NCBI GenBank assembly: GCA_002269645.1
Contig: NIVC01003511.1
Span: forward strand, 1-64,000
Length of the DNA: 64,000 nt
Source of the DNA: Macrostomum lignano
Lineage: Eukaryota
Direction of reading: 5' to 3'
Part shown: piece after piece, positions 1 through 64,000 of the stretch
Layout of the letters: every line of letters begins with the position of its first letter
Numbering within the stretch: position 1 is the stretch's first letter
Made by a program: the position numbers and the translations under genes
The notes under the pieces: generated by a model
The model's input: only the letters and a program-made list of their open reading frames with translations
Database searches by the model: none
Told to the model about the DNA's origin: nothing

Positions 1-75
1 GCTTCATTAGTTTTGGGGGACTTGTGCGCTTCATTAGTTTGGGGGACTTGTGCGCTTCATTTAGTTTTGGGGGAT
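1..75. repeat. Minisatellite, ~27-bp unit (gcttcattagttttgggggacttgtgc), ~3 copies, cut by the window edge
   Basis: Direct tandem copies visible. Confidence 0.85.
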
Positions 76-522
76 TTAAAACTGCTCAGAAGCTTGTATT
101 CACGACGGAATATTTGAAGTCTTTAGCTACATCACTAGCTGATCTAATTTGATTTTTTGCGAACGACTTTATAGCCAATTTGATTGTTTCACGAGAACCA
201 TTATTATTATATTTTACGAAGCAAGAGAATACTCCGTGACGTGTGTTGATAGGTTCGATCGTTTCTTTTAAAACTTCGATGTCGCGAATTCGACCCCATT
301 GTAACTGCAGTTTTAAACTTGTTCAATAGAGTGCTTCGAAATTTTAAATCTTCGAGATTCTCTGAGGAGCAAAAGGTTCAGTTATTTATTTAATTAAAAA
401 ACTAGACCTATCTTTAAAAAACTCAGTGAACTATTCGATGAAAAATATATGTATCGTTAAAAAAGGATGATATATTAAAATAATACGATGACATTCAAAA
501 CTTTGGGGAAAAGTTATCTGCG

Positions 523-790
523 CGGATCTGGGAGGCTGGCCCAGCAACTGAGGATCTGGGAGGCTGGCTCAGCAACTGAGGATCTGGGAGGCTGGCCAGC
601 GACTGAGGATCTGGGAGGCTGGCTCAGCAACTGAGGATCTGGGAGGCTGGCACAGCAACTGAGGATCTGGGAGGCTGGCTCAGCAACTGAGGATCTGGAG
701 GCTGGCCCAGCAACTGAGGATCTGGGAGGCTGGCCCAGCAACTGAGGATCTGGGAGGCTGTCCGAGCAACTGAGGATCTCGGAAGCGGTA
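523..790. repeat. Minisatellite, 28-bp unit (gcaactgaggatctgggaggctggccca), ~9 copies
   Basis: Period 28 (541 vs 569). Confidence 0.95.
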
Positions 791-1189
791 GCCTGGTAAC
801 TGGGAATCTGATAGGAAAACCCATAAACTTGTAGATTTTAATAACTACACTGGCTAGTAATAGAATCTCCTAAAAAAGCACCGAAGAAACAAGTAATTAT
901 AGAGAAATTCTTAATCTTACTTGCATTTATATTATTGATAAAATAACCCTTACAACCTTAAATTATCTTGCAACTATGATTTAAATAAATCGTACGTACA
1001 AGTCGGAGGTAAAAGAAATGACAATAATCGTGACGTATTCTAAGAAACACTGCATCATTTTATCAATTATTCTGGTGATCAGCAGATGAGGCTGGCGACG
1101 GAGTGGCAGAGTATTGCACCAGACAGCCACCAAAGGCATCGTCTTCACCGGCAGCTTGGGCATTTCTGACGACCGGCGCAGTCGGCGAA

Positions 1190-1510
1190 GCATTCATCAT
1201 CGAGGATATCGCCAAAGCATCCGCCGTCAAGGATGTCGCCGAAGCACCCACCGTCGAGGATGTCGCCGAAGCACCCACCATCGAGGATGTCGCCGAAGCA
1301 CCCACCGTCGAGGATGTCGCCGGAGCACCCACCATCGAGGATGTCGCCGAAGCACCCACCGTCGAGGATGTCGCCGAAACATCAACTATCGAGGACATCG
1401 CCGAAGCATTCACCTTCGAGGACGTCGCCGAAGCATCCATCTTTGAGGACGTCGCCGAAGCATCCACTGTCGATGCCGAGGCATCCGCCGTCGAGGACGC
1501 CGCCGAAGCA
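1190..1510. repeat. 27-bp degenerate tandem repeat (gatgtcgccgaagcacccaccgtcgag) at the 3' end of YJU2B
   Basis: Reads DVAEAPTVE repeats on + and ASATSSTVG repeats on -. Confidence 0.9.
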
Positions 1511-3175
1511 TCCACATCCACCTTCCGGACGTCACCGAAGCATCATCACGTGACCTGTTTCGCCGAAAAGTACCTCCAACAACGACGCCCATCATTCGCC
1601 GATTCTGACCAGTCCGTCGTTTCAACTCCTCCGGCTCCGCAGCCCTAGCCGACTTAAACGCCGAACAACCCGACTTTTTGTACTCTTCCTCCGAATTGGC
1701 ATCGGCACTAGCGACTCGTTTAGTCGGTCTGACAGCATCAACTGGAGCAACACCGCCCATCCGCAGCAGTTGAGCTCCGACTTCATCAGCCGACGATTCG
1801 GGCAACAATTCCAACGAGCCGCCAGTCAGCGAGTGTCTGGCAAGCAACTCTGCATCGCTGGCAGACTGGGCGGCCAGTCGCTTGCGTTCCTGGCGTAGGC
1901 CGGCTCGGACCAGACGATTCAACTGGATGTCAGCGGCGCCGCGAGCACCCGCATCGACGGCTAAAGCGGCGAGTCGAGGCGCGCTTTCTTCTCCGCGCTG
2001 TTCGTCGGATTTACCGTGCTCTAGTTTGTACATAGCATCGTTGCTAAGCGACGCTTTGTCTCGCCGTCCTCCGGCGCGATTTGACCATTCTCTGTTGGAT
2101 CCAGCGTTGCTCTTTTCGGCGAGCCCCGGATACGATGACGTAATCAAAGTTGGCGGGATCTGTGCGGATCAGATACCTAGAATGATGAGTGTGGGTCAGT
2201 CAGGTTATAAACACTACTGATCTCTACTTTGATTAAATGGGGACAACATAATTGACCCCTGTCTGTGATTAAATTTTGACCCCCTACTGTGATTAAATGG
2301 GAACAATTGATACCCTCCTGTGATCGATTGGGGACAATTGAACCCCCCCCCCCCGCTACTGTGAAAAAATGAGGACAATTGACCCCCACTACTGTGATTA
2401 AATAGGGACGATTGACCCTCCAGCTAGTGATTAAATGGGAACAATTGACCCCTACAGTGATTAAATGGGGACAATTGACCCCCAATAGTGAAAAATGGGG
2501 ATAATTGACCCCCACTACTGTGACTAGATTGCAACAATTGACATCCTTCTGCGGTCGATTGGGGACAACTGACCCCTGTCTGTGATTAAATTTTGACCCC
2601 CTACTGTGATTAAATGAGGGCAATCGACCCCCTAATGTGATTAAATGGGGACAACTGACCCCCAATAGTGAAAAAATGGGGATAATTGACCCCATTACTG
2701 TGATTAAATCGGAACAATTGACCCCCACTACTGTGATCAAGTGGGGACAGTTGAACCCACTACTGTGATCAAGTGGGACAATTGACCCCCTACTGAGATC
2801 AAACAGGGACAACTGACTCCCTCGAAATAAATGCAGTTAACTAAAATCTCTTAAGCAATAAAAAGCAAATTAACCAATAACAAACCTCTGATCGCACAGG
2901 TGACACTTCATATTAAACTCGTACACAGGTGTACTATAGTACATGCCGACCTTTTTCTTCTCGGCATTGTACCTGACACCCATAGCAACGTGTCTACCGC
3001 AGCCGCCGCACCAGATATTATAGGGCATCTCGAACCGGATAACAATAACGCCTTGACCGATCTTCTTAGCTCGTTCGCGCAGAGCGTGAGTGCCATGATA
3101 TGCGTCTAAGCTGCGATGCACCCGAGGATCAAAGTCTGGCGGATAATATTTGTTTGTACCTTTGCGTTCTCCCAT
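1410..3175 (-). CDS. YJU2B: CWC16-family splicing factor CCDC130/YJU2B; exon 1 3175-2886, exon 2 from 2176; two apparent 1-bp deletions (~2101, ~2049); true stop uncertain
   Basis: MGERKGTNKYYPPDF...IRFEMPYNIWC..C..H..MGVRYNAEKKKVG..Y..P.Y.F.MKCHLC is the CCDC130 N-terminus. A phase-2 GT/AG intron joins DQR|YLIRTDPANFDYVIVSGARRKEQRW; the later LSNDAMYKLEHG and IQLNRLVR blocks match CCDC130. Confidence 0.93.
2228..2815. repeat. Degenerate ~30-33-bp minisatellite (gtgattaaatggggacaattgacccc...) filling the YJU2B intron
   Basis: Tandem degenerate copies. Confidence 0.9.
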
Positions 3176-3309
3176 GGTAACTATATATCAGCGAATTCCA
3201 CGACCGATTTAGTGCCCTCTCGCTGTTCAGGCAGGTACGCTGAAAAAGTAAAAAACTAATAATTAATTTTTTTGTAGAAAAATTGGCTCTATTTGAATTT
3301 CACACCTTA

Positions 3310-3570
3310 ATAATCTTTATCGCTAATTATTTACACCTGTAGTTGTTTTTATCGCCAATTATTCTCACCTCAGCCCTCTTTATCGCTGATTATTCACACC
3401 TTTTGTCATATTTATCGCTAATTATTCCCACCTTTAGTCATCTTTATCGCTAATTATTCTCATTTTTAGTCATATTTATCGCTAATTATTTTCACCTTAG
3501 CCATCTTTATCGCTAATTATTTACATATTTAGTCATCTTTATCGCTAAGTATTCACACCTTAGTCATCCT
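3310..3570. repeat. ~30-bp minisatellite (tttatcgctaattattcacaccttagtcatc)
   Basis: Tandem copies between NOC4L and YJU2B. Confidence 0.85.
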
Positions 3571-3778
3571 TATTACAAATTATCCAAACTTAATTAGTGA
3601 ACCAATTAAACAATTACCAAATCAGAACGGTTTTGTCCACAAATTCTAAACCAGTTGAAAATTAGCAGTTGGAAAAATTGGAAAATGCACGAATAAATGT
3701 ATTTTGCAAACAAATTTATTCTGAAATAGTCACGATCAGTAAGAGCACAGAAACTGAGACAGACTCTCGGTGATACAG

Positions 3779-5768
3779 TTAACACCATCCATCCAGTTGC
3801 TTCAACAGCTCGTCTCCGTCAACAGCTGGGTCGACTTCTTCGTCGCTAGCGTAGCCAGATTCTTTCAAAGCTTCCGCCTGTTTCAGACAGTCAGGCAGAA
3901 GATCCTCGCACACCTGGTCCCGTCGCGACCACCTGTGGGACGAGAGAGAGAGTGAAGTTTAAACTCTACTTGCGCATCGATTATGAAATTTTCGTGTTAT
4001 TTTTGGTGTCAAACAATTGAAGCCATTACAGAAAATCTTTCAAGACTTTCTAAATCCCTTTAGGCTCTTTCCGAATCCCATTAGGCTTTTCTAGAATCCA
4101 ATTAGGCTCCTTCCGAATCCCTTTAGGCTCTTTTCAAATCTCATTAGGCTCTTTCTGAATCCCTTTAGGCTCTTTTCAAATCTCATTAGGCTCTTTCCGA
4201 ATCCCTTTAGGCTCTTTTCAAATCTCATTAGGCTCTTTCCGAATCCCTTTAGGCTTTTTCCGAATCCCAATGGCTCTTTCCGAATCTCAATAAACTCTTT
4301 CCGAATCCCATTAGGCTCTTTCCAAATCCCCTTAAGCTCTTTCCTAATCCAATTCAAAGGCTCTTTCCGAGTTCAATTAGGCTCTTTCGGAATCTAATTA
4401 GGCTTTTTTCGGAATTCCATTAGGCTCTTTTTGAATCCAACTAGACTATTTCCTAGTTCAATTAGGCTCTTTCCGAATCCCACTAAGCTCTTTCCAAATT
4501 CCCTGACGCTCATTCCGAATCCCATTAAAGACTCTTTCCGAATATCTTCAACTCTAAAGTTTAAACTGTTTCCAATAACCTCACCAAAAATCTCACCTGT
4601 TTGTCGCAAAAATCTTCCACAACAGACAGAGCCCTATTGATCTTTTTAGCCATCTGTCCAACCGACAGTTCCCAATGCCGCTGCAGAACTCTCAGCTCCC
4701 ATAGCGAATATCCAGGCGAAGCGGCTTCAGCTTCGTCAGACTGATTGACATGCTAAACTCATTTGAACCGCCTGAACCATTCAGCTTCTCGTTAGCCTCT
4801 TTAACGTCCTCATCGTCTTCAGCCTGCCTATGCACCAGATACTGACACTTCTTATGACGTCGGAGCAGGTTCAACACTAGGCCAATCAGCATTGGCTGAC
4901 AATAACACGGCGCCAACAGGCACAGACTCGCTAGTCTCTTAGCAAACGCGGCAATTCTAGCCGTGGAAATATTCGTAGCCGTCAAGATAAGATCTAACTG
5001 ACGATAGAATCGGCCACGATAAGGCGACATCAAGCCGCTTAACGACACCAGCTGGTACAGTCGATCAAACAGAGGACCATAATCTAGAGAATAGTTGAAC
5101 ACCAGATGAAATACGCAAGGAGTTGCGGCCATGCCAACTTCAACGTTGTTGCTTTCGAAAGCGGACATAATGAAGTCGGCTAGTTGCATAGCATTAGTCA
5201 GCAGGCCTAATACACGATCATTTAGCAGCACTAGCAGACTGCATAACTGCTTGCTCTTATTGCTAACTGGCAGTGGACAATCTAGATAGCGACGCCACAA
5301 TTTGCCGTACTGTTTACGCAACTGACTAATAGACATTAGTTTCTTCTGCAATTGACTATAGAATTCCGATTGTTTCGACCAGAAACTGTGACAGCGACTG
5401 TCCGATTCTGGTTGAGTCTTCTGCAATAGCAGACGATCCTGCCGAGTTAGCCGTTTAGGAAAATTGAACGCAAGTAGGAGACGCTCAATATTGGCGTGAC
5501 GAATTCTGTAGTTAATACTTTCTAACTTATTACTACTAGTAGCTAGCTTTCTTAATTCCGCGTCAAGAACTTGCATGCACATTAGGGAGACGTCTGAATA
5601 AGCCAGATACGGCTGTAGCTCAGATACCAATGCAGTCTGTTCTTCCTCATCTTGACAGCTGATTAACCAGCCTATAGGATCTTCGAAATCGGCTCGTCTT
5701 GGAACTGACTGCTGAATCTGTTGCCAGTTCAACAAGTTGGAAGGATTTTTAGTTGACGATAATGACGC
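3779..5768 (-). CDS. NOC4L: Nucleolar complex protein 4 homologue (CBF/Mak21 domain); exon 5768-4597 (frameshift ~4747), probable last exon 3932-3779; upstream exon(s) not located
   Basis: YRGRFYRQLDLILTA...AAFAKRLASLCLLAP...LNLLRRHKKCQYLVHR and, after the frameshift, SLWELRVLQRHW..V..A..IN.ALS match NOC4; ctgcag acceptor at 5769 and gtgag donor at 4596. Confidence 0.88.
4040..4545. repeat. 21-bp minisatellite (aggctctttccgaatcccatt) in the last NOC4L intron
   Basis: Tandem copies. Confidence 0.93.
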
Positions 5769-6071
5769 CTGCAGTGTTGAATTTGTAACTTGATTTATTG
5801 CCTGTGCAGTTGCTACAATAACTCAGCAGTACAATTTTGTATATAACATTCAAGGTGTTTCTTTTATGAGTAGTATAGATAAAGTAGCATTGGCTATTTT
5901 AGTATTGTTAGGCCTATAAGATCTCTTAGAAAAACAAAACATTAGTATTCATAATATGACTTATAATATCACTATCTAGTGTATTTCGTTATCACCCCAT
6001 TGACATCATCCCCTAGGCAGAATTTCTTCCCTCTTAGTGTACCTTTGTGAGCCCGCCTTATGAAATGTTTC

Positions 6072-8000
6072 CAGTGATGGGCATAGCGGGCACTAAATTT
6101 GAAATTTGCTATGGTGCCACTACAATTTTTGAAATTTGCTAATATTGCTAAATTGAAATTTGACTTAGCGTATGCTACAAAAGTGCCACTACATTTTGCT
6201 CAAATTTGCTAAAAATTGAAATTTGCTAAATTTTAGGCAACTAATTTTCTTTTATATCGTTTTTTAGGGTTTTCAGTCTTGTAAACAATATTGTTTTACT
6301 GATTTTATTTTTTTTAATATTTTTTAATGTACATAACGCAACAGTATTTAGAATTTATAATCAAGTCATGTATATTGTACTGATATTGTCATACTGATAC
6401 TGGTAGGGATAGAAATAAAATAAATTGATAGTCAGTCATATTCATAGTCATAGGACTCATAGATAGATCATAGACTGATGCTGATGTCTAATAGACAATA
6501 GTGATAACTGATAACTGATGACTGATGAGTTTAATTTTTCTTTTTTCTTTTTGTTACTTGTCCTGTTTTTCAGTGTTGGGCAATTCCGTTACCGAGTAAC
6601 TTGCAAATGGTAACGCAAGAAGTCCATTACAGTTACTTTGCAACAATCACAATATTTAAATTTAAAACTGAAATGCTTAGCTATTACGCCGGTTGTCACA
6701 TGTTTTTGCATTTTTCATTCCTAAATTCAAAATTAAATGAATAGTATCATATGGTATTGCGCTTAATTAATGAAGAAATACTTGAAACATGTTTTACTTT
6801 GTTAATTTCGGTAAAATATTTTCGCCTTTCATTTTCGTTACTAAAAATTTTCAAGTTTGATTCAAACAAACAACCAAAGAAAGAAATTCATCTGTAGTCT
6901 CCACAAGTCCCTCCACTGGCACTGCAGTACACTGCACCATTTTATACAGTTCTATTTATTTTACTCTATTGAATTATTGATATTCGTTCATTTTATCATT
7001 TATAATTTTAATTATTGATTGCCATTGCCCATTGGTCCTTCTACTTGCCTCACATTGTGTCGCCAATTCCTGTCTCTGTCTGGTAATCGGTTAATCCCAA
7101 TGCCCAATGGCAAATTTCGGTAACAACAATGTGAAAAATGTGCAATGTGAAAAAAAAACAGAAAATTTTGTTAATAACATGGGTAACGGAAGTGAGTAAC
7201 GGACAGTAACTTAAAAGTTACCAGGTTTTTGTCTAAAGTTACTAGGCTAACATAAGTTACTTTTTAAAAATTGGTAACTTAAGTTACAGTAACGCAAGTT
7301 ACTTTTTTTAAGTAACTTGCCCAACACTGCTGTTTTTTGCTACTGTTGTTCTTGCTGTTTGTTTTTTGTCTAAATAATTATTTTATCTCCTAAATAAGTC
7401 TATAAATGTTCATTTTAATTTTTAATTTATTCAATTTCTTCAATTGCGAATGCCATAAGTATAATACAATTCCATAAATCAGTAATTCAATCAATTCTAA
7501 TAGTAGAATTTAAATAGTCACGTCAATTACTATCACTGACTACTGACTAGCAATGGTGACCAACTTGGCAACTGGCAATGGCAGTGGCAACTTATTAAGT
7601 AAAGTTACTAAACTTACTATGGTACTACTGTCTGTTAGTATTAGTGTTACTATACTGGTTACCTTACCTTATCCTTTGGCTTTGCACAGTATAAGTACAA
7701 TTAACTTTTTTTAATTTGACAAATTTTTAACTAATTTGCGTTTTATTTTAATAAATATAAAGTAAAATCTTTCTAATATTCACAAGCTTAAACTAAAGAA
7801 AAGAAAAGGTAAATATGAATATTTTTTTCATGTTTTTAGGAAAATTTAAGTTTCAGCAAATTTTATATTTAGTGGCACTATAAATTTGCTAATTTTGAAA
7901 CTAAAATAGCAGCCACTATATAGCGCTAACTTTTTTTAAATTTGATAGTGGAAATGCTATATAGTGGCACTACAAAAATATTTAGTGGTGCCCATCATTG
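6072..8000. mobile_element. Non-autonomous hAT-type DNA transposon (1929 bp)
   Basis: TIR CAGTGATGGGCA / TGCCCATCATTG (11/12); 8-bp TSD AATGTTTC at 6064-6071 and 8001-8008; subterminal gccacta/tagtggc repeats. Confidence 0.88.
6571..7329. mobile_element. hAT-type MITE (759 bp) nested in the 6072-8000 element
   Basis: Perfect 13-bp TIR CAGTGTTGGGCAA; 8-bp TSD CTGTTTTT at 6563-6570 and 7330-7337; gtaac/gttac subterminal repeats. Confidence 0.92.
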
Positions 8001-9071
8001 AATGTTTCTTGCATTATTGTTTTAAATAGGGTATACCTAGTGTTAATTATTTCTACCGAGTGTATCAATTCTTGCTCATTACATGTAACCCTCTATCCTA
8101 CCTAGGGTGACCTTTTTCTTTCTGATAGCTTATGAGATCATATTTAAGAGTCTGCATCCCTTTTTCCCACTAGACTCTCAATTGAGCTCATCCGCTTCCT
8201 AGATTCCAAGTTCCAAATATTTAAGTGGACCCTAAGTGTAAGCCCAATTTTTCAGACCCAACTAGCTACTCTCCCAATTAGCCATCTAATTAATTTGCTC
8301 CATGCTAATAACTATTTCTTGTTTACATCTTTAGCCATTTAAATAGTAATAACTATCTAGTTTAGTGTTGCAATAAATTACAAAGCAGTTAAATTGTGTG
8401 TTAAATGGTGTCTTAAACTTTTATGACCTTGGAAACATTCATTTGACCCTTGGTGGTCTTACTCAAGAAAAGTTCTAAGGTAGATCTGAGTAAATTTTAA
8501 CTTTAGAGCATTTTTCTATGAATTATTGTGGTAGAAATAGCAACCTACTACTCTTAGTACAACAGTCAGCAAATTCTTGTTTATTTAAAGTTTTTTGTAG
8601 CAGCTTCATTTCTGCATATTGGCATTCTAAGAGACAGCATTAACTAGACCACTGTTACAACCACAGCTAACCTCCCCATGAGCCTAACTAACTTAGTAGC
8701 CAGAAGAGCTCCCTATATTTTGCAGTCTGTGTCTCATTCATAAATGCCCAACCTCAAAATTTTCTCTTGTCTAGTGCGATTTAGTTTTGTCTAGATTTGC
8801 AACTTAGTTCCTCCCAATTGTGACTTAATACTTAGTTCCTTTCAATTGTAACTTAATTTTCACTTTGTATATGACTTTTCTTGTTTTTTCCTTTTTTCTC
8901 TTTTTTCCTCTCTTTCTTTTCTCCCTCCTTTCTTTTCCTTTGTCTTCCTCTCCTTTCTTTCTTCCCCCAATTTTTTATTTTTTTATATTTTCAATTTTGT
9001 GACTTACCTTGGCTAGCAGCCATTTTACATATCTAATTTGGATAGGTCATACAGGTGTTGGGCATGTATAG

Positions 9072-9348
9072 CATACATGCGCAACCCCCCTGATTTACAC
9101 TGGCCATGCGACTTACTTTTTGACCAGAAATGCGACTTACCTGTGAAAGAAACCCTAGAGCAACATTAACGTAATTTTGGGTAAACGGCAGGAGTAACTA
9201 TGACTCTCTTATAAGGGCTAAATGCCTCGTCATCTAATTAGTACTACGTCTGTATTCTTTGGGGTGGGCATTTTTGTGACTTACCCCTGGTCCACCACAA
9301 TTTACGGTGGCCAGATCAGCCAGGTCGGCCAGCAGTTGCGCATGTATG
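9072..9348. mobile_element. 277-bp MITE-like element E1 carrying a 28S-rRNA-derived core
   Basis: Perfect 14-bp TIR CATACATGCGCAAC; 8-bp TSD ATGTAT(A/G)G at 9064-9071 and 9349-9356; core 9134-9244. Confidence 0.85.
9179..9242 (+). other. 64-nt 28S rRNA fragment (H69-H71, R2/I-PpoI target region); not an rRNA gene
   Basis: GGGTAAACGGCAGGAGTAACTATGACTCTCTTA-taagggct-AAATGCCTCGTCATCTAATTAGT vs the conserved eukaryotic GGGTAAACGGCGGGAGTAACTATGACTCTCTTA-AGGTAGCC-AAATGCCTCGTCATCTAATTAGT (57/64 ungapped). Confidence 0.92.
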
Positions 9349-11528
9349 ATGTATGGTCTCATTCAAGTTCCTTTTAAATCATAATAACATAAAGACAAGT
9401 GTTAATTTAAACAGCCTAAAACCAAAGACTAATCACCAAGATGATTGTTTCTAACCCCCATCTTTATGACACTTTGAATGTCTATTGCCAAAATATCATT
9501 GCCTATTAGAACTGGACATTCATATATATATATATACTATTTATAATTTATAACTGTAATTTTTCAAGAAACTGCTTTCCATTGCTAGGGACTCCAATGA
9601 GATTATAGCATAAATTAAAAAACACAAAATATAACCAAAGCAGTACTACTTACTTAGGAATGCAAAAAAGTTATATAATATAAAATATAAATGATGAGTT
9701 AATATACATTTTAGGAGCAAAAAATGCTTTAAAATAAGACAAAATATAGATCAATTGGACAAATTTTACAAGTTATATTGAAGACAAGTTTTATATTTTT
9801 GCAAGAATTTTACAATAGTGACTATTATAGAAAATATTATTCTTTTGTTTTTTTAATTTTTCGAAGAAACACTTTATTATAATATAAAATTGTAATGTTA
9901 AAAGCATTCTAGATATAAAAATGCTATTTAAGGCCAACATTTTTTTAAGTTTTAGATTTCACCAAAAAATCATGTTTTTTAACTTAAGATTGTTTTGTTT
10001 TTGTTTTCTAATGGGCAATGTCATAAGCCACAATATAAGGTATCACAAAAAAACTTATATAAAGAAAAAAAGGTATATAAAAAACTTTTAATTGTAATAT
10101 TATCTACAAAAAGATAATAGTCCCTTAAAGGCAAAATACATTATAAGCCAAAAAACTCAATGACAAAATTTTGCATAACTTTTTTCATCCAAATTTCAAA
10201 AGTGAGATGTCGACTCTTACTTCTACAAACAAGATCTATCAAACTGCATAAAAGCCTAGCCTAATAAATAAAAGTAAAAAATAGAAGTTTCAAAATCTCA
10301 CTGGAGTCCTTAACATTGCCACTTAATTTGACTTTATAGCCTAATGCAAAGTCATTCTATTATAAATATTTTGTCCTAGGGCTTATTTCTGTCCTCCAAC
10401 TATCTTACTAATTGCCACCAAAGTTGTGCTAGGGGTTATTTCTATCTCACCAAGTTGTAATAGGTTTCTAATTTCCCTTTATTAAATTTCTACTGCTGAC
10501 AATAAATCTTGCCTTAATGTTTCTAACTGTTTCTTAGAATCTCATATATTTTCTGGGTAGCATTCTTAGTAGTGTTCTGGTAGCATTCTTAGTATATGGT
10601 CTGAGCAGTCAGCAGTCTTACTAGTATATATACTTTCTCTCTTTCTCCAGTCTAGGCATTACCAAGATTAGAGGATCATAGCGATCACTCTTAGTATTCT
10701 TTTTGCATGAATTCCCACTTCTGACTTTCAATACTACTTTACAAGACTCTTAGAAATGAACAACAATCTGAGAACTAAATTCATTTATATTCTATTGAAC
10801 AAGTGAACACAAGTATTATACGAGTGCATGAGTTGGTCTTCCTACCTCCAATTTCAAACTTCGCTCTTATTTATACCACCTTGACTATATATATTTATAA
10901 CAAATGTAGAATATTAGGATTTTTTGCAAATTAAAACAAAACATAGGCCCTAATTTTCAAGTAATTTTTTTAAATAAGGTTTCCTAGAAAACAATAACTG
11001 CTTCTACAATTTTGATTACAATAAAACTTTATTTTTAAAATTTTAATTAAATAAAACCCAATAAATAGATAGCCTAACCATTAAAAATGTTTATTTTTTA
11101 TAAAAAATAGCCTAGGCCTATCAATATAAAAATGTATACTTCTTAAATTTCCCATTGTCATTTTGTTCTCATATGGGTTTTATGGCTTAGAATATAAACC
11201 TAAGATATTGATAAGTCTAGTTCTCTAGTACTTAAAAACAAAATTTTAAGTGCTAGGCCTAGTGCTAAATTACCTTAGATAGCCAATTTAGCACTAGGCC
11301 CTAAATATTTCCTAAAGGCATAAAACTTTTACCAAACACATTAATAGTAGAATTATATGAAAGTAAAAAAAGATTATCCTAGATCATGTGGTTTTTTAAA
11401 GTTAAGTTAATGAAATGCACATTTTAAGCATTAGGCCCTATAAAATGAAGCTACTGCCAGTATCAGTATGGCTGGCTGACCTCCAGGCCTCCAGCGCCAC
11501 AATCTATTGTCCCTGCTGCTGAAGTTAA

Positions 11529-11660
11529 TACACGAATACTGTAAAAGGAATGTGGGGCAACTGCAAAGCAAAGTTTCAAGCTATGCACGGAACCAGCGAC
11601 AATTTGTTCGAAATGTACCTGCAGGAGTTCATGTGGCACAGCTTTCCCCGACCCCAATTA
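11529..11660 (+). mobile_element. Merlin/IS1595-like DDE transposase C-terminal fragment
   Basis: YTNTVKGMWGNCKAKFQAMHGTSDNLFEMYLQEFMWH resembles the HTNTIEG.W...K...HG.....YL.EF.WR motif. Confidence 0.7.
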
Positions 11661-12414
11661 GCATTTCGGCAATATCCTCTACTGGATAACACACTACTAC
11701 CCTATGTAGAACTCTGTGAACTCTTGCAAAAACTTTGTGAGCTTATCGGACTCTGAAAAGTTCAAAAGGGGTTCAAATAATTTAGAGCGGGAAACCGAAG
11801 GATCGCCTGAAGTAATTGGCGAAATCCAAAAACGTGGGATAAAACGGTAAAACAAATCTGCGGACATTCGATGGAAAGTAATGTATCTAAAAAAGGTTTT
11901 TGAAAGATAGATAGGTCTTTAGAAAATAGTTCTGGATAAAAACTATTGTTTTCATGCTTTATATTGTTGAATAAATAAGAAAAAACCACAAAAAAGCATT
12001 TTGAAAGTCCGAGTTGACCGATTTGCTATTTTTTGTTTCACTTTTTTTCATTATTAAACAATTAATTTTAAGACTTGTAGGCCTTAGAGAAGGCTAATTT
12101 TTTTACTACTTACAAAACAGAAAGTAATCTGTGTTTTACTTTTTATTCAATTCAAAAAGATGAAGTATTTCTAAGGATTTCAAAGTTTTTCTAAAACCAT
12201 ATAAACTCGCAAAAATTCATACTAATATAAAGTGCAAAGTTTGCCAGCAAACATCTTTTTCTAAAAGTAAATATATCGCTAATTCCTTGTTGCAAAATAA
12301 TCTTTAAGTTGTTTTCTTTCATTTAAATATCAACTTGCATAGTATTAGTATTTGTAATATGCCTATATTTAGACTTAAAAATTTTGGGTAAAAAATGGTA
12401 CCACAAAATGTGAA

Positions 12415-12940
12415 CCCGGCATCCAAATCAGATGCTTACTGTATGCTCATTAAGCGACGAAGAACAATGAAATTACACTAAAACATGTATCATCGCGGCG
12501 TGTATGCAGGAAAAAAAGAATTTTCCAAATCGCTTCAGTAGAAGCTGAGTAAAATGCAATTTTCCAATCCTTATGGGAATTCCAATGTGTTACCCGGCTT
12601 CCAAATCAGATGCTTACTGTATGCTTATTAAGCGACGAAGAACAATGAAATTACACTAAAACATGTATCATCGCGGCGTGTATGCAGGAAAAAAAGAATT
12701 TTCCAAATCGCTTCAGTAGAAGCTGAGTAAAATGCAATTTTCCAATCCTTATGGGAATTCCAATGTGTTACCCGGCTTCCAAATCAGATGCTTACTGTAT
12801 GCTTATTAAGCGACGAAGAACAATGAAATTACACTAAAACATGTATCATCGCGGCGTGTATGCAGGAAAAAAAGAATTTTCCAAATCGCTTTAGTAGAAG
12901 CTGAGTAAAATGCAATTTTCCGATCCTTACGGGAATTTGT
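12415..12940. repeat. 178-bp tandem repeat, ~3 near-identical copies
   Basis: ccaaatcagatgc at 12423, 12601 and 12779. Confidence 0.95.
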
Positions 12941-15219
12941 ATGTTTAAATAATAAACTTACGTTGAATACAATTTATTGCAAACGAACTCTATAAAATAC
13001 ACGTTGTCAAGAGTAACGAAAGTGATAAACAAATAAAACCTTAAAATAATGTTAAATATGTTGTAGAATTATAGAGTGTAACATTATAAGATAGTTAAAG
13101 TTAATAAAATACATTATTATAGCTTTTCAATCATTTTCATTAGACTCATTTTAGGTCGTAATTAAACTTACCGTTTTAACAAATCATTTTATTAAAAATA
13201 AAGCTATACGAAAATAATTTGTGCTTTAATAGACTTTTTTACTTTTTAAAAACTTGAATAAATTTATTTTATAGCTTTATTGCTTTCAAATTGCCAAAAA
13301 ACGAATTTTCATAAAACTTGCCCCCGATTTTTGGATTTCCCCAATTATTGGCAATTTTGGCATATTACTATCTACAAAGTTCTACTTCTACTAATGCTAA
13401 AAGAAAATTTTAAACAATAAATATCCCTGTTTAACAACTCCTTGAAAGTTTCTAACAAGGAATAGTAGTCCTTGATTCTTGTCATGAATTTAAGTGGCCC
13501 ACACTTATGAAGACTCAGTCCAATGATCGTTTAGTTTAGTTTAGAGACTTGCAGAATTTAGGTTAATTTTAAATTTGAATTATTGTACCTGCACGAATGT
13601 ATTGTGCTGTATTCTAAGAAAAAATAACGTTACTACATAACAGAAAATATAACCTTTGTAAACTATAAAGAGTATTTCTTTTGCTTGCTTAGATATTTTT
13701 TAATAAATTGTCAGTCTTTTCCGAACGGTTTTTCGTTCATAATCCGAAGGTTGATTTGGATTAAGTAATGATTCTCGCCTCTGGTGATAAGTGGATAACA
13801 GACGATAGCTAGGCTTCGAATTTGTATACAGCTCTGACTCTTTATTCTGACATTGAACTCTTCACATGTATTGAACTCTTAAATTAACTGTTATTAATTT
13901 AAGCCACGACTTTGCAATCACATCTTCATGACGATAATGAGGAACGCAGCAGTAGATGATAAAATAAGATAAATTTTTGAATGATAAGATTCGACTATAC
14001 GGAGAAGCCTCCCCTTAACTGGCCTAATGATTGTGTCAACCCGTCAGCACCTATAGCTAGACCGCAATGGCCGGCAATGATACTCAGACAAACCGCCCTA
14101 AACGTACATGTACGTGTTGCGCCAGCAAGGCTAAAGGTCGAGCAGGGAAGCAACAAATGAACCAAGAGGTTGGGGAGGGGGCAGAATGCATGTAACCTAG
14201 ATGTAGGGTGGATTGGAGGAAGTAAGAAAGAGAAGCGGAGAGAAGTGAGATCTGACTGTCATCGCTGCAGTTTTTTTTTAGCCAATATAAACCCCATGAC
14301 CTCAAGCCGGTAGTGGGGTTGACTGGTAATAGCAATACGAATAAGATGCTCACACTACACTGATGTCCCCTGTTTAGATACTGCTGTCACCTGTTAGATA
14401 CTTATCTAAAGTGTAGCTGGCAAGCCATTGTCCATCTATTTGAATTCAGCAATAGAAAAATCCTTGCAGTCGTAAGCATCATTCTTCATAACAGTTGCCA
14501 TGAAGTCGCAAACTAAATTAAAAATCGTCAAGCTCCAAGCCTCAGCCCTGCCCTTTCTTCTCTCTCCATCTCTCTCCTCTTGCGCCTTAGCTGCCGCCCC
14601 GTTACCTCTGTCCACTGACAATTCACCCCAGCGGAAAAACCAACGTTGATTCAACGTTGTTGCCCTCCGTTGGCCCTCCGTTGGGCGTGTCTGGAGGAAA
14701 ATCCGTTGATACAACGGCGGTTTACCAACGGCAGTCCAACTGCGAATCAACGCTATTCCAACGGTCAAAATATTGTTAGAGGTGCTGATCCACGTGAAAT
14801 AAAGTATGAAAAAAGCCAATTTTCGCAATCAAATGTGTCATGTCACTCATGTGTCCAAAAACGTTACATTTTAAAGTTGAGACATTTGGCAAAGATCTAT
14901 ATATTTGTCAAATGAAATTACAGCAAAGCAAAAAAATTTCTCGCATGCATACGCGTTTAAAGTCTCAGGGTTAGGTATAAGTGTAATCATTGGCAATTAT
15001 TGCAAACTAAATTACTTGTTTATAGGATGATATGATGGCTTCAACAACGTTTTTTATAAATCATTTCTTTATTTTTGAATAATAACTAACTGACTGTGTC
15101 CAATGATTGTACTGCACATAAGCTAAGTAGCTAAATTGACACAACATACGATCAATATCCCATTCTAGCCTGCTGATTATCTCAAATTGTACTGCTCACA
15201 GGTTATGACTCCAAACCAG

Positions 15220-17222
15220 TCACTCATCACTGTCAGCGTCGTAAATGATAGGGTCAGGGACCTTCTGAACGGAACGTCGAACCTTGGCAGGCGGAGGGTC
15301 TTGCGATGTGCCAACTCTGGCTGCCGACGCCTGGCTGCCTGACTCCGTCGGACCTTGACGTCCACGACTTCGCCCGTCCTTGCCCAGCTTCAGCGCAGCA
15401 ATGACTGCAAGCTCTACATCGCGGTCTTTTGGACGCTCAGCAGCATCGCGGTACATTGCCTTCATCGTCCCTAAAAGTATGTCACAAAAATACAATTATT
15501 AAACATAACTGATCTAAAACTAATAGGCCGTCTGATTTTAAAACCTATCAATACGTAAATCAAATGAATTAAGAATCAGTATACTCAGTAATTAATTTCG
15601 ATCATTGAATTTAATGTGATATGCACACACACACACACACACACACACGCGCGCGCATTGAACTTACGTAGAATACTGGGCAAGAACACCGATCGAAAGG
15701 CAAGTTCGGTGTCCCCAAGCTCAGAGCCAGAGAGAGCACCAAGACCCTTTCCGTTATAATTGACAGCGGCCAGCATCTCTGGTGACAGAATTCGCCTCAC
15801 CATTCGGCGAATGGTGCTGCCAAGGTCGTCAGCCTTGCAGGGCAGCAGCAGCCGTGTCATCTGCAAGGGTGCCAATAATTTTATCATACATGTAGATGGA
15901 CAGTCACGAAGAAATATGGAATATTAATATGAAATAAAATGTGGAATATGTCAGAGACAATTATATTTTCCAACTATCGTGAAAGCATGCTGTCGGAGGC
16001 TTTTTGAAATAATAGACTTTGCAAAAACAAACACTAAACTATTGGATGTACATACCCATTCGAGAGCCGGTGGATTTTTGATGAAGTCAATGTAGTCAGG
16101 CCAGGTCGCAATCGGCTTCCATTCTGCATCTGCATCAACTGGACCAAATGTAGTAGCAGCAGCAGCAGCGGCACGCGACATGCACTGCTTCAATTCTGAG
16201 ATTGTTGTCATGCAAGCTGATGTCCGACGAAGGGTATGGAGCCCCAGGTAGCACAGTCCGAGAGGCGATGTCAGAGAGACTCCAAGCTTAGCCTCCATTC
16301 TAGCCTTCAGCAAGTCAAGCCCCCGGTACCGAAGTTCAATGACGCGACGTCAGCTGCAGCTGCATTGAAACGCAAGGCTCCTGGCTGATCCGAAGGGCTG
16401 AGCAACTCAGCCGCACTCTGCTGTGACCTGCACCTGTCGTTCTGTCCATGGTGGGGCAGTGATTTGGGCGTTTCCGGTGGAGCTGTTTCAACCGCTAGCT
16501 GAGCCGATGGGTTTCTTGTCTCCGGCAAAGGCAACAGCGGCAGCGAGCTTGGGCTTTGTTGAACTGCCCTGGCGGAATCCTCAGCTTGGGGTAGTCTAAC
16601 CGACCGTGAGAAGCTTGAGGGCGATCGTTGGCAGTCAGACTCGGACTCGGTCTGCAGATTCTGAGAATGATTGCGCGCTACTTATAGTAACGTAGTTCGT
16701 GAGATCGATTGAATAATAATGACTAATGGTTACAAATGGTTAACATCTTTCGAAGTTTTAATACACACTTATAGCAACAAAAACGGTTTGTAGCTAACCT
16801 CCAAAGGAAGGAATCTTTGCCTCCTGCCATCGGGTACTCGTTTGACCAGTCCCAAAAGAGTTTGGATTTTGCAGTGCTTCTCGCGCCTGAACGCCCGAAG
16901 CCAATTTACCGTCCCAGTGGCGTCATAATCGTCGTCAGGGAGAACCTAGCGCAAATGCAAAATTACTTAGTGAAAATCAAAAATACCAAACGACCCCCAT
17001 ATACAAGTATGATTATGGGAACATTCAGGGAATAAAGCGTGCAGTTACCTGAAGAATTGTGCAGTCCCATACTTGCTCATTGTAGTATGCCCTTGCAATA
17101 GGCTCGCCAACAAAGTTTCGCTAGTTGTCCAGAGTGAATTTTTGGAAGTTTTCTAAGAGGACTTCAGTCTCGCTCAATTCGACTATTTCTTTGTCAACGT
17201 GAAAGATCACGATAAACTTCAT
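15220..17222 (-). pseudogene. EnSpm accessory gene (about 5 exons; C-terminus resembles DUF4806), with one in-frame stop and a frameshift
   Basis: ATG 17222, GT donors at 17048, ~16065 and ~15667 with matching AG acceptors; IRRMVRRILSPEMLAAVNYNGKG and DVELAVIAALKLGKDGR segments. Confidence 0.6.
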
Positions 17223-18594
17223 GGCTGAAATGAGAAATAGAAATACTCTTAATAATGGGAATATGTTGGAAATATATACATGACATGTTTGTGACATCAA
17301 ATAAAGAAATTCATATTGTCTGAAACCAAAATAAAAAAATTGTTATTCATATTATATGTATATTTGTGTTTATATTTATAAACAAGCTGAACACACAAGG
17401 AGACATTTAATGCTACAAATAATGAAAAATGTACACTTGCACACCCTAGGATGACAGTTGCATGAAAAAAGAAATTGCTATATTGACCAAGACTGACTTA
17501 GTACCAGAAGACAATAGTATAATCATAATCAAATAGCGCAACAATAGGGAATTACTATATATTCACCTCCAGATGATGGCAACAAGAAGCACTTTCTGCT
17601 TGCATTACCAGTAACAACATTACGTGTCACATGGTAAAATCCAATATTCAGAATTTCTGATGAATATGGACTTGTATACAAAGGATGCGAAAACTTTAAC
17701 ACATGACCAGTTAGGACATTTCCTACTACTGTACTAATGAGTATTGGAACTCCATTTACAACTGCACAATTATTTGGAGACAAACAAATTCATAAAGATG
17801 GAGCAAAGTGTGAGGGTTATAAGAAATTGATGCTTCACCATACAATGACTACATTTCCTTAACAAAAATCTCAATACAACGATAAGCATTTGGTAAGAGA
17901 GTCTGGTGGACATCAGAGCAAAAAACATAGATAGAAAAGTGCAAGTGAAGAAAGTGGTCATAGTATTTTTGTGGTAAAAACTTTCTGAAGAAAAAAGGCC
18001 CCAAATATAGCAAAAAGAGTCGAAACTCAGTTGCTTTAAAGTGAGCTAAATTTGTATCAATACGGCGAGGCCTCCGCTGAAACTCAGCAGGAGTGAACTT
18101 GGCATAGCTATCAATAAAATCAGACAGCTCTTTTAACTTTAGTGCTGAAATCTTACAAGATGAACCAAACTTAGATGAAAAAAGAAAATTAAAAACTTTT
18201 CTACAAACACCTAAACATACAGCATGTTGATAGTCAGGTGGAAAATGAGAATAAAAACCAATATTTTTAATACTCAGCAAAGGTGTTGAATGCCCTACCT
18301 TCTGGTTATTTTCTTTAGAATCAGCATAGCACTGATCAGTTCGCAAAGTACCAATAGAAGATGAAAAAACAATACGATTAGCAAAATGTCTACCTTCAGC
18401 TTGACAATAACTACATCCCATGCGAGAGTTATGGTTCATAATAGAGCAGATATGAGCATGAGCAGGGGCATCACAAACAAAAAGAGCACGGACTAACTTA
18501 AAATGGTGGCCAAGAACTTGAATACCATTACTAAAAAAAATGTTTAGCTCTTCACAGAAGCGTGATAACAAAATATTCAATGATGGTTTACTTT

Positions 18595-18873
18595 CCCTAT
18601 TGCAGCGCATGGCTTAAGTACGCCAGACGCCTACACAACCTGCGCCACGCTGTGAAATGACTTACCTGTGAAAGAAACCCTAAAGCAAAATTAACGCAGT
18701 TTTGGGTAAACGGCAGGAGTAACTATGACTGTCTTATCAAGCCTAAATGCCTCGGCATCTAATTAGTACCGCGCCGCGCTGTACTAATCGCCGCGCGTCG
18801 TACGCGCCGCGCCGCGCCGTATTAGATCCGCGCCGGACGCCGTCCGCCAAAATGCCCATGCGCTGCAATCAGG
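18595..18873. mobile_element. 279-bp MITE-like element E2 carrying the same 28S-derived core as E1
   Basis: 14-bp perfect inverted repeat ATTGCAGCGCATGG within CC...GG ends; TSD TTTACTTT (18587-18594 / 18874-18881; could be read as a 10-bp GGTTTACTTT); removal restores the transposase frame VGKSKPSLNILL. Confidence 0.88.
18704..18767 (+). other. Second 64-nt 28S rRNA H69-H71 fragment
   Basis: GGGTAAACGGCAGGAGTAACTATGACTGTCTTA-tcaagcct-AAATGCCTCGGCATCTAATTAGT (54/64 ungapped to canonical 28S). Confidence 0.9.
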
Positions 18874-21138
18874 TTTACTTTTACCAACAAAAATAGCAAT
18901 GGGCAATGGACGCAAATAGCCTGATACTTTCATTAAAATTGGCCAAGCTGACATGGAAGAACTATTATACAAGGGCATTCCATCTATATTGAAAATGGAA
19001 TTTACTTTTATGTGCCCAGTTTCAGAATCAGTAATGCATTTTGAAAAGTCAAAATAATTATTGCTAACCCAAAATTCCAAATTTTTGGCCATTGATACAT
19101 AGAAAAAGTCTCCTTTAGTAGCAATAATAGAATAATAAGAAGAATTAGCAGAATGCTTTTTCAAGCCATATACAGACTTTGGAACTGAAATACCCTTGTG
19201 ATTTAAAAAGGCAAGGATCCAAGCCATAGCAGAGCGTGACACATTAAAAAGTATATAAAATAGAAGCAGTTCTTGCTCAATTGTTAGCTCTGGCGTAGCA
19301 TCTTCAACTTCAGGTATATCTTGATCCTCTTCTACAAGGTCTTCATCTGATTCACTATTATCCATTGGATTGCCCTGACTGTTGCCAAGAAAGTCAGTGT
19401 CGTATTCTTCAGCTTGAATGAATTCTTCATCTTGTTGATGATTATTGCCTTGGGTTTGATCTTGGTTAATGGGTTCAGATGCTTTTTGAAGCTGCTCTAC
19501 TTCAATTTCCTCTAAACAACCCTGAAGCACTTTTCTAGCAAAGTTACGTTTGGACATCATGCAAATAATTCACAAGTAAAATCATTTATATCACAATATC
19601 TTATAGTAATTGGCAAATAATACTATACTATACTCATACTATATTTACCATGAATAATTATAAACAATTACATTCTTTTATTTCTATATATACCTGGCAC
19701 TGCACAGGCACTAGCTAAAGCATATAAATATTTATAGCTAATATATATAGCTATGACATAGCTATAGTAATATGGCCTACAATACAAAATAGTTATACAA
19801 ATATAGCAAATATATAACAAGGAAAACACAGCATCTACCTGGCATTTGAGGAATTGATCTACACACACATAGTAGCTAATAATTGATATGTTCCTAGGCT
19901 ATAGCCCATAAAAGCCCTAAATAAAGTAAAGATATAGTGGGTTAAAGGTAAAGCTATATACTGTCATGCTTGCTGGGTTAAATTGCAAAGAACAATTAGG
20001 CATTGCACTTCCACTGTTGCCAAGCCATGTGTGTTGTGTACATTTATGCAACTAAAAAAAAGAAAAAACAATTTTGAAACATGCATAGCATGTGAGTTAA
20101 TCATAATGACATAAAAAGATAGCTAGCCAGCTAATTCAAAAGTGAAGTTTGCAAAGGATCTGCAATACAAGCCATCCACAAAATAAAACACGTGAGCATG
20201 AAAATCGGAGGAAACTATATGCTAAACAGACCATCAAAATAACAAGTATGACAAAAATCCACATTCTCCTGCTCCAAACAGAAATTGCAAAACAATATTG
20301 GTACTATGTAAAATAGACGTGCGTCGTGATGCTTTGCAACATATAAGTTTATCAAACCAATTTTGTCTACTAATTATTAACAAAAAACTGCACAGTAGTT
20401 GCCAAAAGAAAACACTTTACATAATACGTACTGTGTAGAGCAAATCCAACTTAGTTCTAGAGTTATTACACAATTCCCTGACCTCAGTTTTACTCACAGT
20501 CTTTTTGGGAAATTTGGTTTACCGTTGAGAAACAACGGCAATTCAACGAAGAGCAATCACAACGGTTTTACAACGGTTTCACAACGCACTTCAAAAAATG
20601 AAATATTGGCTCAGTAAGCAAAATAAAAGCTTTTTTAATTGCTTACGAGCCATTTTGGGTACAAAGACAAACTTTTTTGTTCCCAACGCTTTTGTGACAT
20701 ACCTCCGTTGAAACACCGTTGGATCAACGTTGTCTTTTCCACTGGGACTTGCTTTGCCGAGCACGCAGCCACAGTCAGCTCTCATGCATTGTTTAACTCA
20801 GCAGAGCTCGCAGCATCCCAATGCTCCTGCATCTCTCACCCCGCTGAGCAGAGCAGCTGCCGCGGACCCCCGGCACCCATAATCAGCCCTTAAACACAGC
20901 CGCTGGGTCAGAGAAGAGAATCGGCCTCAGTCCATTTAAACAAATTTCTCTGCACAGGGAGAGCTCAGAGATTTCAGTCCGTGACAGCGGGATTTTTGCT
21001 GCTGCTGCTGAGCTGGCAGGCAAATTCGCTTGAAGAAGAGCAAAGCACTCAGTTTGAAGCCGTGTGGAACAGCTGCGGCAGACAGCAGATCGGCAGAGAA
21101 GCGCTGCTAGGAGAAGCAGTGTAGCCAGGGCAACAGAG

Positions 21139-24100
21139 ATGGAGCGGAAGCTGAGAGCGGCGCTGGAGTCTGGAGACAGCGAGGAGCTGCAGCGACTGTG
21201 CGGTGAGATCGACAGCAACATCGAGCTGGAGGTGGGCGGGTTCAAAAAGCAAGAATTTTCCTTGAAAGAACTTCTTAAAATGCCGCTGGTCCATCACGTG
21301 GCCTGCAAGCCGGTGAGTTCGTCGTGTCTGGAGCTGCTGATTGACAGATTCGGACCCGACTGTCTGAAAAACAAAAATGATAGCAGTTTTTGGGATGTCG
21401 GTGAGACTCCAATACACTTGGCTGCCCAGCATCAGGATGAATCTTGGATGAAGCTCGTTAAAGAGAAGGGAGGCAGCGACTGCTTGACAATTGTCGGTTT
21501 TTGCAAACAGACAGTCGCTCACTTTGCCGCTATGAACAGAAAAAGCAACTCTTGTCTAAAGTGGCTGGTGAAGGAGCTCGGCAGCGACTGTCTCACAGTT
21601 CCTGACGAAAACGGTACCACGGTTGTCCGTTTAGCGGCTTTGTATCAGGGCATCGAGTCTCTGGAATTGATCAAGAGACGAATTGGAACTGAATGGTTTC
21701 GGCTAAAAGGAGGACTGTGGAATAGAACAGCATTTCACTTTGCTGCTCAGAAGTCTGACAATTCAAATCTGAAGTGGCTGGTGGAGGAGCTCGGCAGGGA
21801 CTGTCTCACAGTTTCTGACAAACACGGTGACACGGCCGTCCATTTGGCCGCTCAGCATCAGGGCATCGAGTCGCTGGAGTTGATCAAGAGACAGATCGGA
21901 ACTGACTGCTTTCGGCTGAAGACAAAGAGTGATAGAACAACATTTCACTTTGCTGCTCAGAAGTCTGACAATTCAAATCTGAAGTGGCTGGTGAAGGAGC
22001 TCGGCAGCGACTGTCTTACAGTTCCTGACAAAGACGGTGACACGGCCGTCCATTTGGCCGCTAAGCATCAGCCAGTGGACTCTCTTCAGTTCATTTTTGA
22101 CAAAATCGGAGCCGATTTGTTCAGCTTGAAGAGCAACAGGGGCATAACACCGGCTGATGTTGCTGAGAGTGATCGGTGCCACACAGACCAGTCAGCAAAG
22201 CGGGCCTGGATTTTCTTCACTCAACGGCAGCTCGAAGCCTCTCGGCCTCCCGCTGGCAGCTCAGCGCCGACTGCCGCCTCAGCTGGGTGAGTCCTGACTG
22301 ACAAATAAAGTATTGAATAGCTTTTTTGCGAAAATTTAATGGGTCGTACTATAAAACTGTCGTAGCTAGTTCGATCGTACTTTGCGTTTTGTCACTTCTC
22401 CATCAAACAAATATTGCTATCAAATTTATAACTAGACACAGTAACAGTTTTCATGTAAAGGTTTTCGGCTAGTGCAATGGTAAAGCTACAGGTAAGTTGT
22501 TTTACAGAGTAACTTCTCAAGTTCAAGTACATTACGCCAACCTTTTTATGTGTAACGGGTTGGAACCTCTCCGAGGAAACTACTTGAATGTTCTGGGATG
22601 TTGGCACTTAATTTATATTGGCTACCTGTAATGCAAAAGCTAGCAAAGCCGGAAGTGGCACTGTGAAACTCGATACCCTGGGATTTGCATTATCTCAGTT
22701 TTGAAGCTCTGAAAACGCACTGCATGGTAGTTCAGAAAATCGGTGAAGCATTTTGAAGTCCAGCTGGCCTGTCATTCTGTTGCGTGAGAACTGAAGCAGC
22801 TGCCGCAATGGGAAGGCAATGGGTTTCGAATGGGTTTCGAATCTGATAGCGGATCTCAGAGCTATGGGTGTTTTACCTGGGAGTCAGAGCTGCAGGTGTT
22901 TCGATAGGGAGTCAGAGCTTTGGGAAAAAAGGTTTCCTATTTGGCAATAAGCAACTGCCTCCCTCATTTTCCCCACAGCGCTGCAGCTCCCAGCCCAGCC
23001 TCATCGGCCGCTCCTGAGCAGGGAGCTCACGGGGTTCGAGCTCCGGACTGCAATTCTGCAGCTCCCAGCCCAGCCTCATCGGCCGCTCCTGAGCAGGAAG
23101 CTCACGGGGTTCGAGCTCCGGACTGCAATGCTGCAGCTCCCAGCCCAGCCTCATCGGCCGCTCCTGAGCAGGAAGCTCACGGGGTTCGAGCTCCGGACTG
23201 CAATGCTGCAGCTCCCAGCCCAGCCTCATCGGCCGCTCCTGCAGAGCAGGGAGCTCACGGGATTCGAGCTCCGGACTGCAATGCTGCAGCTCCCAGCCCA
23301 GCCTCATCGGCCGCTCCTAAGCAGGGCGCTCACGGGGTTCGAGCTCTGGACAGCGTCACGCCACTGTCTGGACCGACTTCGGCATCCCAGAGGGGACCGC
23401 CTGAGGCGACTTGGTGAGTCCGCGCTGAAACTATGAGTCAGTTGATGACGCAGAAGGCCGAAGGGTGGTGACTTACTTTACTTAGCTGCTAGGGACTCCG
23501 TGCATCCGGATGCAGCGAGGGGAGGTGTTGCCGCCCGTTTCGCTAACCCCTGGCGACCACGGGCAGCTGGTGCTGCGGTATCGCGCAGGGAGATCCGGCG
23601 GTACCGGTGTCCACAGCGCGGCTCCTCCAGGAGGTGGATGGTGGCTCGCCCGGTAGCCTTTAGGTAGCGGCAGAGCTGGCAGGGACTTAGGAGCTGGCAG
23701 AGGTTCTCGGGCCTGATAACGTCGGAGAGGTTCGGCTTTGGTCCGAGGTAGGTGAGCCTGTCCTGAGTAAAGGCGGGGCATGCACAGATGAAATTCTCAG
23801 CATTCTCTTGATCCCGGAGTTATAAAAAGTGCATTTTCACTGTGGGTTTTCCCTAAAGGTGGTGATGCCTGGCAAAGCAGCCATGACCCGAGAGGGCCAT
23901 ACTACAAGACCTAGTGACCTAGTGTTCCTAGTGGTCCTTGAGCCCACCTATCCCTTTGCTTTGAGCCTGCGAGACCTGGAAGCAGCGGGAGGCCTGCTTA
24001 CACTCTCGGACGGAATTCCGTCCACGCTCTGCCCTCCGCTCAAATTCAAAACCAGCATTCCACCACGTCATGAGGCCAGGGACAACTGGAACCCCATGAA

Positions 24101-25991
24101 ATCCACTGCTTCACTGACGGGTCCCAAATCAACTCTGCCTCTGGCTGTGGCTACTGCATCGTGTCTGGAGGGAGAACTGTCGCGACCTTCTCCCAGCACA
24201 CTGGCAACCTGCTGCACCGTCTTCCAGAACGAAGTTCTCGCCATCAGCTCCTGCGCCATGGAGCTGCACAATCAACGCATCTGGGGGAAACCACTTGAAT
24301 TTTCTGGGATATTGGCACTTAATTTATATTGGCTACCTGTAATTCCAAAGCTAGCAAAGCCGGAGGTGGCACTGTGAAACTCGATACCCTGGGATTTGCA
24401 TTCTCTCAGTTCTGAAGCTCTGAAAACTCACTGGGAGTTCAGAAAATCGGTGAAGCATTTTGAAGTCCAGCTGGCCTGTCATTCTGTTGCGTGAGAACTG
24501 AAGCAGCTGCCGCAATGGGAGGGCAATGGGACTTGCGGTTTGGGTTTCGAATCTGATGGCTGATCTCAGAGCTGCAGGTGTTTCATTTGGGAAGAGATTT
24601 TCCCTTGAAATGGTTTTTCCTCTCGGGGCTTTGGTATCTGATATTTTGGGGCAGTCATCAGCTGCCTCCCTCATTCGCTCCCATAGCTCTGCGGCTCTGC
24701 ATCCCCGGCCTACCTCATCGACTGCTTATGAGCAGTGCGATTACGAGTTCCGAGCTCAGGACTGCGTCAGGCCATCTGGACCGATTTCTGCGTCTGAGGA
24801 GGGACTGCCTGAGACTCAGTGAGTCCGTGCCTAAAATAACAATTTTTTAAGCAGAAGGGTGGTGGTTATTCAGAAGGCTGACTCAAAAGTACTCTGGAAG
24901 CAACAAAACGTGTCGAGTTCCCTTAATTACATCCTGTTTTCAGAGCAGAGAGGCAGCTGGACCCCAGCTTCACCGACTGGGACTTCATCCTGCATGGCAA
25001 AAAGAAGCAGCTCATCGGCCGTGGTGGATTTGGAAAGGTGTACAAGGCCGTCACAGACCGCAACCAGACGGTGGCTGTCAAGGTGCTGCCTCTGAGGGAC
25101 ACCGGCCAATCGGGGAAGCTGCAGAAAGCCGTCGAGATGGAGAAGCGGGGAGTTGAGATCCTCAAGCGACTCTCGCATCCCAACATTCTGAAGCTCCTCA
25201 AGTGTGAGCTGAAGTCGGATGGGCTGTACATCTTCACCGAGCTGGTCTCGGGTCACAGCCTCTTTGAGCTGATGCAGCGTCAGCACAAGCCGTTCAAGGA
25301 GTCTGAAGTCAGGGACTTCTCCAGACAGGTGCGTCTCTGGGCTCTCTGGGAGTTGTGGAATCGGGGATCAGTGTGGGATCAGTTTGAGATCAGAGTGGGA
25401 TTAGAGTGGCATCAAGAATGGATACATGCATTTTTCGACAGGCTAAAGCTGCTCCACCTGCAGATCTGCTCAGGCCTGAACTTCCTGCACTGCCAGCCGG
25501 AGGGCGCCATCTTACACCGCGACATCAAGAGCGGAAATATAATGCTCACCGACGAAGGCGTCATCAAGCTGATCGACTTCGGTCTCGCCAAGGAGATCGT
25601 CGGCACCTGCGGCCTGAGCACAGGCATCGATCCCAAAGGCACCTCCTACTTCCTGGCGCCCGAGCTGTTCATGGGCGAGGGCGACTCGATTCCGTACTCA
25701 GCCAAGACCGACGTGTGGGCCTTCGGCTGCACTGTGTATGAGCTGACGACCATGCAGCCTCCTGACGGCAACGAGCCGCAGTTCAGGATCGGCGTGCTGA
25801 GGTCCGGAGGGCGGGCGATGCCTCGGATTGTGGACGGGTTCTCAGCCGGCCTGAAGGACTTCTACATCAGGTGCGTAGACTATGACCCGAGGAAGCGAGC
25901 GGACACCGCGGAGCTGCTGGGGCACAGCTTCCTGAGAGTCTCATCGCGACTGCGAGAGCGACGGGCTGTGAGAGAGCGGAACGAATCTTGA
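21139..25991 (+). CDS. Ankyrin-repeat protein kinase, paralog A: join(21139-22286, 22979-23413, 24687-24818, 24944-25328, 25464-25991), 875 aa
   Basis: ~9 ankyrin repeats (GDTAVHLAA / RTAFHFAA); all introns GT-AG and phase-compatible (2,2,2,0); kinase motifs IGRGGFGKV, VAVK, HRDIKSGN, DFG, APE (STE/MAP3K-like). Confidence 0.88.
22979..23345 (+). repeat. 75-bp coding repeat (25 aa, AAAPSPASSAAPEQGAHGVRAPDCN), ~5 copies, in exon 2 of paralog A
   Basis: Period 75 (22981 vs 23056); in frame in the gene model. Confidence 0.9.
23471..24289 (-). mobile_element. Truncated, partly inverted copy of the 27130-29600 non-LTR element in intron 2 of paralog A
   Basis: 23471-23807 is the reverse complement of 29273-29600 (3' end and AGTA tail); 23963-24289 is co-directional with 28459-28783 (RNase H start). 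Confidence 0.88.
24290..24860 (+). repeat. Internal duplication of intron 1 end + exon 2 + intron start (paralogous to ~22575-23470)
   Basis: Near-identical ggcacttaatttatattggctacctg...gccgcaatggga blocks at ~22604 and ~24313; exons 2 and 3 share their ends. Confidence 0.88.
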
Positions 25992-26419
25992 AGCGGTCTT
26001 TTTCGCTTGCTGACACCGAAAGTTGCCTGTTAATTATTGAATTAGATAATTAATTTGATAATTAGTTGTCCCTTTTTCTTTATCTAATGCCCTTGCTTAT
26101 CTGATTGCTCTTTTTGTTTATCTAATTTTTGTATCCCTGAATTCCTAGCCTACGGGGTCTGTAGCGGACACAGGGTACACTACTAGTACACTCGCACGGG
26201 TCGCCAAGGAGTGCTTACAATTTCCCAGCGTCTAAAGCGTCGGGACGCACCCATGATACCTTCCCACGCGTCGGGAAGCGGTGGTCGGAACGCTCTGGCT
26301 CGCGTACAGATGACGCAATCCAGTATCGATATGTCTAACTTAGGACGGCGTCAGGTCACTCGGACTATCAATTTCTTCTGCCAACCGAATGACGGAATTA
26401 CTTGGTTAGCTGTAGAGGC

Positions 26420-26870
26420 TGACGTGAACTGAGGGTTTATTTGCTTCACAAACCGTAGCGGATCTGGAAGTAAGGGACTGTCTTGTGCGCAGAGCGGGGA
26501 GGCAGGGAGAGAGAAGCGATCGAGAGAGGCACATCAAGAGGGAGCCGCTAAAGCCACTGCCTACGGAGGGGGAAGGCCACAAACCCTCCAACCTAGCTCC
26601 CCACCAGCGACCCAGCCGAATGGTCGCCCAGACCAGCCCATCACAGACACGATAACAACAAAGGGCAAAACTGGCCGCAGCCAATCAGCAACGCGGCAAA
26701 CACAAAACACCAAGCCAGTGCCGCGTAATACGGTTGGGGGTCTACGAGCGTACTTAAAAAAGCCGCCGCCAGCCGCACCCCAACCCCAAGCCACCACCCA
26801 AAAGCAGCTACAAAACAAGTAAGCAGCAATAAAGAAAAGTGGTTTAAGCCAGCTGTCTCAGACACACACA
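26420..26870 (+). repeat. Duplicated 3' flank shared with 38000-38455 (part of the ankyrin-kinase duplication unit)
   Basis: Colinear similarity, e.g. aagggcaaaactggccgcagccaatcagcaa in both. Confidence 0.85.
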
Positions 26871-27129
26871 AGGGGTTGACTCGCGTAAACAGCGAAAAAA
26901 TGGGACGCTTGGTAGGCTCAGACAGTTTGGAGGACGGGTGCACTCGTACTGTCAAAAGTGCTAACAAAGTTTTTATAAAAGCTGTTATAATGGAAACAGC
27001 TGACAAGAATCAGGGCCATATGATCGATTCCTGTGCTGAAATTAACATGCTTGAAAGGTGTAGGAGAGCCATCAGGTAGACTTTTTTTGAAAATTTTCCT
27101 TTGCAAAAACACTTAAAACTACGATAAAC

Positions 27130-30150
<3,021 letters not shown>

Positions 30151-30189
30151 CAAATACAAGATGGGGTCGCTGGTTAGACAGAATTCTGG

Positions 30190-32260
30190 CCCGCACTATA
30201 GCTGGGACATCGGGAGTTTATGGTGAAAATCCAGAAACAGGTACGAGGCTCCCCTGCTCTGCGCGGTCACATGCTTCAACACTGAGTGCAGAAAGCCGGG
30301 TTGATCTGTAAAACACTGGCTGCTTAGTGCTGCAATCTGCAGCTGGTCTCTGCTTTTCCATTGAACAAAAAATTTCTGAGCCAGCATTACCAAGAAGCAC
30401 CGGCAAGTGATGTGCGATTCCAATGAAAAAATTCGCATTAAAGCAGAATTTGAAGTTTCGTCTATTAAGTCATCACCAGTTCACCAGGCCATTGGGTCTC
30501 AGCTACACGTCTCGATGTTTGGGAAATCCCTGGTGGAGATGCACATCTATGGCTGCTCAACTCTGTTTTAACAGAAACACGGGCACTGGAAAACATTGCT
30601 GAGGAGAGCGGCCCGCATACTCATTCCATCGGGATTCCCCGTGGCTCTCTTTGAGCTCTTCAGCTGCAGAGTCCGGCTCCAGGAAGTCTGCAGGGTAAAG
30701 CTTTAGTTGCTGGGCATCAGATGAGCTCCTTAGCGCTTTGAAGTGCGCGTGGTAGGGATAGAGCAGGTCTCCGCCAGACACCACTCGCTGGTTAATGTTC
30801 ACAATTACATCTGAGAAGGCTGTAGACAGAACAAAATTTTCTGGGTGCACATCAGTGTCTCTGCGATCAGTGATGATAACATCTCTGTCTCGAACATTCT
30901 CCCTTATCAACTCCATCCAGTCTCACAAGGCGGCAGTGAATATAAAGAAAAGAATTAAGTGAATCTGTGTATTCAGCAGCAGATTTGTGGCAGTCAAATT
31001 GAATGGGTGAGTTTGGAGTAATGTAATTAACTGGGTAAATGTCAAAATAAGTAGCCTTTTAATGCAGGTTTGCATAATGGGAGTCTTAAGTAAATCAAGT
31101 CGAGGATTGAATCCGTAAGCCGCGTCTGTGACAGAGTAGTGCACTCGTAGCCTTGGTCGGCTTTCTTCCATTGCACCTCTTATACCTCTTCTCCACCACT
31201 CGCCCTTTAAGTGCGCTTTTTCCTCCTCAAACGTTTCAGATTTGGTTCAATATTTCTTTTGCGCTTGACATTGCTACGAGTTGAGGGTGCGGATGATGTA
31301 GTGGAGGCCGGTATGTCCTGATCCCTGGAAAGCTCCCACAGCCATAGAGTGCATGCTTTTAGTGTCCTATTCTTACCCTCCAATATATTGCTGAATCAGC
31401 TGCTGTTCTTTCGTTGCAATAGGTTCACCGGAATCTGGACAGAGCATAACAGAGCTGTGTGTCTGTGCAAACTCTATTGCAATCACACAGCTCGTACGGT
31501 CGCTGTGAGTCCGACGCCGCCTGCAGTTCGTGCTTGTGAAATAACCCTTGGATCTTTTCTCCTTTCGTGTCTGGTATCCTGTACGTGTAAGGATAGCGTT
31601 TCGGAGCTATTTTTGCAACTACAGTGTACTCGTACACCTTCTCGCTCTAGTTTGCTTTGTGAATTTCAATACATTTACTTTTCTGAATAGTCCGGGTCCG
31701 GTGAAAAGTGTCACTTTGGTTTCCTGACTTTATCCAACACTGGTTTCTAGTGCCTTGCGGTCAACACAGGTTCATCTGCACTTCCGGCTCGTTTTGCTTG
31801 CAAAAATTTCTTGTAAAAAGCAGCATATTGTACTACTTCAGTAACTTTGACAGCGCATCAACCCACTTTTATTCTTTAAAGTTTTGCCCCATCGTTTCCA
31901 ATCGATGATTTCAGCTTGCTGCTTGTTTTAAACGCTAGAATTCCATTTTACGCTCGTATGTGCAAGCTCTGACGAAAGCTCGAATTGACAATTTTTTCCC
32001 CTGGTCTGAGCGAACTGTTCGCTTTAATTGTGCTCTTCGAAATTGTCTCGAGAGCAGACCTCACATCTGCTGCTGATTTAGTCGTTAGCGGCTTGGTCCA
32101 GGCAATTATTTTGACAGCACTTCGATGCATGTGAGGATATACTTGTATCCCTGATTGTACTTTGCGAATGGAATTATTTCTACCAGATACAGTTCTTTTA
32201 AGGTCCTCTTGTCTCCCGCTGTTTCGTTCTAATCCTCCGACTTTGTCTGACTTTAAAGTA
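30190..32260 (-). mobile_element. Degraded Polinton/Maverick remnant: integrase fragments and major-capsid-like fragment
   Basis: AWTKPLTTKSAADVRSALETI, WVDALSKLL..YN, YPYTYRIPDTKGEKIQGLFHKHELQ (Polinton integrase); STAFSDVIVNINQRVVSGGDLLYPYHAHFKAL resembles the Polinton capsid SLF..V.V.LN...YPY.AY..TL motif. Confidence 0.7.
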
Positions 32261-35072
32261 CGAGTACTTCAAGTACAATATTTGTAAGACTGCTACACAG
32301 AGCCTAAACTTTTCGTCCCCTGCTGCTGGAGGGGGAGGGTTCCTTTGTGGTTAGCAACGCCCGGGCTCAAAAACAAACACATTCAAACGGTTTTACAATA
32401 AATTAGTACGTTGCTATGGGGCGAGATAATTTTTTATTATCAGTAATTATTTTGTCTAGGTTAAGTTAGAGCGATTAGGGACAGTCAGACTGAAGTCTTG
32501 TGCGCGCATCAGACCGCCGGTCCAGTCCAGCCCCTTGGTTGCTATGCTCCTCGGGGTTGCTCATCGGCGTTGGGGTGGCTGCTGCTTCTTCCTCTCCAGT
32601 CGGCCAATTTTCACACTTACCAGAACTGACTTCGCTTATCTCACCTGTTTTGCCTGGCACCGCACCGACTGGCCTGGTATCTGGAATGGAGGGTGGCTGT
32701 TCTATTCTTATCATGCTCATGGTCCCCGCTACTTACCTCTAATCGTCCGATTCAGACGCCTTATCTTTCACTTCTACCTTTTGCACTTCTAAGCTAAGCT
32801 CGCCTTGCTCGGCGCTGTTTTACTTTAACTTCTTTGTGCAACTTATTCTCTGCTAATTTCTAATTCCTATGGTTCTCACTGATCATTTATAGCTCGAACA
32901 ACAATGAGTACTCAGGGATAATTTCTGTTTGTAAATAAAGTTCAATATCAACATTAAGTTTTAGTTATTTATTTGAGTTGCCGATGGATTTCGTCCAACA
33001 ATTGGACATCTTCAGGGTCGAAATTTATTTGAACCAAATTATTGAACACAAACAGTATATATAGTGAGTGGAGAGAAGTATTATTGGTAACCGAAATGCA
33101 TTCTTCCCCTACCAATGCTTCTACTTTCGATTAATATGTACAAGTTTTTAAACCATCAAAATTACATGTACTCGTACTTTCATACTTCTCCCCACTCACT
33201 ATATATACTGTTTGGGTTCAATAATCTACTTTTTCTACTTTTATTCAATTCAATTTATCTACTTTTCATTAAGCGAGCCACTTTGCCTAATTTCTGTTTA
33301 ATGTTCGATAATCCAACTCTTATGTGATTTTTATCCGACTTTAATGCCTTGTTTTCGAGCCCACATCGAGCCCTCATTTAGAAGTCCGTTGCAACCAGAA
33401 AAATTGCTGCTTGGGCTGCTCGGGGTGAAAGGTGATATCTTTTCCACCCACTTAAAATTCAAGTAAGACAAGACAGATTTCTTTCTTAAATGCTTCAAAG
33501 ACTGCGACAGATGACCTTTAATAGAAGAGCAGTGTATTTTAGTAACATATTGTGTAGTATCATGAAAATTGATATAAGAACGAATTAAGGCGAGCATACA
33601 CACACACGTACACACGAAGAGAATTTCTGTAGTAGAATACTTCGAAATAGTTGCTGTCATTCAGAAAGAACTTCACTCATCCTCATTGTCTTAGTTCGGC
33701 ATCCATATTGGCCTCTTGACCGCATTCTTCCTGGACGTTGCTTTCGTTTCCTGACGTTGTTTGTTGCAGCCGCACGAGTCCAAAATCGGTACCACACCGG
33801 AGCTTCTTGCAAGTCCGTGTCCTCTGGCAGGGATGTTCCCAGCATCGGCTGAGGGCATCTGAGGGCGTTGAAGTCACCGGCTGGTTAACGATCGTCAGCT
33901 CTGTTGGTTAGCGGGCATCCTCTCTGCTCTCATTCAGTTCAGTCTTGACTGGTAGCTTCACGGTGTCAAAATCATCTTCATCAGTGTCAGATGAGCTCAG
34001 CTCGTACTTCATTACTTAACTTGTCATCCAGCTGGAAGCTTCCCACGTTTTTGCCTCATGAGCGAAGGCAGGGGCAGGGTGCATGAGTTTCACGAACTCC
34101 TCACAACAGTCCTCTGACAGTCGCTTAAACCAAATTATTCTTTGTCTGACTTCGACGAACTTGTCGAAGCCTAACTTCACCACCTTAGTTTCCCTGCTTA
34201 GAGCGGCCTCACGAGGGAGCGGTTTACCTCTTTCAGTTTCGCCTACTGACGCATATTGAGGTTGAAGCTGGGAACTAAAGGCTTGAGGCTGATGACGCTG
34301 CCTTATTGCTTCATTATTGCAAAAAAATTCTGTCTTTAGAATTTTGGCTACCCTAACGTACGTGCCTCACAGAATCGTCTTTCGCAGATTCGCAAATACT
34401 TTTTTCAAAGCTGCTCCCTTTGCGCTAGTATATCTATGGCGGAGTGGGGTGAGTGCCGGAGGGAGGATGCTGGGAAAAAGGCTTGGTTGGTTACATTGGT
34501 ACGTCTCACTCCAAATGCATAGCACTTCACACTCTGCAGGCATAATGCTAGGCTGGGTTTTCAAATAGCTCGTTAAGCAGGTATATTTATAGCTACTGAG
34601 GCTTCCATATGAATAGGTTTTTATTTGCTGTCTAAATTAAACGAGTCAAATTTTCAACATTAAAACAGTACGTGCAGTGACAGAGACTAACGTCTACAAA
34701 ACTATACGAGTACACCTCTTGTTTATAACTCGATTACGCTTATCATATTTATAACTCCGGTTAGCGCAGAGTTGTGCAGCTCCACAACGACACTGCCCTA
34801 ATCTTTAACATTGCCGCCTATCTCCCTAGGGAAAGTGCGTCAGCGTTCAACTAACCCACACTACTATCCGCCTCAGTCCATTTAAACAAATTTCTCTGCA
34901 CAGAGAGAGCTCAGAGATTTCAGTCCGTGACAGCGGGACTTTTGCTGCTGCTGCTGAGCTGGCAGGCAAATTCGCTTGAAGAAGAGCAAAGCACTCAGTT
35001 TGAAGCCGTGTGGAACAGCTGCGGCAGACAGCAGATCGGCAGAGAAGTGCTGCTAGGAGAAGCAGTGTAGCC

Positions 35073-37677
35073 ATGGCAACAGAGATGGAGCAGAAGCTGA
35101 GACAGGCGCTGGAGTCTGGAGACAGCGAGGAGCTGCAGCGACTGTGCGGTGAGGTCGGCAGCAACATCGAGCTGAAGGTGGGCGGGTTCGACAAGCAAGA
35201 ATATCCCTTTAGGCAGCGTCGCCGAATGCCGCTGGCCCATCACTTGGCCTGCAAGCCGGTGAGTTCGTCCTGCCTGGAGCTGCTGATTGACAGATTCGGA
35301 CCCGGCTGTCTGACATATATAAATGACAGTGATCAGACTCCAGTGCACTTGGCAGCCCAGCATCAGGACGAGTCTTGGATGAAGCTGGTTAAAGAGAAAG
35401 GAGGCAGAGGCTGTCTTAGAAATGTTGATCAGTGGGGGCAGACAGTCGCTCACTTTGCCGCTATGAACAGAAAAAGCAGTTCTTGTCTAAAGTGGCTGGT
35501 GAAGGAGCTCAGCGGCGACTATCTTACAGCTCCTGATAAAGACGGTGACACGGCCGTTCATTTGGCCGCTAGGCATAAGGGCATCGAGTCGCTGGAGTGG
35601 ATCAAGAGACAGATCGGAACTGACTGCTTCCGGCTGAAGGGGTGGTTGGATAGAACAGCATTACACTTTGCTGCTCAGAAGTCTGACAATTCAAACCTGA
35701 AGTGGCTGGTGAAGGAGCTCGGCAGCGACTGTCTCACAGTTCCTGATGAATACGGGAGCACGGCCATCCATTTGGCCGCTCTGTATCAAGGCATCGAGTC
35801 GCTGGAGTGGATCAAGAGACAGATCGGAACTGACTGCTTTCGGCTGAAGGGATTTTGGGATAGAACAGCATTTCACAGTGCTGCCTGGAAGTCTGACAAT
35901 TCAAATCTGAAGTGGCTGGTGAAGGAACTCGGCAGCGAGTGTCTCACAGTTCCTGACAAAGAAGGTGACACGGCCGTCCATTTGGCCGCTCAGCGGCAGC
36001 CAGTCGACTCTCTTCAGTTCATTTTTGATCAAATCGGAGCCGAAACGTTCAGCTTAAAGAACAACAAGGGCAAAACACCGGCTAATATTGTTGAAAGTGA
36101 TCGGTGCCGAACAGACCAGTCAGCAAAGCGGGCCTTGATTCCCTCTACGCAGCGGCGGCTCGAAGCCTCTCGGCCTCCCGCTGGCAGTTCAGCGCCGACT
36201 GCCGCCTCAGCTGGGTGAGTCCTGACTGAGAACTGCAGCCTGACACTGAAAATACTAAAAATATTTTTGGTGAGAATTAATTGCGCTTTGATGATCGGCG
36301 CCCTGAAATTCTCATCAGAGCCACAGTAAAGTGAGGGCGTCACGAATTTGTCAGGGCAGCTCCTCATGGCGCTTCAACCTCCTGATGGAAGATATTCGCC
36401 TCATTCGCTTCCCACAGCGCTGCAGCTCCGCGTCCCCGCCCCCGAGCGCGCGAGCGGGTCAAGCCGTCTGGGCCGTCCGAGGGGGGACTTTCTGAGGAGA
36501 CTGGGTGAGTCCACGCGGGGAGACACGGAAGGTTGGTGACACAAAGGCTGAGTGACTCCAAAGTACCAGTACTTAGGAAGCCCTAATCAACACAAAATTC
36601 ATCGGATTCCTTCACCTCAATGTTTTCAGCGCCAAGAAGCAGCTGGACCCCAGCTTCACCGACTGGGACTTCATCCTGCAGGACAGCAAGAAGCAGCTCA
36701 TCGGCCGTGGTGCATTCGGTGAGGTGTACAAGGCCCTTACAGATCGTATCCAGACGGTGGCTGTCAAGGTGCTGCCCCTGAGCGGCACCGGAGAATCGGG
36801 GAAGTTGCAGAAAGCCGTCGAGATGGAGAAGCGGGGAGTTGAGATTCTCAAGCGACTCTCACATCCCAACATTGTGCAGTTCCTCAAGTGCGAGCAGAAG
36901 TCGGATGGGCTGTACATCTTCACCGAGCTGGTCTCGGGTCACAGCCTCTTTGAGCTGATGAAGCGTCAGAACAAGCCGTTCCAGGAGTCCTGGGTCAGGG
37001 ACTTCTCCAGACAGGTGCGTCTCTGGGCTCTCTGGCATTGCCTGGCATGTGTGGAATCAGGTGGGATCAGTGTGGGATCAGTTTGCGATCAGTGTGTGCG
37101 ATCAGTGTAGGATCAGTGTGGGATCAGTGTGGGTGAGATCCAGAATGGATAGATGCATTCTCATGACTGCTCAAAACTGCTACACCTGCAGATCTGCTCA
37201 GGCCTGAACTTCCTGCACTGCCAGCCGGAGGGCGCTATCTTGCACCGAGACATCAAAAGCGGAAATATAATGCTCACCAACGAGGGAGTCATCAAGCTGA
37301 TCGACTTCGGTCTGGCCAGGGAGATATTCACCACCTGCGGCTTGAGCGCAGGCAACCCGCCAAAAGGCACCTGGCACTTCATGGCGCCCGAGCTGTTCAT
37401 GGGCGAGGGTGACTCGATTCCGTACTCAGCCAAGACCGACGTGTGGGCCTTCGGCTGCACCGTGTATGAGCTGACGGCCATGCAGCCTCCTGACGCGAAC
37501 GTTCAGAAGTTCAGGATCGCCGTTCTGAGGTGCGGAGGGCGGGCGATGCCTCGGATTGCGGATGGGTTCTCAGCCGGCCTGAAGGACTTCTACCTCAGGT
37601 GCGTAGACTATGACCCGAGGGAGCGAGCGGACACTGCGGAGCTGCTGCGGCACAGCTTCCTGAGTGCCTCATCGTGA
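35073..37677 (+). CDS. Ankyrin-repeat protein kinase, paralog B: join(35073-36214, 36418-36504, 36630-37014, 37192-37677), 699 aa
   Basis: ~9 ankyrin repeats; phase-compatible GT-AG introns; IGRGAFGEV, VAVK, HRDIKSGN, DFG, APE; total length 2100 nt. Confidence 0.9.
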
Positions 37678-39828
37678 CTGCGAGAGCGATGGGCTGTGAG
37701 GGAGCGGAGCGACTTTCGGTCGGTCTGTCGGTTTTGCTTGCTGACACAGAATGTTGTCTGTTAATCATTGAGTTTGATAGTTTATTTGATTATTAGTGGC
37801 TCTTTTTCTTTATCTAATTGCAATTTTTTACCCGATTGCCCTTTGGCCTTTTGTTATCTAATTTTTGCATCCCTGGGCTTCGAGGTCTGTAGCGAGCACA
37901 GGGTACACATTAGTATACAGTCCCTTGCTTGCATGCGTCACGACACACTTACATAGTTAGCGCCTTAGCGGTAGAGGCTGACGCCCAGCCAGTGTCAACT
38001 TTTGGCCTTGCTGATTGTTTAGTTGCTTCACAAGTAATCTGGCAGTAAGGAACTGTCTTGTGCGCAGAGCGGGAAAGGAGGGACAGAGAAGCGAGAAAGG
38101 CACTTCCCCAAGACACGGAGGGAGCCGCTATAGCCACTGCCTGGAGAGTGGGAAAGGCCACAAACCCTCTAACCTAGCACCCCAACACCGACCCAGCCGA
38201 ACGGCCGCCCAGCCCAGACCACCACAGACACAATAACAACAAAGGGCAAAACTGGCCGCAGCCAATCAGCAATGCGCTAATCACAAAGCACCCATCCAGT
38301 GCCGCACAATACTAGGGGGGGACCACTACGAGCATACTTACAAAGCCTGAGCGGCCGCCAACCGCACCCCAGCAAACAATCCCCAAGCAGCCCAAAAAAG
38401 GTAAACAGTAATAAAGAGAAGCGGTTTAAGCCAGCTGTCTGAGGCAGACACAAGGGTGGAGGCACGGGCGCCCAGCTGCCTCTACGGGAGCTGACTCCAA
38501 GCATGGTTCATGTGATCTACCAAGTTTTTCAAGTTAAGTGATTTGAAAATGATTGTAAGAGAGTTGAGAAAAATTCGGTACTGAATTCCGTCTCAACTTT
38601 TATTTTTGTTGTTTTGAAATGACACACTTTACGATACCAAGATCACTATGTATAACATAAATTGCATGACGATAAGTGCCCTGCTCGAAGGCATGGAAAT
38701 GAAAGTAAGAGAGAAAACTCGAACAAAATAGAATGGCAATTGGTTAGGATAAAGTTAGTGTCAGATAACTTATAAAGCTGGGCAGTAAGTAGAATAAAAT
38801 TTATATCAAAATTCTAAAAAAAGCAAGCACATATTGTAAGACAGTAGATACTCAAATAGATATTGTGAAAGGGGAATTCCAAAATGGAGGCCTAGAAATA
38901 CCTAAAAGTGGCACTAAGCAGAATTTTTGTTCTGCTCCTTCTTGAATCAAGTGTGTATATAATAATGATAGATTTTGTGACGAAAAATTCATTTTTTCCT
39001 ATCTCCGCATTGTATATTTTTCGAAAATCGGCCTCCAAAAAGTACTCAATATTTGACTTTTACAACCTGTTGCACTACAGTGGTCCGTGCATAGTTACCA
39101 AACGTTAGGCTCTGATTTTGGTCCCGGCCAAGCCCCTTTGACTTCCCAAATCGTTGGTTTGCTCCATATAGTGAAGAGCCTCTGAAGTCTGAAGACGACT
39201 GCCGATTAGCCTAACTTGAAATTCCATCAGTTTCAGCTGCTCATATAGCTACTCGTAGGTCTGCTAATAATCATCGTGCGAATTCAGTTTGCAGCACTGA
39301 TCTTTGTATACCTCTAGCCATCTGTTTAGCATTGTGGTTGACTTTCGTAGAGTACAGTTTCGGTCGCAGCAGAATCCATTCCTTTGTGCCAACCAGCGGG
39401 TGCATCCTCCATGCAACCTCAATATTGAGCCTTCAGGTCATCCCACTTTAGTGGATGTTAAGCTGGGTAGTTGGACGTCTCTAGCAGATGTTGTTCGACT
39501 AGTTTAGCTGCAAGATGTAACCGTGAAAATCAAGTCTCTTAAAACTCAGAAAGAAAGAGTCTGCCTCTCCCTTCTACTAAAAACTGCTTCGAAGTAACGT
39601 AACTAGCTAAAAAAAAATCTGTCACAACCTAATTGTACGAGCGGAACACTACTTTCGAAAACTGCAACTTTATATTTGATAAATACAAAGTCGTAAATGA
39701 GCAAACGACATATTTTTCACTGAGATGTTATTACGAATATATTTAAAGCAGAATCTCAGCTTTCTGGGATAGAATGCAGGTGAAAATCGGTAATAAAAAC
39801 AAAGGAAGAAACTTTGATTGGAGGCGTG

Positions 39829-41410
39829 GCCGCAACCCTAAGGGTCTCTTGCTTGCCGCAACCCTAAGGGTCTCTTGCTTGCCGCAACCGTAAGGGTCTT
39901 TTGCTTGCCGCAACCCTAAGGGTCTTTTGCTTGCCGCAACCCTAAGGGTCTTTTGCTTGCCGCAACCCTAAGGGTCTCTTGCTTGCCGCAACCCTAAGGG
40001 TCTCTTGCTTGCCGCAACCCTAAAGGGCTTTTGCTTTCCGCAACCCTAAGGGTCTCTTGCTTGCCGCAACCCTAAGGGTCTTTTGCTTGCCGCAACCGTA
40101 AGGGTCTTTTGCTTGCCGCAACCCTAAGGGTCTCTTGCTTGCCGCAACCCTAAGGGTCTCTTGCTTGCCGCAACCCTAAAGGGCTTTTGCTTTCCGCAAC
40201 CCTAAGGGTCTCTTGCTTGCCGCAACCCTAAGGGTCTTTTGCTTGCCGCAACCGTAAGGGTCTTTTGCTTGCCGCAACCCTAAGGGTCTTTTGCTTGCCG
40301 CAACCCTAAGGGTCTTTTGCTTGCCGCAACCCTAAGGGTCTCTTGCTTGCCGCAACCCTAAGGGTCTCTTGCTTGCCGCAACCCTAAAGGGCTTTTGCTT
40401 TCCGCAACCCTAAGGGTCTCTTGCTTGCCGCAACCCTAAGGGTCTTTTGCTTGCCGCAACCCTAAGGGTCTTTTGCTTGCCGCAACCCTAAGGGTCTCTT
40501 GCTTGCCGCAACACTAAGGGTCTCTTGCTTGCCGCAACCCTAAGGGTCTTTTGCTTGCCGCAACCCTAAGGGTCTTTTGCTTGCCGCAACCCTAAGGGTC
40601 TTTTGCTTGCCGCAACCCTAAGGGTCTCTTGCTTGCCGCAACACTAAGGGTCTCTTGCTTGCCGCAACCCTAAGGGTCTCTTGCTTGCCGCAACACTAAG
40701 GGTCTCTTGCTTGCCGCAACCCTAAGGGTCTTTTGCTTGCCGCAACCCTAAGGGTCTTTTGCTTGCCGCAACCCTAAGGGTCTTTTGCTTGCCGCAACCC
40801 TAAGGGTCTCTTGCTTGCCGCAACCCTAAGGGTCTCTTGCTTGCCGCAACCCTAAAGGGCTTTTGCTTGCCGCAACCCTAAGGGTCTCTTGCTTGCCGCA
40901 ACCCTAAGGGTCTCTTGCTTGCCGCAACCCTAAAGGGCTTTTGCTTGCCGCAACCCTAAGGGTCTCTTGCTTGCCGCAACCCTAAGGGTCTTTTGCTTGC
41001 CGCAACCCTAAAGGGCTTTTGCTTGCCGCAACCCTAAAGGTCTCTTGCTTGCCGCAACCCTAAGGGTCTCTTGCTTGCCGCAACCCTAAAGGGCTTTTGC
41101 TTGCCGCAACCCTAAAGGTCTCTTGCTTCCCGCAACCCTAAAGGGCTTTTGCTTGCCGCAACCCTAAGGGTCTTTTGCTTGCCGCAACCCTAAGGGTCTC
41201 TTGCTTGCCGCAACACTAAGGGTCTCTTGCTTGCCGCAACCCTAAGGGTCTCTTGCTTGCCGCAACCCTAAGGGTCTCTTGCTTGCCGCAACCCTAAGGG
41301 TCTTTTGCTTGCCGCAACCCTAAGGGTCTCTTGCTTGCCGCAACCCTAAAGGGCTTTTGCTTGCCGCAACCCTAAGGGTCTCTTGCTTGCCGCAACCCTA
41401 TGGGTCTCTT
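39829..41410. repeat. 26-bp satellite (ccgcaaccctaagggtctcttgcttg), ~60 copies
   Basis: Period 26 (39830 vs 39856). Confidence 0.98.
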
Positions 41411-41654
41411 GCTGGGCGCCGATGTCTTTTGTTAAACCCCGCTGTCTCCAGGTGTGGACCGGTATCTCGGGCCGGTTGGAGGTACATCCAAGAGTGGCAA
41501 AAGTTGAGCTCGCTCATCTCATTTATCAAGTTTTGTTGCCTCGCATTTTTTCTTGGAGTAAATATGGGAAAACTATAGGAGATTCATCATGGGAGAAATT
41601 TTATTTTTTTATTTAGTTTTCAAAGTATGTGCCTTCACCAAGCGCCACATGGAA

Positions 41655-42228
41655 ATCTCCTGTTAGACATGGGAGTCTCCTGTTAGATGTTTGAGAGTAC
41701 GCATTTTCCAGTTTTCAACAGTTCAGTACAGGAGAATAAAAAAATTTTTTATAGCTATTACAGAGTTCCAACGATGTATCAAAGCTTTATATAGGAAAGG
41801 TAATGACCTGCGTGTGGACATCTAACAGGAGACTCCCATGGCTAACAGGAGACTCCCATGGCTAACAGGAGACTTCCAGGGTTAACAGGAGACTCCCATG
41901 GCTAACAGGAGACTCCCAGGGTTAACAGGAGACTCCCATGGCTAACAAGAGACTCCCATGGCTAACAGGAGACTCCCAGGGTTAACAGGAGACTCCCATG
42001 GCTAACAGGAGACTCCCAGGGTTAACAGGAGACTCCCATGGCTAACAGGAGACTCCCATGGCTAACAGGAGACTCCCAGGGTTAACAGGAGACTCCCATG
42101 GCTAAAAAGAGACTCCCAGGGTTAACAGGAGACTCCCATGGCTAACAGGAGACTCCCACGGCTAACAGGAGACTCCCACGGCTAACAGGAGACTCCCACG
42201 GCTAACAGGAGACTCCCACGGCTAACAG
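41655..42228. repeat. 20-bp minisatellite (taacaggagactcccatggc, 41818-42228) preceded by an inverted ~2-unit copy at 41655-41691
   Basis: ctcctgttagacatgggagtctcctgttagatg is the reverse complement of the array start. Confidence 0.88.
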
Positions 42229-42558
42229 TCAGGACACAGCGGGTCACGGCAAGTCAGGACACAGCAGGTCACGGCAAGTCAGGACACAGCGGGTCACGGC
42301 AAGTCAGGACACAGCGGGTCACGGCAAGTCAGGACACAGCGGGTCACGGCAAGTCAGGACACAGCGGGTCACGGCAAATCAGGACACAGCGGGTCACGGC
42401 AAGTCAGGACACAGTGGGTCACGGCAAGCTAAACGGTGTCTGTATATTTAACTGAGAACTCTTGAGTAAGCACTGGGCTTCCTGCTCCAACAGTTGCTAG
42501 TAAAAGTTCAGTCCAAAAATCATGCAAACACAAAAATCAGTTGCTCGGAAAAAGCGCC
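42228..42558. repeat. 25-bp minisatellite (agtcaggacacagcgggtcacggca) plus ~130-bp unique flank; dispersed repeat copy 1
   Basis: Same array and flank at 56608-56954. Confidence 0.92.
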
Positions 42559-42899
42559 TCTGACGAGGGCGATGGCTCTGGTGGTGTCGGTCGCGCAAAG
42601 GTACATAACTTGGTAGCCTGGTCCGTCCAAACGACCTGTTGCGCCCTTCAGCGACTCCAGCTGGCAGGCCACATCATCCGCGCCGAGTCGTACTGACCAG
42701 AGCCGGTGCAGGCCGGTGCTGCTGCTAACGCTACAGGCCACCCTATCGGCCGGGGCAGGCGCGCACTCGGCGCCTGCTGGTTGACGCCGGCGCCCCGGAT
42801 TCGACCGGCGGCGTGGCGTTCATTCGCGACCTGGCCTTGAAGAGCGCCCTGCGTATTCTGTTGTTGTTGTTGGTAGCCTGGAAGCATGCAGGTCGGCTT

Positions 42900-43720
42900 T
42901 TCCATGCGGGTATACGGTTAATGAATAAGGTAGATGTCAACATCCTTGTTGTCGAAAGTGCCTGTAAGGTTGCCAGATGCTGCGAGAGCTTGGAACAGGT
43001 TGATATGAATAATGTGCAGGTTTACTGGTTGGTTCGCCGGAGGCGGATTGCCAATGATTTGGTTGCTGGTCGCAGTGTCATATTTCGGCTGGCCAGCAGG
43101 GTTCGCCCTCAGAGCCCCGCTCCTAGTTTGACACAGCGTTGCGAACGGCATTACTCGTTCCCAGAGCTATCCGAGCTCGCGGACTCGCCTCTGCGTCGAT
43201 CGCCAACCGGGCGACGCCTGGGCAGCAGGTGGAAGACGATCTTCCACGCCCCGACGTAGGCTTCCAAATCGCTCTTTCCGAGGACGTTTTCCCACTCAGC
43301 CGAGAAACCCATGTACGGGGTCTTACCGGGGAGCCCGGCGCGAATCTCCTCGATGCTCCTCGAGCCGGAGTAGAAGGCTCGGTAGCGCCTACAGGGCGGC
43401 GTGGTCGGGCACGCTCAACGACCATGGGTGGGACAGCGGTCGCGCAGTGTCCCAGGAGATGGACACAAGCTTTGCCAGCGCGAGCTCAAGCTGGGCCTCG
43501 TCCTTGAAGGCGAGGATGACGCTGCCGCGGAATTTTCGTCTCTCGAGCCGTATCGAATGGTCTAGAAATCCATGCAGAGTAGGCTGGAATGGAGAAAACT
43601 GAATTGTAGAAAAATGGGGTAGGTAACCGCGCGGGGACTGGATATACCCCAGCCAGCTCCGAGGAGCTACCCTCTGTCACAGTAAACAACAGAGAAGCTT
43701 TGGATTGCCGTCTTACCACA
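42900..43720 (-). mobile_element. Degraded non-LTR retrotransposon fragment (ORF1 end / AP endonuclease start)
   Basis: VNLHIIHINLFQALAAS...DVDIYLIH*PY resembles the L.I.Q.NL...DI.LIQEPY start of LINE ORF2. Confidence 0.5.
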
Positions 43721-44464
43721 GGATTGCTTCCAGGCGAGGCCCCGGCAGGCCCCAGGTCAACACTGCAAGATCAGGGGGCGGGAGGCCGGCTGTAGGTTTG
43801 GGACCAGACGCCAGGTCAGAGTGACAGCTGACGCCCAAGCCCTCCTCCACAGAAGTGGCCCTTGAGAACAGTCAGCAGCCAACTACTCAGCAGCCACCTG
43901 CCCAGCAAAAAGGCAGCAGGGGGGATCTGTTCTCCCACAGCCAGGCCTGAGCGAAAGAGGAGGGAGAAACCTCCTCGGAAACGAAAAGCTGGCAGATGTC
44001 ACTGAGTCCCTCGGTTTAAGTTGCCATTTCCCCCCCTCCCCCATTTGCTGTATAAATTAAACGAGTCAAATTTCCAAAATAACAACAAAACTCGGAATGC
44101 CACAGCCTAATGTTTACAGCGCAATGCGACTCTCAGGTAAAACTCCGGCTTATCTTATTCAGAACTCCGCTTATCGCACAGTGGTGCTGCTGCATTCCGA
44201 CACTGCCCTATACTTTAAGACTGCCGTGCCGCCTATTTTCGAAATGCAAGTGCGTCAGAGTTGAACCAAGACATGCTACTTTTAAGGACAGATCACTTTT
44301 GCTGCTGCTGCTGAGCTGGCAGGCAAATTTGCTTGAAGAAGAGCAAAGCACTCAATTTGAAGCCGTGTGGAACAGCTGCGGCAGACAGCAGATCCGCAGA
44401 GAAGCGCTGCTAGGAAAGAGAAACCGGCATGGGGAACACTCGAAGTGTAGCCAAGGCAACAGAG

Positions 44465-47103
44465 ATGGAGCGGAAGCTGAGAGCGGCGCTGGAGGCTGGA
44501 GACAGCGAGGAGCTGCAGCGACTGTGCGGTGAGGTCGGCAGCAACATCGAGCTGAAGGTGGGCGGCTTCGGAATGCAAAACCTTTTCTTTAGAAAGCTTC
44601 TTAAAATGCCGTTGGCCCATCACGTGGCCTGCAAGCCGGTGAGTTCGTCCTGCCTGGAGCTGCTGATTGACAGATTCGGACCCGGCTGTCTGACACATAT
44701 AAATGACAGTGATCAGACTCCAGTGCACTTGGCAGCCCAGCATCAGGACGAGTCTTGGATGAAGCTGGTTAAAGAGAAAGGAGGCAGAGGCTGTCTGAGA
44801 ATTGTTGATAAGTGGGGGCAGACAGTCGCTCACTTTGCCGCTATGAACAGAAAAAGCAGTTCTTGTCTAAAGTGGCTGGTGAAGGAACTCGGCAGCGACT
44901 GTCTCACAGCTCCTGATAAAGACGGTGACACGGCCGTTCATTTGGCCGCTAGGCGCTGGAGTGGATCAAGAGACAGATCGGAACTGACTGCTTTCGGCTG
45001 AAGACAAAGTGTGATAGAACAGCATTTCACTTTGCTGCTCAGAAGTCCGACAGCTCAAATCTGAAGTGGCTGGTGAAGGAGCTCGGCAGCGACTGTCTCA
45101 CAGTTCCTGACAAAGAAGGTGACACAGCCGTCCATTTGGCCGCTCTGTATCAAGGCATCGAGTCGCTGGAGTGGATCAAGAGACAGATCGGAACTGACTG
45201 CTTTCGGCTGAAGACAAAGTGTGATAGAACAGCATTTCACTTTGCTGCTCAGAAGTCCGACAGCTCAAATCTGAAGTGGCTGGTGAATGAGCTCGGCAGC
45301 GACTGTCTCACAGTTCCTGACAGAGACGGTGACACGGCCGTCCATTTGGCCGCTAAGCATCAGCCAGTCGATTCTCTTCAGTTCATTTTTGACCAAATCG
45401 GAGCCGAAATGTTCAGTTTGAAGAGCAACAGGGGCATAACACCGGCTGATGTTGTTGAGAGATTTTGGTTACTCAATGACCAGTCAGCAAAGCAGGCCTG
45501 GATTTCCTCCACACAGCGGCTGCTCGGAGCCTCTCAGCCTCACGCTGGGTGAGTCCTGGCAGAGAGATGCTGCATGACTGACGCTAAAATGCTGAAAATA
45601 TTTTTGGCGAAAATTCATTGCGCTTTGATGATCGGCGCCCTGAAATTCTCAGCAGCGCAGCAGTCAAGCAAGGGCGTCACGAATTTCTTGGGGCAGCTCC
45701 TCATGGCACCCCCAAACTTCCTATGGCATCCCCAATCTCTTCATGGCACCCCTAAACCATGCCCTGGCGCCCCAATTTCAAGGTGTTTTTGGAAGGTAAA
45801 AATATGACAGTACAGATGTCGGCATTTAAGGTGCGACTCAGTGAGTCCGCGCTTAAATATGGGGCCAGTGTAGGTGAAGCAGAGGGTTGTGCCGCGGAAT
45901 GCTGAGTGACTCCAAAGTACTCCGAAAGCCTCAAACAACTCAAAATTTATTGAATTCCTTTACCTAATATTCCCAGCGCCAAGAAGCAGCTGGACCCCAG
46001 CTTTACCGACTGGGACTTCATTCTGCAGGACGAAAAGAAGCAGCTCATCGGCCTTGGTGGATTCGGTGAGGTGTTCAAGGCCCACACAGACCGCAACCAG
46101 ACGGTGGCTGTCAAGGTGCTGCCCATGAGCCAAGCTGAGCAAGACGCAGAGGAACTGAAGATAAAAATTCTGATGGAGAAGCGGGGAGTTGAGATCCTCA
46201 AGCGACTCTCGCATCCCAACATTGTGCAGTTCCTCAAGTGCGAGCAGAAGTCGGATGGGCTGTACATCTTCACCGAGCTGGTCTCGGGTCACAGCCTCTT
46301 TGAGCTGATGCAGCGTCAGAACAAGCCGTTCAAGGAGTCCGGGGTCAGGGACTTCTCCAGACAGGTGCGTCTCTGGGCTCTCTGGCATTGCCTGGCATGG
46401 GTGGGGTGAGTGTGGGATGAGTGTGGGATGAGTGTGGGATGAGTGTGGGATGAGTTTGGGATGAGTGTGGGATGAGTGTTGAATCAATGTGGGATCAGTG
46501 TGGGATCAGTGTGGGATCAGTGTGGGATCAGTGTGGGATCAGTGTGGGATCAGTGTGGGTGGGATCTGGAATGGCTAGATCCAACTTGATGACTGCTCAA
46601 AACTGCTCCACCTGCAGATCTGCTTAGGCCTGAACTTCCTGCACTGCCAGCCGCAGGGCGCCATCCTGCACCGTGACATCAAGAGCTCTAATGTGATGCT
46701 CACCAACAAGGGTGTCATCAAGCTGATCGACTTCGGTCTCGCCAAGGAGATCGTCGGCACCAGCGACCTGAGCGACGGCGTCGATCCCAAAGGCACCCTC
46801 TACTTCCTGGCGCCCGAGCTGTTCATGGGCGATGGCGAATCGATTCCGTACTCAGCCAAGACCGACGTGTGGGCCTTCGGCTGCACCGTGTATGAGCTGA
46901 CGGCCATGCAGCCTCCTGACGCGAACGTTCAGCAGTTCCGGATCGCCGTGCTGAGGTGCGAAGGGCGAGCGATGCCTCAGATTGCTGACGGGTTCTCAGC
47001 CGGCCTGAAGGACTTCTACCTCAGGTGCGTAGACTATGACCCGAGGGAGCGAGCGGACACCGCGGAGCTGCTGGGGCACAGCTTCCTGAGAGTCTCATCG
47101 TGA
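44465..47103 (+). pseudogene. Ankyrin-repeat protein kinase, paralog C: 44465-45548 (16-bp frameshifting deletion at 44954/44955), 45977-46364, 46618-47103; linker exon not recoverable
   Basis: Colinear with paralog B; kinase exons intact (IGLGGFGEV, VAVK, HRDIKSSN, DFG, APE). Confidence 0.8.
46405..46560. repeat. 11-bp repeat (gtgtgggatca/ga) expanded in the kinase intron of paralog C
   Basis: Intron is 135 bp in A, 177 bp in B and 253 bp in C. Confidence 0.9.
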
Positions 47104-47164
47104 CTGCGAGAGCGACGGGCTGTGAGGGAGCTGAGCGACTCCTGAAGCGGGCGGCTTTGCTTGC

Positions 47165-48050
47165 TGATGTTGTCTGCTTTTGTTTATCTGATTGCCGTTT
47201 TTGTTTATCCGATTGCCCTTTTTTTATCCGATTGCCCATTTTGTTTATTCGATTGCCCTTTTGTTTATCCGATTGCCCTTTTGTTTATCCGATTGCCCAT
47301 TTTGTTTATCCGATTGCCGTTTGTGTTTATCTGATTGCCCATTTCGTTTATCCGAATGCCGTTTTTGTTTATCCGATTGCCCTTTTGTTTATCTGATTGC
47401 CCATTTCGTTTATCCGATTGCCGTTTTTGTTTATCCGATTGCCCTTTTGTTTATCCGATTGCCCATTTTGTTTATCCGATAGCCGTTTGTGTTTATCTGA
47501 TTGCCCATTTCGTTTATCCGATTGCCGTTTTTGTTTATCCGATTGCCCTTTTGTTTATCCGATTGCCCATTTTGTTTATCCGATAGCCGTTTGTGTTTAT
47601 CTGATTGCCCATTTTGTTTATCCGATTGCCGTTTTTTATCCTATTGTCATTTTTGTTTATTCGATTGCCGTTTTTGTTTATTCGATTGCCGTTTTTTATC
47701 CGATTGCCGTTTTTGTTTATCCGATTGCCGTTTGTTTATCCGATTGCCGTTTTTTATCCGCGATTGCTGTTTTTGTTTATCCGATTGCCGTTTCTGTTTA
47801 TTCGATTGCCGTTTTTTATCCGATTGCCGTTTGTGTTTATCTGATTGCCCATTTCGTTTATCCGATTGCCGTTTTTTATCCGATTGCAGTTTTTGTATAT
47901 TCGATTGCCGTTTTTGTTTATTCGATTGCCGTTTTTGTTTATCCGATTGCCATTTTTGTTTATCCGATCGCCGTTTTTGTTTATTTGATTGTCGTTTTTG
48001 TTTATTCGATTGTCGTTTTTTATCCGATTGCCGTTTTTGTTATCCCAGTG
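47165..48050. repeat. Degenerate ~20-bp minisatellite (tttgtttatccgattgcc..) just 3' of paralog C
   Basis: Tandem degenerate copies. Confidence 0.95.
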
Positions 48051-48553
48051 TCATTTTTTTTATATAACTGTTTTGTTTTTTGAACTGCTCAGATTTGAAT
48101 TTATTATCCATTTCTCTATCAATTTTCCTGCTGCTATCAGATGTTCGAATCAATTATCCAGTCATAGTTTTGTTTATTCAGCTGCGACCCGCAACTTAAA
48201 TTTTGACTTCCGGGTTTGTTTTACTGGTTGCTCCTTTCACAATGAGACATTTTTGTGCTGACTTGAGTGCTATTTCAGTTTTAAGCTGATCAAGGTTGAT
48301 TTTGAAACTCTGGCACAAAGACAATCCCAATTCTCTAATCTACTCAAACTGCTCAATGCCTACTCCAGTGTAGTGTGAGCGTCTTGTGTTAATTTTTGAG
48401 TTCTATTAGCTAGTTGATTGTATTGTTGTCGATAATTAATTTGCTTATTTTAGTCACGCGTTTTTTCAATGTACTTTTTGTCTCTTGAATAAAACAGATG
48501 AGTAGTTTCACCACCTTCGAGAGTCCTGCTTGTGTTGAGACTCGAAGAAAAAA

Positions 48554-49030
48554 TCAACGCCGAACCCCATCTGCAGCGGTCCGCCTCAGTCCGTCCCAGA
48601 GCGAGCCAAGGTTCACGTAGTCGGGCCACTCACCCATGGCAAACAGGCTAACCGGGATCTGCACAAGCAGCGGGGAGCCGTAGCAGTCCTGCATCTGAAG
48701 CCGATTTCCTGGCTTCTCATCGATTCTGTCCAGCTTCCACTCGGACTCGTCCAGCATCTGCCAGCCGTCGCAGTCAATCCAGTGTGGAAAGATGATGAAG
48801 AACCAGAAAGCTCCCCCACTCAGACTCATCTAGGATGTCAACAACTCGTCTCGCCGTGGTCTTGAGCAGGATCTCCTCGAACGGCGGGTTGAGCACCCAG
48901 CCACCTTGATGCTGCATCAAGTGCTGAATCAAGGATTCGCTCGAACAGCAGGTCGATGCGGCGCACGCTGGCCCGCTGCTGACGCTGCAGGCACCTTACC
49001 GGTGGGGCAGGCCCGCACTCGACGTTTCGA
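48554..49030 (-). pseudogene. PCIF1/CAPAM-like N6-adenine methyltransferase domain remnant (frameshifted)
   Basis: Joining frames gives GGWVLNPPFEEILLKTTARRVVDILDESEWG-AFWFFIIFPHWIDCDGWQMLDESEWK; NPPF motif and spacing recall PCIF1 GSFEANPPFCEELM...LL....SFIVFIPEW. Confidence 0.5.
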
Positions 49031-49437
49031 CTGCCTGCTGGCTGATGCCGGCGCCCCGGACACTGCCAGCGGTACGTTCGTACGTTCGTGCCTTGAAACG
49101 CGCCCTTGTGACATTGTCCCACGATTGACTAGCTGACAATTTATTTTGTTGTTGTTGCTGTTGTTGTTGTTGGAGTACTTTGGTAGGTCATTGGGGTATT
49201 TTAGTTGGTCAGATCGGGATCATTTTGGTGTCTTGAGCGCTTCTTAGAATCCTCGTCAAGAGTAAATAAGAAATTCAGTTCAAAGATGTTTTTGCTTCAA
49301 AAACGGAGCCGACAGCTCGCATTCGCATGTCGTCAAAGCAGAGGACTTGGCGCACTCTGTGTATTCATTAAATGCAAATCAGACAGAAAAATCAAAAAAA
49401 GTTTTAAACTCTTTATCAGTCTAGAGCAGGTCCAAAA

Positions 49438-50592
49438 TCACGCAGACCCAGCTCCAAGCAGTACAAACCGGTACAGCTGGTCCAGTGTTGAGTTTGCCAC
49501 AGGTGAGATGCTTTCAGCTGTGCCCAGCCAGTCTGCCGGCTCGCCCTCGCCCTCGCCGAGCCACAGCCTCACCACGAAGTTGTACCTGCGCCAGTTCCAC
49601 AGCCGGCCTGCATCGTAGAGCCAGCCGATCTCTCTCTGAGTCCAACTTGGTCGACTCAAGCTCATGGACTCAATGTGGCACAGTGTTGGGATGCAATGGC
49701 ACAGCACGCTGGGCAGGATGCCGCTTCTCCATACCTTTGGGTTTCTGTGAGTATCGTTTCCACTGTTGCCATGGTGATTAACTGTAGGTGGCTGGCGCTG
49801 CAAAACCGAATGCCAGACTGAGGCCAGGGTCGAACCTCGAGCGGCCAGGAATACGCCATCGCTCAGGCCGTGACGCCTGTGGTCCTGCAACCAATCAGGG
49901 ATCGGCTGGGGTTTGAGCTGGGGATTTGCTTGGGAGTCTGAGAATTGCCGCACTGAAGGTCTTTGATACAGGCATTTTGCTGGCGCCCCTCTCTGCAGCT
50001 GGCGCCACTCTCTGTAGCTGGCGCCCCCTCTGTAGCTGGCACCCCTCTGTAGCTGGCGCCCCTCTGTAGCTGGCGCCCCCTCTGTAGCTGGCGCCCCTCT
50101 CTGCAGCTGGCGCCACTCTCTGTAGCTGGCGCCCCCTCTGTAGCTGGCACCCCTCTGTAGCTGGCGCCCCTCTGTAGCTGGCGCCCCCTCTGTAGCTGGC
50201 GCCCCTCTCTGCAGCTGGCGCCACTCTCTGTAGCTGGCGCCCCCTCTGTAGCTGGCGCCCCTCTCTGCAGCTGGCGCCACTCTCTGTAGCTGGCGCCCCC
50301 TCTGTAGCTGGCGCCCCTCTCTGCAGCTGGCGCCACTCTCTGTAGCTGGCGCCCCCTCTGTAGCTGGCGCCCCTCTCTGTAGCTGAGCCAAATTTGCCAA
50401 TTCTGCTGACTCCTGAGCACACACAAGTGGCACGCACTCATACAAACGCTCACACAGGGTGTACAACGGCTTTTTGACCTTCCAATCTTCAGGCATGTAC
50501 ATTGTCAGTGCCTTGGGGCTGGCCCTCATGGCTGTGAATCGCACGGCCACCCAGTGTGTCCAAGAGAGCCTCATGCAGGACCCTTCCAACAC
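49438..50592 (-). CDS. Unassigned coding-like sequence interrupted by a tandem repeat (probably an intron)
   Basis: 384-codon open frame; non-repetitive ends have globular-protein-like composition; ttcag acceptor just after the repeat; no family recognised. Confidence 0.3.
   Translation of the reverse strand: MLEGSCMRLSWTHWVAVRFTAMRASPKALTMYMPEDWKVKKPLYTLCERLYECVPLVCAQESAELANLAQLQRGAPATEGAPATESGASCREGRQLQRGRQLQRVAPAAERGASYRGGASYREWRQLQRGAPATEGAPATEGRQLQRGASYRGGASYREWRQLQRGAPATEGAPATEGRQLQRGASYRGGASYREWRQLQRGAPAKCLYQRPSVRQFSDSQANPQLKPQPIPDWLQDHRRHGLSDGVFLAARGSTLASVWHSVLQRQPPTVNHHGNSGNDTHRNPKVWRSGILPSVLCHCIPTLCHIESMSLSRPSWTQREIGWLYDAGRLWNWRRYNFVVRLWLGEGEGEPADWLGTAESISPVANSTLDQLYRFVLLGAGSA
49980..50390. 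repeat. Composite 18-21-bp minisatellite (ctctgtagctggcgcccc)
   Basis: Tandem copies. Confidence 0.95.
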
Positions 50593-50980
50593 ATTTTACA
50601 AACACATTTTACCTGCCCAATTACAAAGTGGAACCTTCGCAGCTGAGAGACCGGTTTCACTATCAGCGAGTCGGTTGTCAGAGCTGCTCCGCCGAAAGTC
50701 AGCACCGCTTCCAGCTTCACTGTCAGCATCATCTTTGCTCTCTGCTGACTGCTCTCTGTCAAATATTCGCTCAGCAGGTCGTGTCTATGCGACAAAACGA
50801 TGGTCGACTCCCAGCGGTGGGCGCTGGTGAGGTTCCGCCTGAGGCGCTCCCAGTTTTTACCGGCCGGAGTGGCGCCCATCGGCAGCCAGATGAAGATGAG
50901 CTGAGGCTGCATTATCCAAGCACAGCTGAGCAGGCTCACCTGTGATTGCAGTGGCTTTTGAGTCAAAAGAGTTACAGTAA

Positions 50981-51227
50981 TCCTCTCCTCTCCTCTCCTC
51001 TCCTCTCCTCTCCTCTCCTCTCCTCTCCTCTCCTCTCCTCTCCTCTCCTTTCCTCTCCTCTCCTCTCCTCTCCTCTCCTCTCCTCTCCTCTCCTCTCCTC
51101 TCCTCTCCTCTCCTCTCCTCTCCTCTCCTCTCCTCTCCTCTCCTCTCCTCTCCTCTCCTCTCCTCTCCTCTCCTCTCCTCTCCTCTCCTCTCCTCTCCTC
51201 TCCTCTCCTCTCCCCTCCCCTCTCTCC
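50981..51227. repeat. (TCCTC)n microsatellite
   Basis: Direct observation. Confidence 0.98.
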
Positions 51228-52627
51228 TGTCAATTTTCGCCTCGCCTCTCCTTCATTCCATTGCCTCCTCTTCCTTCTATCCTTCGTCTGTATTCCCTTT
51301 GGCATCTCCTCTCGTTCCTCCTGTGTTCCTCAGTCATGGTCTGGATTCTCGACCCCTTGAGGTAAAAAGTTTCTCGACCCCTGATTGAAACAAAGATGTA
51401 AAGCAGCTACAGTTAAATGTAATCCATCTCATTTTCTCAATGCCTAACTTTATCAGTCTTAATTACCATGCTGAATGCTAACAAATGCATACACAGAATG
51501 ACATTATGAACCCATCATGTCCATTCACCAATTCGTGAAATCGCAAGTCGGTCCCGCCAGACCCATCGGAATCTGCACTGCGCACTCGCGGCAGCACAAA
51601 GTGAGCAACATTGGGCACGGGGCTGCTCATGGATGCAGCTCTGCTGGCAACGTCTTGCAGATGTCGAACTTCGAGTCGCCTGCCCGAAGGCGAGGTCAAG
51701 CGCCAAGTACCTGTGCTGAAATGGGCCAGCGTGGATGGCGGTACCACCTGCGGCAGCTGGTCCTGCTTGGTCAGCGACAGCCGAGCAAGCAGCCCCTGCA
51801 GACTGCTGAGGCTGTCGCTGATGGAGCTGGTGAGTCTGCGGCAAATTTGAGATGTTGGCGAAATGCGACTGGCGATTTTTTGGTCACCGCCTTGAGTTGC
51901 TACCCGGGGTTTTGATGGCTCGGGAGTGTTCGGCTGCCCGTCCGTAGCATTTGCTTCTGTCATGCCAAAGAGATGATTTAAGTGCGAAATATTGCGTCTC
52001 AGATAGAATAATCACATTCTTGTTTTTCATTTTTCATTTGATTTATTGTACATTTAGTTTCATTCAGTGTGAGTTTTATCATCACATGGGTCTTCATTAG
52101 GGGTTTATTATGGTGGTCTTCGACTTTGTTTTATCATTGTTTTTAGGGACTTTTCGGTTGTCATCAGGGCTCTTGGTTATCTGCGTTCAATACGCAATTT
52201 TTAATTCAGAAATGAATGCTCACCAGAACTACTGTTAGTAGCACTTCGATTGCCACTATTGGTCTCAGGCTGGTGCGAATCGATTTCCAACGAAATGGTC
52301 AAAGTTTCAGTAGCCCAGATGCAAAGCAGCAGAGCGACTGAGGCAGCGACCAGCTTTGATGTCGGCATTTGCTGCTTTTTCCCGATGCAAAAGCAATCAA
52401 ATGTCACGACCAACAAATCTTTAGACTTGTAGAATCGATAATATCATCGGTAATTACCTTGAAACATTATCTCTCTGGAGAAGGCTGCACTGCTCATCAA
52501 TATGTCTATGGCCTGAAGCTTGTGGACGCAGCCTAGTGGTGGTCTGGCGCGGCGTTCTGATGTGCCAGCGGCCAGGGCTCGATTCCAAGTGCAGTCATAG
52601 TGGAGTGTGCACGACTAACGATAAATA

Positions 52628-52834
<207 letters not shown>

Positions 52835-52931
52835 CCCTTCTACGGTGCTGCGGGTGCCGGTGGCGGCTTCAGTGGCGGCGGCGGCGGCGGGTCCTGCTGC
52901 TCCGGAAGCGGCTGCAACTTCACTGCTGTTG

Positions 52932-55480
52932 CTTCTTCTTCTTCTTCTTCAGACATGCGCACCGCGATCGACGAGGGTCGGAGCTGAGGACCGCAAGGGG
53001 GGGGGGGGCACGGGGTGCCGAACTGGTGGGTGCGACGACCACACAGGGCCGGGCACGCACAGAGCCAGTGCTCCACGGTTTCAGGTTCCAGGTTGCAGAA
53101 GGGGCAGGAGGAGTCCGCCGACGCGTCAAGTAAGGCGTGGTAAGCGCGGAGCGACCGGCAGTGGCCAGCCCGGAGTTGGGCGAGCAGGCGCTGGTCGGCC
53201 CGGCAGGTGACGGCGGCGCGGTCCTGAGCATGACTAACGAGTTCGTAGGCGGCGGACGTGCGCGGGTGGCTAGGATGGTCAACGATATGGCGCTGACAGG
53301 CAGCCGCGGCCGCGCGGAAGGAAATAGGAGACGAGGGGTCGGCAGGCGACTCCCCTCCTTGGCCAGGTGGTCGGCGAGCTCGTTCCCGGGAATTCCGCAG
53401 TGCCCCGGGATCCACTGAACCACGACGTCCGTGTCAATGCGGGCGAGCGAGGTCAGGGCGCGGCCGATCGAGCGGTTGGAGTTAGACAGGGCCACCACCA
53501 GGCTTTGACTGTCGGTGCAGAAGACGAAACGGCGAATAGAAACAGAATCGGCAGCCCAGGCGAAGGCGGCGACTTCCTCATCGAACGAGGAGGTAGCAGG
53601 GGCGCCGCGGAAGGAAGCCGAGTGCAAGATGGATGGGTGGGCCGGGTCGCTTTGGGTGACAACGAAGGCGTGGCCGCCGGCCGAGACCCCTTTCTGGGCG
53701 AGGCCGTCAGAGTAGATGACCAGGGAGGTGCCTGGAGGGCTGTGCAGGTGGTCACGGACCCGGTCCAAGGCGCGGGCGCGGAAGTCCGAGTCGGAGAGCA
53801 CCAACGCTGGACCGAGGGAGTGGTCGAACACGCGGGTGCGATCAGGCGGTGGAGGAGGAATCACGGCATCGGCAGGGTAGAGCGGAAGGCGGGGGGCCAT
53901 GGTCAACGGAAGACGCTCCAAGAGGCGAGAAGCGGCCTGGCGCCAGCTGGATCTGACCAGGCGGTGCTGTACCGTACCATCCGCGGCACGTCGTCGAGGG
54001 TGATTCGGCGGGAGGCGAAGGGCCTTCTCCCAGGAGCGGGCGAGCAGGCGCAGGCTGTGGGTTCTGTAGCTGGGAACGTCGGCCTCCAGTCTGATGGCGT
54101 CCACCGGGGACGATTGGAGTTGGCCCGTGATGATGCGGAGCGCCCGGTTTTGACAGCGATCGAGGTCATCAATTAGCGGGACTCGCTCAGCCAGGGCTGC
54201 CAGGCGGGGGCAGCATAGTCCAGCACTGAGCGGATCAGCGCGTTGAAGACCAAGCGGAGTTTATCTTTGCGCCAGCCCCAGTCCTGGTTGGCAAGCGCGG
54301 CGAGCACGCGACAGCGGCTGCGGGCCTTCGAAACGAGGTCCCTGACGTGAGGGCCAAAGCTGAGGGTGCGGTCCAGGACGACGCCGAGAAAGCGCGGGTT
54401 GGCGTCAAAGGGCAGAGACGAGCCGTTGAGAAGCAGCTGTGGTTGAAGTGACGCCTCCGCGGTCAAGTTGGAGAAGAGCGACACCACGCTCTTGGACGGA
54501 TTTAGCGTCATCTTCATGCGCGCACTCCACTCAGCAGCAGCGTCGAGTCCAGCCTGGAGGGACTCCGTGGCGGAAGCGACCGACGAGTGCTACGCGCGGA
54601 TGGTGAGGTCGTCGGCGTAGAGTGAGGGGGTGATCGCGGGAGGCATGGTGCGAGCGACGCCATCGATGAAGAGCCGAAAAAGGAACGGGGCGATCACCGA
54701 ACCTTGGGGCAGGCCTTGGCGGAGAGGCAGAGGGTGGCTCAAGGCGCCATTGACGTTGACGCGGGCGGAGCAGTCGCATAGGAAGGCGAAACACCATCTC
54801 ACCAGCGGGGCCGGGGCCTGGAAGTCCAGCATGATGTGGACGAGCATTTGTCTCCACACACGGTCGAACGCTCTACTGTAGTCGAGCAGGGCGACGAGTG
54901 TCCGAAGGTGTGGACGAAGCTGGAAGCCGTCGCTGATGGCTTGGACAAGCTCGAGGACGAGGTCCTTACAGGAGCGGAGGCGGCGGAAGCCAGCTTGGCA
55001 GTGATGGATCCAGCCGTGACTCTCAGCGAGATCGTAAAGCCGGATGAAGATGATCCGCTCAAGGAGTTTGACCACACAGGATGTGAGGCTAACTGGGCGG
55101 AAGCTGTCGACGCGGCAGGCCGGCTTACCGTGCTTGAGCAGCGGGATGATGGTGGCGCGGCGCCAGTGAGCCGGGACGGTCCCGGTCAGAAGCGAGATGA
55201 TGCAAGGCTGAGCGGGGCGGTTAGCGGGCGTAGCCGGATCGGCCGGATCAGCCAGGGGTGGCGGCCGGCCAAGGTGGTGATGCTGGAGTTGGGAGGAGCA
55301 TCGCGGTCAGGATGGAGCGAACAGGTCCAGGAAGGATTCCGGGCGTAACGCGAGGCCCCGGAGCAGGAGCAGTGGCACGCCGAATCGCATCCCGGGACGG
55401 AGCAGTGAAGGTGGCAAGCACCACGGCGGAAAGCTTTGCCGCTTTGCCGCAGCGAAAGCAGACGGTGCATCTGCAGTGCT
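52932..55480 (-). mobile_element. 5'-truncated, frameshifted non-LTR retrotransposon (I/Ingi/Nimb-like) with RT, RNase H, CCHC and (AAG)n tail
   Basis: FRPVSLTSCVVKLLERII, QAGFR, LDYSRAFDRV, GLPQGSVIAP, LYADD, YSDG..CTDSQS..WIPGHCGIPGNELAD, CPFC..ETVEHWLCACP. Confidence 0.93.
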
Positions 55481-56607
55481 CGGTCGCGGCGGAGGCAGGG
55501 TACGGAGCCGGAGCTGCCTGCGGTCTGATGGCGTCCGACGGCCGGTGAAGAAGGCAGAGCCAGTTGCTTTTGGGCTCGGTCCGATTATCCTAAGATTAAA
55601 CAATGAGCGGCAAGTCCGACTGTGTTTTCCTGCGGTGTTAAACCCTTCTCTTGAGATGGTATACTTCCAATCTAAATCACGTAATTCACGTAAATACAAA
55701 GGATGTAAGCTTCTTAAGTACGAAGTATGAAGCAGTCAGAAACGGAATTTATCGATACTTATCAGTACTCTCGGCTGATCTGGTGTTCGAGGCTAAGCCT
55801 GTATTGCTTGTCGATCGGGTGTGAACTGTAGATTTGATTGGTTTGGTTTCTATCAATGTCTAATTATTTTGCCAATGAGTCGGAAGTAGAGGAAATGGAT
55901 AAAGGGTCTGTGAGCTGGCTAGAGTGTAAGAAGTACAAGGGGAGTTCCAAGAGAGGTCTAAGGACTGCTTCGTACTTTCGTGCATTGAAATACAGCGCGA
56001 TGTTAGGCTGCTATTGGTAGCCTGCGTTTAGCGAATCAGCAGATGAAAGTGCATAGATGGAGTTATGTGCTAAAACGCATGCGGTGGAAATGGCTACATT
56101 TCAAATGGGACTACTACTTCCCAACTAAATGGGAACTTTTATGTCCCAAGTTCAATGGAATGCGAAGCTACTGCAAACACTTATTTATGCACATTATGCA
56201 CATCTGGCTATATGCAAAAGACGCACAGAATGGCTGATGCTCGTTCGAACTCATTTTTGTGCAGATGAAGCAACAAGCCGCACCACCCAGCCTCCAGGTG
56301 AGCAGATTGCTCAGCTGTCCACAGACTTCTCTGCGTCTTTCCGAGCTCGAGTCTCCCCCGTTGCCATGGCAACTGGAGCAGCTCTGCAGCGTCTGTGCAG
56401 TTAAGGGCTCTGCACATCTCCTGCTCACTGCGTGAGGGGCCGAGCCGTGAGGCAGCCTCAGACCTCATGACACTCTGCAAGCCCTTTGAAAACAATGGCC
56501 AGCTTCATTGCATGCCTGCTTCATCAGCTCTGACTTCCCCACACTGTTGTGTGCATTGCACTGAGTGGGGCTCAGAAATGATGCTGCGAAATATTGAAAT
56601 ATGAAAT

Positions 56608-56954
56608 GGGACACAGCGGGTCACGGCAAGTCAGGACACAGCGGGTCACGGCTAGTCAGGACACAGTGGGTCACGGCAAGTCAGGACACAGCGGGTCACG
56701 GCAAGTCAGGACACAGCGGGTCACGGCAAGTCAGGACACAGCGGGTCACGGCAAGTCAGGACACAGCGGGTCACGGCAAGTCAGGACACAGCGGGTCACG
56801 GCAAGTCAGGACACAGCGGGTCACGGCAAGCCAAACGGTGTCTCTATTATTTAACTGAAAACTCTTGAGTAAGCACTGGGTTTCCTGCTCCAACAGTTGC
56901 TAATAAAAAGTTAGTCCAAAAATCAAATACAAAAATCAGTGCCGGAAAAGCGCC
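56608..56954. repeat. 25-bp minisatellite plus ~130-bp flank; dispersed repeat copy 2
   Basis: Same unit and flank (ctcttgagtaagcactggg..ttcctgctccaacagttgcta) as 42228-42558. Confidence 0.92.
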
Positions 56955-58999
56955 AAACCTGTGGCTGAAAATGTGAAAAATTCTCGGCAACAGAAAATCT
57001 GGTGCAATATTTGATATATTGCGGTACGGCAAATACATGTAGTTTAGGCCCTAAACAAACCTATTATTGGAGCATGTAGAGATTTTAAAGCTTATAGTCC
57101 TATTTGCCTATCGCCGGTCGGCGAGTTCTACCAGACTTTCTCCAATAGTTGCAGGTACGGTACAAGTATATAACGAACGTGATTTAAGCTGTTCCAGGCA
57201 GATTTAGAGAGTGATAATCCTAATTAATAATGACTGATAGACTTGACGCTTTTATTATTTGATCCAAATTACACAATTCTTAATAACGCAACTCGCAACG
57301 CAATTAATATTTGAGCACTGATAATAATAATAACGATATAATTAGATAACGCAGATTGGTGAGCGGATTTCAGCTCTGAAGAACGGAAGAAGAGAGGACC
57401 GACACAGGACCACGGAGAAAGATCCCTAACCACTGGCCTAATTCCCAGAACCTACTCTCAGGCGAGGACCCTGACGGATTGACAGTTCAGCGGAGCTCTG
57501 GCTAAGTCCTACCAGCTCTGCCCTTCAGTGCAACACTGAGGCCCTCGGGGTCGAGGCCACGCTCTCTGGACAAGGTTATCGCGAGCGTTTCACTGGAAAG
57601 GCTATTGTGGTTGGGCGGGGAGCAAAGCAAAGCAAAGACCGGGGGTCGATTCAAATCGAGCGCCTCAAAGCGCAAAGGTAGAATGGCCGGGAACGGGACA
57701 AACGAGAAGAGAAAACGAGAGTGAGATCTCTGAGATCCGACCGCCAAAAACACACTTTCATATATATAGTCACTTCCAAACCCTTCAAACCCCTCCTCAC
57801 GCCGGGTGGTGGGTGTCTGGCCGGCCACTCGTTAAGCCGACTCACATTGGACCCGCGGCGCTCTCTCAGGCTAGAATGATCGTGATTGGCTGGCCGCGCA
57901 AAGCCGGGGTACACTGCAAACCGTTGACCCTCCGCTGAGTCACTCTTGACTGGAAATTTGCGTCTAGCTTTCTGACCTGTTTACACTAAAAATAAACTCT
58001 AACTAACAAAAAGTCAAAATAGAAACGTGAAATCTTTTTAAATAAACTCTGATAGCTTAAGCCTTGTAAAAGCTTTTGAGAGGTTTAGTATCCAATACAA
58101 GCATTCAAGCAAGCAAGCATACAAACCTTAGAGATTTAGTATAGGTAGATTGCAACGTTCCATTACTTTGTTTAGAAGCTTCCGTCATGGCGCACAAGTC
58201 AGACGCATTTTCCGCCGAGTTGCTCTGTCCCCAAGCTTCCATCATAGAAAACCGCCACCTTTAGAGCGTTGGCAGATCGATTGACTTCAGCTCACTACAC
58301 TGCAAATGGCACAAGGTCCTGCTTACTTTATAAAATGTAATCAAGCTTCGATGAATCCACTTTAGTTACCTAGGGATGTTAAATAATGGAAGTTTATTAG
58401 ATTCGCACAAAAATCTTTTTAAGCCACGTGTTAATTACCAAAAAGTAAGACTAGGGAGCCGTTGTGTTATCACATAAGTTTAATTAGAAGCAGCAATTAT
58501 TAAGGAGTATAATTTCGAACAACAAATCAGTCACTTGTCTTCGGTTTCAAATTCGGATTTCGGACCAGCCGCAGTTCCCTGGTCACTCGGACGCCGTGCC
58601 AGGCCGAACCGTACGCCAGCTGCTGCTCTTCGACGCGTCGTCGGACGGCCGATGATCCGAACGTCTGCCGATTGATGAGCAACGAGAACAGCAGCAGGGC
58701 CAGGACAAATGTTGTTAGAATTGTTGAGGCCGAGATTAAATTCCATTTATTGTGAATTAATGCTAGCGGGTTTTCAGTTTTTGTACCAGCAATTCTAACC
58801 ATTGCTTGGTTATTGATTGATCGATGCAGCTCAGTGTGCTGAAGTATAAAACGTACGTCGTAAAGGAACTTCAGAATGTCAGTCTTCTCTTGAACTTTCC
58901 TATTGTGTTTTTACCATAGACTATTTGAAAAGAGAATTAAGATGGTTTAAAGTCATTTTACATTCCGGATTAAAGTTGTTTTGGTCAAGGAGGGTCATT

Positions 59000-60358
59000 G
59001 TGGACTCATAAGCGTGATTGTAGAGTCAGGAGTGTCATTGTGGAGTCAAGAGTGTCATTGTGGAGTTAGGAGTGTTATTGTGGAGTCAGGAGTGTCATAT
59101 TGGAGTCAGGAGTGTCATTGTGGAGTCAGGAGTGTTATTGTGAAGTCAGAAGTGTCATTGTGGAGTCAGAAGTGTCATTGTGGAGTCAGGAGTGTCATTG
59201 TGGAGTCAGGAGTGTCATTGTGGAGTCAGGAGTGTCATTGTGGAGTCAGGAGTGTCATTGCGGAGTCAGGAGTGTCATTGTGGAGTCAGGAGTGTCATTG
59301 TGGAGTCAGGAGTGTCATTGTGGAGTTAGGAGTGTCATTGTGGAGTCAGGAGTGTCATTTTGGAGTCAAGAGTGTCATTGAGGAGTCAGAAGTGTCATTG
59401 TAGAGTCAGAAGTGTCATAGCGGAGTCAGAAGTGTCATTGTGAAGTCAGGAGTGTCATTGTGGAATCAGGAGTGTCATTGTGGAGTCAGGAGTGTCATTG
59501 TGAAGTCGGGAGTGTCATTGCGGAGTCAGAAGTGTCATTGTGGAGTCAGAAGTGTCATTGCGGAGTCAGAGGTGTCATTGCGGAGTCAGGAGTGTCATTG
59601 TGGAGTCAGGAGTGTCATTGTGGAGTCAGGAGTGTCATTGTGGAGTCAGGAGTGTCATTGTGGAGTCAGGAGTGTCATTGTGGAGTCAGGAGTGTCATTG
59701 TGGAGTCAGGAGTGTCATTGTGGAGTCAGGAGTGTCATTGTGGAGTCAGGAGTGTCATTGTGGAGTCAGGAGTGTCATTGTGGAGTCAGGAGTATCATTG
59801 TGGAGTCAGGAGTGTCATTGTGGAGTCAGGAGTGTCATTGTGGAGTCAGGAGTGTCATTGTGGAGTCAGGAGTGTCATTGTAGAGTCAGGAGTATCATTG
59901 TGGAGTCAGGAGTGTCATTGTGGAGTCAGGAGTGTCATTGTGGAGTTAGGAGTGTCATTGAGGACTCAGGAGTGTTTTTTTGGAGTCAGAAGTGTCATTG
60001 TGGAGTCAGGAGTGTCATTGTGGAGTCAGGAGTGTCATTGTGGAGTCAGGAGTGTCATTGCGGAGTCAGGAGTGTCATTGTGGAGTCAGAGGTGTCATTG
60101 TGGAGTCAGGAGTGTCATTGTGGAATCAGGAGTGTCATTGTGGAGTCAGGAGTGTCATTGTGGAGTCAGGAGTGTCATTGTGGAGTCAGGAGTGTCATTG
60201 TGGAGTCAGGAGTGTCATTGTGGAGTCAGGAGTGTCATTGTGGAGTCAGGAGTGTCATTGTGGAGTCAGGAGTGTCATTGTAGAGTCAGGAGTGTCATTG
60301 TGGAGTCAGGAGTGTCATTGTGGAGTCAGGAGTGTCATTGAGGAGTCAGATCTGTCAT
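59000..60358. repeat. 20-bp satellite (gtgtcattgtggagtcagga), ~67 copies
   Basis: Direct observation. Confidence 0.98.
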
Positions 60359-61202
60359 TGTACGGTGGAATATCATCGTGGGCTTCAACTCAAGGGGGAG
60401 GTGCTAATTGCAAGCTCAAAGTGGTTGGCAAATGGCTCTAAGCAAAATTTATTGATTTTTCATTCATATACTGATTTTACTAACGACGAGAATATTGGCA
60501 ATATATTAAATGATTGACAGAAAATACTAAATTTTGTAATCTAACCAATATCCAGTCTTTAACTTGTCATGACATGTATTTGCAAGTCCTAGAAAACAAC
60601 TCAAAGGTCGTTTCGGACCTAGAAAACAGGTTGTTGCTAAAGATCTGCGAGCATACGACGTATCAGGCAGTTCATTTCTATCGGAAATTTTCTAGACATT
60701 AATAGCAGCATTTCAACGAATGGTCACGCAATGGAAATGTACAGCCGCATTTTATTGGGTTTTACCCAGTAATTTGCCACCCGAACCTGCCTCTCTCTCT
60801 CTATCTTAAGTCTCTTCAAGCGAAAAACTTGTCTGTCCAAACACCCCCTTTTGCATACACACAGCTGAACTACCAAATTAGCCCCTTAGCCCCTCAACCC
60901 TACCCCCCCGCTGAGCGCGAGCAGTCACGTGATGTTCTAAAACAACACCGTACTTGCCTAGGCATAGCCAGACAGAGCTACAGGGGTATGACAAGTTAAA
61001 CAAAATATATCAATGTATTTCTCGGTCCTGCCCGCCCCTCTCTCGGCACACAAAATGTAGCTCTTCACTTTAAATAGTTTAAGAGTTGAAGTTTTGCTAG
61101 CTTTTTGCGTGCATTTTGTGCAGTCTTTTTTCTGTTAGAGCTCTTCATAAGGCTTGAGTCTCAAAACAGCGCGAAAGTACCTGTTGCTCTCTGTTGAGTA
61201 AA

Positions 61203-63690
61203 ATGAACCGATACCAGAACGTGTCACCGGAACAAGTCGAAAGCAATCGTCAGCCGCAAGGAGCTGATCAATCAGCTTTCGCGGCATTCGCGTCCTGCTT
61301 CCGCTGCGGTCAAAGTCACTCCTCCGCGGGCAGTTGCAGCAGCGGCAGCAACAGTCCGCCATCGGCCGCAGCTGCCGATGGGTCAACAGATCGACACCGA
61401 ACTCGAGCAGAGTCGCGTCGGGAGATTCGTCGATTGCGTACTCGACTGTTTGAGTTTATTAACAGCAAACAGCAGCCGAGAAACTACAGTCTGATGATCA
61501 GGTACCTGCTGCACTGGCAGGTCAGCGTGTACAGTCTGGTTTGGACTGACGTCCTGCTGTGGATCGGTCTGTACACCGTGGTCAACGTGCTGTACAGACA
61601 CGCGCTCGACCCGAATCAACAAGCAACATTTGTAAGGATTGTACATTCAGTTGGAGTCTGGCAGTCTAATGTGCCCGTTACGTTTCTGCTTGGTTTCTAC
61701 GTCAGCACCGTGGTTGATCGCTGGTGGAAGGCCTACCTGGTTAGTATGGATTTATGTACCTTTAAAGGCATGGAATGTTTTTGTAACTAAATGATTTTAA
61801 GATGGGATTATTGGGTGCATATCTAATTGATCATGGATTGGATTATTGGGTGTCTAATTGATCATAAATTGGATTATTGAGTGTCTAATTGATCATGGAT
61901 GGGATTATTGGGTGTCTAATTGATCATAAATTGGATTATTGAGTGTCTTATTGATCATGGATTGGATGACTAATTGATTATGGATTGGATGACTAATTGA
62001 TCATGGATTGGACTGTTGGCTGTTTAATTGATCATGGATTGGACTGTTGGGTGTCTAATTCATCATGGATTGGACTGTTGGGTGTTTAATTCATCATGGA
62101 TTGGACTGTTGGGTGTTTAATTGATCATGGATTGGACTGTTGGGTGTTTAATTGATCATGGATTGGACTATTGGGTGTTTAATTGATCATGGATTGGACT
62201 GTTGGGTGTTTAATTCATCTTGGATTGGACTATTGGGTGTTTAATTCATCATGGATTGGACTGTTGGGTGTTTAATTGATCATGCATTGGACTGTTGGGT
62301 GTTTAATTGATCATGGATTGGACTGTTGGGTGTTTAATTGATCATGGATTGGACTGTTGGGTGTTTAATTGATCATGCATTGGACTGTTGGGTGTTTAAT
62401 TGATCATGGATTGGACTGTTGGGTGTTTAATTCATCATGGATTGGACTATTGGGTGTTTAATTGATCATGGATTGGACTGTTGGGTGTTTAATTCATCTT
62501 GGATTGGACTATTGGGTGTTTAATTCATCATGGATTGGACTGTTGGGTGTGTAATTGATCATGCATTGGACTGTTGGGTGTTTAATTCATCATGGATTGG
62601 ACTGTTGGGTGTTTAATTGATCATGGATTGGACTGTTGGGTGTTTAATTGATCATGGATTGGACTATTGGGTGTTTAATTGATCATGGATTGGACTGTTG
62701 GGTGTTTAATTGATCATGGATTGGACTGTTGGGTGTTTAATTGATCATGGATTGGACTGTTGGGTGTTTAATTGATCATGGATTGGACTATTGGGTGTTT
62801 AATTGATCATGGATTGGACTGTTGGGTGTTTAATTGATCATGGATTGGACTATTGGGTGTTTAATTGATCATGGATTGGACTGTTGGGTGTTTAATTGAT
62901 CATGGATTGGACTGTTGGGTGTTTAATTGATCATGGATTGGACTGTTGGGTGTCTTATTGATCATGGATTGGACTGTTGGGTGTCTAATTGATCATGGAT
63001 TGGACTGTTGGGTGTCTAATTGATCATGGATTGGACTGTTGGGTGTCTAATTGATCATGGATTGGACTGTTGGGTGTCTAATTGATCATGGATTGGACTG
63101 TTGGGTGTCTAATTGATCATGGATTGGACTGTTGGGTGTTTAATTAATCATGGATTGGACTGTTGGGTGTTTAATTGATCATGGATTGGACTGTTGGGTG
63201 TCTTATTGATCATGGATTGGACTGTTGGGTGTCTAATTGATCATGGATTGGACTGTTGGGTGTTTAATTAATCATGGATAGGACTGTTGGGTGTCTAATT
63301 GATCATGGATTGGACTGTTGGGTGTCTAATTGATCATGGATTGGACTGTTGGGTGTTTAATTAATCATGGATTGGACTGTTGGGTGTTTAATTGATCATG
63401 GATTGGAATATTGATTTCAATTCAGTTGTACCTGCAATAACCATGAGCCCACCCGGCAATGCTACAGGACATTCCAACGATGTCAACGCCCGCCCTGAGA
63501 ATCGAGTCTGCCGTGTTTAACAATCAGGATCCGAACAAAGCTGAGCGCATCCGCTTGACACTGTCCCGTTACATGAACCTGGCATGGCTGCTCTACATGT
63601 GGAAAATTAGCGAGAAAATTAAGCAGAGATTTCGAATTTTGAAAAGTCTGATTGGCGAGAAAAATCGATACCCAGATAAGCGAACTGTTG
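61203..63690 (+). CDS. Bestrophin-family anion channel, 5' part: exons 61203-61739 and 63468-63690; continues beyond the window
   Basis: LLHWQVSVY..., PVTFLLGFYVSTVVDRWW, spliced KAYL|DIPT, RIRLTLSRYMNLA..ISEKIKQRF match the bestrophin N-terminal half. Confidence 0.92.
61830..63410. repeat. 31-bp satellite (ggattggactgttgggtgtttaattgatcat), ~50 copies, filling the bestrophin intron
   Basis: Period 31 (62041 vs 62072). Confidence 0.97.
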
Positions 63691-63764
63691 GTGAGTGATT
63701 AGAGAGGCCGTGGCTTTAATTTGATTCCGATAGTGAGGTACGATTTAAAGTGGGAGAATCTCTG

Positions 63765-63930
63765 TCCTGAAGTGGAATTATCCGTCCTGAAGTGGGATTA
63801 TCTGTCCTGAAGTGGGATTATCTGTCCTGAAGTGAAATTATCTGTCCTGAAGTGGGATTATCTGTCCTGAAGTGGAATTATCTGTCCTAAAGTGGGATTA
63901 TCTGTCCTGAAGTGGGATTATCTGTCCTAA
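63765..63930. repeat. 20-bp minisatellite (tatctgtcctgaagtgggat) in the next bestrophin intron
   Basis: Tandem copies. Confidence 0.93.
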
Positions 63931-64000
63931 AGTTGCACTGTCGGTATTGAAGGCTTCTATGTCAATAATCTAGTTTCGCTATCCTAGAAACGGTCGAGCT

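Follow-up and report, generated by a model that had tools for sequence, protein, structure and literature searches.

The window, a 64,000-nucleotide stretch of Macrostomum lignano DNA (contig NIVC01003511.1, positions 1–64,000), contains two short elements, E1 and E2, that carry a common internal segment. E1 is inserted at the end of a related element, X, and E2 lies within a larger DNA transposon:

9072–9348, forward strand: E1, a 277-bp non-coding element with TIRs and a TSD
18595–18871, forward strand: E2, a 277-bp non-coding element with TIRs and a TSD
8739–9070, forward strand: X, a 332-bp MITE related to E1, without the 28S-like piece
14627–20747, reverse strand: the 6.1-kb DNA transposon of CACTA / Transposase_21-DUF4218 type that hosts E2

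Each element is bounded by a perfect 14/14 TIR, CATACATGCGCAAC in E1 (9072–9085 and 9335–9348) and ATTGCAGCGCATGG in E2 (18599–18612 and 18856–18869). E2 is flanked by a perfect 10-bp TSD, GGTTTACTTT, at 18585–18594 and 18872–18881; the start of E2 at 18595 given in an earlier note on this sequence stands, but its end, placed there at 18873, moves to 18871, the last two nucleotides being TSD. The 8-bp TSD of E1 (9064–9071 and 9349–9356) matches at 7/8 positions in the window (ATGTATAG/ATGTATGG). Since the homeologue L049 still has ATGTATGG on the left, the ancestral TSD was 8/8. E1 and E2 are true insertions with TIRs and TSDs. The 8-bp TSD of the E1/X group, as in hAT or P elements, and the 10-bp TSD of E2, as in Mutator-like elements (range 9–11 bp), suggest the respective superfamilies. 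Stop codons interrupt all six frames of both elements, which therefore encode no protein. Predicted folding gives a terminal stem formed by the TIRs and nothing larger, so that structures resembling a rod, a viroid or a foldback can be ruled out. The search for tRNA genes was negative, and an Rfam scan of the whole window at the gathering threshold gave no match.

X has the TIR CATAAATGCCCAAC / GTTGGGCATGTATA and a perfect 8-bp TSD, GTCTCATT, at 8731–8738 and 9356–9363. The insertion point of E1 comprises the final 7 bp of X and one flanking base, and in-silico removal of E1 with one copy of its TSD restores X with its perfect TSD. Comparison with X gives z = 6.2 for the left 55 nt of E1 and z = 5.6–10 for its right arm, showing that the E1 arms are homologous to X. 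We sampled about 290 kb of M. lignano DNA including the window (about 230 kb of it extra), obtained through 12 protein look-ups, and within this sample the X family, with the TIR CATACATGCSCAAC, has three independent copies, the one in the window and two others:

L057, 6109–6480: X-family copy
L058, 20043 to the end of the locus: X-family copy

E1 is present in haplotigs L050 and L052 at 100% and 99.6% identity, respectively. L049, a 92–95% homeologue, retains the left arm of E1; E1 predates this homeologue and is therefore an old insertion. No autonomous partner of either the E1/X or the E2 family was found in the sampled M. lignano loci, where the X/E1 TIR occurs in MITE-sized copies only.

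E2, by comparison of the host copies, is a very recent insertion. Its host transposon has termini CCCAGYGGAAAA... and a 2-bp TSD, AC, and E2 interrupts the transposase ORF: once 18595–18881 (287 bp) is deleted, two ORFs merge to form a single 474-aa frame, whose product shares 99% identity with an M. lignano protein. The E2 site is empty in eight other host copies of >99% identity, with a single GGTTTACTTT at all seven loci that hold such copies (L001, L053–L058), and the host transposon is missing from haplotig L052. E2 is seen on one contig only, and its TIR was found in the approximately 290 kb at E2 alone. The public gene model omits exactly the 287 bp of E2 plus TSD, annotated as an intron. 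A spliced introner can be ruled out, as there is no GT...AG in any register of the 10-bp TSD.

The internal segment that E1 and E2 have in common, and the features within it, are located as follows:

9127–9257, forward strand: E1 copy of the shared segment (core 9134–9244)
18654–18786, forward strand: E2 copy of the shared segment (core 18659–18769)
9179–9250, forward strand: 28S rRNA-like stretch of E1, helices H69–H71
about 18704–18775, forward strand: 28S-like part of E2
18762–18788, no strand assigned: 27-nt near-perfect palindrome ATTAGTACCGCGC-C-GCGCTGTACTAAT, where the core meets the E2 right arm

The ungapped 111-bp core first reported in the earlier note is confirmed, with 102/111 identical positions (E 1e-41), and includes GACTTACCTGTGAAAGAAACCC. 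Self-BLAST of the window returns this pair alone, reaching 9127–9244 and 18654–18769, and a 26-mer taken from the core matches the window at exactly two places where none is expected. Homology in full spans approximately 9127–9257 and 18654–18786 and contains indels of 2 nt and 4 nt. The arms of E1 and E2 gave no similarity in global alignment, in both orientations and with purine/pyrimidine recoding (z 0–1.1), and are statistically unrelated. The view that the core sits in two different shells is thus borne out by TIRs, TSD lengths (8 against 10 bp) and arms, all of which are unlike; that the arms might instead be diverged homologues of one MITE, which had also been considered, finds no similarity in the alignment.

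With the end of E2 moved to 18871, its length becomes 277 bp and its arms around the core 64 and 102 nt, compared with 62 and 104 nt in E1. The core had been said to end exactly 104 bp from the right end of each element, which is correct for E1 only; the left-hand distances of 62 and 64 are correct for both. Partitioned by full homology, E1 divides into 55/131/91 nt and E2 into 59/133/85 nt. It can be seen that the core offsets differ by 2–6 nt while the totals of 277 bp are equal, and that the core therefore occupies the 'same position' only to within that distance. The equal length is probably a coincidence. Random capture of filler does not predict equal lengths of 277 bp and near-equal offsets, an observation that weighs against the origin we propose below.

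The Rfam model LSU_rRNA_eukarya matches E1 at 9190–9244 (32.7 bits, E 5e-6) and E2 at 18659–18774 (25.2 bits, E 5e-4); neither match reaches the gathering score of 50. The E1 stretch agrees with the 28S consensus at about 60 of its first 64 positions and carries paired +2 / -2 indels at CTCTTA^AGG^TAGCC. The best match in E1 excludes the 5′ part of the core, and a direct test of that part against genuine 28S upstream sequence was not significant (p 0.19–0.27). The whole 111-bp core had been described as derived from 28S; this is secure for approximately 66–72 nt (H69–H71) only, and not for the 5′ part. For the internal piece, the match points to a non-transposon, host origin in 28S rDNA. Rfam can nevertheless align the E2 core colinearly over its full length with 28S positions 2200–2314, so the entire core could be strongly decayed 28S. 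Derived differences from 28S are common to both cores (a G>A change, sequence inserted after CTCTTA and lost at GGTA, and the missing G of AGTGAC), as is the 5′ part that is not securely 28S, and the two cores therefore have a single origin. The H69–H71 piece belongs to the region of 28S holding the R2, Pokey and I-PpoI target, and its sole rearranged stretch falls at that cleavage site.

The borders of the shared segment bear on which element gave it to the other. The motif ATGCGACTTAC is a subterminal repeat of E1, present in its private arm at 9106–9116 and again at 9129–9139, and the initial ~15 nt of the shared segment consist of this second copy. The E1 motif can be aligned with its counterpart in the related X family. 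The 5′ 50 nt of the segment in the E1 version are colinear with X at marginal significance (p = 0.01 and 0.054), and in the E2 version the likeness to X is not significant. Since the shared segment opens inside a motif of E1 and X, E2 probably acquired its insert by copying part of an E1-type element. At the left junction of E2 there is an 8-nt direct repeat, CTGTGAAA, and at its right junction the palindrome, with 13-nt arms that are 92% complementary and spaced by 1 nt, which may be a signature of snap-back repair.

We propose that E1 and X on the one hand and E2 on the other belong to two different families of MITEs, miniature non-autonomous cut-and-paste DNA transposons, and that the middle of E2 was taken from an E1-type element by repair; we put the probability of this explanation as a whole at roughly 0.6. 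One of the abundant X-type MITEs would have had its middle swapped for approximately 70 nt of 28S rDNA as filler, giving the E1 type. The middle of E2 would then be an E1-type fragment of about 120–130 bp, comprising the last subterminal repeat and the 28S-like piece, copied through template switching or gap filling at a break or excision gap under repair, after which the chimeric E2 type would have been amplified. The transfer thus probably ran from the E1 type to the E2 type, and repair is its likely mechanism. We also considered local capture of the E2 core from E1, which lies only 9 kb away, through the cis bias of gap filling. This was rejected because the E2 insertion is younger than <1% divergence while the cores are 8% apart.

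It is also conceivable, though we think it unlikely, that neither family gave the core to the other and that each obtained it separately from a third source, such as a different repeat or a divergent unit of rDNA origin. The 17-mer TGAAAGAAACCCTAAAG from the 5′ part of the core does occur in a different repeat (L049, 22051–22067; 0.009 expected), and the colinear alignment of the whole E2 core with 28S 2200–2314 would fit such a source. However, the motif within which the shared segment opens has a further copy in the private arm of E1 and is conserved in X, and two independent captures with near-equal borders are improbable.

The earlier note had favoured a conserved cargo held under a length constraint, that is, a functional core kept by selection and placed repeatedly in unrelated TIR shells with an optimum of about 277 bp, serving for example as an RNA or DNA site that aids mobilisation, as a source of small RNA or as a decoy of the R2 target in 28S. 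In its favour, both elements are exactly 277 bp long and the offsets of their ungapped cores agree to within 2 nt, the 28S-like part is far closer to 28S than the remaining element sequence is to anything, and the piece spans the R2 / Pokey / I-PpoI target region and is rearranged only at the cleavage site. Against this, there are two instances only, and their part lengths (55/131/91 and 59/133/85) agree only in sum, so that the length constraint comes down to a single coincidence, the total of 277 bp that the two happen to share. We found no sign of selection on the core: a substitution in E2 disrupts the H69 stem, there is no structure besides the TIR stem, and the 8% divergence fits neutral decay, because E1 is an old copy and the E2 lineage is separate. 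The additional ~230 kb held no more copies, and an ascertainment effect also operates, the fragment having been noticed since no part of 28S is more conserved than the one it derives from. We therefore regard selected cargo as very unlikely. A related reading seems to us likewise very unlikely. In it, a module of ~115–130 bp (the E1/X subterminal repeat plus an H69–H71 mimic) is a functional cassette that unrelated TIR shells in Macrostomum recruit repeatedly and keep at a fixed place in ~277-bp elements, possibly because it yields a small RNA or is bound by a factor of ribosomal, nucleolar or R2 type.

Equal total length and similar core placement might suggest that E1 and E2 come from a single ordinary MITE family and that their arms have drifted apart, but this is extremely improbable given arms no more alike than random sequences in any orientation or under R/Y recoding, different TIRs, TSDs of 8 and 10 bp, and a core at 92% identity beside arms at ~25%, which is impossible under uniform decay. 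An assembly artefact or chance resemblance, for which the single contig carrying E2 could be cited, is scarcely credible against the presence of E1 in three contigs, the perfect TIR, perfect 10-bp TSD of E2 and its exact empty site in eight paralogous host copies, and the core match at E 1e-41.

Searches for further carriers of the core returned homeologues, haplotigs and X copies from the extra ~230 kb of genome, and no additional core-bearing element there. Across the full ~290 kb, E1-type and E2-type core carriers thus number one copy each, a count that speaks against the proposal, as do the marginal likeness of the 5′ part to X, the colinear fit of the whole E2 core to 28S and the failure to find an autonomous partner of either family in the sampled loci. 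Exact-pattern scans gave 0 matches for either core pattern in viral contigs and 0 for the 5′ part of the core in metagenome contigs. A 28S-like 23-mer was found at 47 loci in metagenome contigs, all of them true rRNA genes, junctions of introns or R-elements, or short pieces of 28S unrelated to the core, and the 5′ part of the core was absent from all 47. Joined six-frame peptides of E1 and E2, used as a protein query, drew 8000 candidates, none of which scored.

Among known systems, CORE-, V- and Deu-SINEs also combine one conserved central domain with unrelated heads and tails; these central domains are retroposed and occur in many families across phyla with documented conservation, whereas E1 and E2 are two DNA elements in one genome. 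They resemble rDNA-derived transposable elements in being mobile elements with an rRNA-gene fragment. The known examples (SINE28, 5S-derived SINEs, Cassandra TRIMs and the IGS repeats of Pokey; reviewed in PMC10946416) are, however, retroposons using an rRNA promoter or a piggyBac element with IGS repeats, and in the table of rDNA–TE relations in that 2024 review no element with TIRs is listed as containing a piece of 28S. E1 and E2 differ from these examples in having TIRs and TSDs of fixed length, without a tail or promoter boxes, and their perfect TIRs and lack of a tail rule out an rRNA-derived SINE.

That no system of this kind had been described, as was previously stated, does not hold, since capture of filler by TIR elements is already known (PMC8277862, PMC3814204). 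Gap filling and FoSTeST in animal Pack-TIR elements give a median filler of 224 bp with microhomology at breakpoints, captured filler in the literature has a median of 224–305 bp, and no Pack-MULE was found in 100 animal genomes surveyed (PMC8277862). Like Pack-TIR and Pack-MULE elements, E1 and E2 are bounded by TIRs and TSDs around a short captured middle (~70–130 bp), the junction microhomology and palindrome of E2 fit template switching, and its 10-bp TSD is within the Mutator range. They differ in that the captured host piece is 28S rDNA and that the filler of E2 is itself part of a MITE. Abortive gap repair or microhomology-mediated deletion accounts for the birth of the MITEs Gnome, Elf and Goblin from Ozma, with Ds formation (Rubin and Levy, 1997) cited as a like case (PMC3814204). 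E1 and X conform to this pattern, with shared ends and different middles. In E1 and E2 it is reversed, the middle being shared and the ends different, and an exchange between families is therefore needed.

On present evidence we conclude that E1 and E2 most likely represent an ordinary kind of transposon chimera and not a new kind of mobile system. They offer a clean example of a TIR element with a fragment of 28S rDNA and, probably, of a MITE family that acquired part of its sequence from another. For the curation of transposable element libraries, the shared core would wrongly merge the E1 and E2 families, and for gene annotation, E2 currently figures as an intron. For M. lignano, a model flatworm for regeneration and the germline, E2 represents a currently or very recently active MITE, and its host an active 6.1-kb autonomous DNA transposon.

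The features under consideration are as follows.

9072-9348: E1, a TIR element of 277 bp
9072-9085 / 9335-9348: TIR of E1, 14 bp, perfect
18595-18871: E2, a second TIR element of 277 bp
18599-18612 / 18856-18869: TIR of E2, 14 bp, perfect
8739-9070: X, a 332-bp MITE left of E1, with TIR CATAAATGCCCAAC / GTTGGGCATGTATA
14627-20747, minus strand: 6.1-kb host transposon of E2, termini CCCAGYGGAAAA...

E1 and E2 share an ungapped core of 111 bp (9134-9244 and 18659-18769) that is identical at 102 positions, and no second pair of this kind occurs in the window. Compared with one another, their arms are dissimilar in either orientation, and recoding to purines and pyrimidines brought out no resemblance (z 0 to 1.1). 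The earlier note, which described one core in two elements with separate TIRs and TSDs and unalignable arms, was thus right in its observation apart from small corrections, while its interpretation is supported only in part. Its span for E1 stands, but E2, given as 18595-18873 (279 bp), ends at 18871, since the 10-mer GGTTTACTTT flanks it as TSD at 18585-18594 and 18872-18881. With the ungapped core the arms measure 62/104 nt in E1 and 64/102 nt in E2, so that the reported left offset of 62-64 nt holds for both elements but the right offset of exactly 104 bp for E1 only. MAFFT and BLAST extend the homology past the core, to approximately 9127-9257 against 18654-18786 with two indels (2 nt and 4 nt), which divides E1 into 55/131/91 and E2 into 59/133/85. 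The only exact coincidence is therefore total length (277 = 277) and, with just two elements, the length constraint proposed for the core is not supportable. Neither element has protein-coding capacity, both fold only into the terminal TIR stem (z about -2.4), and no further core-bearing copy was found in the ~290 kb of M. lignano sequence sampled via protein look-ups.

Both cores give plus-strand matches to the Rfam model of eukaryotic LSU rRNA, below its gathering score (32.7 and 25.2 bits), and at 9179-9244 of E1 ~60/64 positions match the eukaryotic 28S consensus, in agreement with the 28S derivation noted before. E1 differs from 28S as follows.

G>A in GGCGGGAG
2-nt insertion after CTCTTA
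2-nt loss at GG^TA
C>T before AAATG
G lost in AGTGAC

These derived differences are also present in E2, which has a few extra of its own; such shared states show that the core has a single origin and does not stem from two captures from rDNA.

The 5' 45-50 nt of the shared segment are not securely 28S-like. They are left out of the best Rfam alignment of E1, the longer alignment of E2 scores lower, and comparing them directly with the true upstream part of 28S gave p = 0.19-0.27. The segment starts inside a direct repeat of E1, ATGCGACTTAC, which lies at 9106-9116 in the private arm and again at 9129-9139 and can be aligned to the TGCRAYTTA repeats in X. The shared 50-nt stretch is colinear with X (p = 0.01 for the window copy, p = 0.054 for the copy at locus L058); the alignment of E2's version with X was not significant. 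This is suggestive, not conclusive, of the E2 insert being a fragment of an E1-type element. It is also conceivable, though rather unlikely, that the core reached E1 and E2 from a third source: an exact 17-mer of its 5' part, TGAAAGAAACCCTAAAG, occurs at 22051-22067 of L049, a 92-95% homeologous locus, inside a different, unrelated repeat that has GTTTTGGCCATAGAC at both ends and runs off the locus end. Another repeat family may have this 5' part as well.

Rearrangement of the 28S-like part is confined to CTCTTAAGGTAGCC (9205-9225 and 18730-18750), the site at which R2, Pokey and I-PpoI act. Here E1 reads CTCTTA+TA+AGG-(TA)-GCT, and E2 is different again. On metagenome contigs of unrelated eukaryotes (L002/L004/L022, L036, L037, L030) short 28S fragments from the same H69 / R2-site stretch were seen in non-rRNA contexts, and other loci hold 28S genes interrupted exactly at CTCTTAAGG. 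Scattered pieces of this part of the rDNA appear to be frequent.

E1 is a genuine insertion, but an old one. It is 100% identical in one haplotig (L050) and 99.6% in another (L052), and its left flank, left TIR and left arm are conserved in L049 up to 9140, indicating that E1 is older than the split from this homeologue. Beyond that point L049 has a ~1.55-kb deletion with ~43 bp of filler (7373-7417 against window 9141-10692) and has lost the core, the right arm and ~1.3 kb downstream; the filler opens with the hairpin GACTTAC-TTTTA-GTAAGTC. The left junction in L049 carries ATGTATGG, the same as the right flank of E1 in the window, which gives an ancestral TSD of 8 bp without mismatch. E1 inserted into the last 7 bp of X plus one flanking base, and removal of E1 with one copy of its TSD leaves X with a perfect 8-bp TSD, GTCTCATT. 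Other copies of the X family lie at L057 6109-6480 and from L058 20043 to the locus end; the interior of X (8880-8970) contains a CT-rich low-complexity block. The arms of E1 are homologous to those of X (left 55 nt, z = 6.2; right arm, z = 5.6-10; alignment agrees), and the two therefore show the ordinary MITE pattern of common ends and different middles.

E2 too is a genuine insertion, and a very young one. Once it is deleted with one TSD copy (287 bp), two minus-strand ORFs become a single transposase ORF of the host transposon; this has 474 aa, and a protein of Macrostomum lignano is 99% identical to it. The site is empty, with a single GGTTTACTTT, in 7/7 fetched loci with other copies of the host transposon (L001, L053-L058), each sharing >99% identity with the copy in the window, and the transposon itself is absent from the near-identical haplotig L052. 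E2 thus postdates a very recent transposon insertion. The host has 2-bp TSDs (AC in the window; CT, TC, AA and GT elsewhere) and at least 8 copies >99% identical; its protein family has Transposase_21 / DUF4218 domains in relatives, and intact copies encode two ORFs, of 636 aa (Transposase_21/DUF4218 type) and ~455 aa. It has the look of a CACTA / Mirage-like element that is active in M. lignano at present. The copy in the window is dead: besides the E2 insertion it has a GAG codon turned into a stop (TAG, 17849-17851) and lacks 171 bp at ~17780.

The gene model BOX15_Mlig026035g1 (PAA51058.1) spans 1700 bp (17849-19548) for a 470-aa product and therefore skips exactly 287 bp, E2 plus one TSD copy, as an 'intron'. 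No GT...AG boundary exists in any register within the TSD of E2, and the 'intron' is probably a mapping artefact, produced by transcripts of E2-less copies, rather than splicing. Lacking splice sites, E2 is not an introner.

The surrounding DNA is eukaryotic nuclear, with G+C of ~30% to 60% along it, and holds a CBF/NOC4 exon, ankyrin and kinase genes, a bestrophin exon and a LINE reverse transcriptase with RNase H (52920-55075, minus strand; RVT_1 and RNase_H Pfam matches). Locus L059, reached via public protein P0103, matches window 7849-29548 without differences, and its coordinates on NIVC01003511.1 (GCA_002269645.1) are the same, so that window and record coordinates coincide. The ankyrin-repeat gene (20920-22304, 34866-36232, 44297-45548) and the protein-kinase gene (24935-26191, 36621-37918, 45974-47240) are each present in triplicate, with copies 81-88% identical, and long minisatellites occupy 29464-30200, 39699-41300 and 58868-60440 (periods 8, 26 and 20 bp).

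At the left junction of the insert E2 has an 8-nt direct repeat, CTGTGAAA, and at 18762-18788 a near-perfect palindrome of 27 nt, whose left half is the 3' end of the 28S-like part and whose terminal motif has further copies in the right arm. The palindrome and microhomologies may be traces of snap-back or template-switch synthesis in gap repair, signatures with precedent (PMC8277862, PMC3814204).

A three-step origin is most likely. Two transposase systems would be involved, one leaving 8-bp TSDs (X, E1) and the other 10-bp TSDs (E2); superfamily assignments of E1/X and of E2 are putative. An X-like element would have lost its middle and taken up ~70 nt of 28S rDNA as filler DNA, and the E1 type would be the result. 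Later, an E2-type shell would have filled a gap using an E1-type template, copying the last subterminal repeat and the 28S-like piece, so that transfer presumably ran from E1 type to E2 type. The chimera would still have been mobile, inserting very recently at 18595. Since they have TIRs and no tail, E1 and E2 are not rRNA-derived SINEs. A 2024 review of rDNA in TEs covers SINEs, TRIMs and Pokey's IGS repeats only (PMC10946416). The earlier note knew of no described system of this kind, but the elements fit the Pack-TIR / Pack-MULE and abortive-gap-repair theme (PMC8277862, PMC3814204); less common within it are a host fragment that is 28S rDNA and one MITE family that holds a piece of another.

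Follow-up and report, generated by a model that had tools for sequence, protein, structure and literature searches.

How does a short piece of the 28S ribosomal RNA gene come to lie outside ribosomal DNA, with its two sides kept almost letter for letter and its very centre replaced? This is the question raised by two places, named E1 and E2 here, in a contig of the flatworm Macrostomum lignano (NIVC01003511.1, assembly GCA_002269645.1), of which a stretch of 64,000 nucleotides (1-64000), the window in what follows, was analysed as a whole. The replaced letters stand at a 28S site that is a known target of R2 retrotransposons, of I-PpoI and of group I introns. An earlier note on this DNA had seen there a target mimic that could be bound and not cleaved, a survivor of cleavage-driven selection, or an antisense guide. 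We reconsider these proposals within the context of the two fragments, a feature which is real and non-random, and we argue that it is most likely a scar or a relic.

Table 1. Positions in the window of E1, E2 and the sequences around them
Feature	Positions	Strand	Remarks
E1 module	9127..9245	+	52-nt non-rRNA part, starts GAAATGCGACTTACCTG, ends TTTT, then 28S fragment
E1 28S-derived fragment	9179..9244	+	flanks 55/56; R2-site coordinates -36..+30; Rfam LSU_rRNA_eukarya ~2244-2310
E1 rewritten centre	9212..9219	+	TAAGGGCT (canonical AGGTAGCC); -3..+5; R2 RASIN, I-PpoI site core
E1 unit, 277 bp	9072..9348	+	perfect 14-nt inverted repeats CATACATGCGCAAC (9072-9085), GTTGCGCATGTATG (9335-9348)
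E1 unit flanks	9064-9071; 9349-9356		ATGTATAG; ATGTATGG
Diverged partial copy of E1 right arm	8992..9071	+	starts TTTTGTGACTTACC, ends GCATGTATAG; ungapped alignment to 9269-9348, conserved blocks
E2 module	18654..18770	+	direct repeat GCGCCACGCTGT (18642-18653) / GCGCCGCGCTGT (18771-18782) on either side
E2 28S-derived fragment	18704..18769	+	flanks 53/56
E2 rewritten centre	18737..18744	+	TCAAGCCT (canonical AGGTAGCC); -3..+5
E2 unit, ~277 bp	18595..18873	+	inverted ends CCCTATTGCAGCGCATGG, CCATGCGCTGCAATCAGG
Transposase-like pseudogene split by E2 unit	17541..19560	-	tblastn match broken at 18853/18613

A 28S fragment altered at the R2/I-PpoI site

Positions are numbered here from the R2 insertion point, TTAAGG^TAGCC. 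When the window is searched with the canonical upstream flank GGGTAAACGGCGGGAGTAACTATGACTCTCTTA and the canonical downstream flank AAATGCCTCGTCATCTAATTAGT, each of them has exactly two matches, where shuffled sequence leads one to expect none by chance. At E1 the agreement is of 32 positions out of 33 upstream (9179-9211) and of all 23 downstream (9220-9242), at E2 of 31 out of 33 (18704-18736) and of 22 out of 23 (18745-18767), and the spacing between the flanks is of exactly 8 nt in both. The upstream score of E1 holds for one allele only, as an allelic contig (L023) has, for sole difference in 300 nt, G and not C at -9, as in E2; both upstream changes, to A at -25 and to G at -9, were thus already present in the common ancestor of E1 and E2. 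The flank scores, the replaced centre and the 8-nt spacing that had been announced for the two places are in this way borne out by the pattern search, as they are by Infernal and by the Fisher tests reported below.

The 28S-derived piece, 66 nt in length, has sharp ends, at -36 and at about +30, with the R2 site near its middle. TTTT directly precedes the -36 start of the 28S similarity in E1 as in E2, and near the downstream end both copies read AGTAC for AGTGAC, through the deletion of 1 nt. Neither the 52 nt that come before nor the sequence that comes after shows a likeness to 28S beyond that of shuffles (z about 0). Compared by Infernal with the Rfam family LSU_rRNA_eukarya, both copies align at ~2244-2310 (E = 3.5e-6 and 3.3e-4), in alignments that span just 55-115 model positions and reach 25-33 bits against a gathering threshold of 50, and the window holds no LSU match at gathering level; we can therefore understand E1 and E2 as fragments, not as genes. 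Because the sequence beyond the bounds is at shuffle level, the weak extension of the Infernal alignment in E2 is without meaning. In Rfam scans of 8950-9400 and 18550-18920 at E <= 10, LSU is the only convincing match, the others being at chance level (E 2-8), in the E2 stretch and outside the module, and no ribozyme family appears.

That the few changes in the flanks break, rather than compensate, the pairing of helix 69 had also been proposed. It is so for G-25A and C-9G, which lie in the H69 stem; the others, T+16G and the 1-nt deletion, lie in the hairpin that follows, and Infernal marks non-canonical pairs in both places. A functional 28S rRNA gene is accordingly rejected, since we deal with a fragment, with broken helices, outside rDNA. 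Furthermore, as E1 differs from E2 and both stand in a non-rRNA context, they cannot both equal the rRNA sequence of the host.

It is at the centre that the two copies depart from 28S. E1 is mismatched there at 6 positions of 8, against 1 of 56 in its flanks (Fisher p = 2.5e-6), and E2 at 7 of 8 against 3 of 56 (p = 1.5e-6); the clustering of substitutions in these 8 nt, which the earlier note had set as a check, is found in both copies, and the alteration differs from a decay spread evenly. Nor can the sequence be read as the canonical centre inverted. Compared with each other, the two centres differ at 3 positions of 8 and the flanks at 2 of 56 (p = 0.012; 1 of 56 using the L023 allele). The centres have in common 5 derived bases of 8, where about 2 would be expected under independent rewriting, so that the rewriting would largely be one event, which came before the copies separated. 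The further changes common to both, G-25A, G at -9 (in the L023 allele) and the AGTGAC-to-AGTAC deletion, are of the same kind, and what E1 and E2 share points to a probable single origin. The centre may later have changed faster than the flanks, which, with two copies, is only suggestive.

Structures of R2 place an upstream motif, RUM, at -34 to -22, and RASIN at the cleavage site (PMC12222951). RUM is identical at 12 of its 13 bases in both copies, the sole change, G-25A, being at a base contacted by R2Tg. RASIN, with the cleavage core TTAAGG^TAGCC, is not intact, as -3 to +5 is altered at 6/8 (E1) or 7/8 (E2), and the 15-bp site of I-PpoI, CTCTCTTAAGGTAGC, is absent, with 10/15 left in E1 and 8/15 in E2. 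In co-transcripts the R2 ribozymes cut 28S at distances of 36 nt upstream or less, so that R2 RNAs carry at most 36 nt of 28S (Eickbush et al. 2013, PMC3774820); the upstream bound of the fragment, -36, is the furthest upstream of these cleavage positions (PMC3774820). With the R2 site near the centre of the fragment, a bound at -36 and a patch that keeps within the cleavage core, the feature is tied to activity at the R2/I-PpoI site, and the link with this site claimed in the earlier note is supported, the fragment extending from -36 to +30 around the R2 nick.

Collections of other DNA provide a background to these observations. An exact pattern scan of metagenomes for centres of the E type gave no match, and a looser one gave 17 loci, 16 of which are real 28S genes with single-base variants. 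In these genes (L002, L003, L005, L006, L011, L016, L018 and others) the sequence is TTATGGTAGCC or TTAGGGTAGCC, and the first base of the centre (TTATGG, TTAGGG) is therefore naturally variable. The remaining locus, L008, is an unrelated short 28S-like piece of ~48 nt at the same site, with centre GGCTAACC, on the minus strand at 1616-1651 of contig Ga0302324_100338212, a nematode-like rDNA spacer where the 28S 3′ end, an SL1-like RNA gene and a 5S gene stand on one 2.3-kb contig. Having been found by an exact-flank pattern, L008 says nothing on clustering; what it tells us is that short ectopic copies of this 28S stretch exist elsewhere. A scan of a collection of genome contigs gave contaminant 28S only, and the eukaryotic 28S of CANRHE010000113.1, a contig from a MAG that bears the label Sphingobacterium, is probably contamination; scans of viral contigs gave no match.

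Could E1 and E2 then be ordinary rRNA pseudogene fragments, where chance, or a local hypermutability unrelated to R2 and I-PpoI, gathered the changes in one place? Short 28S-like pieces outside 28S genes, such as L008, and the variation of the first centre base in real 28S genes would lend some weight to this idea. It has to face, however, a Fisher p of about 2e-6 in each copy, and the coincidence of the patch with the one 28S site where R2, I-PpoI and group I introns are known to act, on which the fragment is moreover centred, and we find it scarcely credible.

The module and the units that carry it

The description of an rRNA-like segment was correct, and it missed the context: the segment is part of a module of about 117 nt, itself within an insertion bounded by inverted repeats. 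E1 and E2, on the same strand and 9.5 kb apart, have 117-119 nt of module in common, with 91% identity. The 52-nt part begins GAAATG(C)GACTTACCTGTGAAAG and is without a match to an Rfam family, and the 28S fragment makes up the 3′ half. Between E1 and E2 the non-rRNA part differs at 5 positions of 52 and the 28S flanks at 1-2 of 56, a difference that is not significant. On neither strand does the predicted fold of the module surpass that of shuffles (z 0.25 to 1.65); whole units fold chiefly through their inverted ends (z about -2.4).

A search with nhmmer found no copy of the module in the window other than E1 and E2. Twelve M. lignano loci, taken via annotated proteins, amount to 249 kb, of which ~180 kb is non-redundant with the window; they hold no additional copy of the module or of a unit arm, and E1 comes back in them only at its own locus, on two contigs that are near-identical. 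With only two independent copies in ~245 kb of M. lignano DNA, the module is low-copy, at least locally.

In each unit the module starts ~60 nt from the left end. Several traits of MITEs can be recognized in this arrangement. Terminal inverted repeats of 14-18 nt are present in both units (the termini include CATACATGCGCAAC and ATTGCAGCGCATGG), those of E2 being either perfect over 14 nt or matched at 17/18 with one gap. An 8-bp target-site duplication is seen in E2, where the direct repeat TTTACTTT stands on both sides, or GGTTTACTTT if the ends are put at 18595-18871, the choice of boundary shifting it by 2-4 nt. In E1 it is 8/8 if one uses the state of a second copy of the region, L019, whose left flank is ATGTATGG; this evidence is weaker, because in E1 part of the repeat is at the same time the complement of the terminus. 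Homology over the full length of the copies is absent, the arms of E1 and E2 resembling each other at shuffle level (z -0.2 to 0.35), and these unrelated arms within the same architecture speak against a simple model of one MITE family with cargo, which does not explain them. Immediately upstream of the E1 unit stands the diverged copy of its right arm.

E2 lies in a transposase-like pseudogene of the 'Transposase domain-containing protein' family, with PF13960 in a few distant matches, the kin of which are Idotea baltica proteins annotated as contaminants together with 'transposase domain' proteins of insects and flatworms; near 17.8 kb it also shows a stop codon in frame and a change of frame. 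The alignment of homologous proteins breaks off after ...GKSKPD on one side of the E2 unit and starts again with SKPSLN on the other, and taking out the unit with one copy of the repeat restores ...GKSKPSLN... The E2 unit interrupts this pseudogene, and is therefore a true insertion.

As for E1, the second copy of the region (L019, NIVC01000031.1), 92-98% identical, is without 1552 bp that include most of E1: 44 unrelated nt, beginning TTTTAGTAAGTC, stand at its positions 7374-7417 instead of 9141-10692 of the window. It keeps the left arm of E1 and the first bases of the module and breaks after GACTTAC, and the start of TTTTAGTAAGTC makes an inverted repeat with this preceding GACTTAC. As the break is inside the module, in a complex indel of 1.55 kb against 44 nt, we do not have there a clean empty site.

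The motif GACTTAC(C) is found in one orientation at 9001, 9110, 9134 and 9278, in E1 and its surroundings, and at 18659 in E2. Being complementary to the 5′ splice-site consensus, this motif is like the 5′ end of U1 snRNA, the minus strand reading CAG|GTAAGTC. Its count in the whole window is not above chance; its clustering around E1 is striking.

Other features of the window may be recorded here. It contains a CBF/Mak21 exon, 99% identical to a Macrostomum lignano protein, and an ankyrin-repeat protein kinase gene present as three paralogues in tandem (21064-26000, 35010-37700 and 44429-47100, the middle one being P0077 itself), with 64-100% protein identity, from a family which has many members on other M. 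lignano contigs. Long inverted repeats at 23521-23807 and 29273-29551, ~5.5 kb apart, in blocks of 105-117 nt that are 90-91% complementary, enclose the kinase part of the first of these genes; a (TAGA)n array comes next, at 29600-30150. The window is unusually rich in minisatellites, which have periods of 19-31 nt and reach 69 copies (for example at 39829-41413, 58988-60361, 61824-63407, 47178-48063 and 12407-12937), and there is also a 178-bp repeat with 98% identity.

A possible scar, retroposed cDNA, mimic or guide

The reading that we prefer, tentatively and with somewhat less than even confidence, is that of an ectopic 28S fragment carried in non-autonomous elements of low copy number; at the R2/I-PpoI site this fragment would bear a lesion, or the scar of a junction, older than both copies. 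The 3′ 66 nt of the module would have been taken from 28S rDNA, or from a 28S-containing RNA, exactly around this site (-36 to +30), and the module, placed in the middle of a non-autonomous insertion of ~277 bp, would be passive cargo. The centre, from -3 to +5, would then be the trace of a site-specific insertion or endonuclease event, perhaps an R2-type nick or break, or an insertion since lost, repaired without restoration of the sequence at a time before E1 and E2 separated. A site scarred in this way would still resemble the upstream recognition motif of R2, and would no longer be cuttable, or usable as an R2 target. Since an intact ectopic site would be open to R2 insertion, only scrambled copies would be expected to persist uninterrupted, and a survivor of cleavage or insertion at the site, one of the possibilities raised earlier, appears to be what fits the data best. 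Flatworms are known to host R2, non-specific R2 and 28S-targeting NeSL elements (PMC5035012), and a literature search found no paper on R2 in Macrostomum.

We infer both a scar origin and the absence of a present function. It must be recognized that repair of breaks usually yields indels: the exact 8 nt kept in both copies hints at a constraint on spacing or at a change of the substitution type, and counts against a scar of break repair. Against the preferred reading stand also the unrelated arms of the two units, the indel by which L019 ends inside the module and the small number of independent copies, which is two. This preserved spacing, together with a like architecture around unrelated arms, is unaccounted for by every reading considered here.

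A quite different history, unlikely in our view, would make the module a retroposed chimeric cDNA, produced by an R2-type reverse transcriptase from a template RNA with its 5′ end at 28S -36, such as an R2 ribozyme leaves; from there the enzyme would have switched to another template, entering a small RNA at its UUUU 3′ end, the resulting cDNA would have been inserted by target-primed reverse transcription, and the inverted-repeat units would be mere landing places. The 28S similarity indeed begins exactly at -36, after TTTT, in both copies, in keeping with ribozymes that cleave at most 36 nt upstream in 28S (PMC3774820); the low copy number would agree with this history, as would the unrelated arms of E1 and E2, expected if the module alone moved. 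The E2 module is flanked by a 12-nt direct repeat with an 11/12 match, which is only suggestive since it lies in CGCGCC-rich, G+C-rich low-complexity sequence, and no clean target duplication was found around the E1 module. Against a retroposed cDNA, an R2 RNA starting at -36 should run into R2, and not, after 8 nt, into downstream 28S. The like position of the module in inverted-end units of equal size would be left unaccounted for, and for the 52-nt 5′ part, which ought to derive from the small RNA, there is the lack of any matching Rfam family.

What, then, of a function? Read as a selected R2-target mimic, with its spacing and flanks kept around a variable 8-nt centre, the module would be engaged without cleavage by an R2-type protein, or by an RNA derived from the module, a proposal to which we grant a low probability. 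As a decoy or docking platform, it would let a non-autonomous element exploit or blunt the machinery of an rDNA-specific retrotransposon, which seems to us just as improbable. The more precise version in which the R2 protein binds without cutting, the module either titrating this protein as a decoy or serving as docking site for the carrier element, may find some comfort in the flanks kept from -36 to -4 and from +6 to +28 with RUM almost intact and RASIN destroyed (PMC12222951), in the exact 8-nt spacing of both copies, and in the fact that E1 and E2 have diverged least in their flanks (1-2/56, as compared with 5/52 for the non-rRNA part). As a structural description, the bindable but uncleavable target of the earlier note is a fair one. 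Its decoy or docking function is unsupported, however, and we consider it improbable: two copies in ~245 kb cannot titrate a protein that has hundreds of rDNA targets, G-25A falls on a base read by R2Tg, and the differences in conservation are non-significant except at the centre.

The last proposal was that of an antisense guide: a minus-strand RNA, within the transposase transcript in the case of E2, would pair with two stretches of 28S, of 33 + 23 nt, leaving at the R2 site a bulge of 8 nt, and would serve to guide, or to block, some process at the rRNA or the rDNA. E1 and E2 are indeed antisense to neighbouring minus-strand genes, and the module, when read on its minus strand, has a consensus 5′ splice site at its end. 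Nothing resembling a structured RNA accompanies these facts, however, as snoRNA boxes and an Rfam family were not found and the fold of the module is that of shuffles on either strand; the transposase gene hosting E2 is a pseudogene, and we know of no class of guides using a 33 + 23-nt duplex with an 8-nt bulge. Unsupported in this way, both the pairing and the guiding or blocking role seem very improbable.

Several established classes were also considered and set aside. An R2 element, or a deletion derivative of it (SIDE), would not fit a sequence that is not in 28S and has no ribozyme. Neither a hammerhead or HDV ribozyme nor snRNA identity is suggested by a convincing Rfam match. A SINE with a head of a known type is set aside for want of similarity to tRNA, 5S or 7SL and of an A-rich or simple-repeat tail, the only possible target repeat being the 12-nt one of the E2 module. 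A guide of the snoRNA type has no convincing family match and no special fold, the one weak C/D-box match, to GlsR6 (10.3 bits, E = 7.6), falling beyond the module, at 18579-18630. For an introner, the minus-strand 5′ splice site is at the wrong end, which rules this class out.

Related elements and significance

Sequence derived from rDNA is known in transposable elements in few forms: the 5S heads of SINEs, SINE28, the spacer repeats of Pokey and the 28S-like UTRs of R2 (PMC10946416, PMC5035012). A review of the subject (PMC10946416) has no 28S R2-site fragment in an inverted-repeat element. The systems nearest to E1 and E2 are R2 families, SINE28 and Pokey/mPok. In R2 families, 28S-like sequence is found inside the element, in the 3′ UTRs of fish R2 and in Hydra R2Hm-B (Kojima et al. 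2016, PMC5035012), and at the 5′ ends of Ciona R2 (Eickbush et al. 2013, PMC3774820). As in E1 and E2, a mobile element there has a diverged copy of 28S abutting the R2 site, and the upstream extent is in a like range, with 5′ ends of R2 RNA up to -36 and 110-130 bp in fish. Those R2s are, unlike E1 and E2, autonomous and in rDNA, with the 28S-like part on one side of the site; in E1 and E2 the carrier is non-coding and lies outside rDNA, both sides are spanned and the junction is rewritten.

SINE28, for its part, is not known to have inverted ends. This mammalian, 28S rRNA-derived family (Longo et al. 2015, PMC4994717) is, like E1 and E2, a non-autonomous repeat made partly of 28S sequence, and, having been proposed as a SINE, would use RNA for its movement. 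A high copy number is reported for newly proposed SINEs of such a type (as cited in PMC5786205), and SINE28 is listed among 28S rDNA fragments without a link to the R2 site (PMC10946416). What separates E1 and E2 from it is a low copy number, ends made of inverted repeats and the place of the R2 site at their centre.

Pokey inserts at a TTAA of the same conserved 28S stretch and makes TTAA duplications, as is usual for piggyBac. This piggyBac element of Daphnia and the mPok MITEs related to it (PMC4912750, PMC10946416) resemble E1 and E2 by their DNA-transposon type, by a link to one specific site in 28S and by internal sequence derived from rDNA. Unlike E1 and E2, Pokey inserts into 28S, and its rDNA-derived part consists of spacer repeats, whereas our units stand outside rDNA, between repeats of 8 bp, and what they carry is 28S coding sequence.

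Among MITEs with 8-bp duplications (hAT-, P- or Merlin-like), the units would find their place as small elements with no ORF and with short terminal inverted repeats, one copy of which is within a transposon gene. The resemblance stops at the termini, which differ between the two units and are off YARNG: as regards hAT, the 8-bp repeat fits, while the ends CATAC.. and CCCTA../CCTGA.. do not. The arms are, moreover, unrelated, and no homologous family was found. Finally, orphons, the dispersed fragments of rRNA pseudogenes, are likewise short pieces of an rRNA gene, without function and away from the rDNA array; in E1 and E2, unlike in orphons, the decay is non-uniform, with flanks 95-98% intact around an 8-nt centre almost fully replaced.

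A native centre and the centres of E1 and E2 make a simple pair of reagents that would separate binding by R2 from cleavage, and R2 proteins are now used for gene insertion. The value of the whole observation would rise sharply if constraint on the flanks and on the spacing were shown. If functional, the module would be the first natural decoy for a site-specific retrotransposon. More generally, an R2 recognition window borne by a transposon, with its core scrambled, would record the pressure of R2-type endonucleases outside rDNA, and E1 and E2 would show us what a resistant R2 target looks like.
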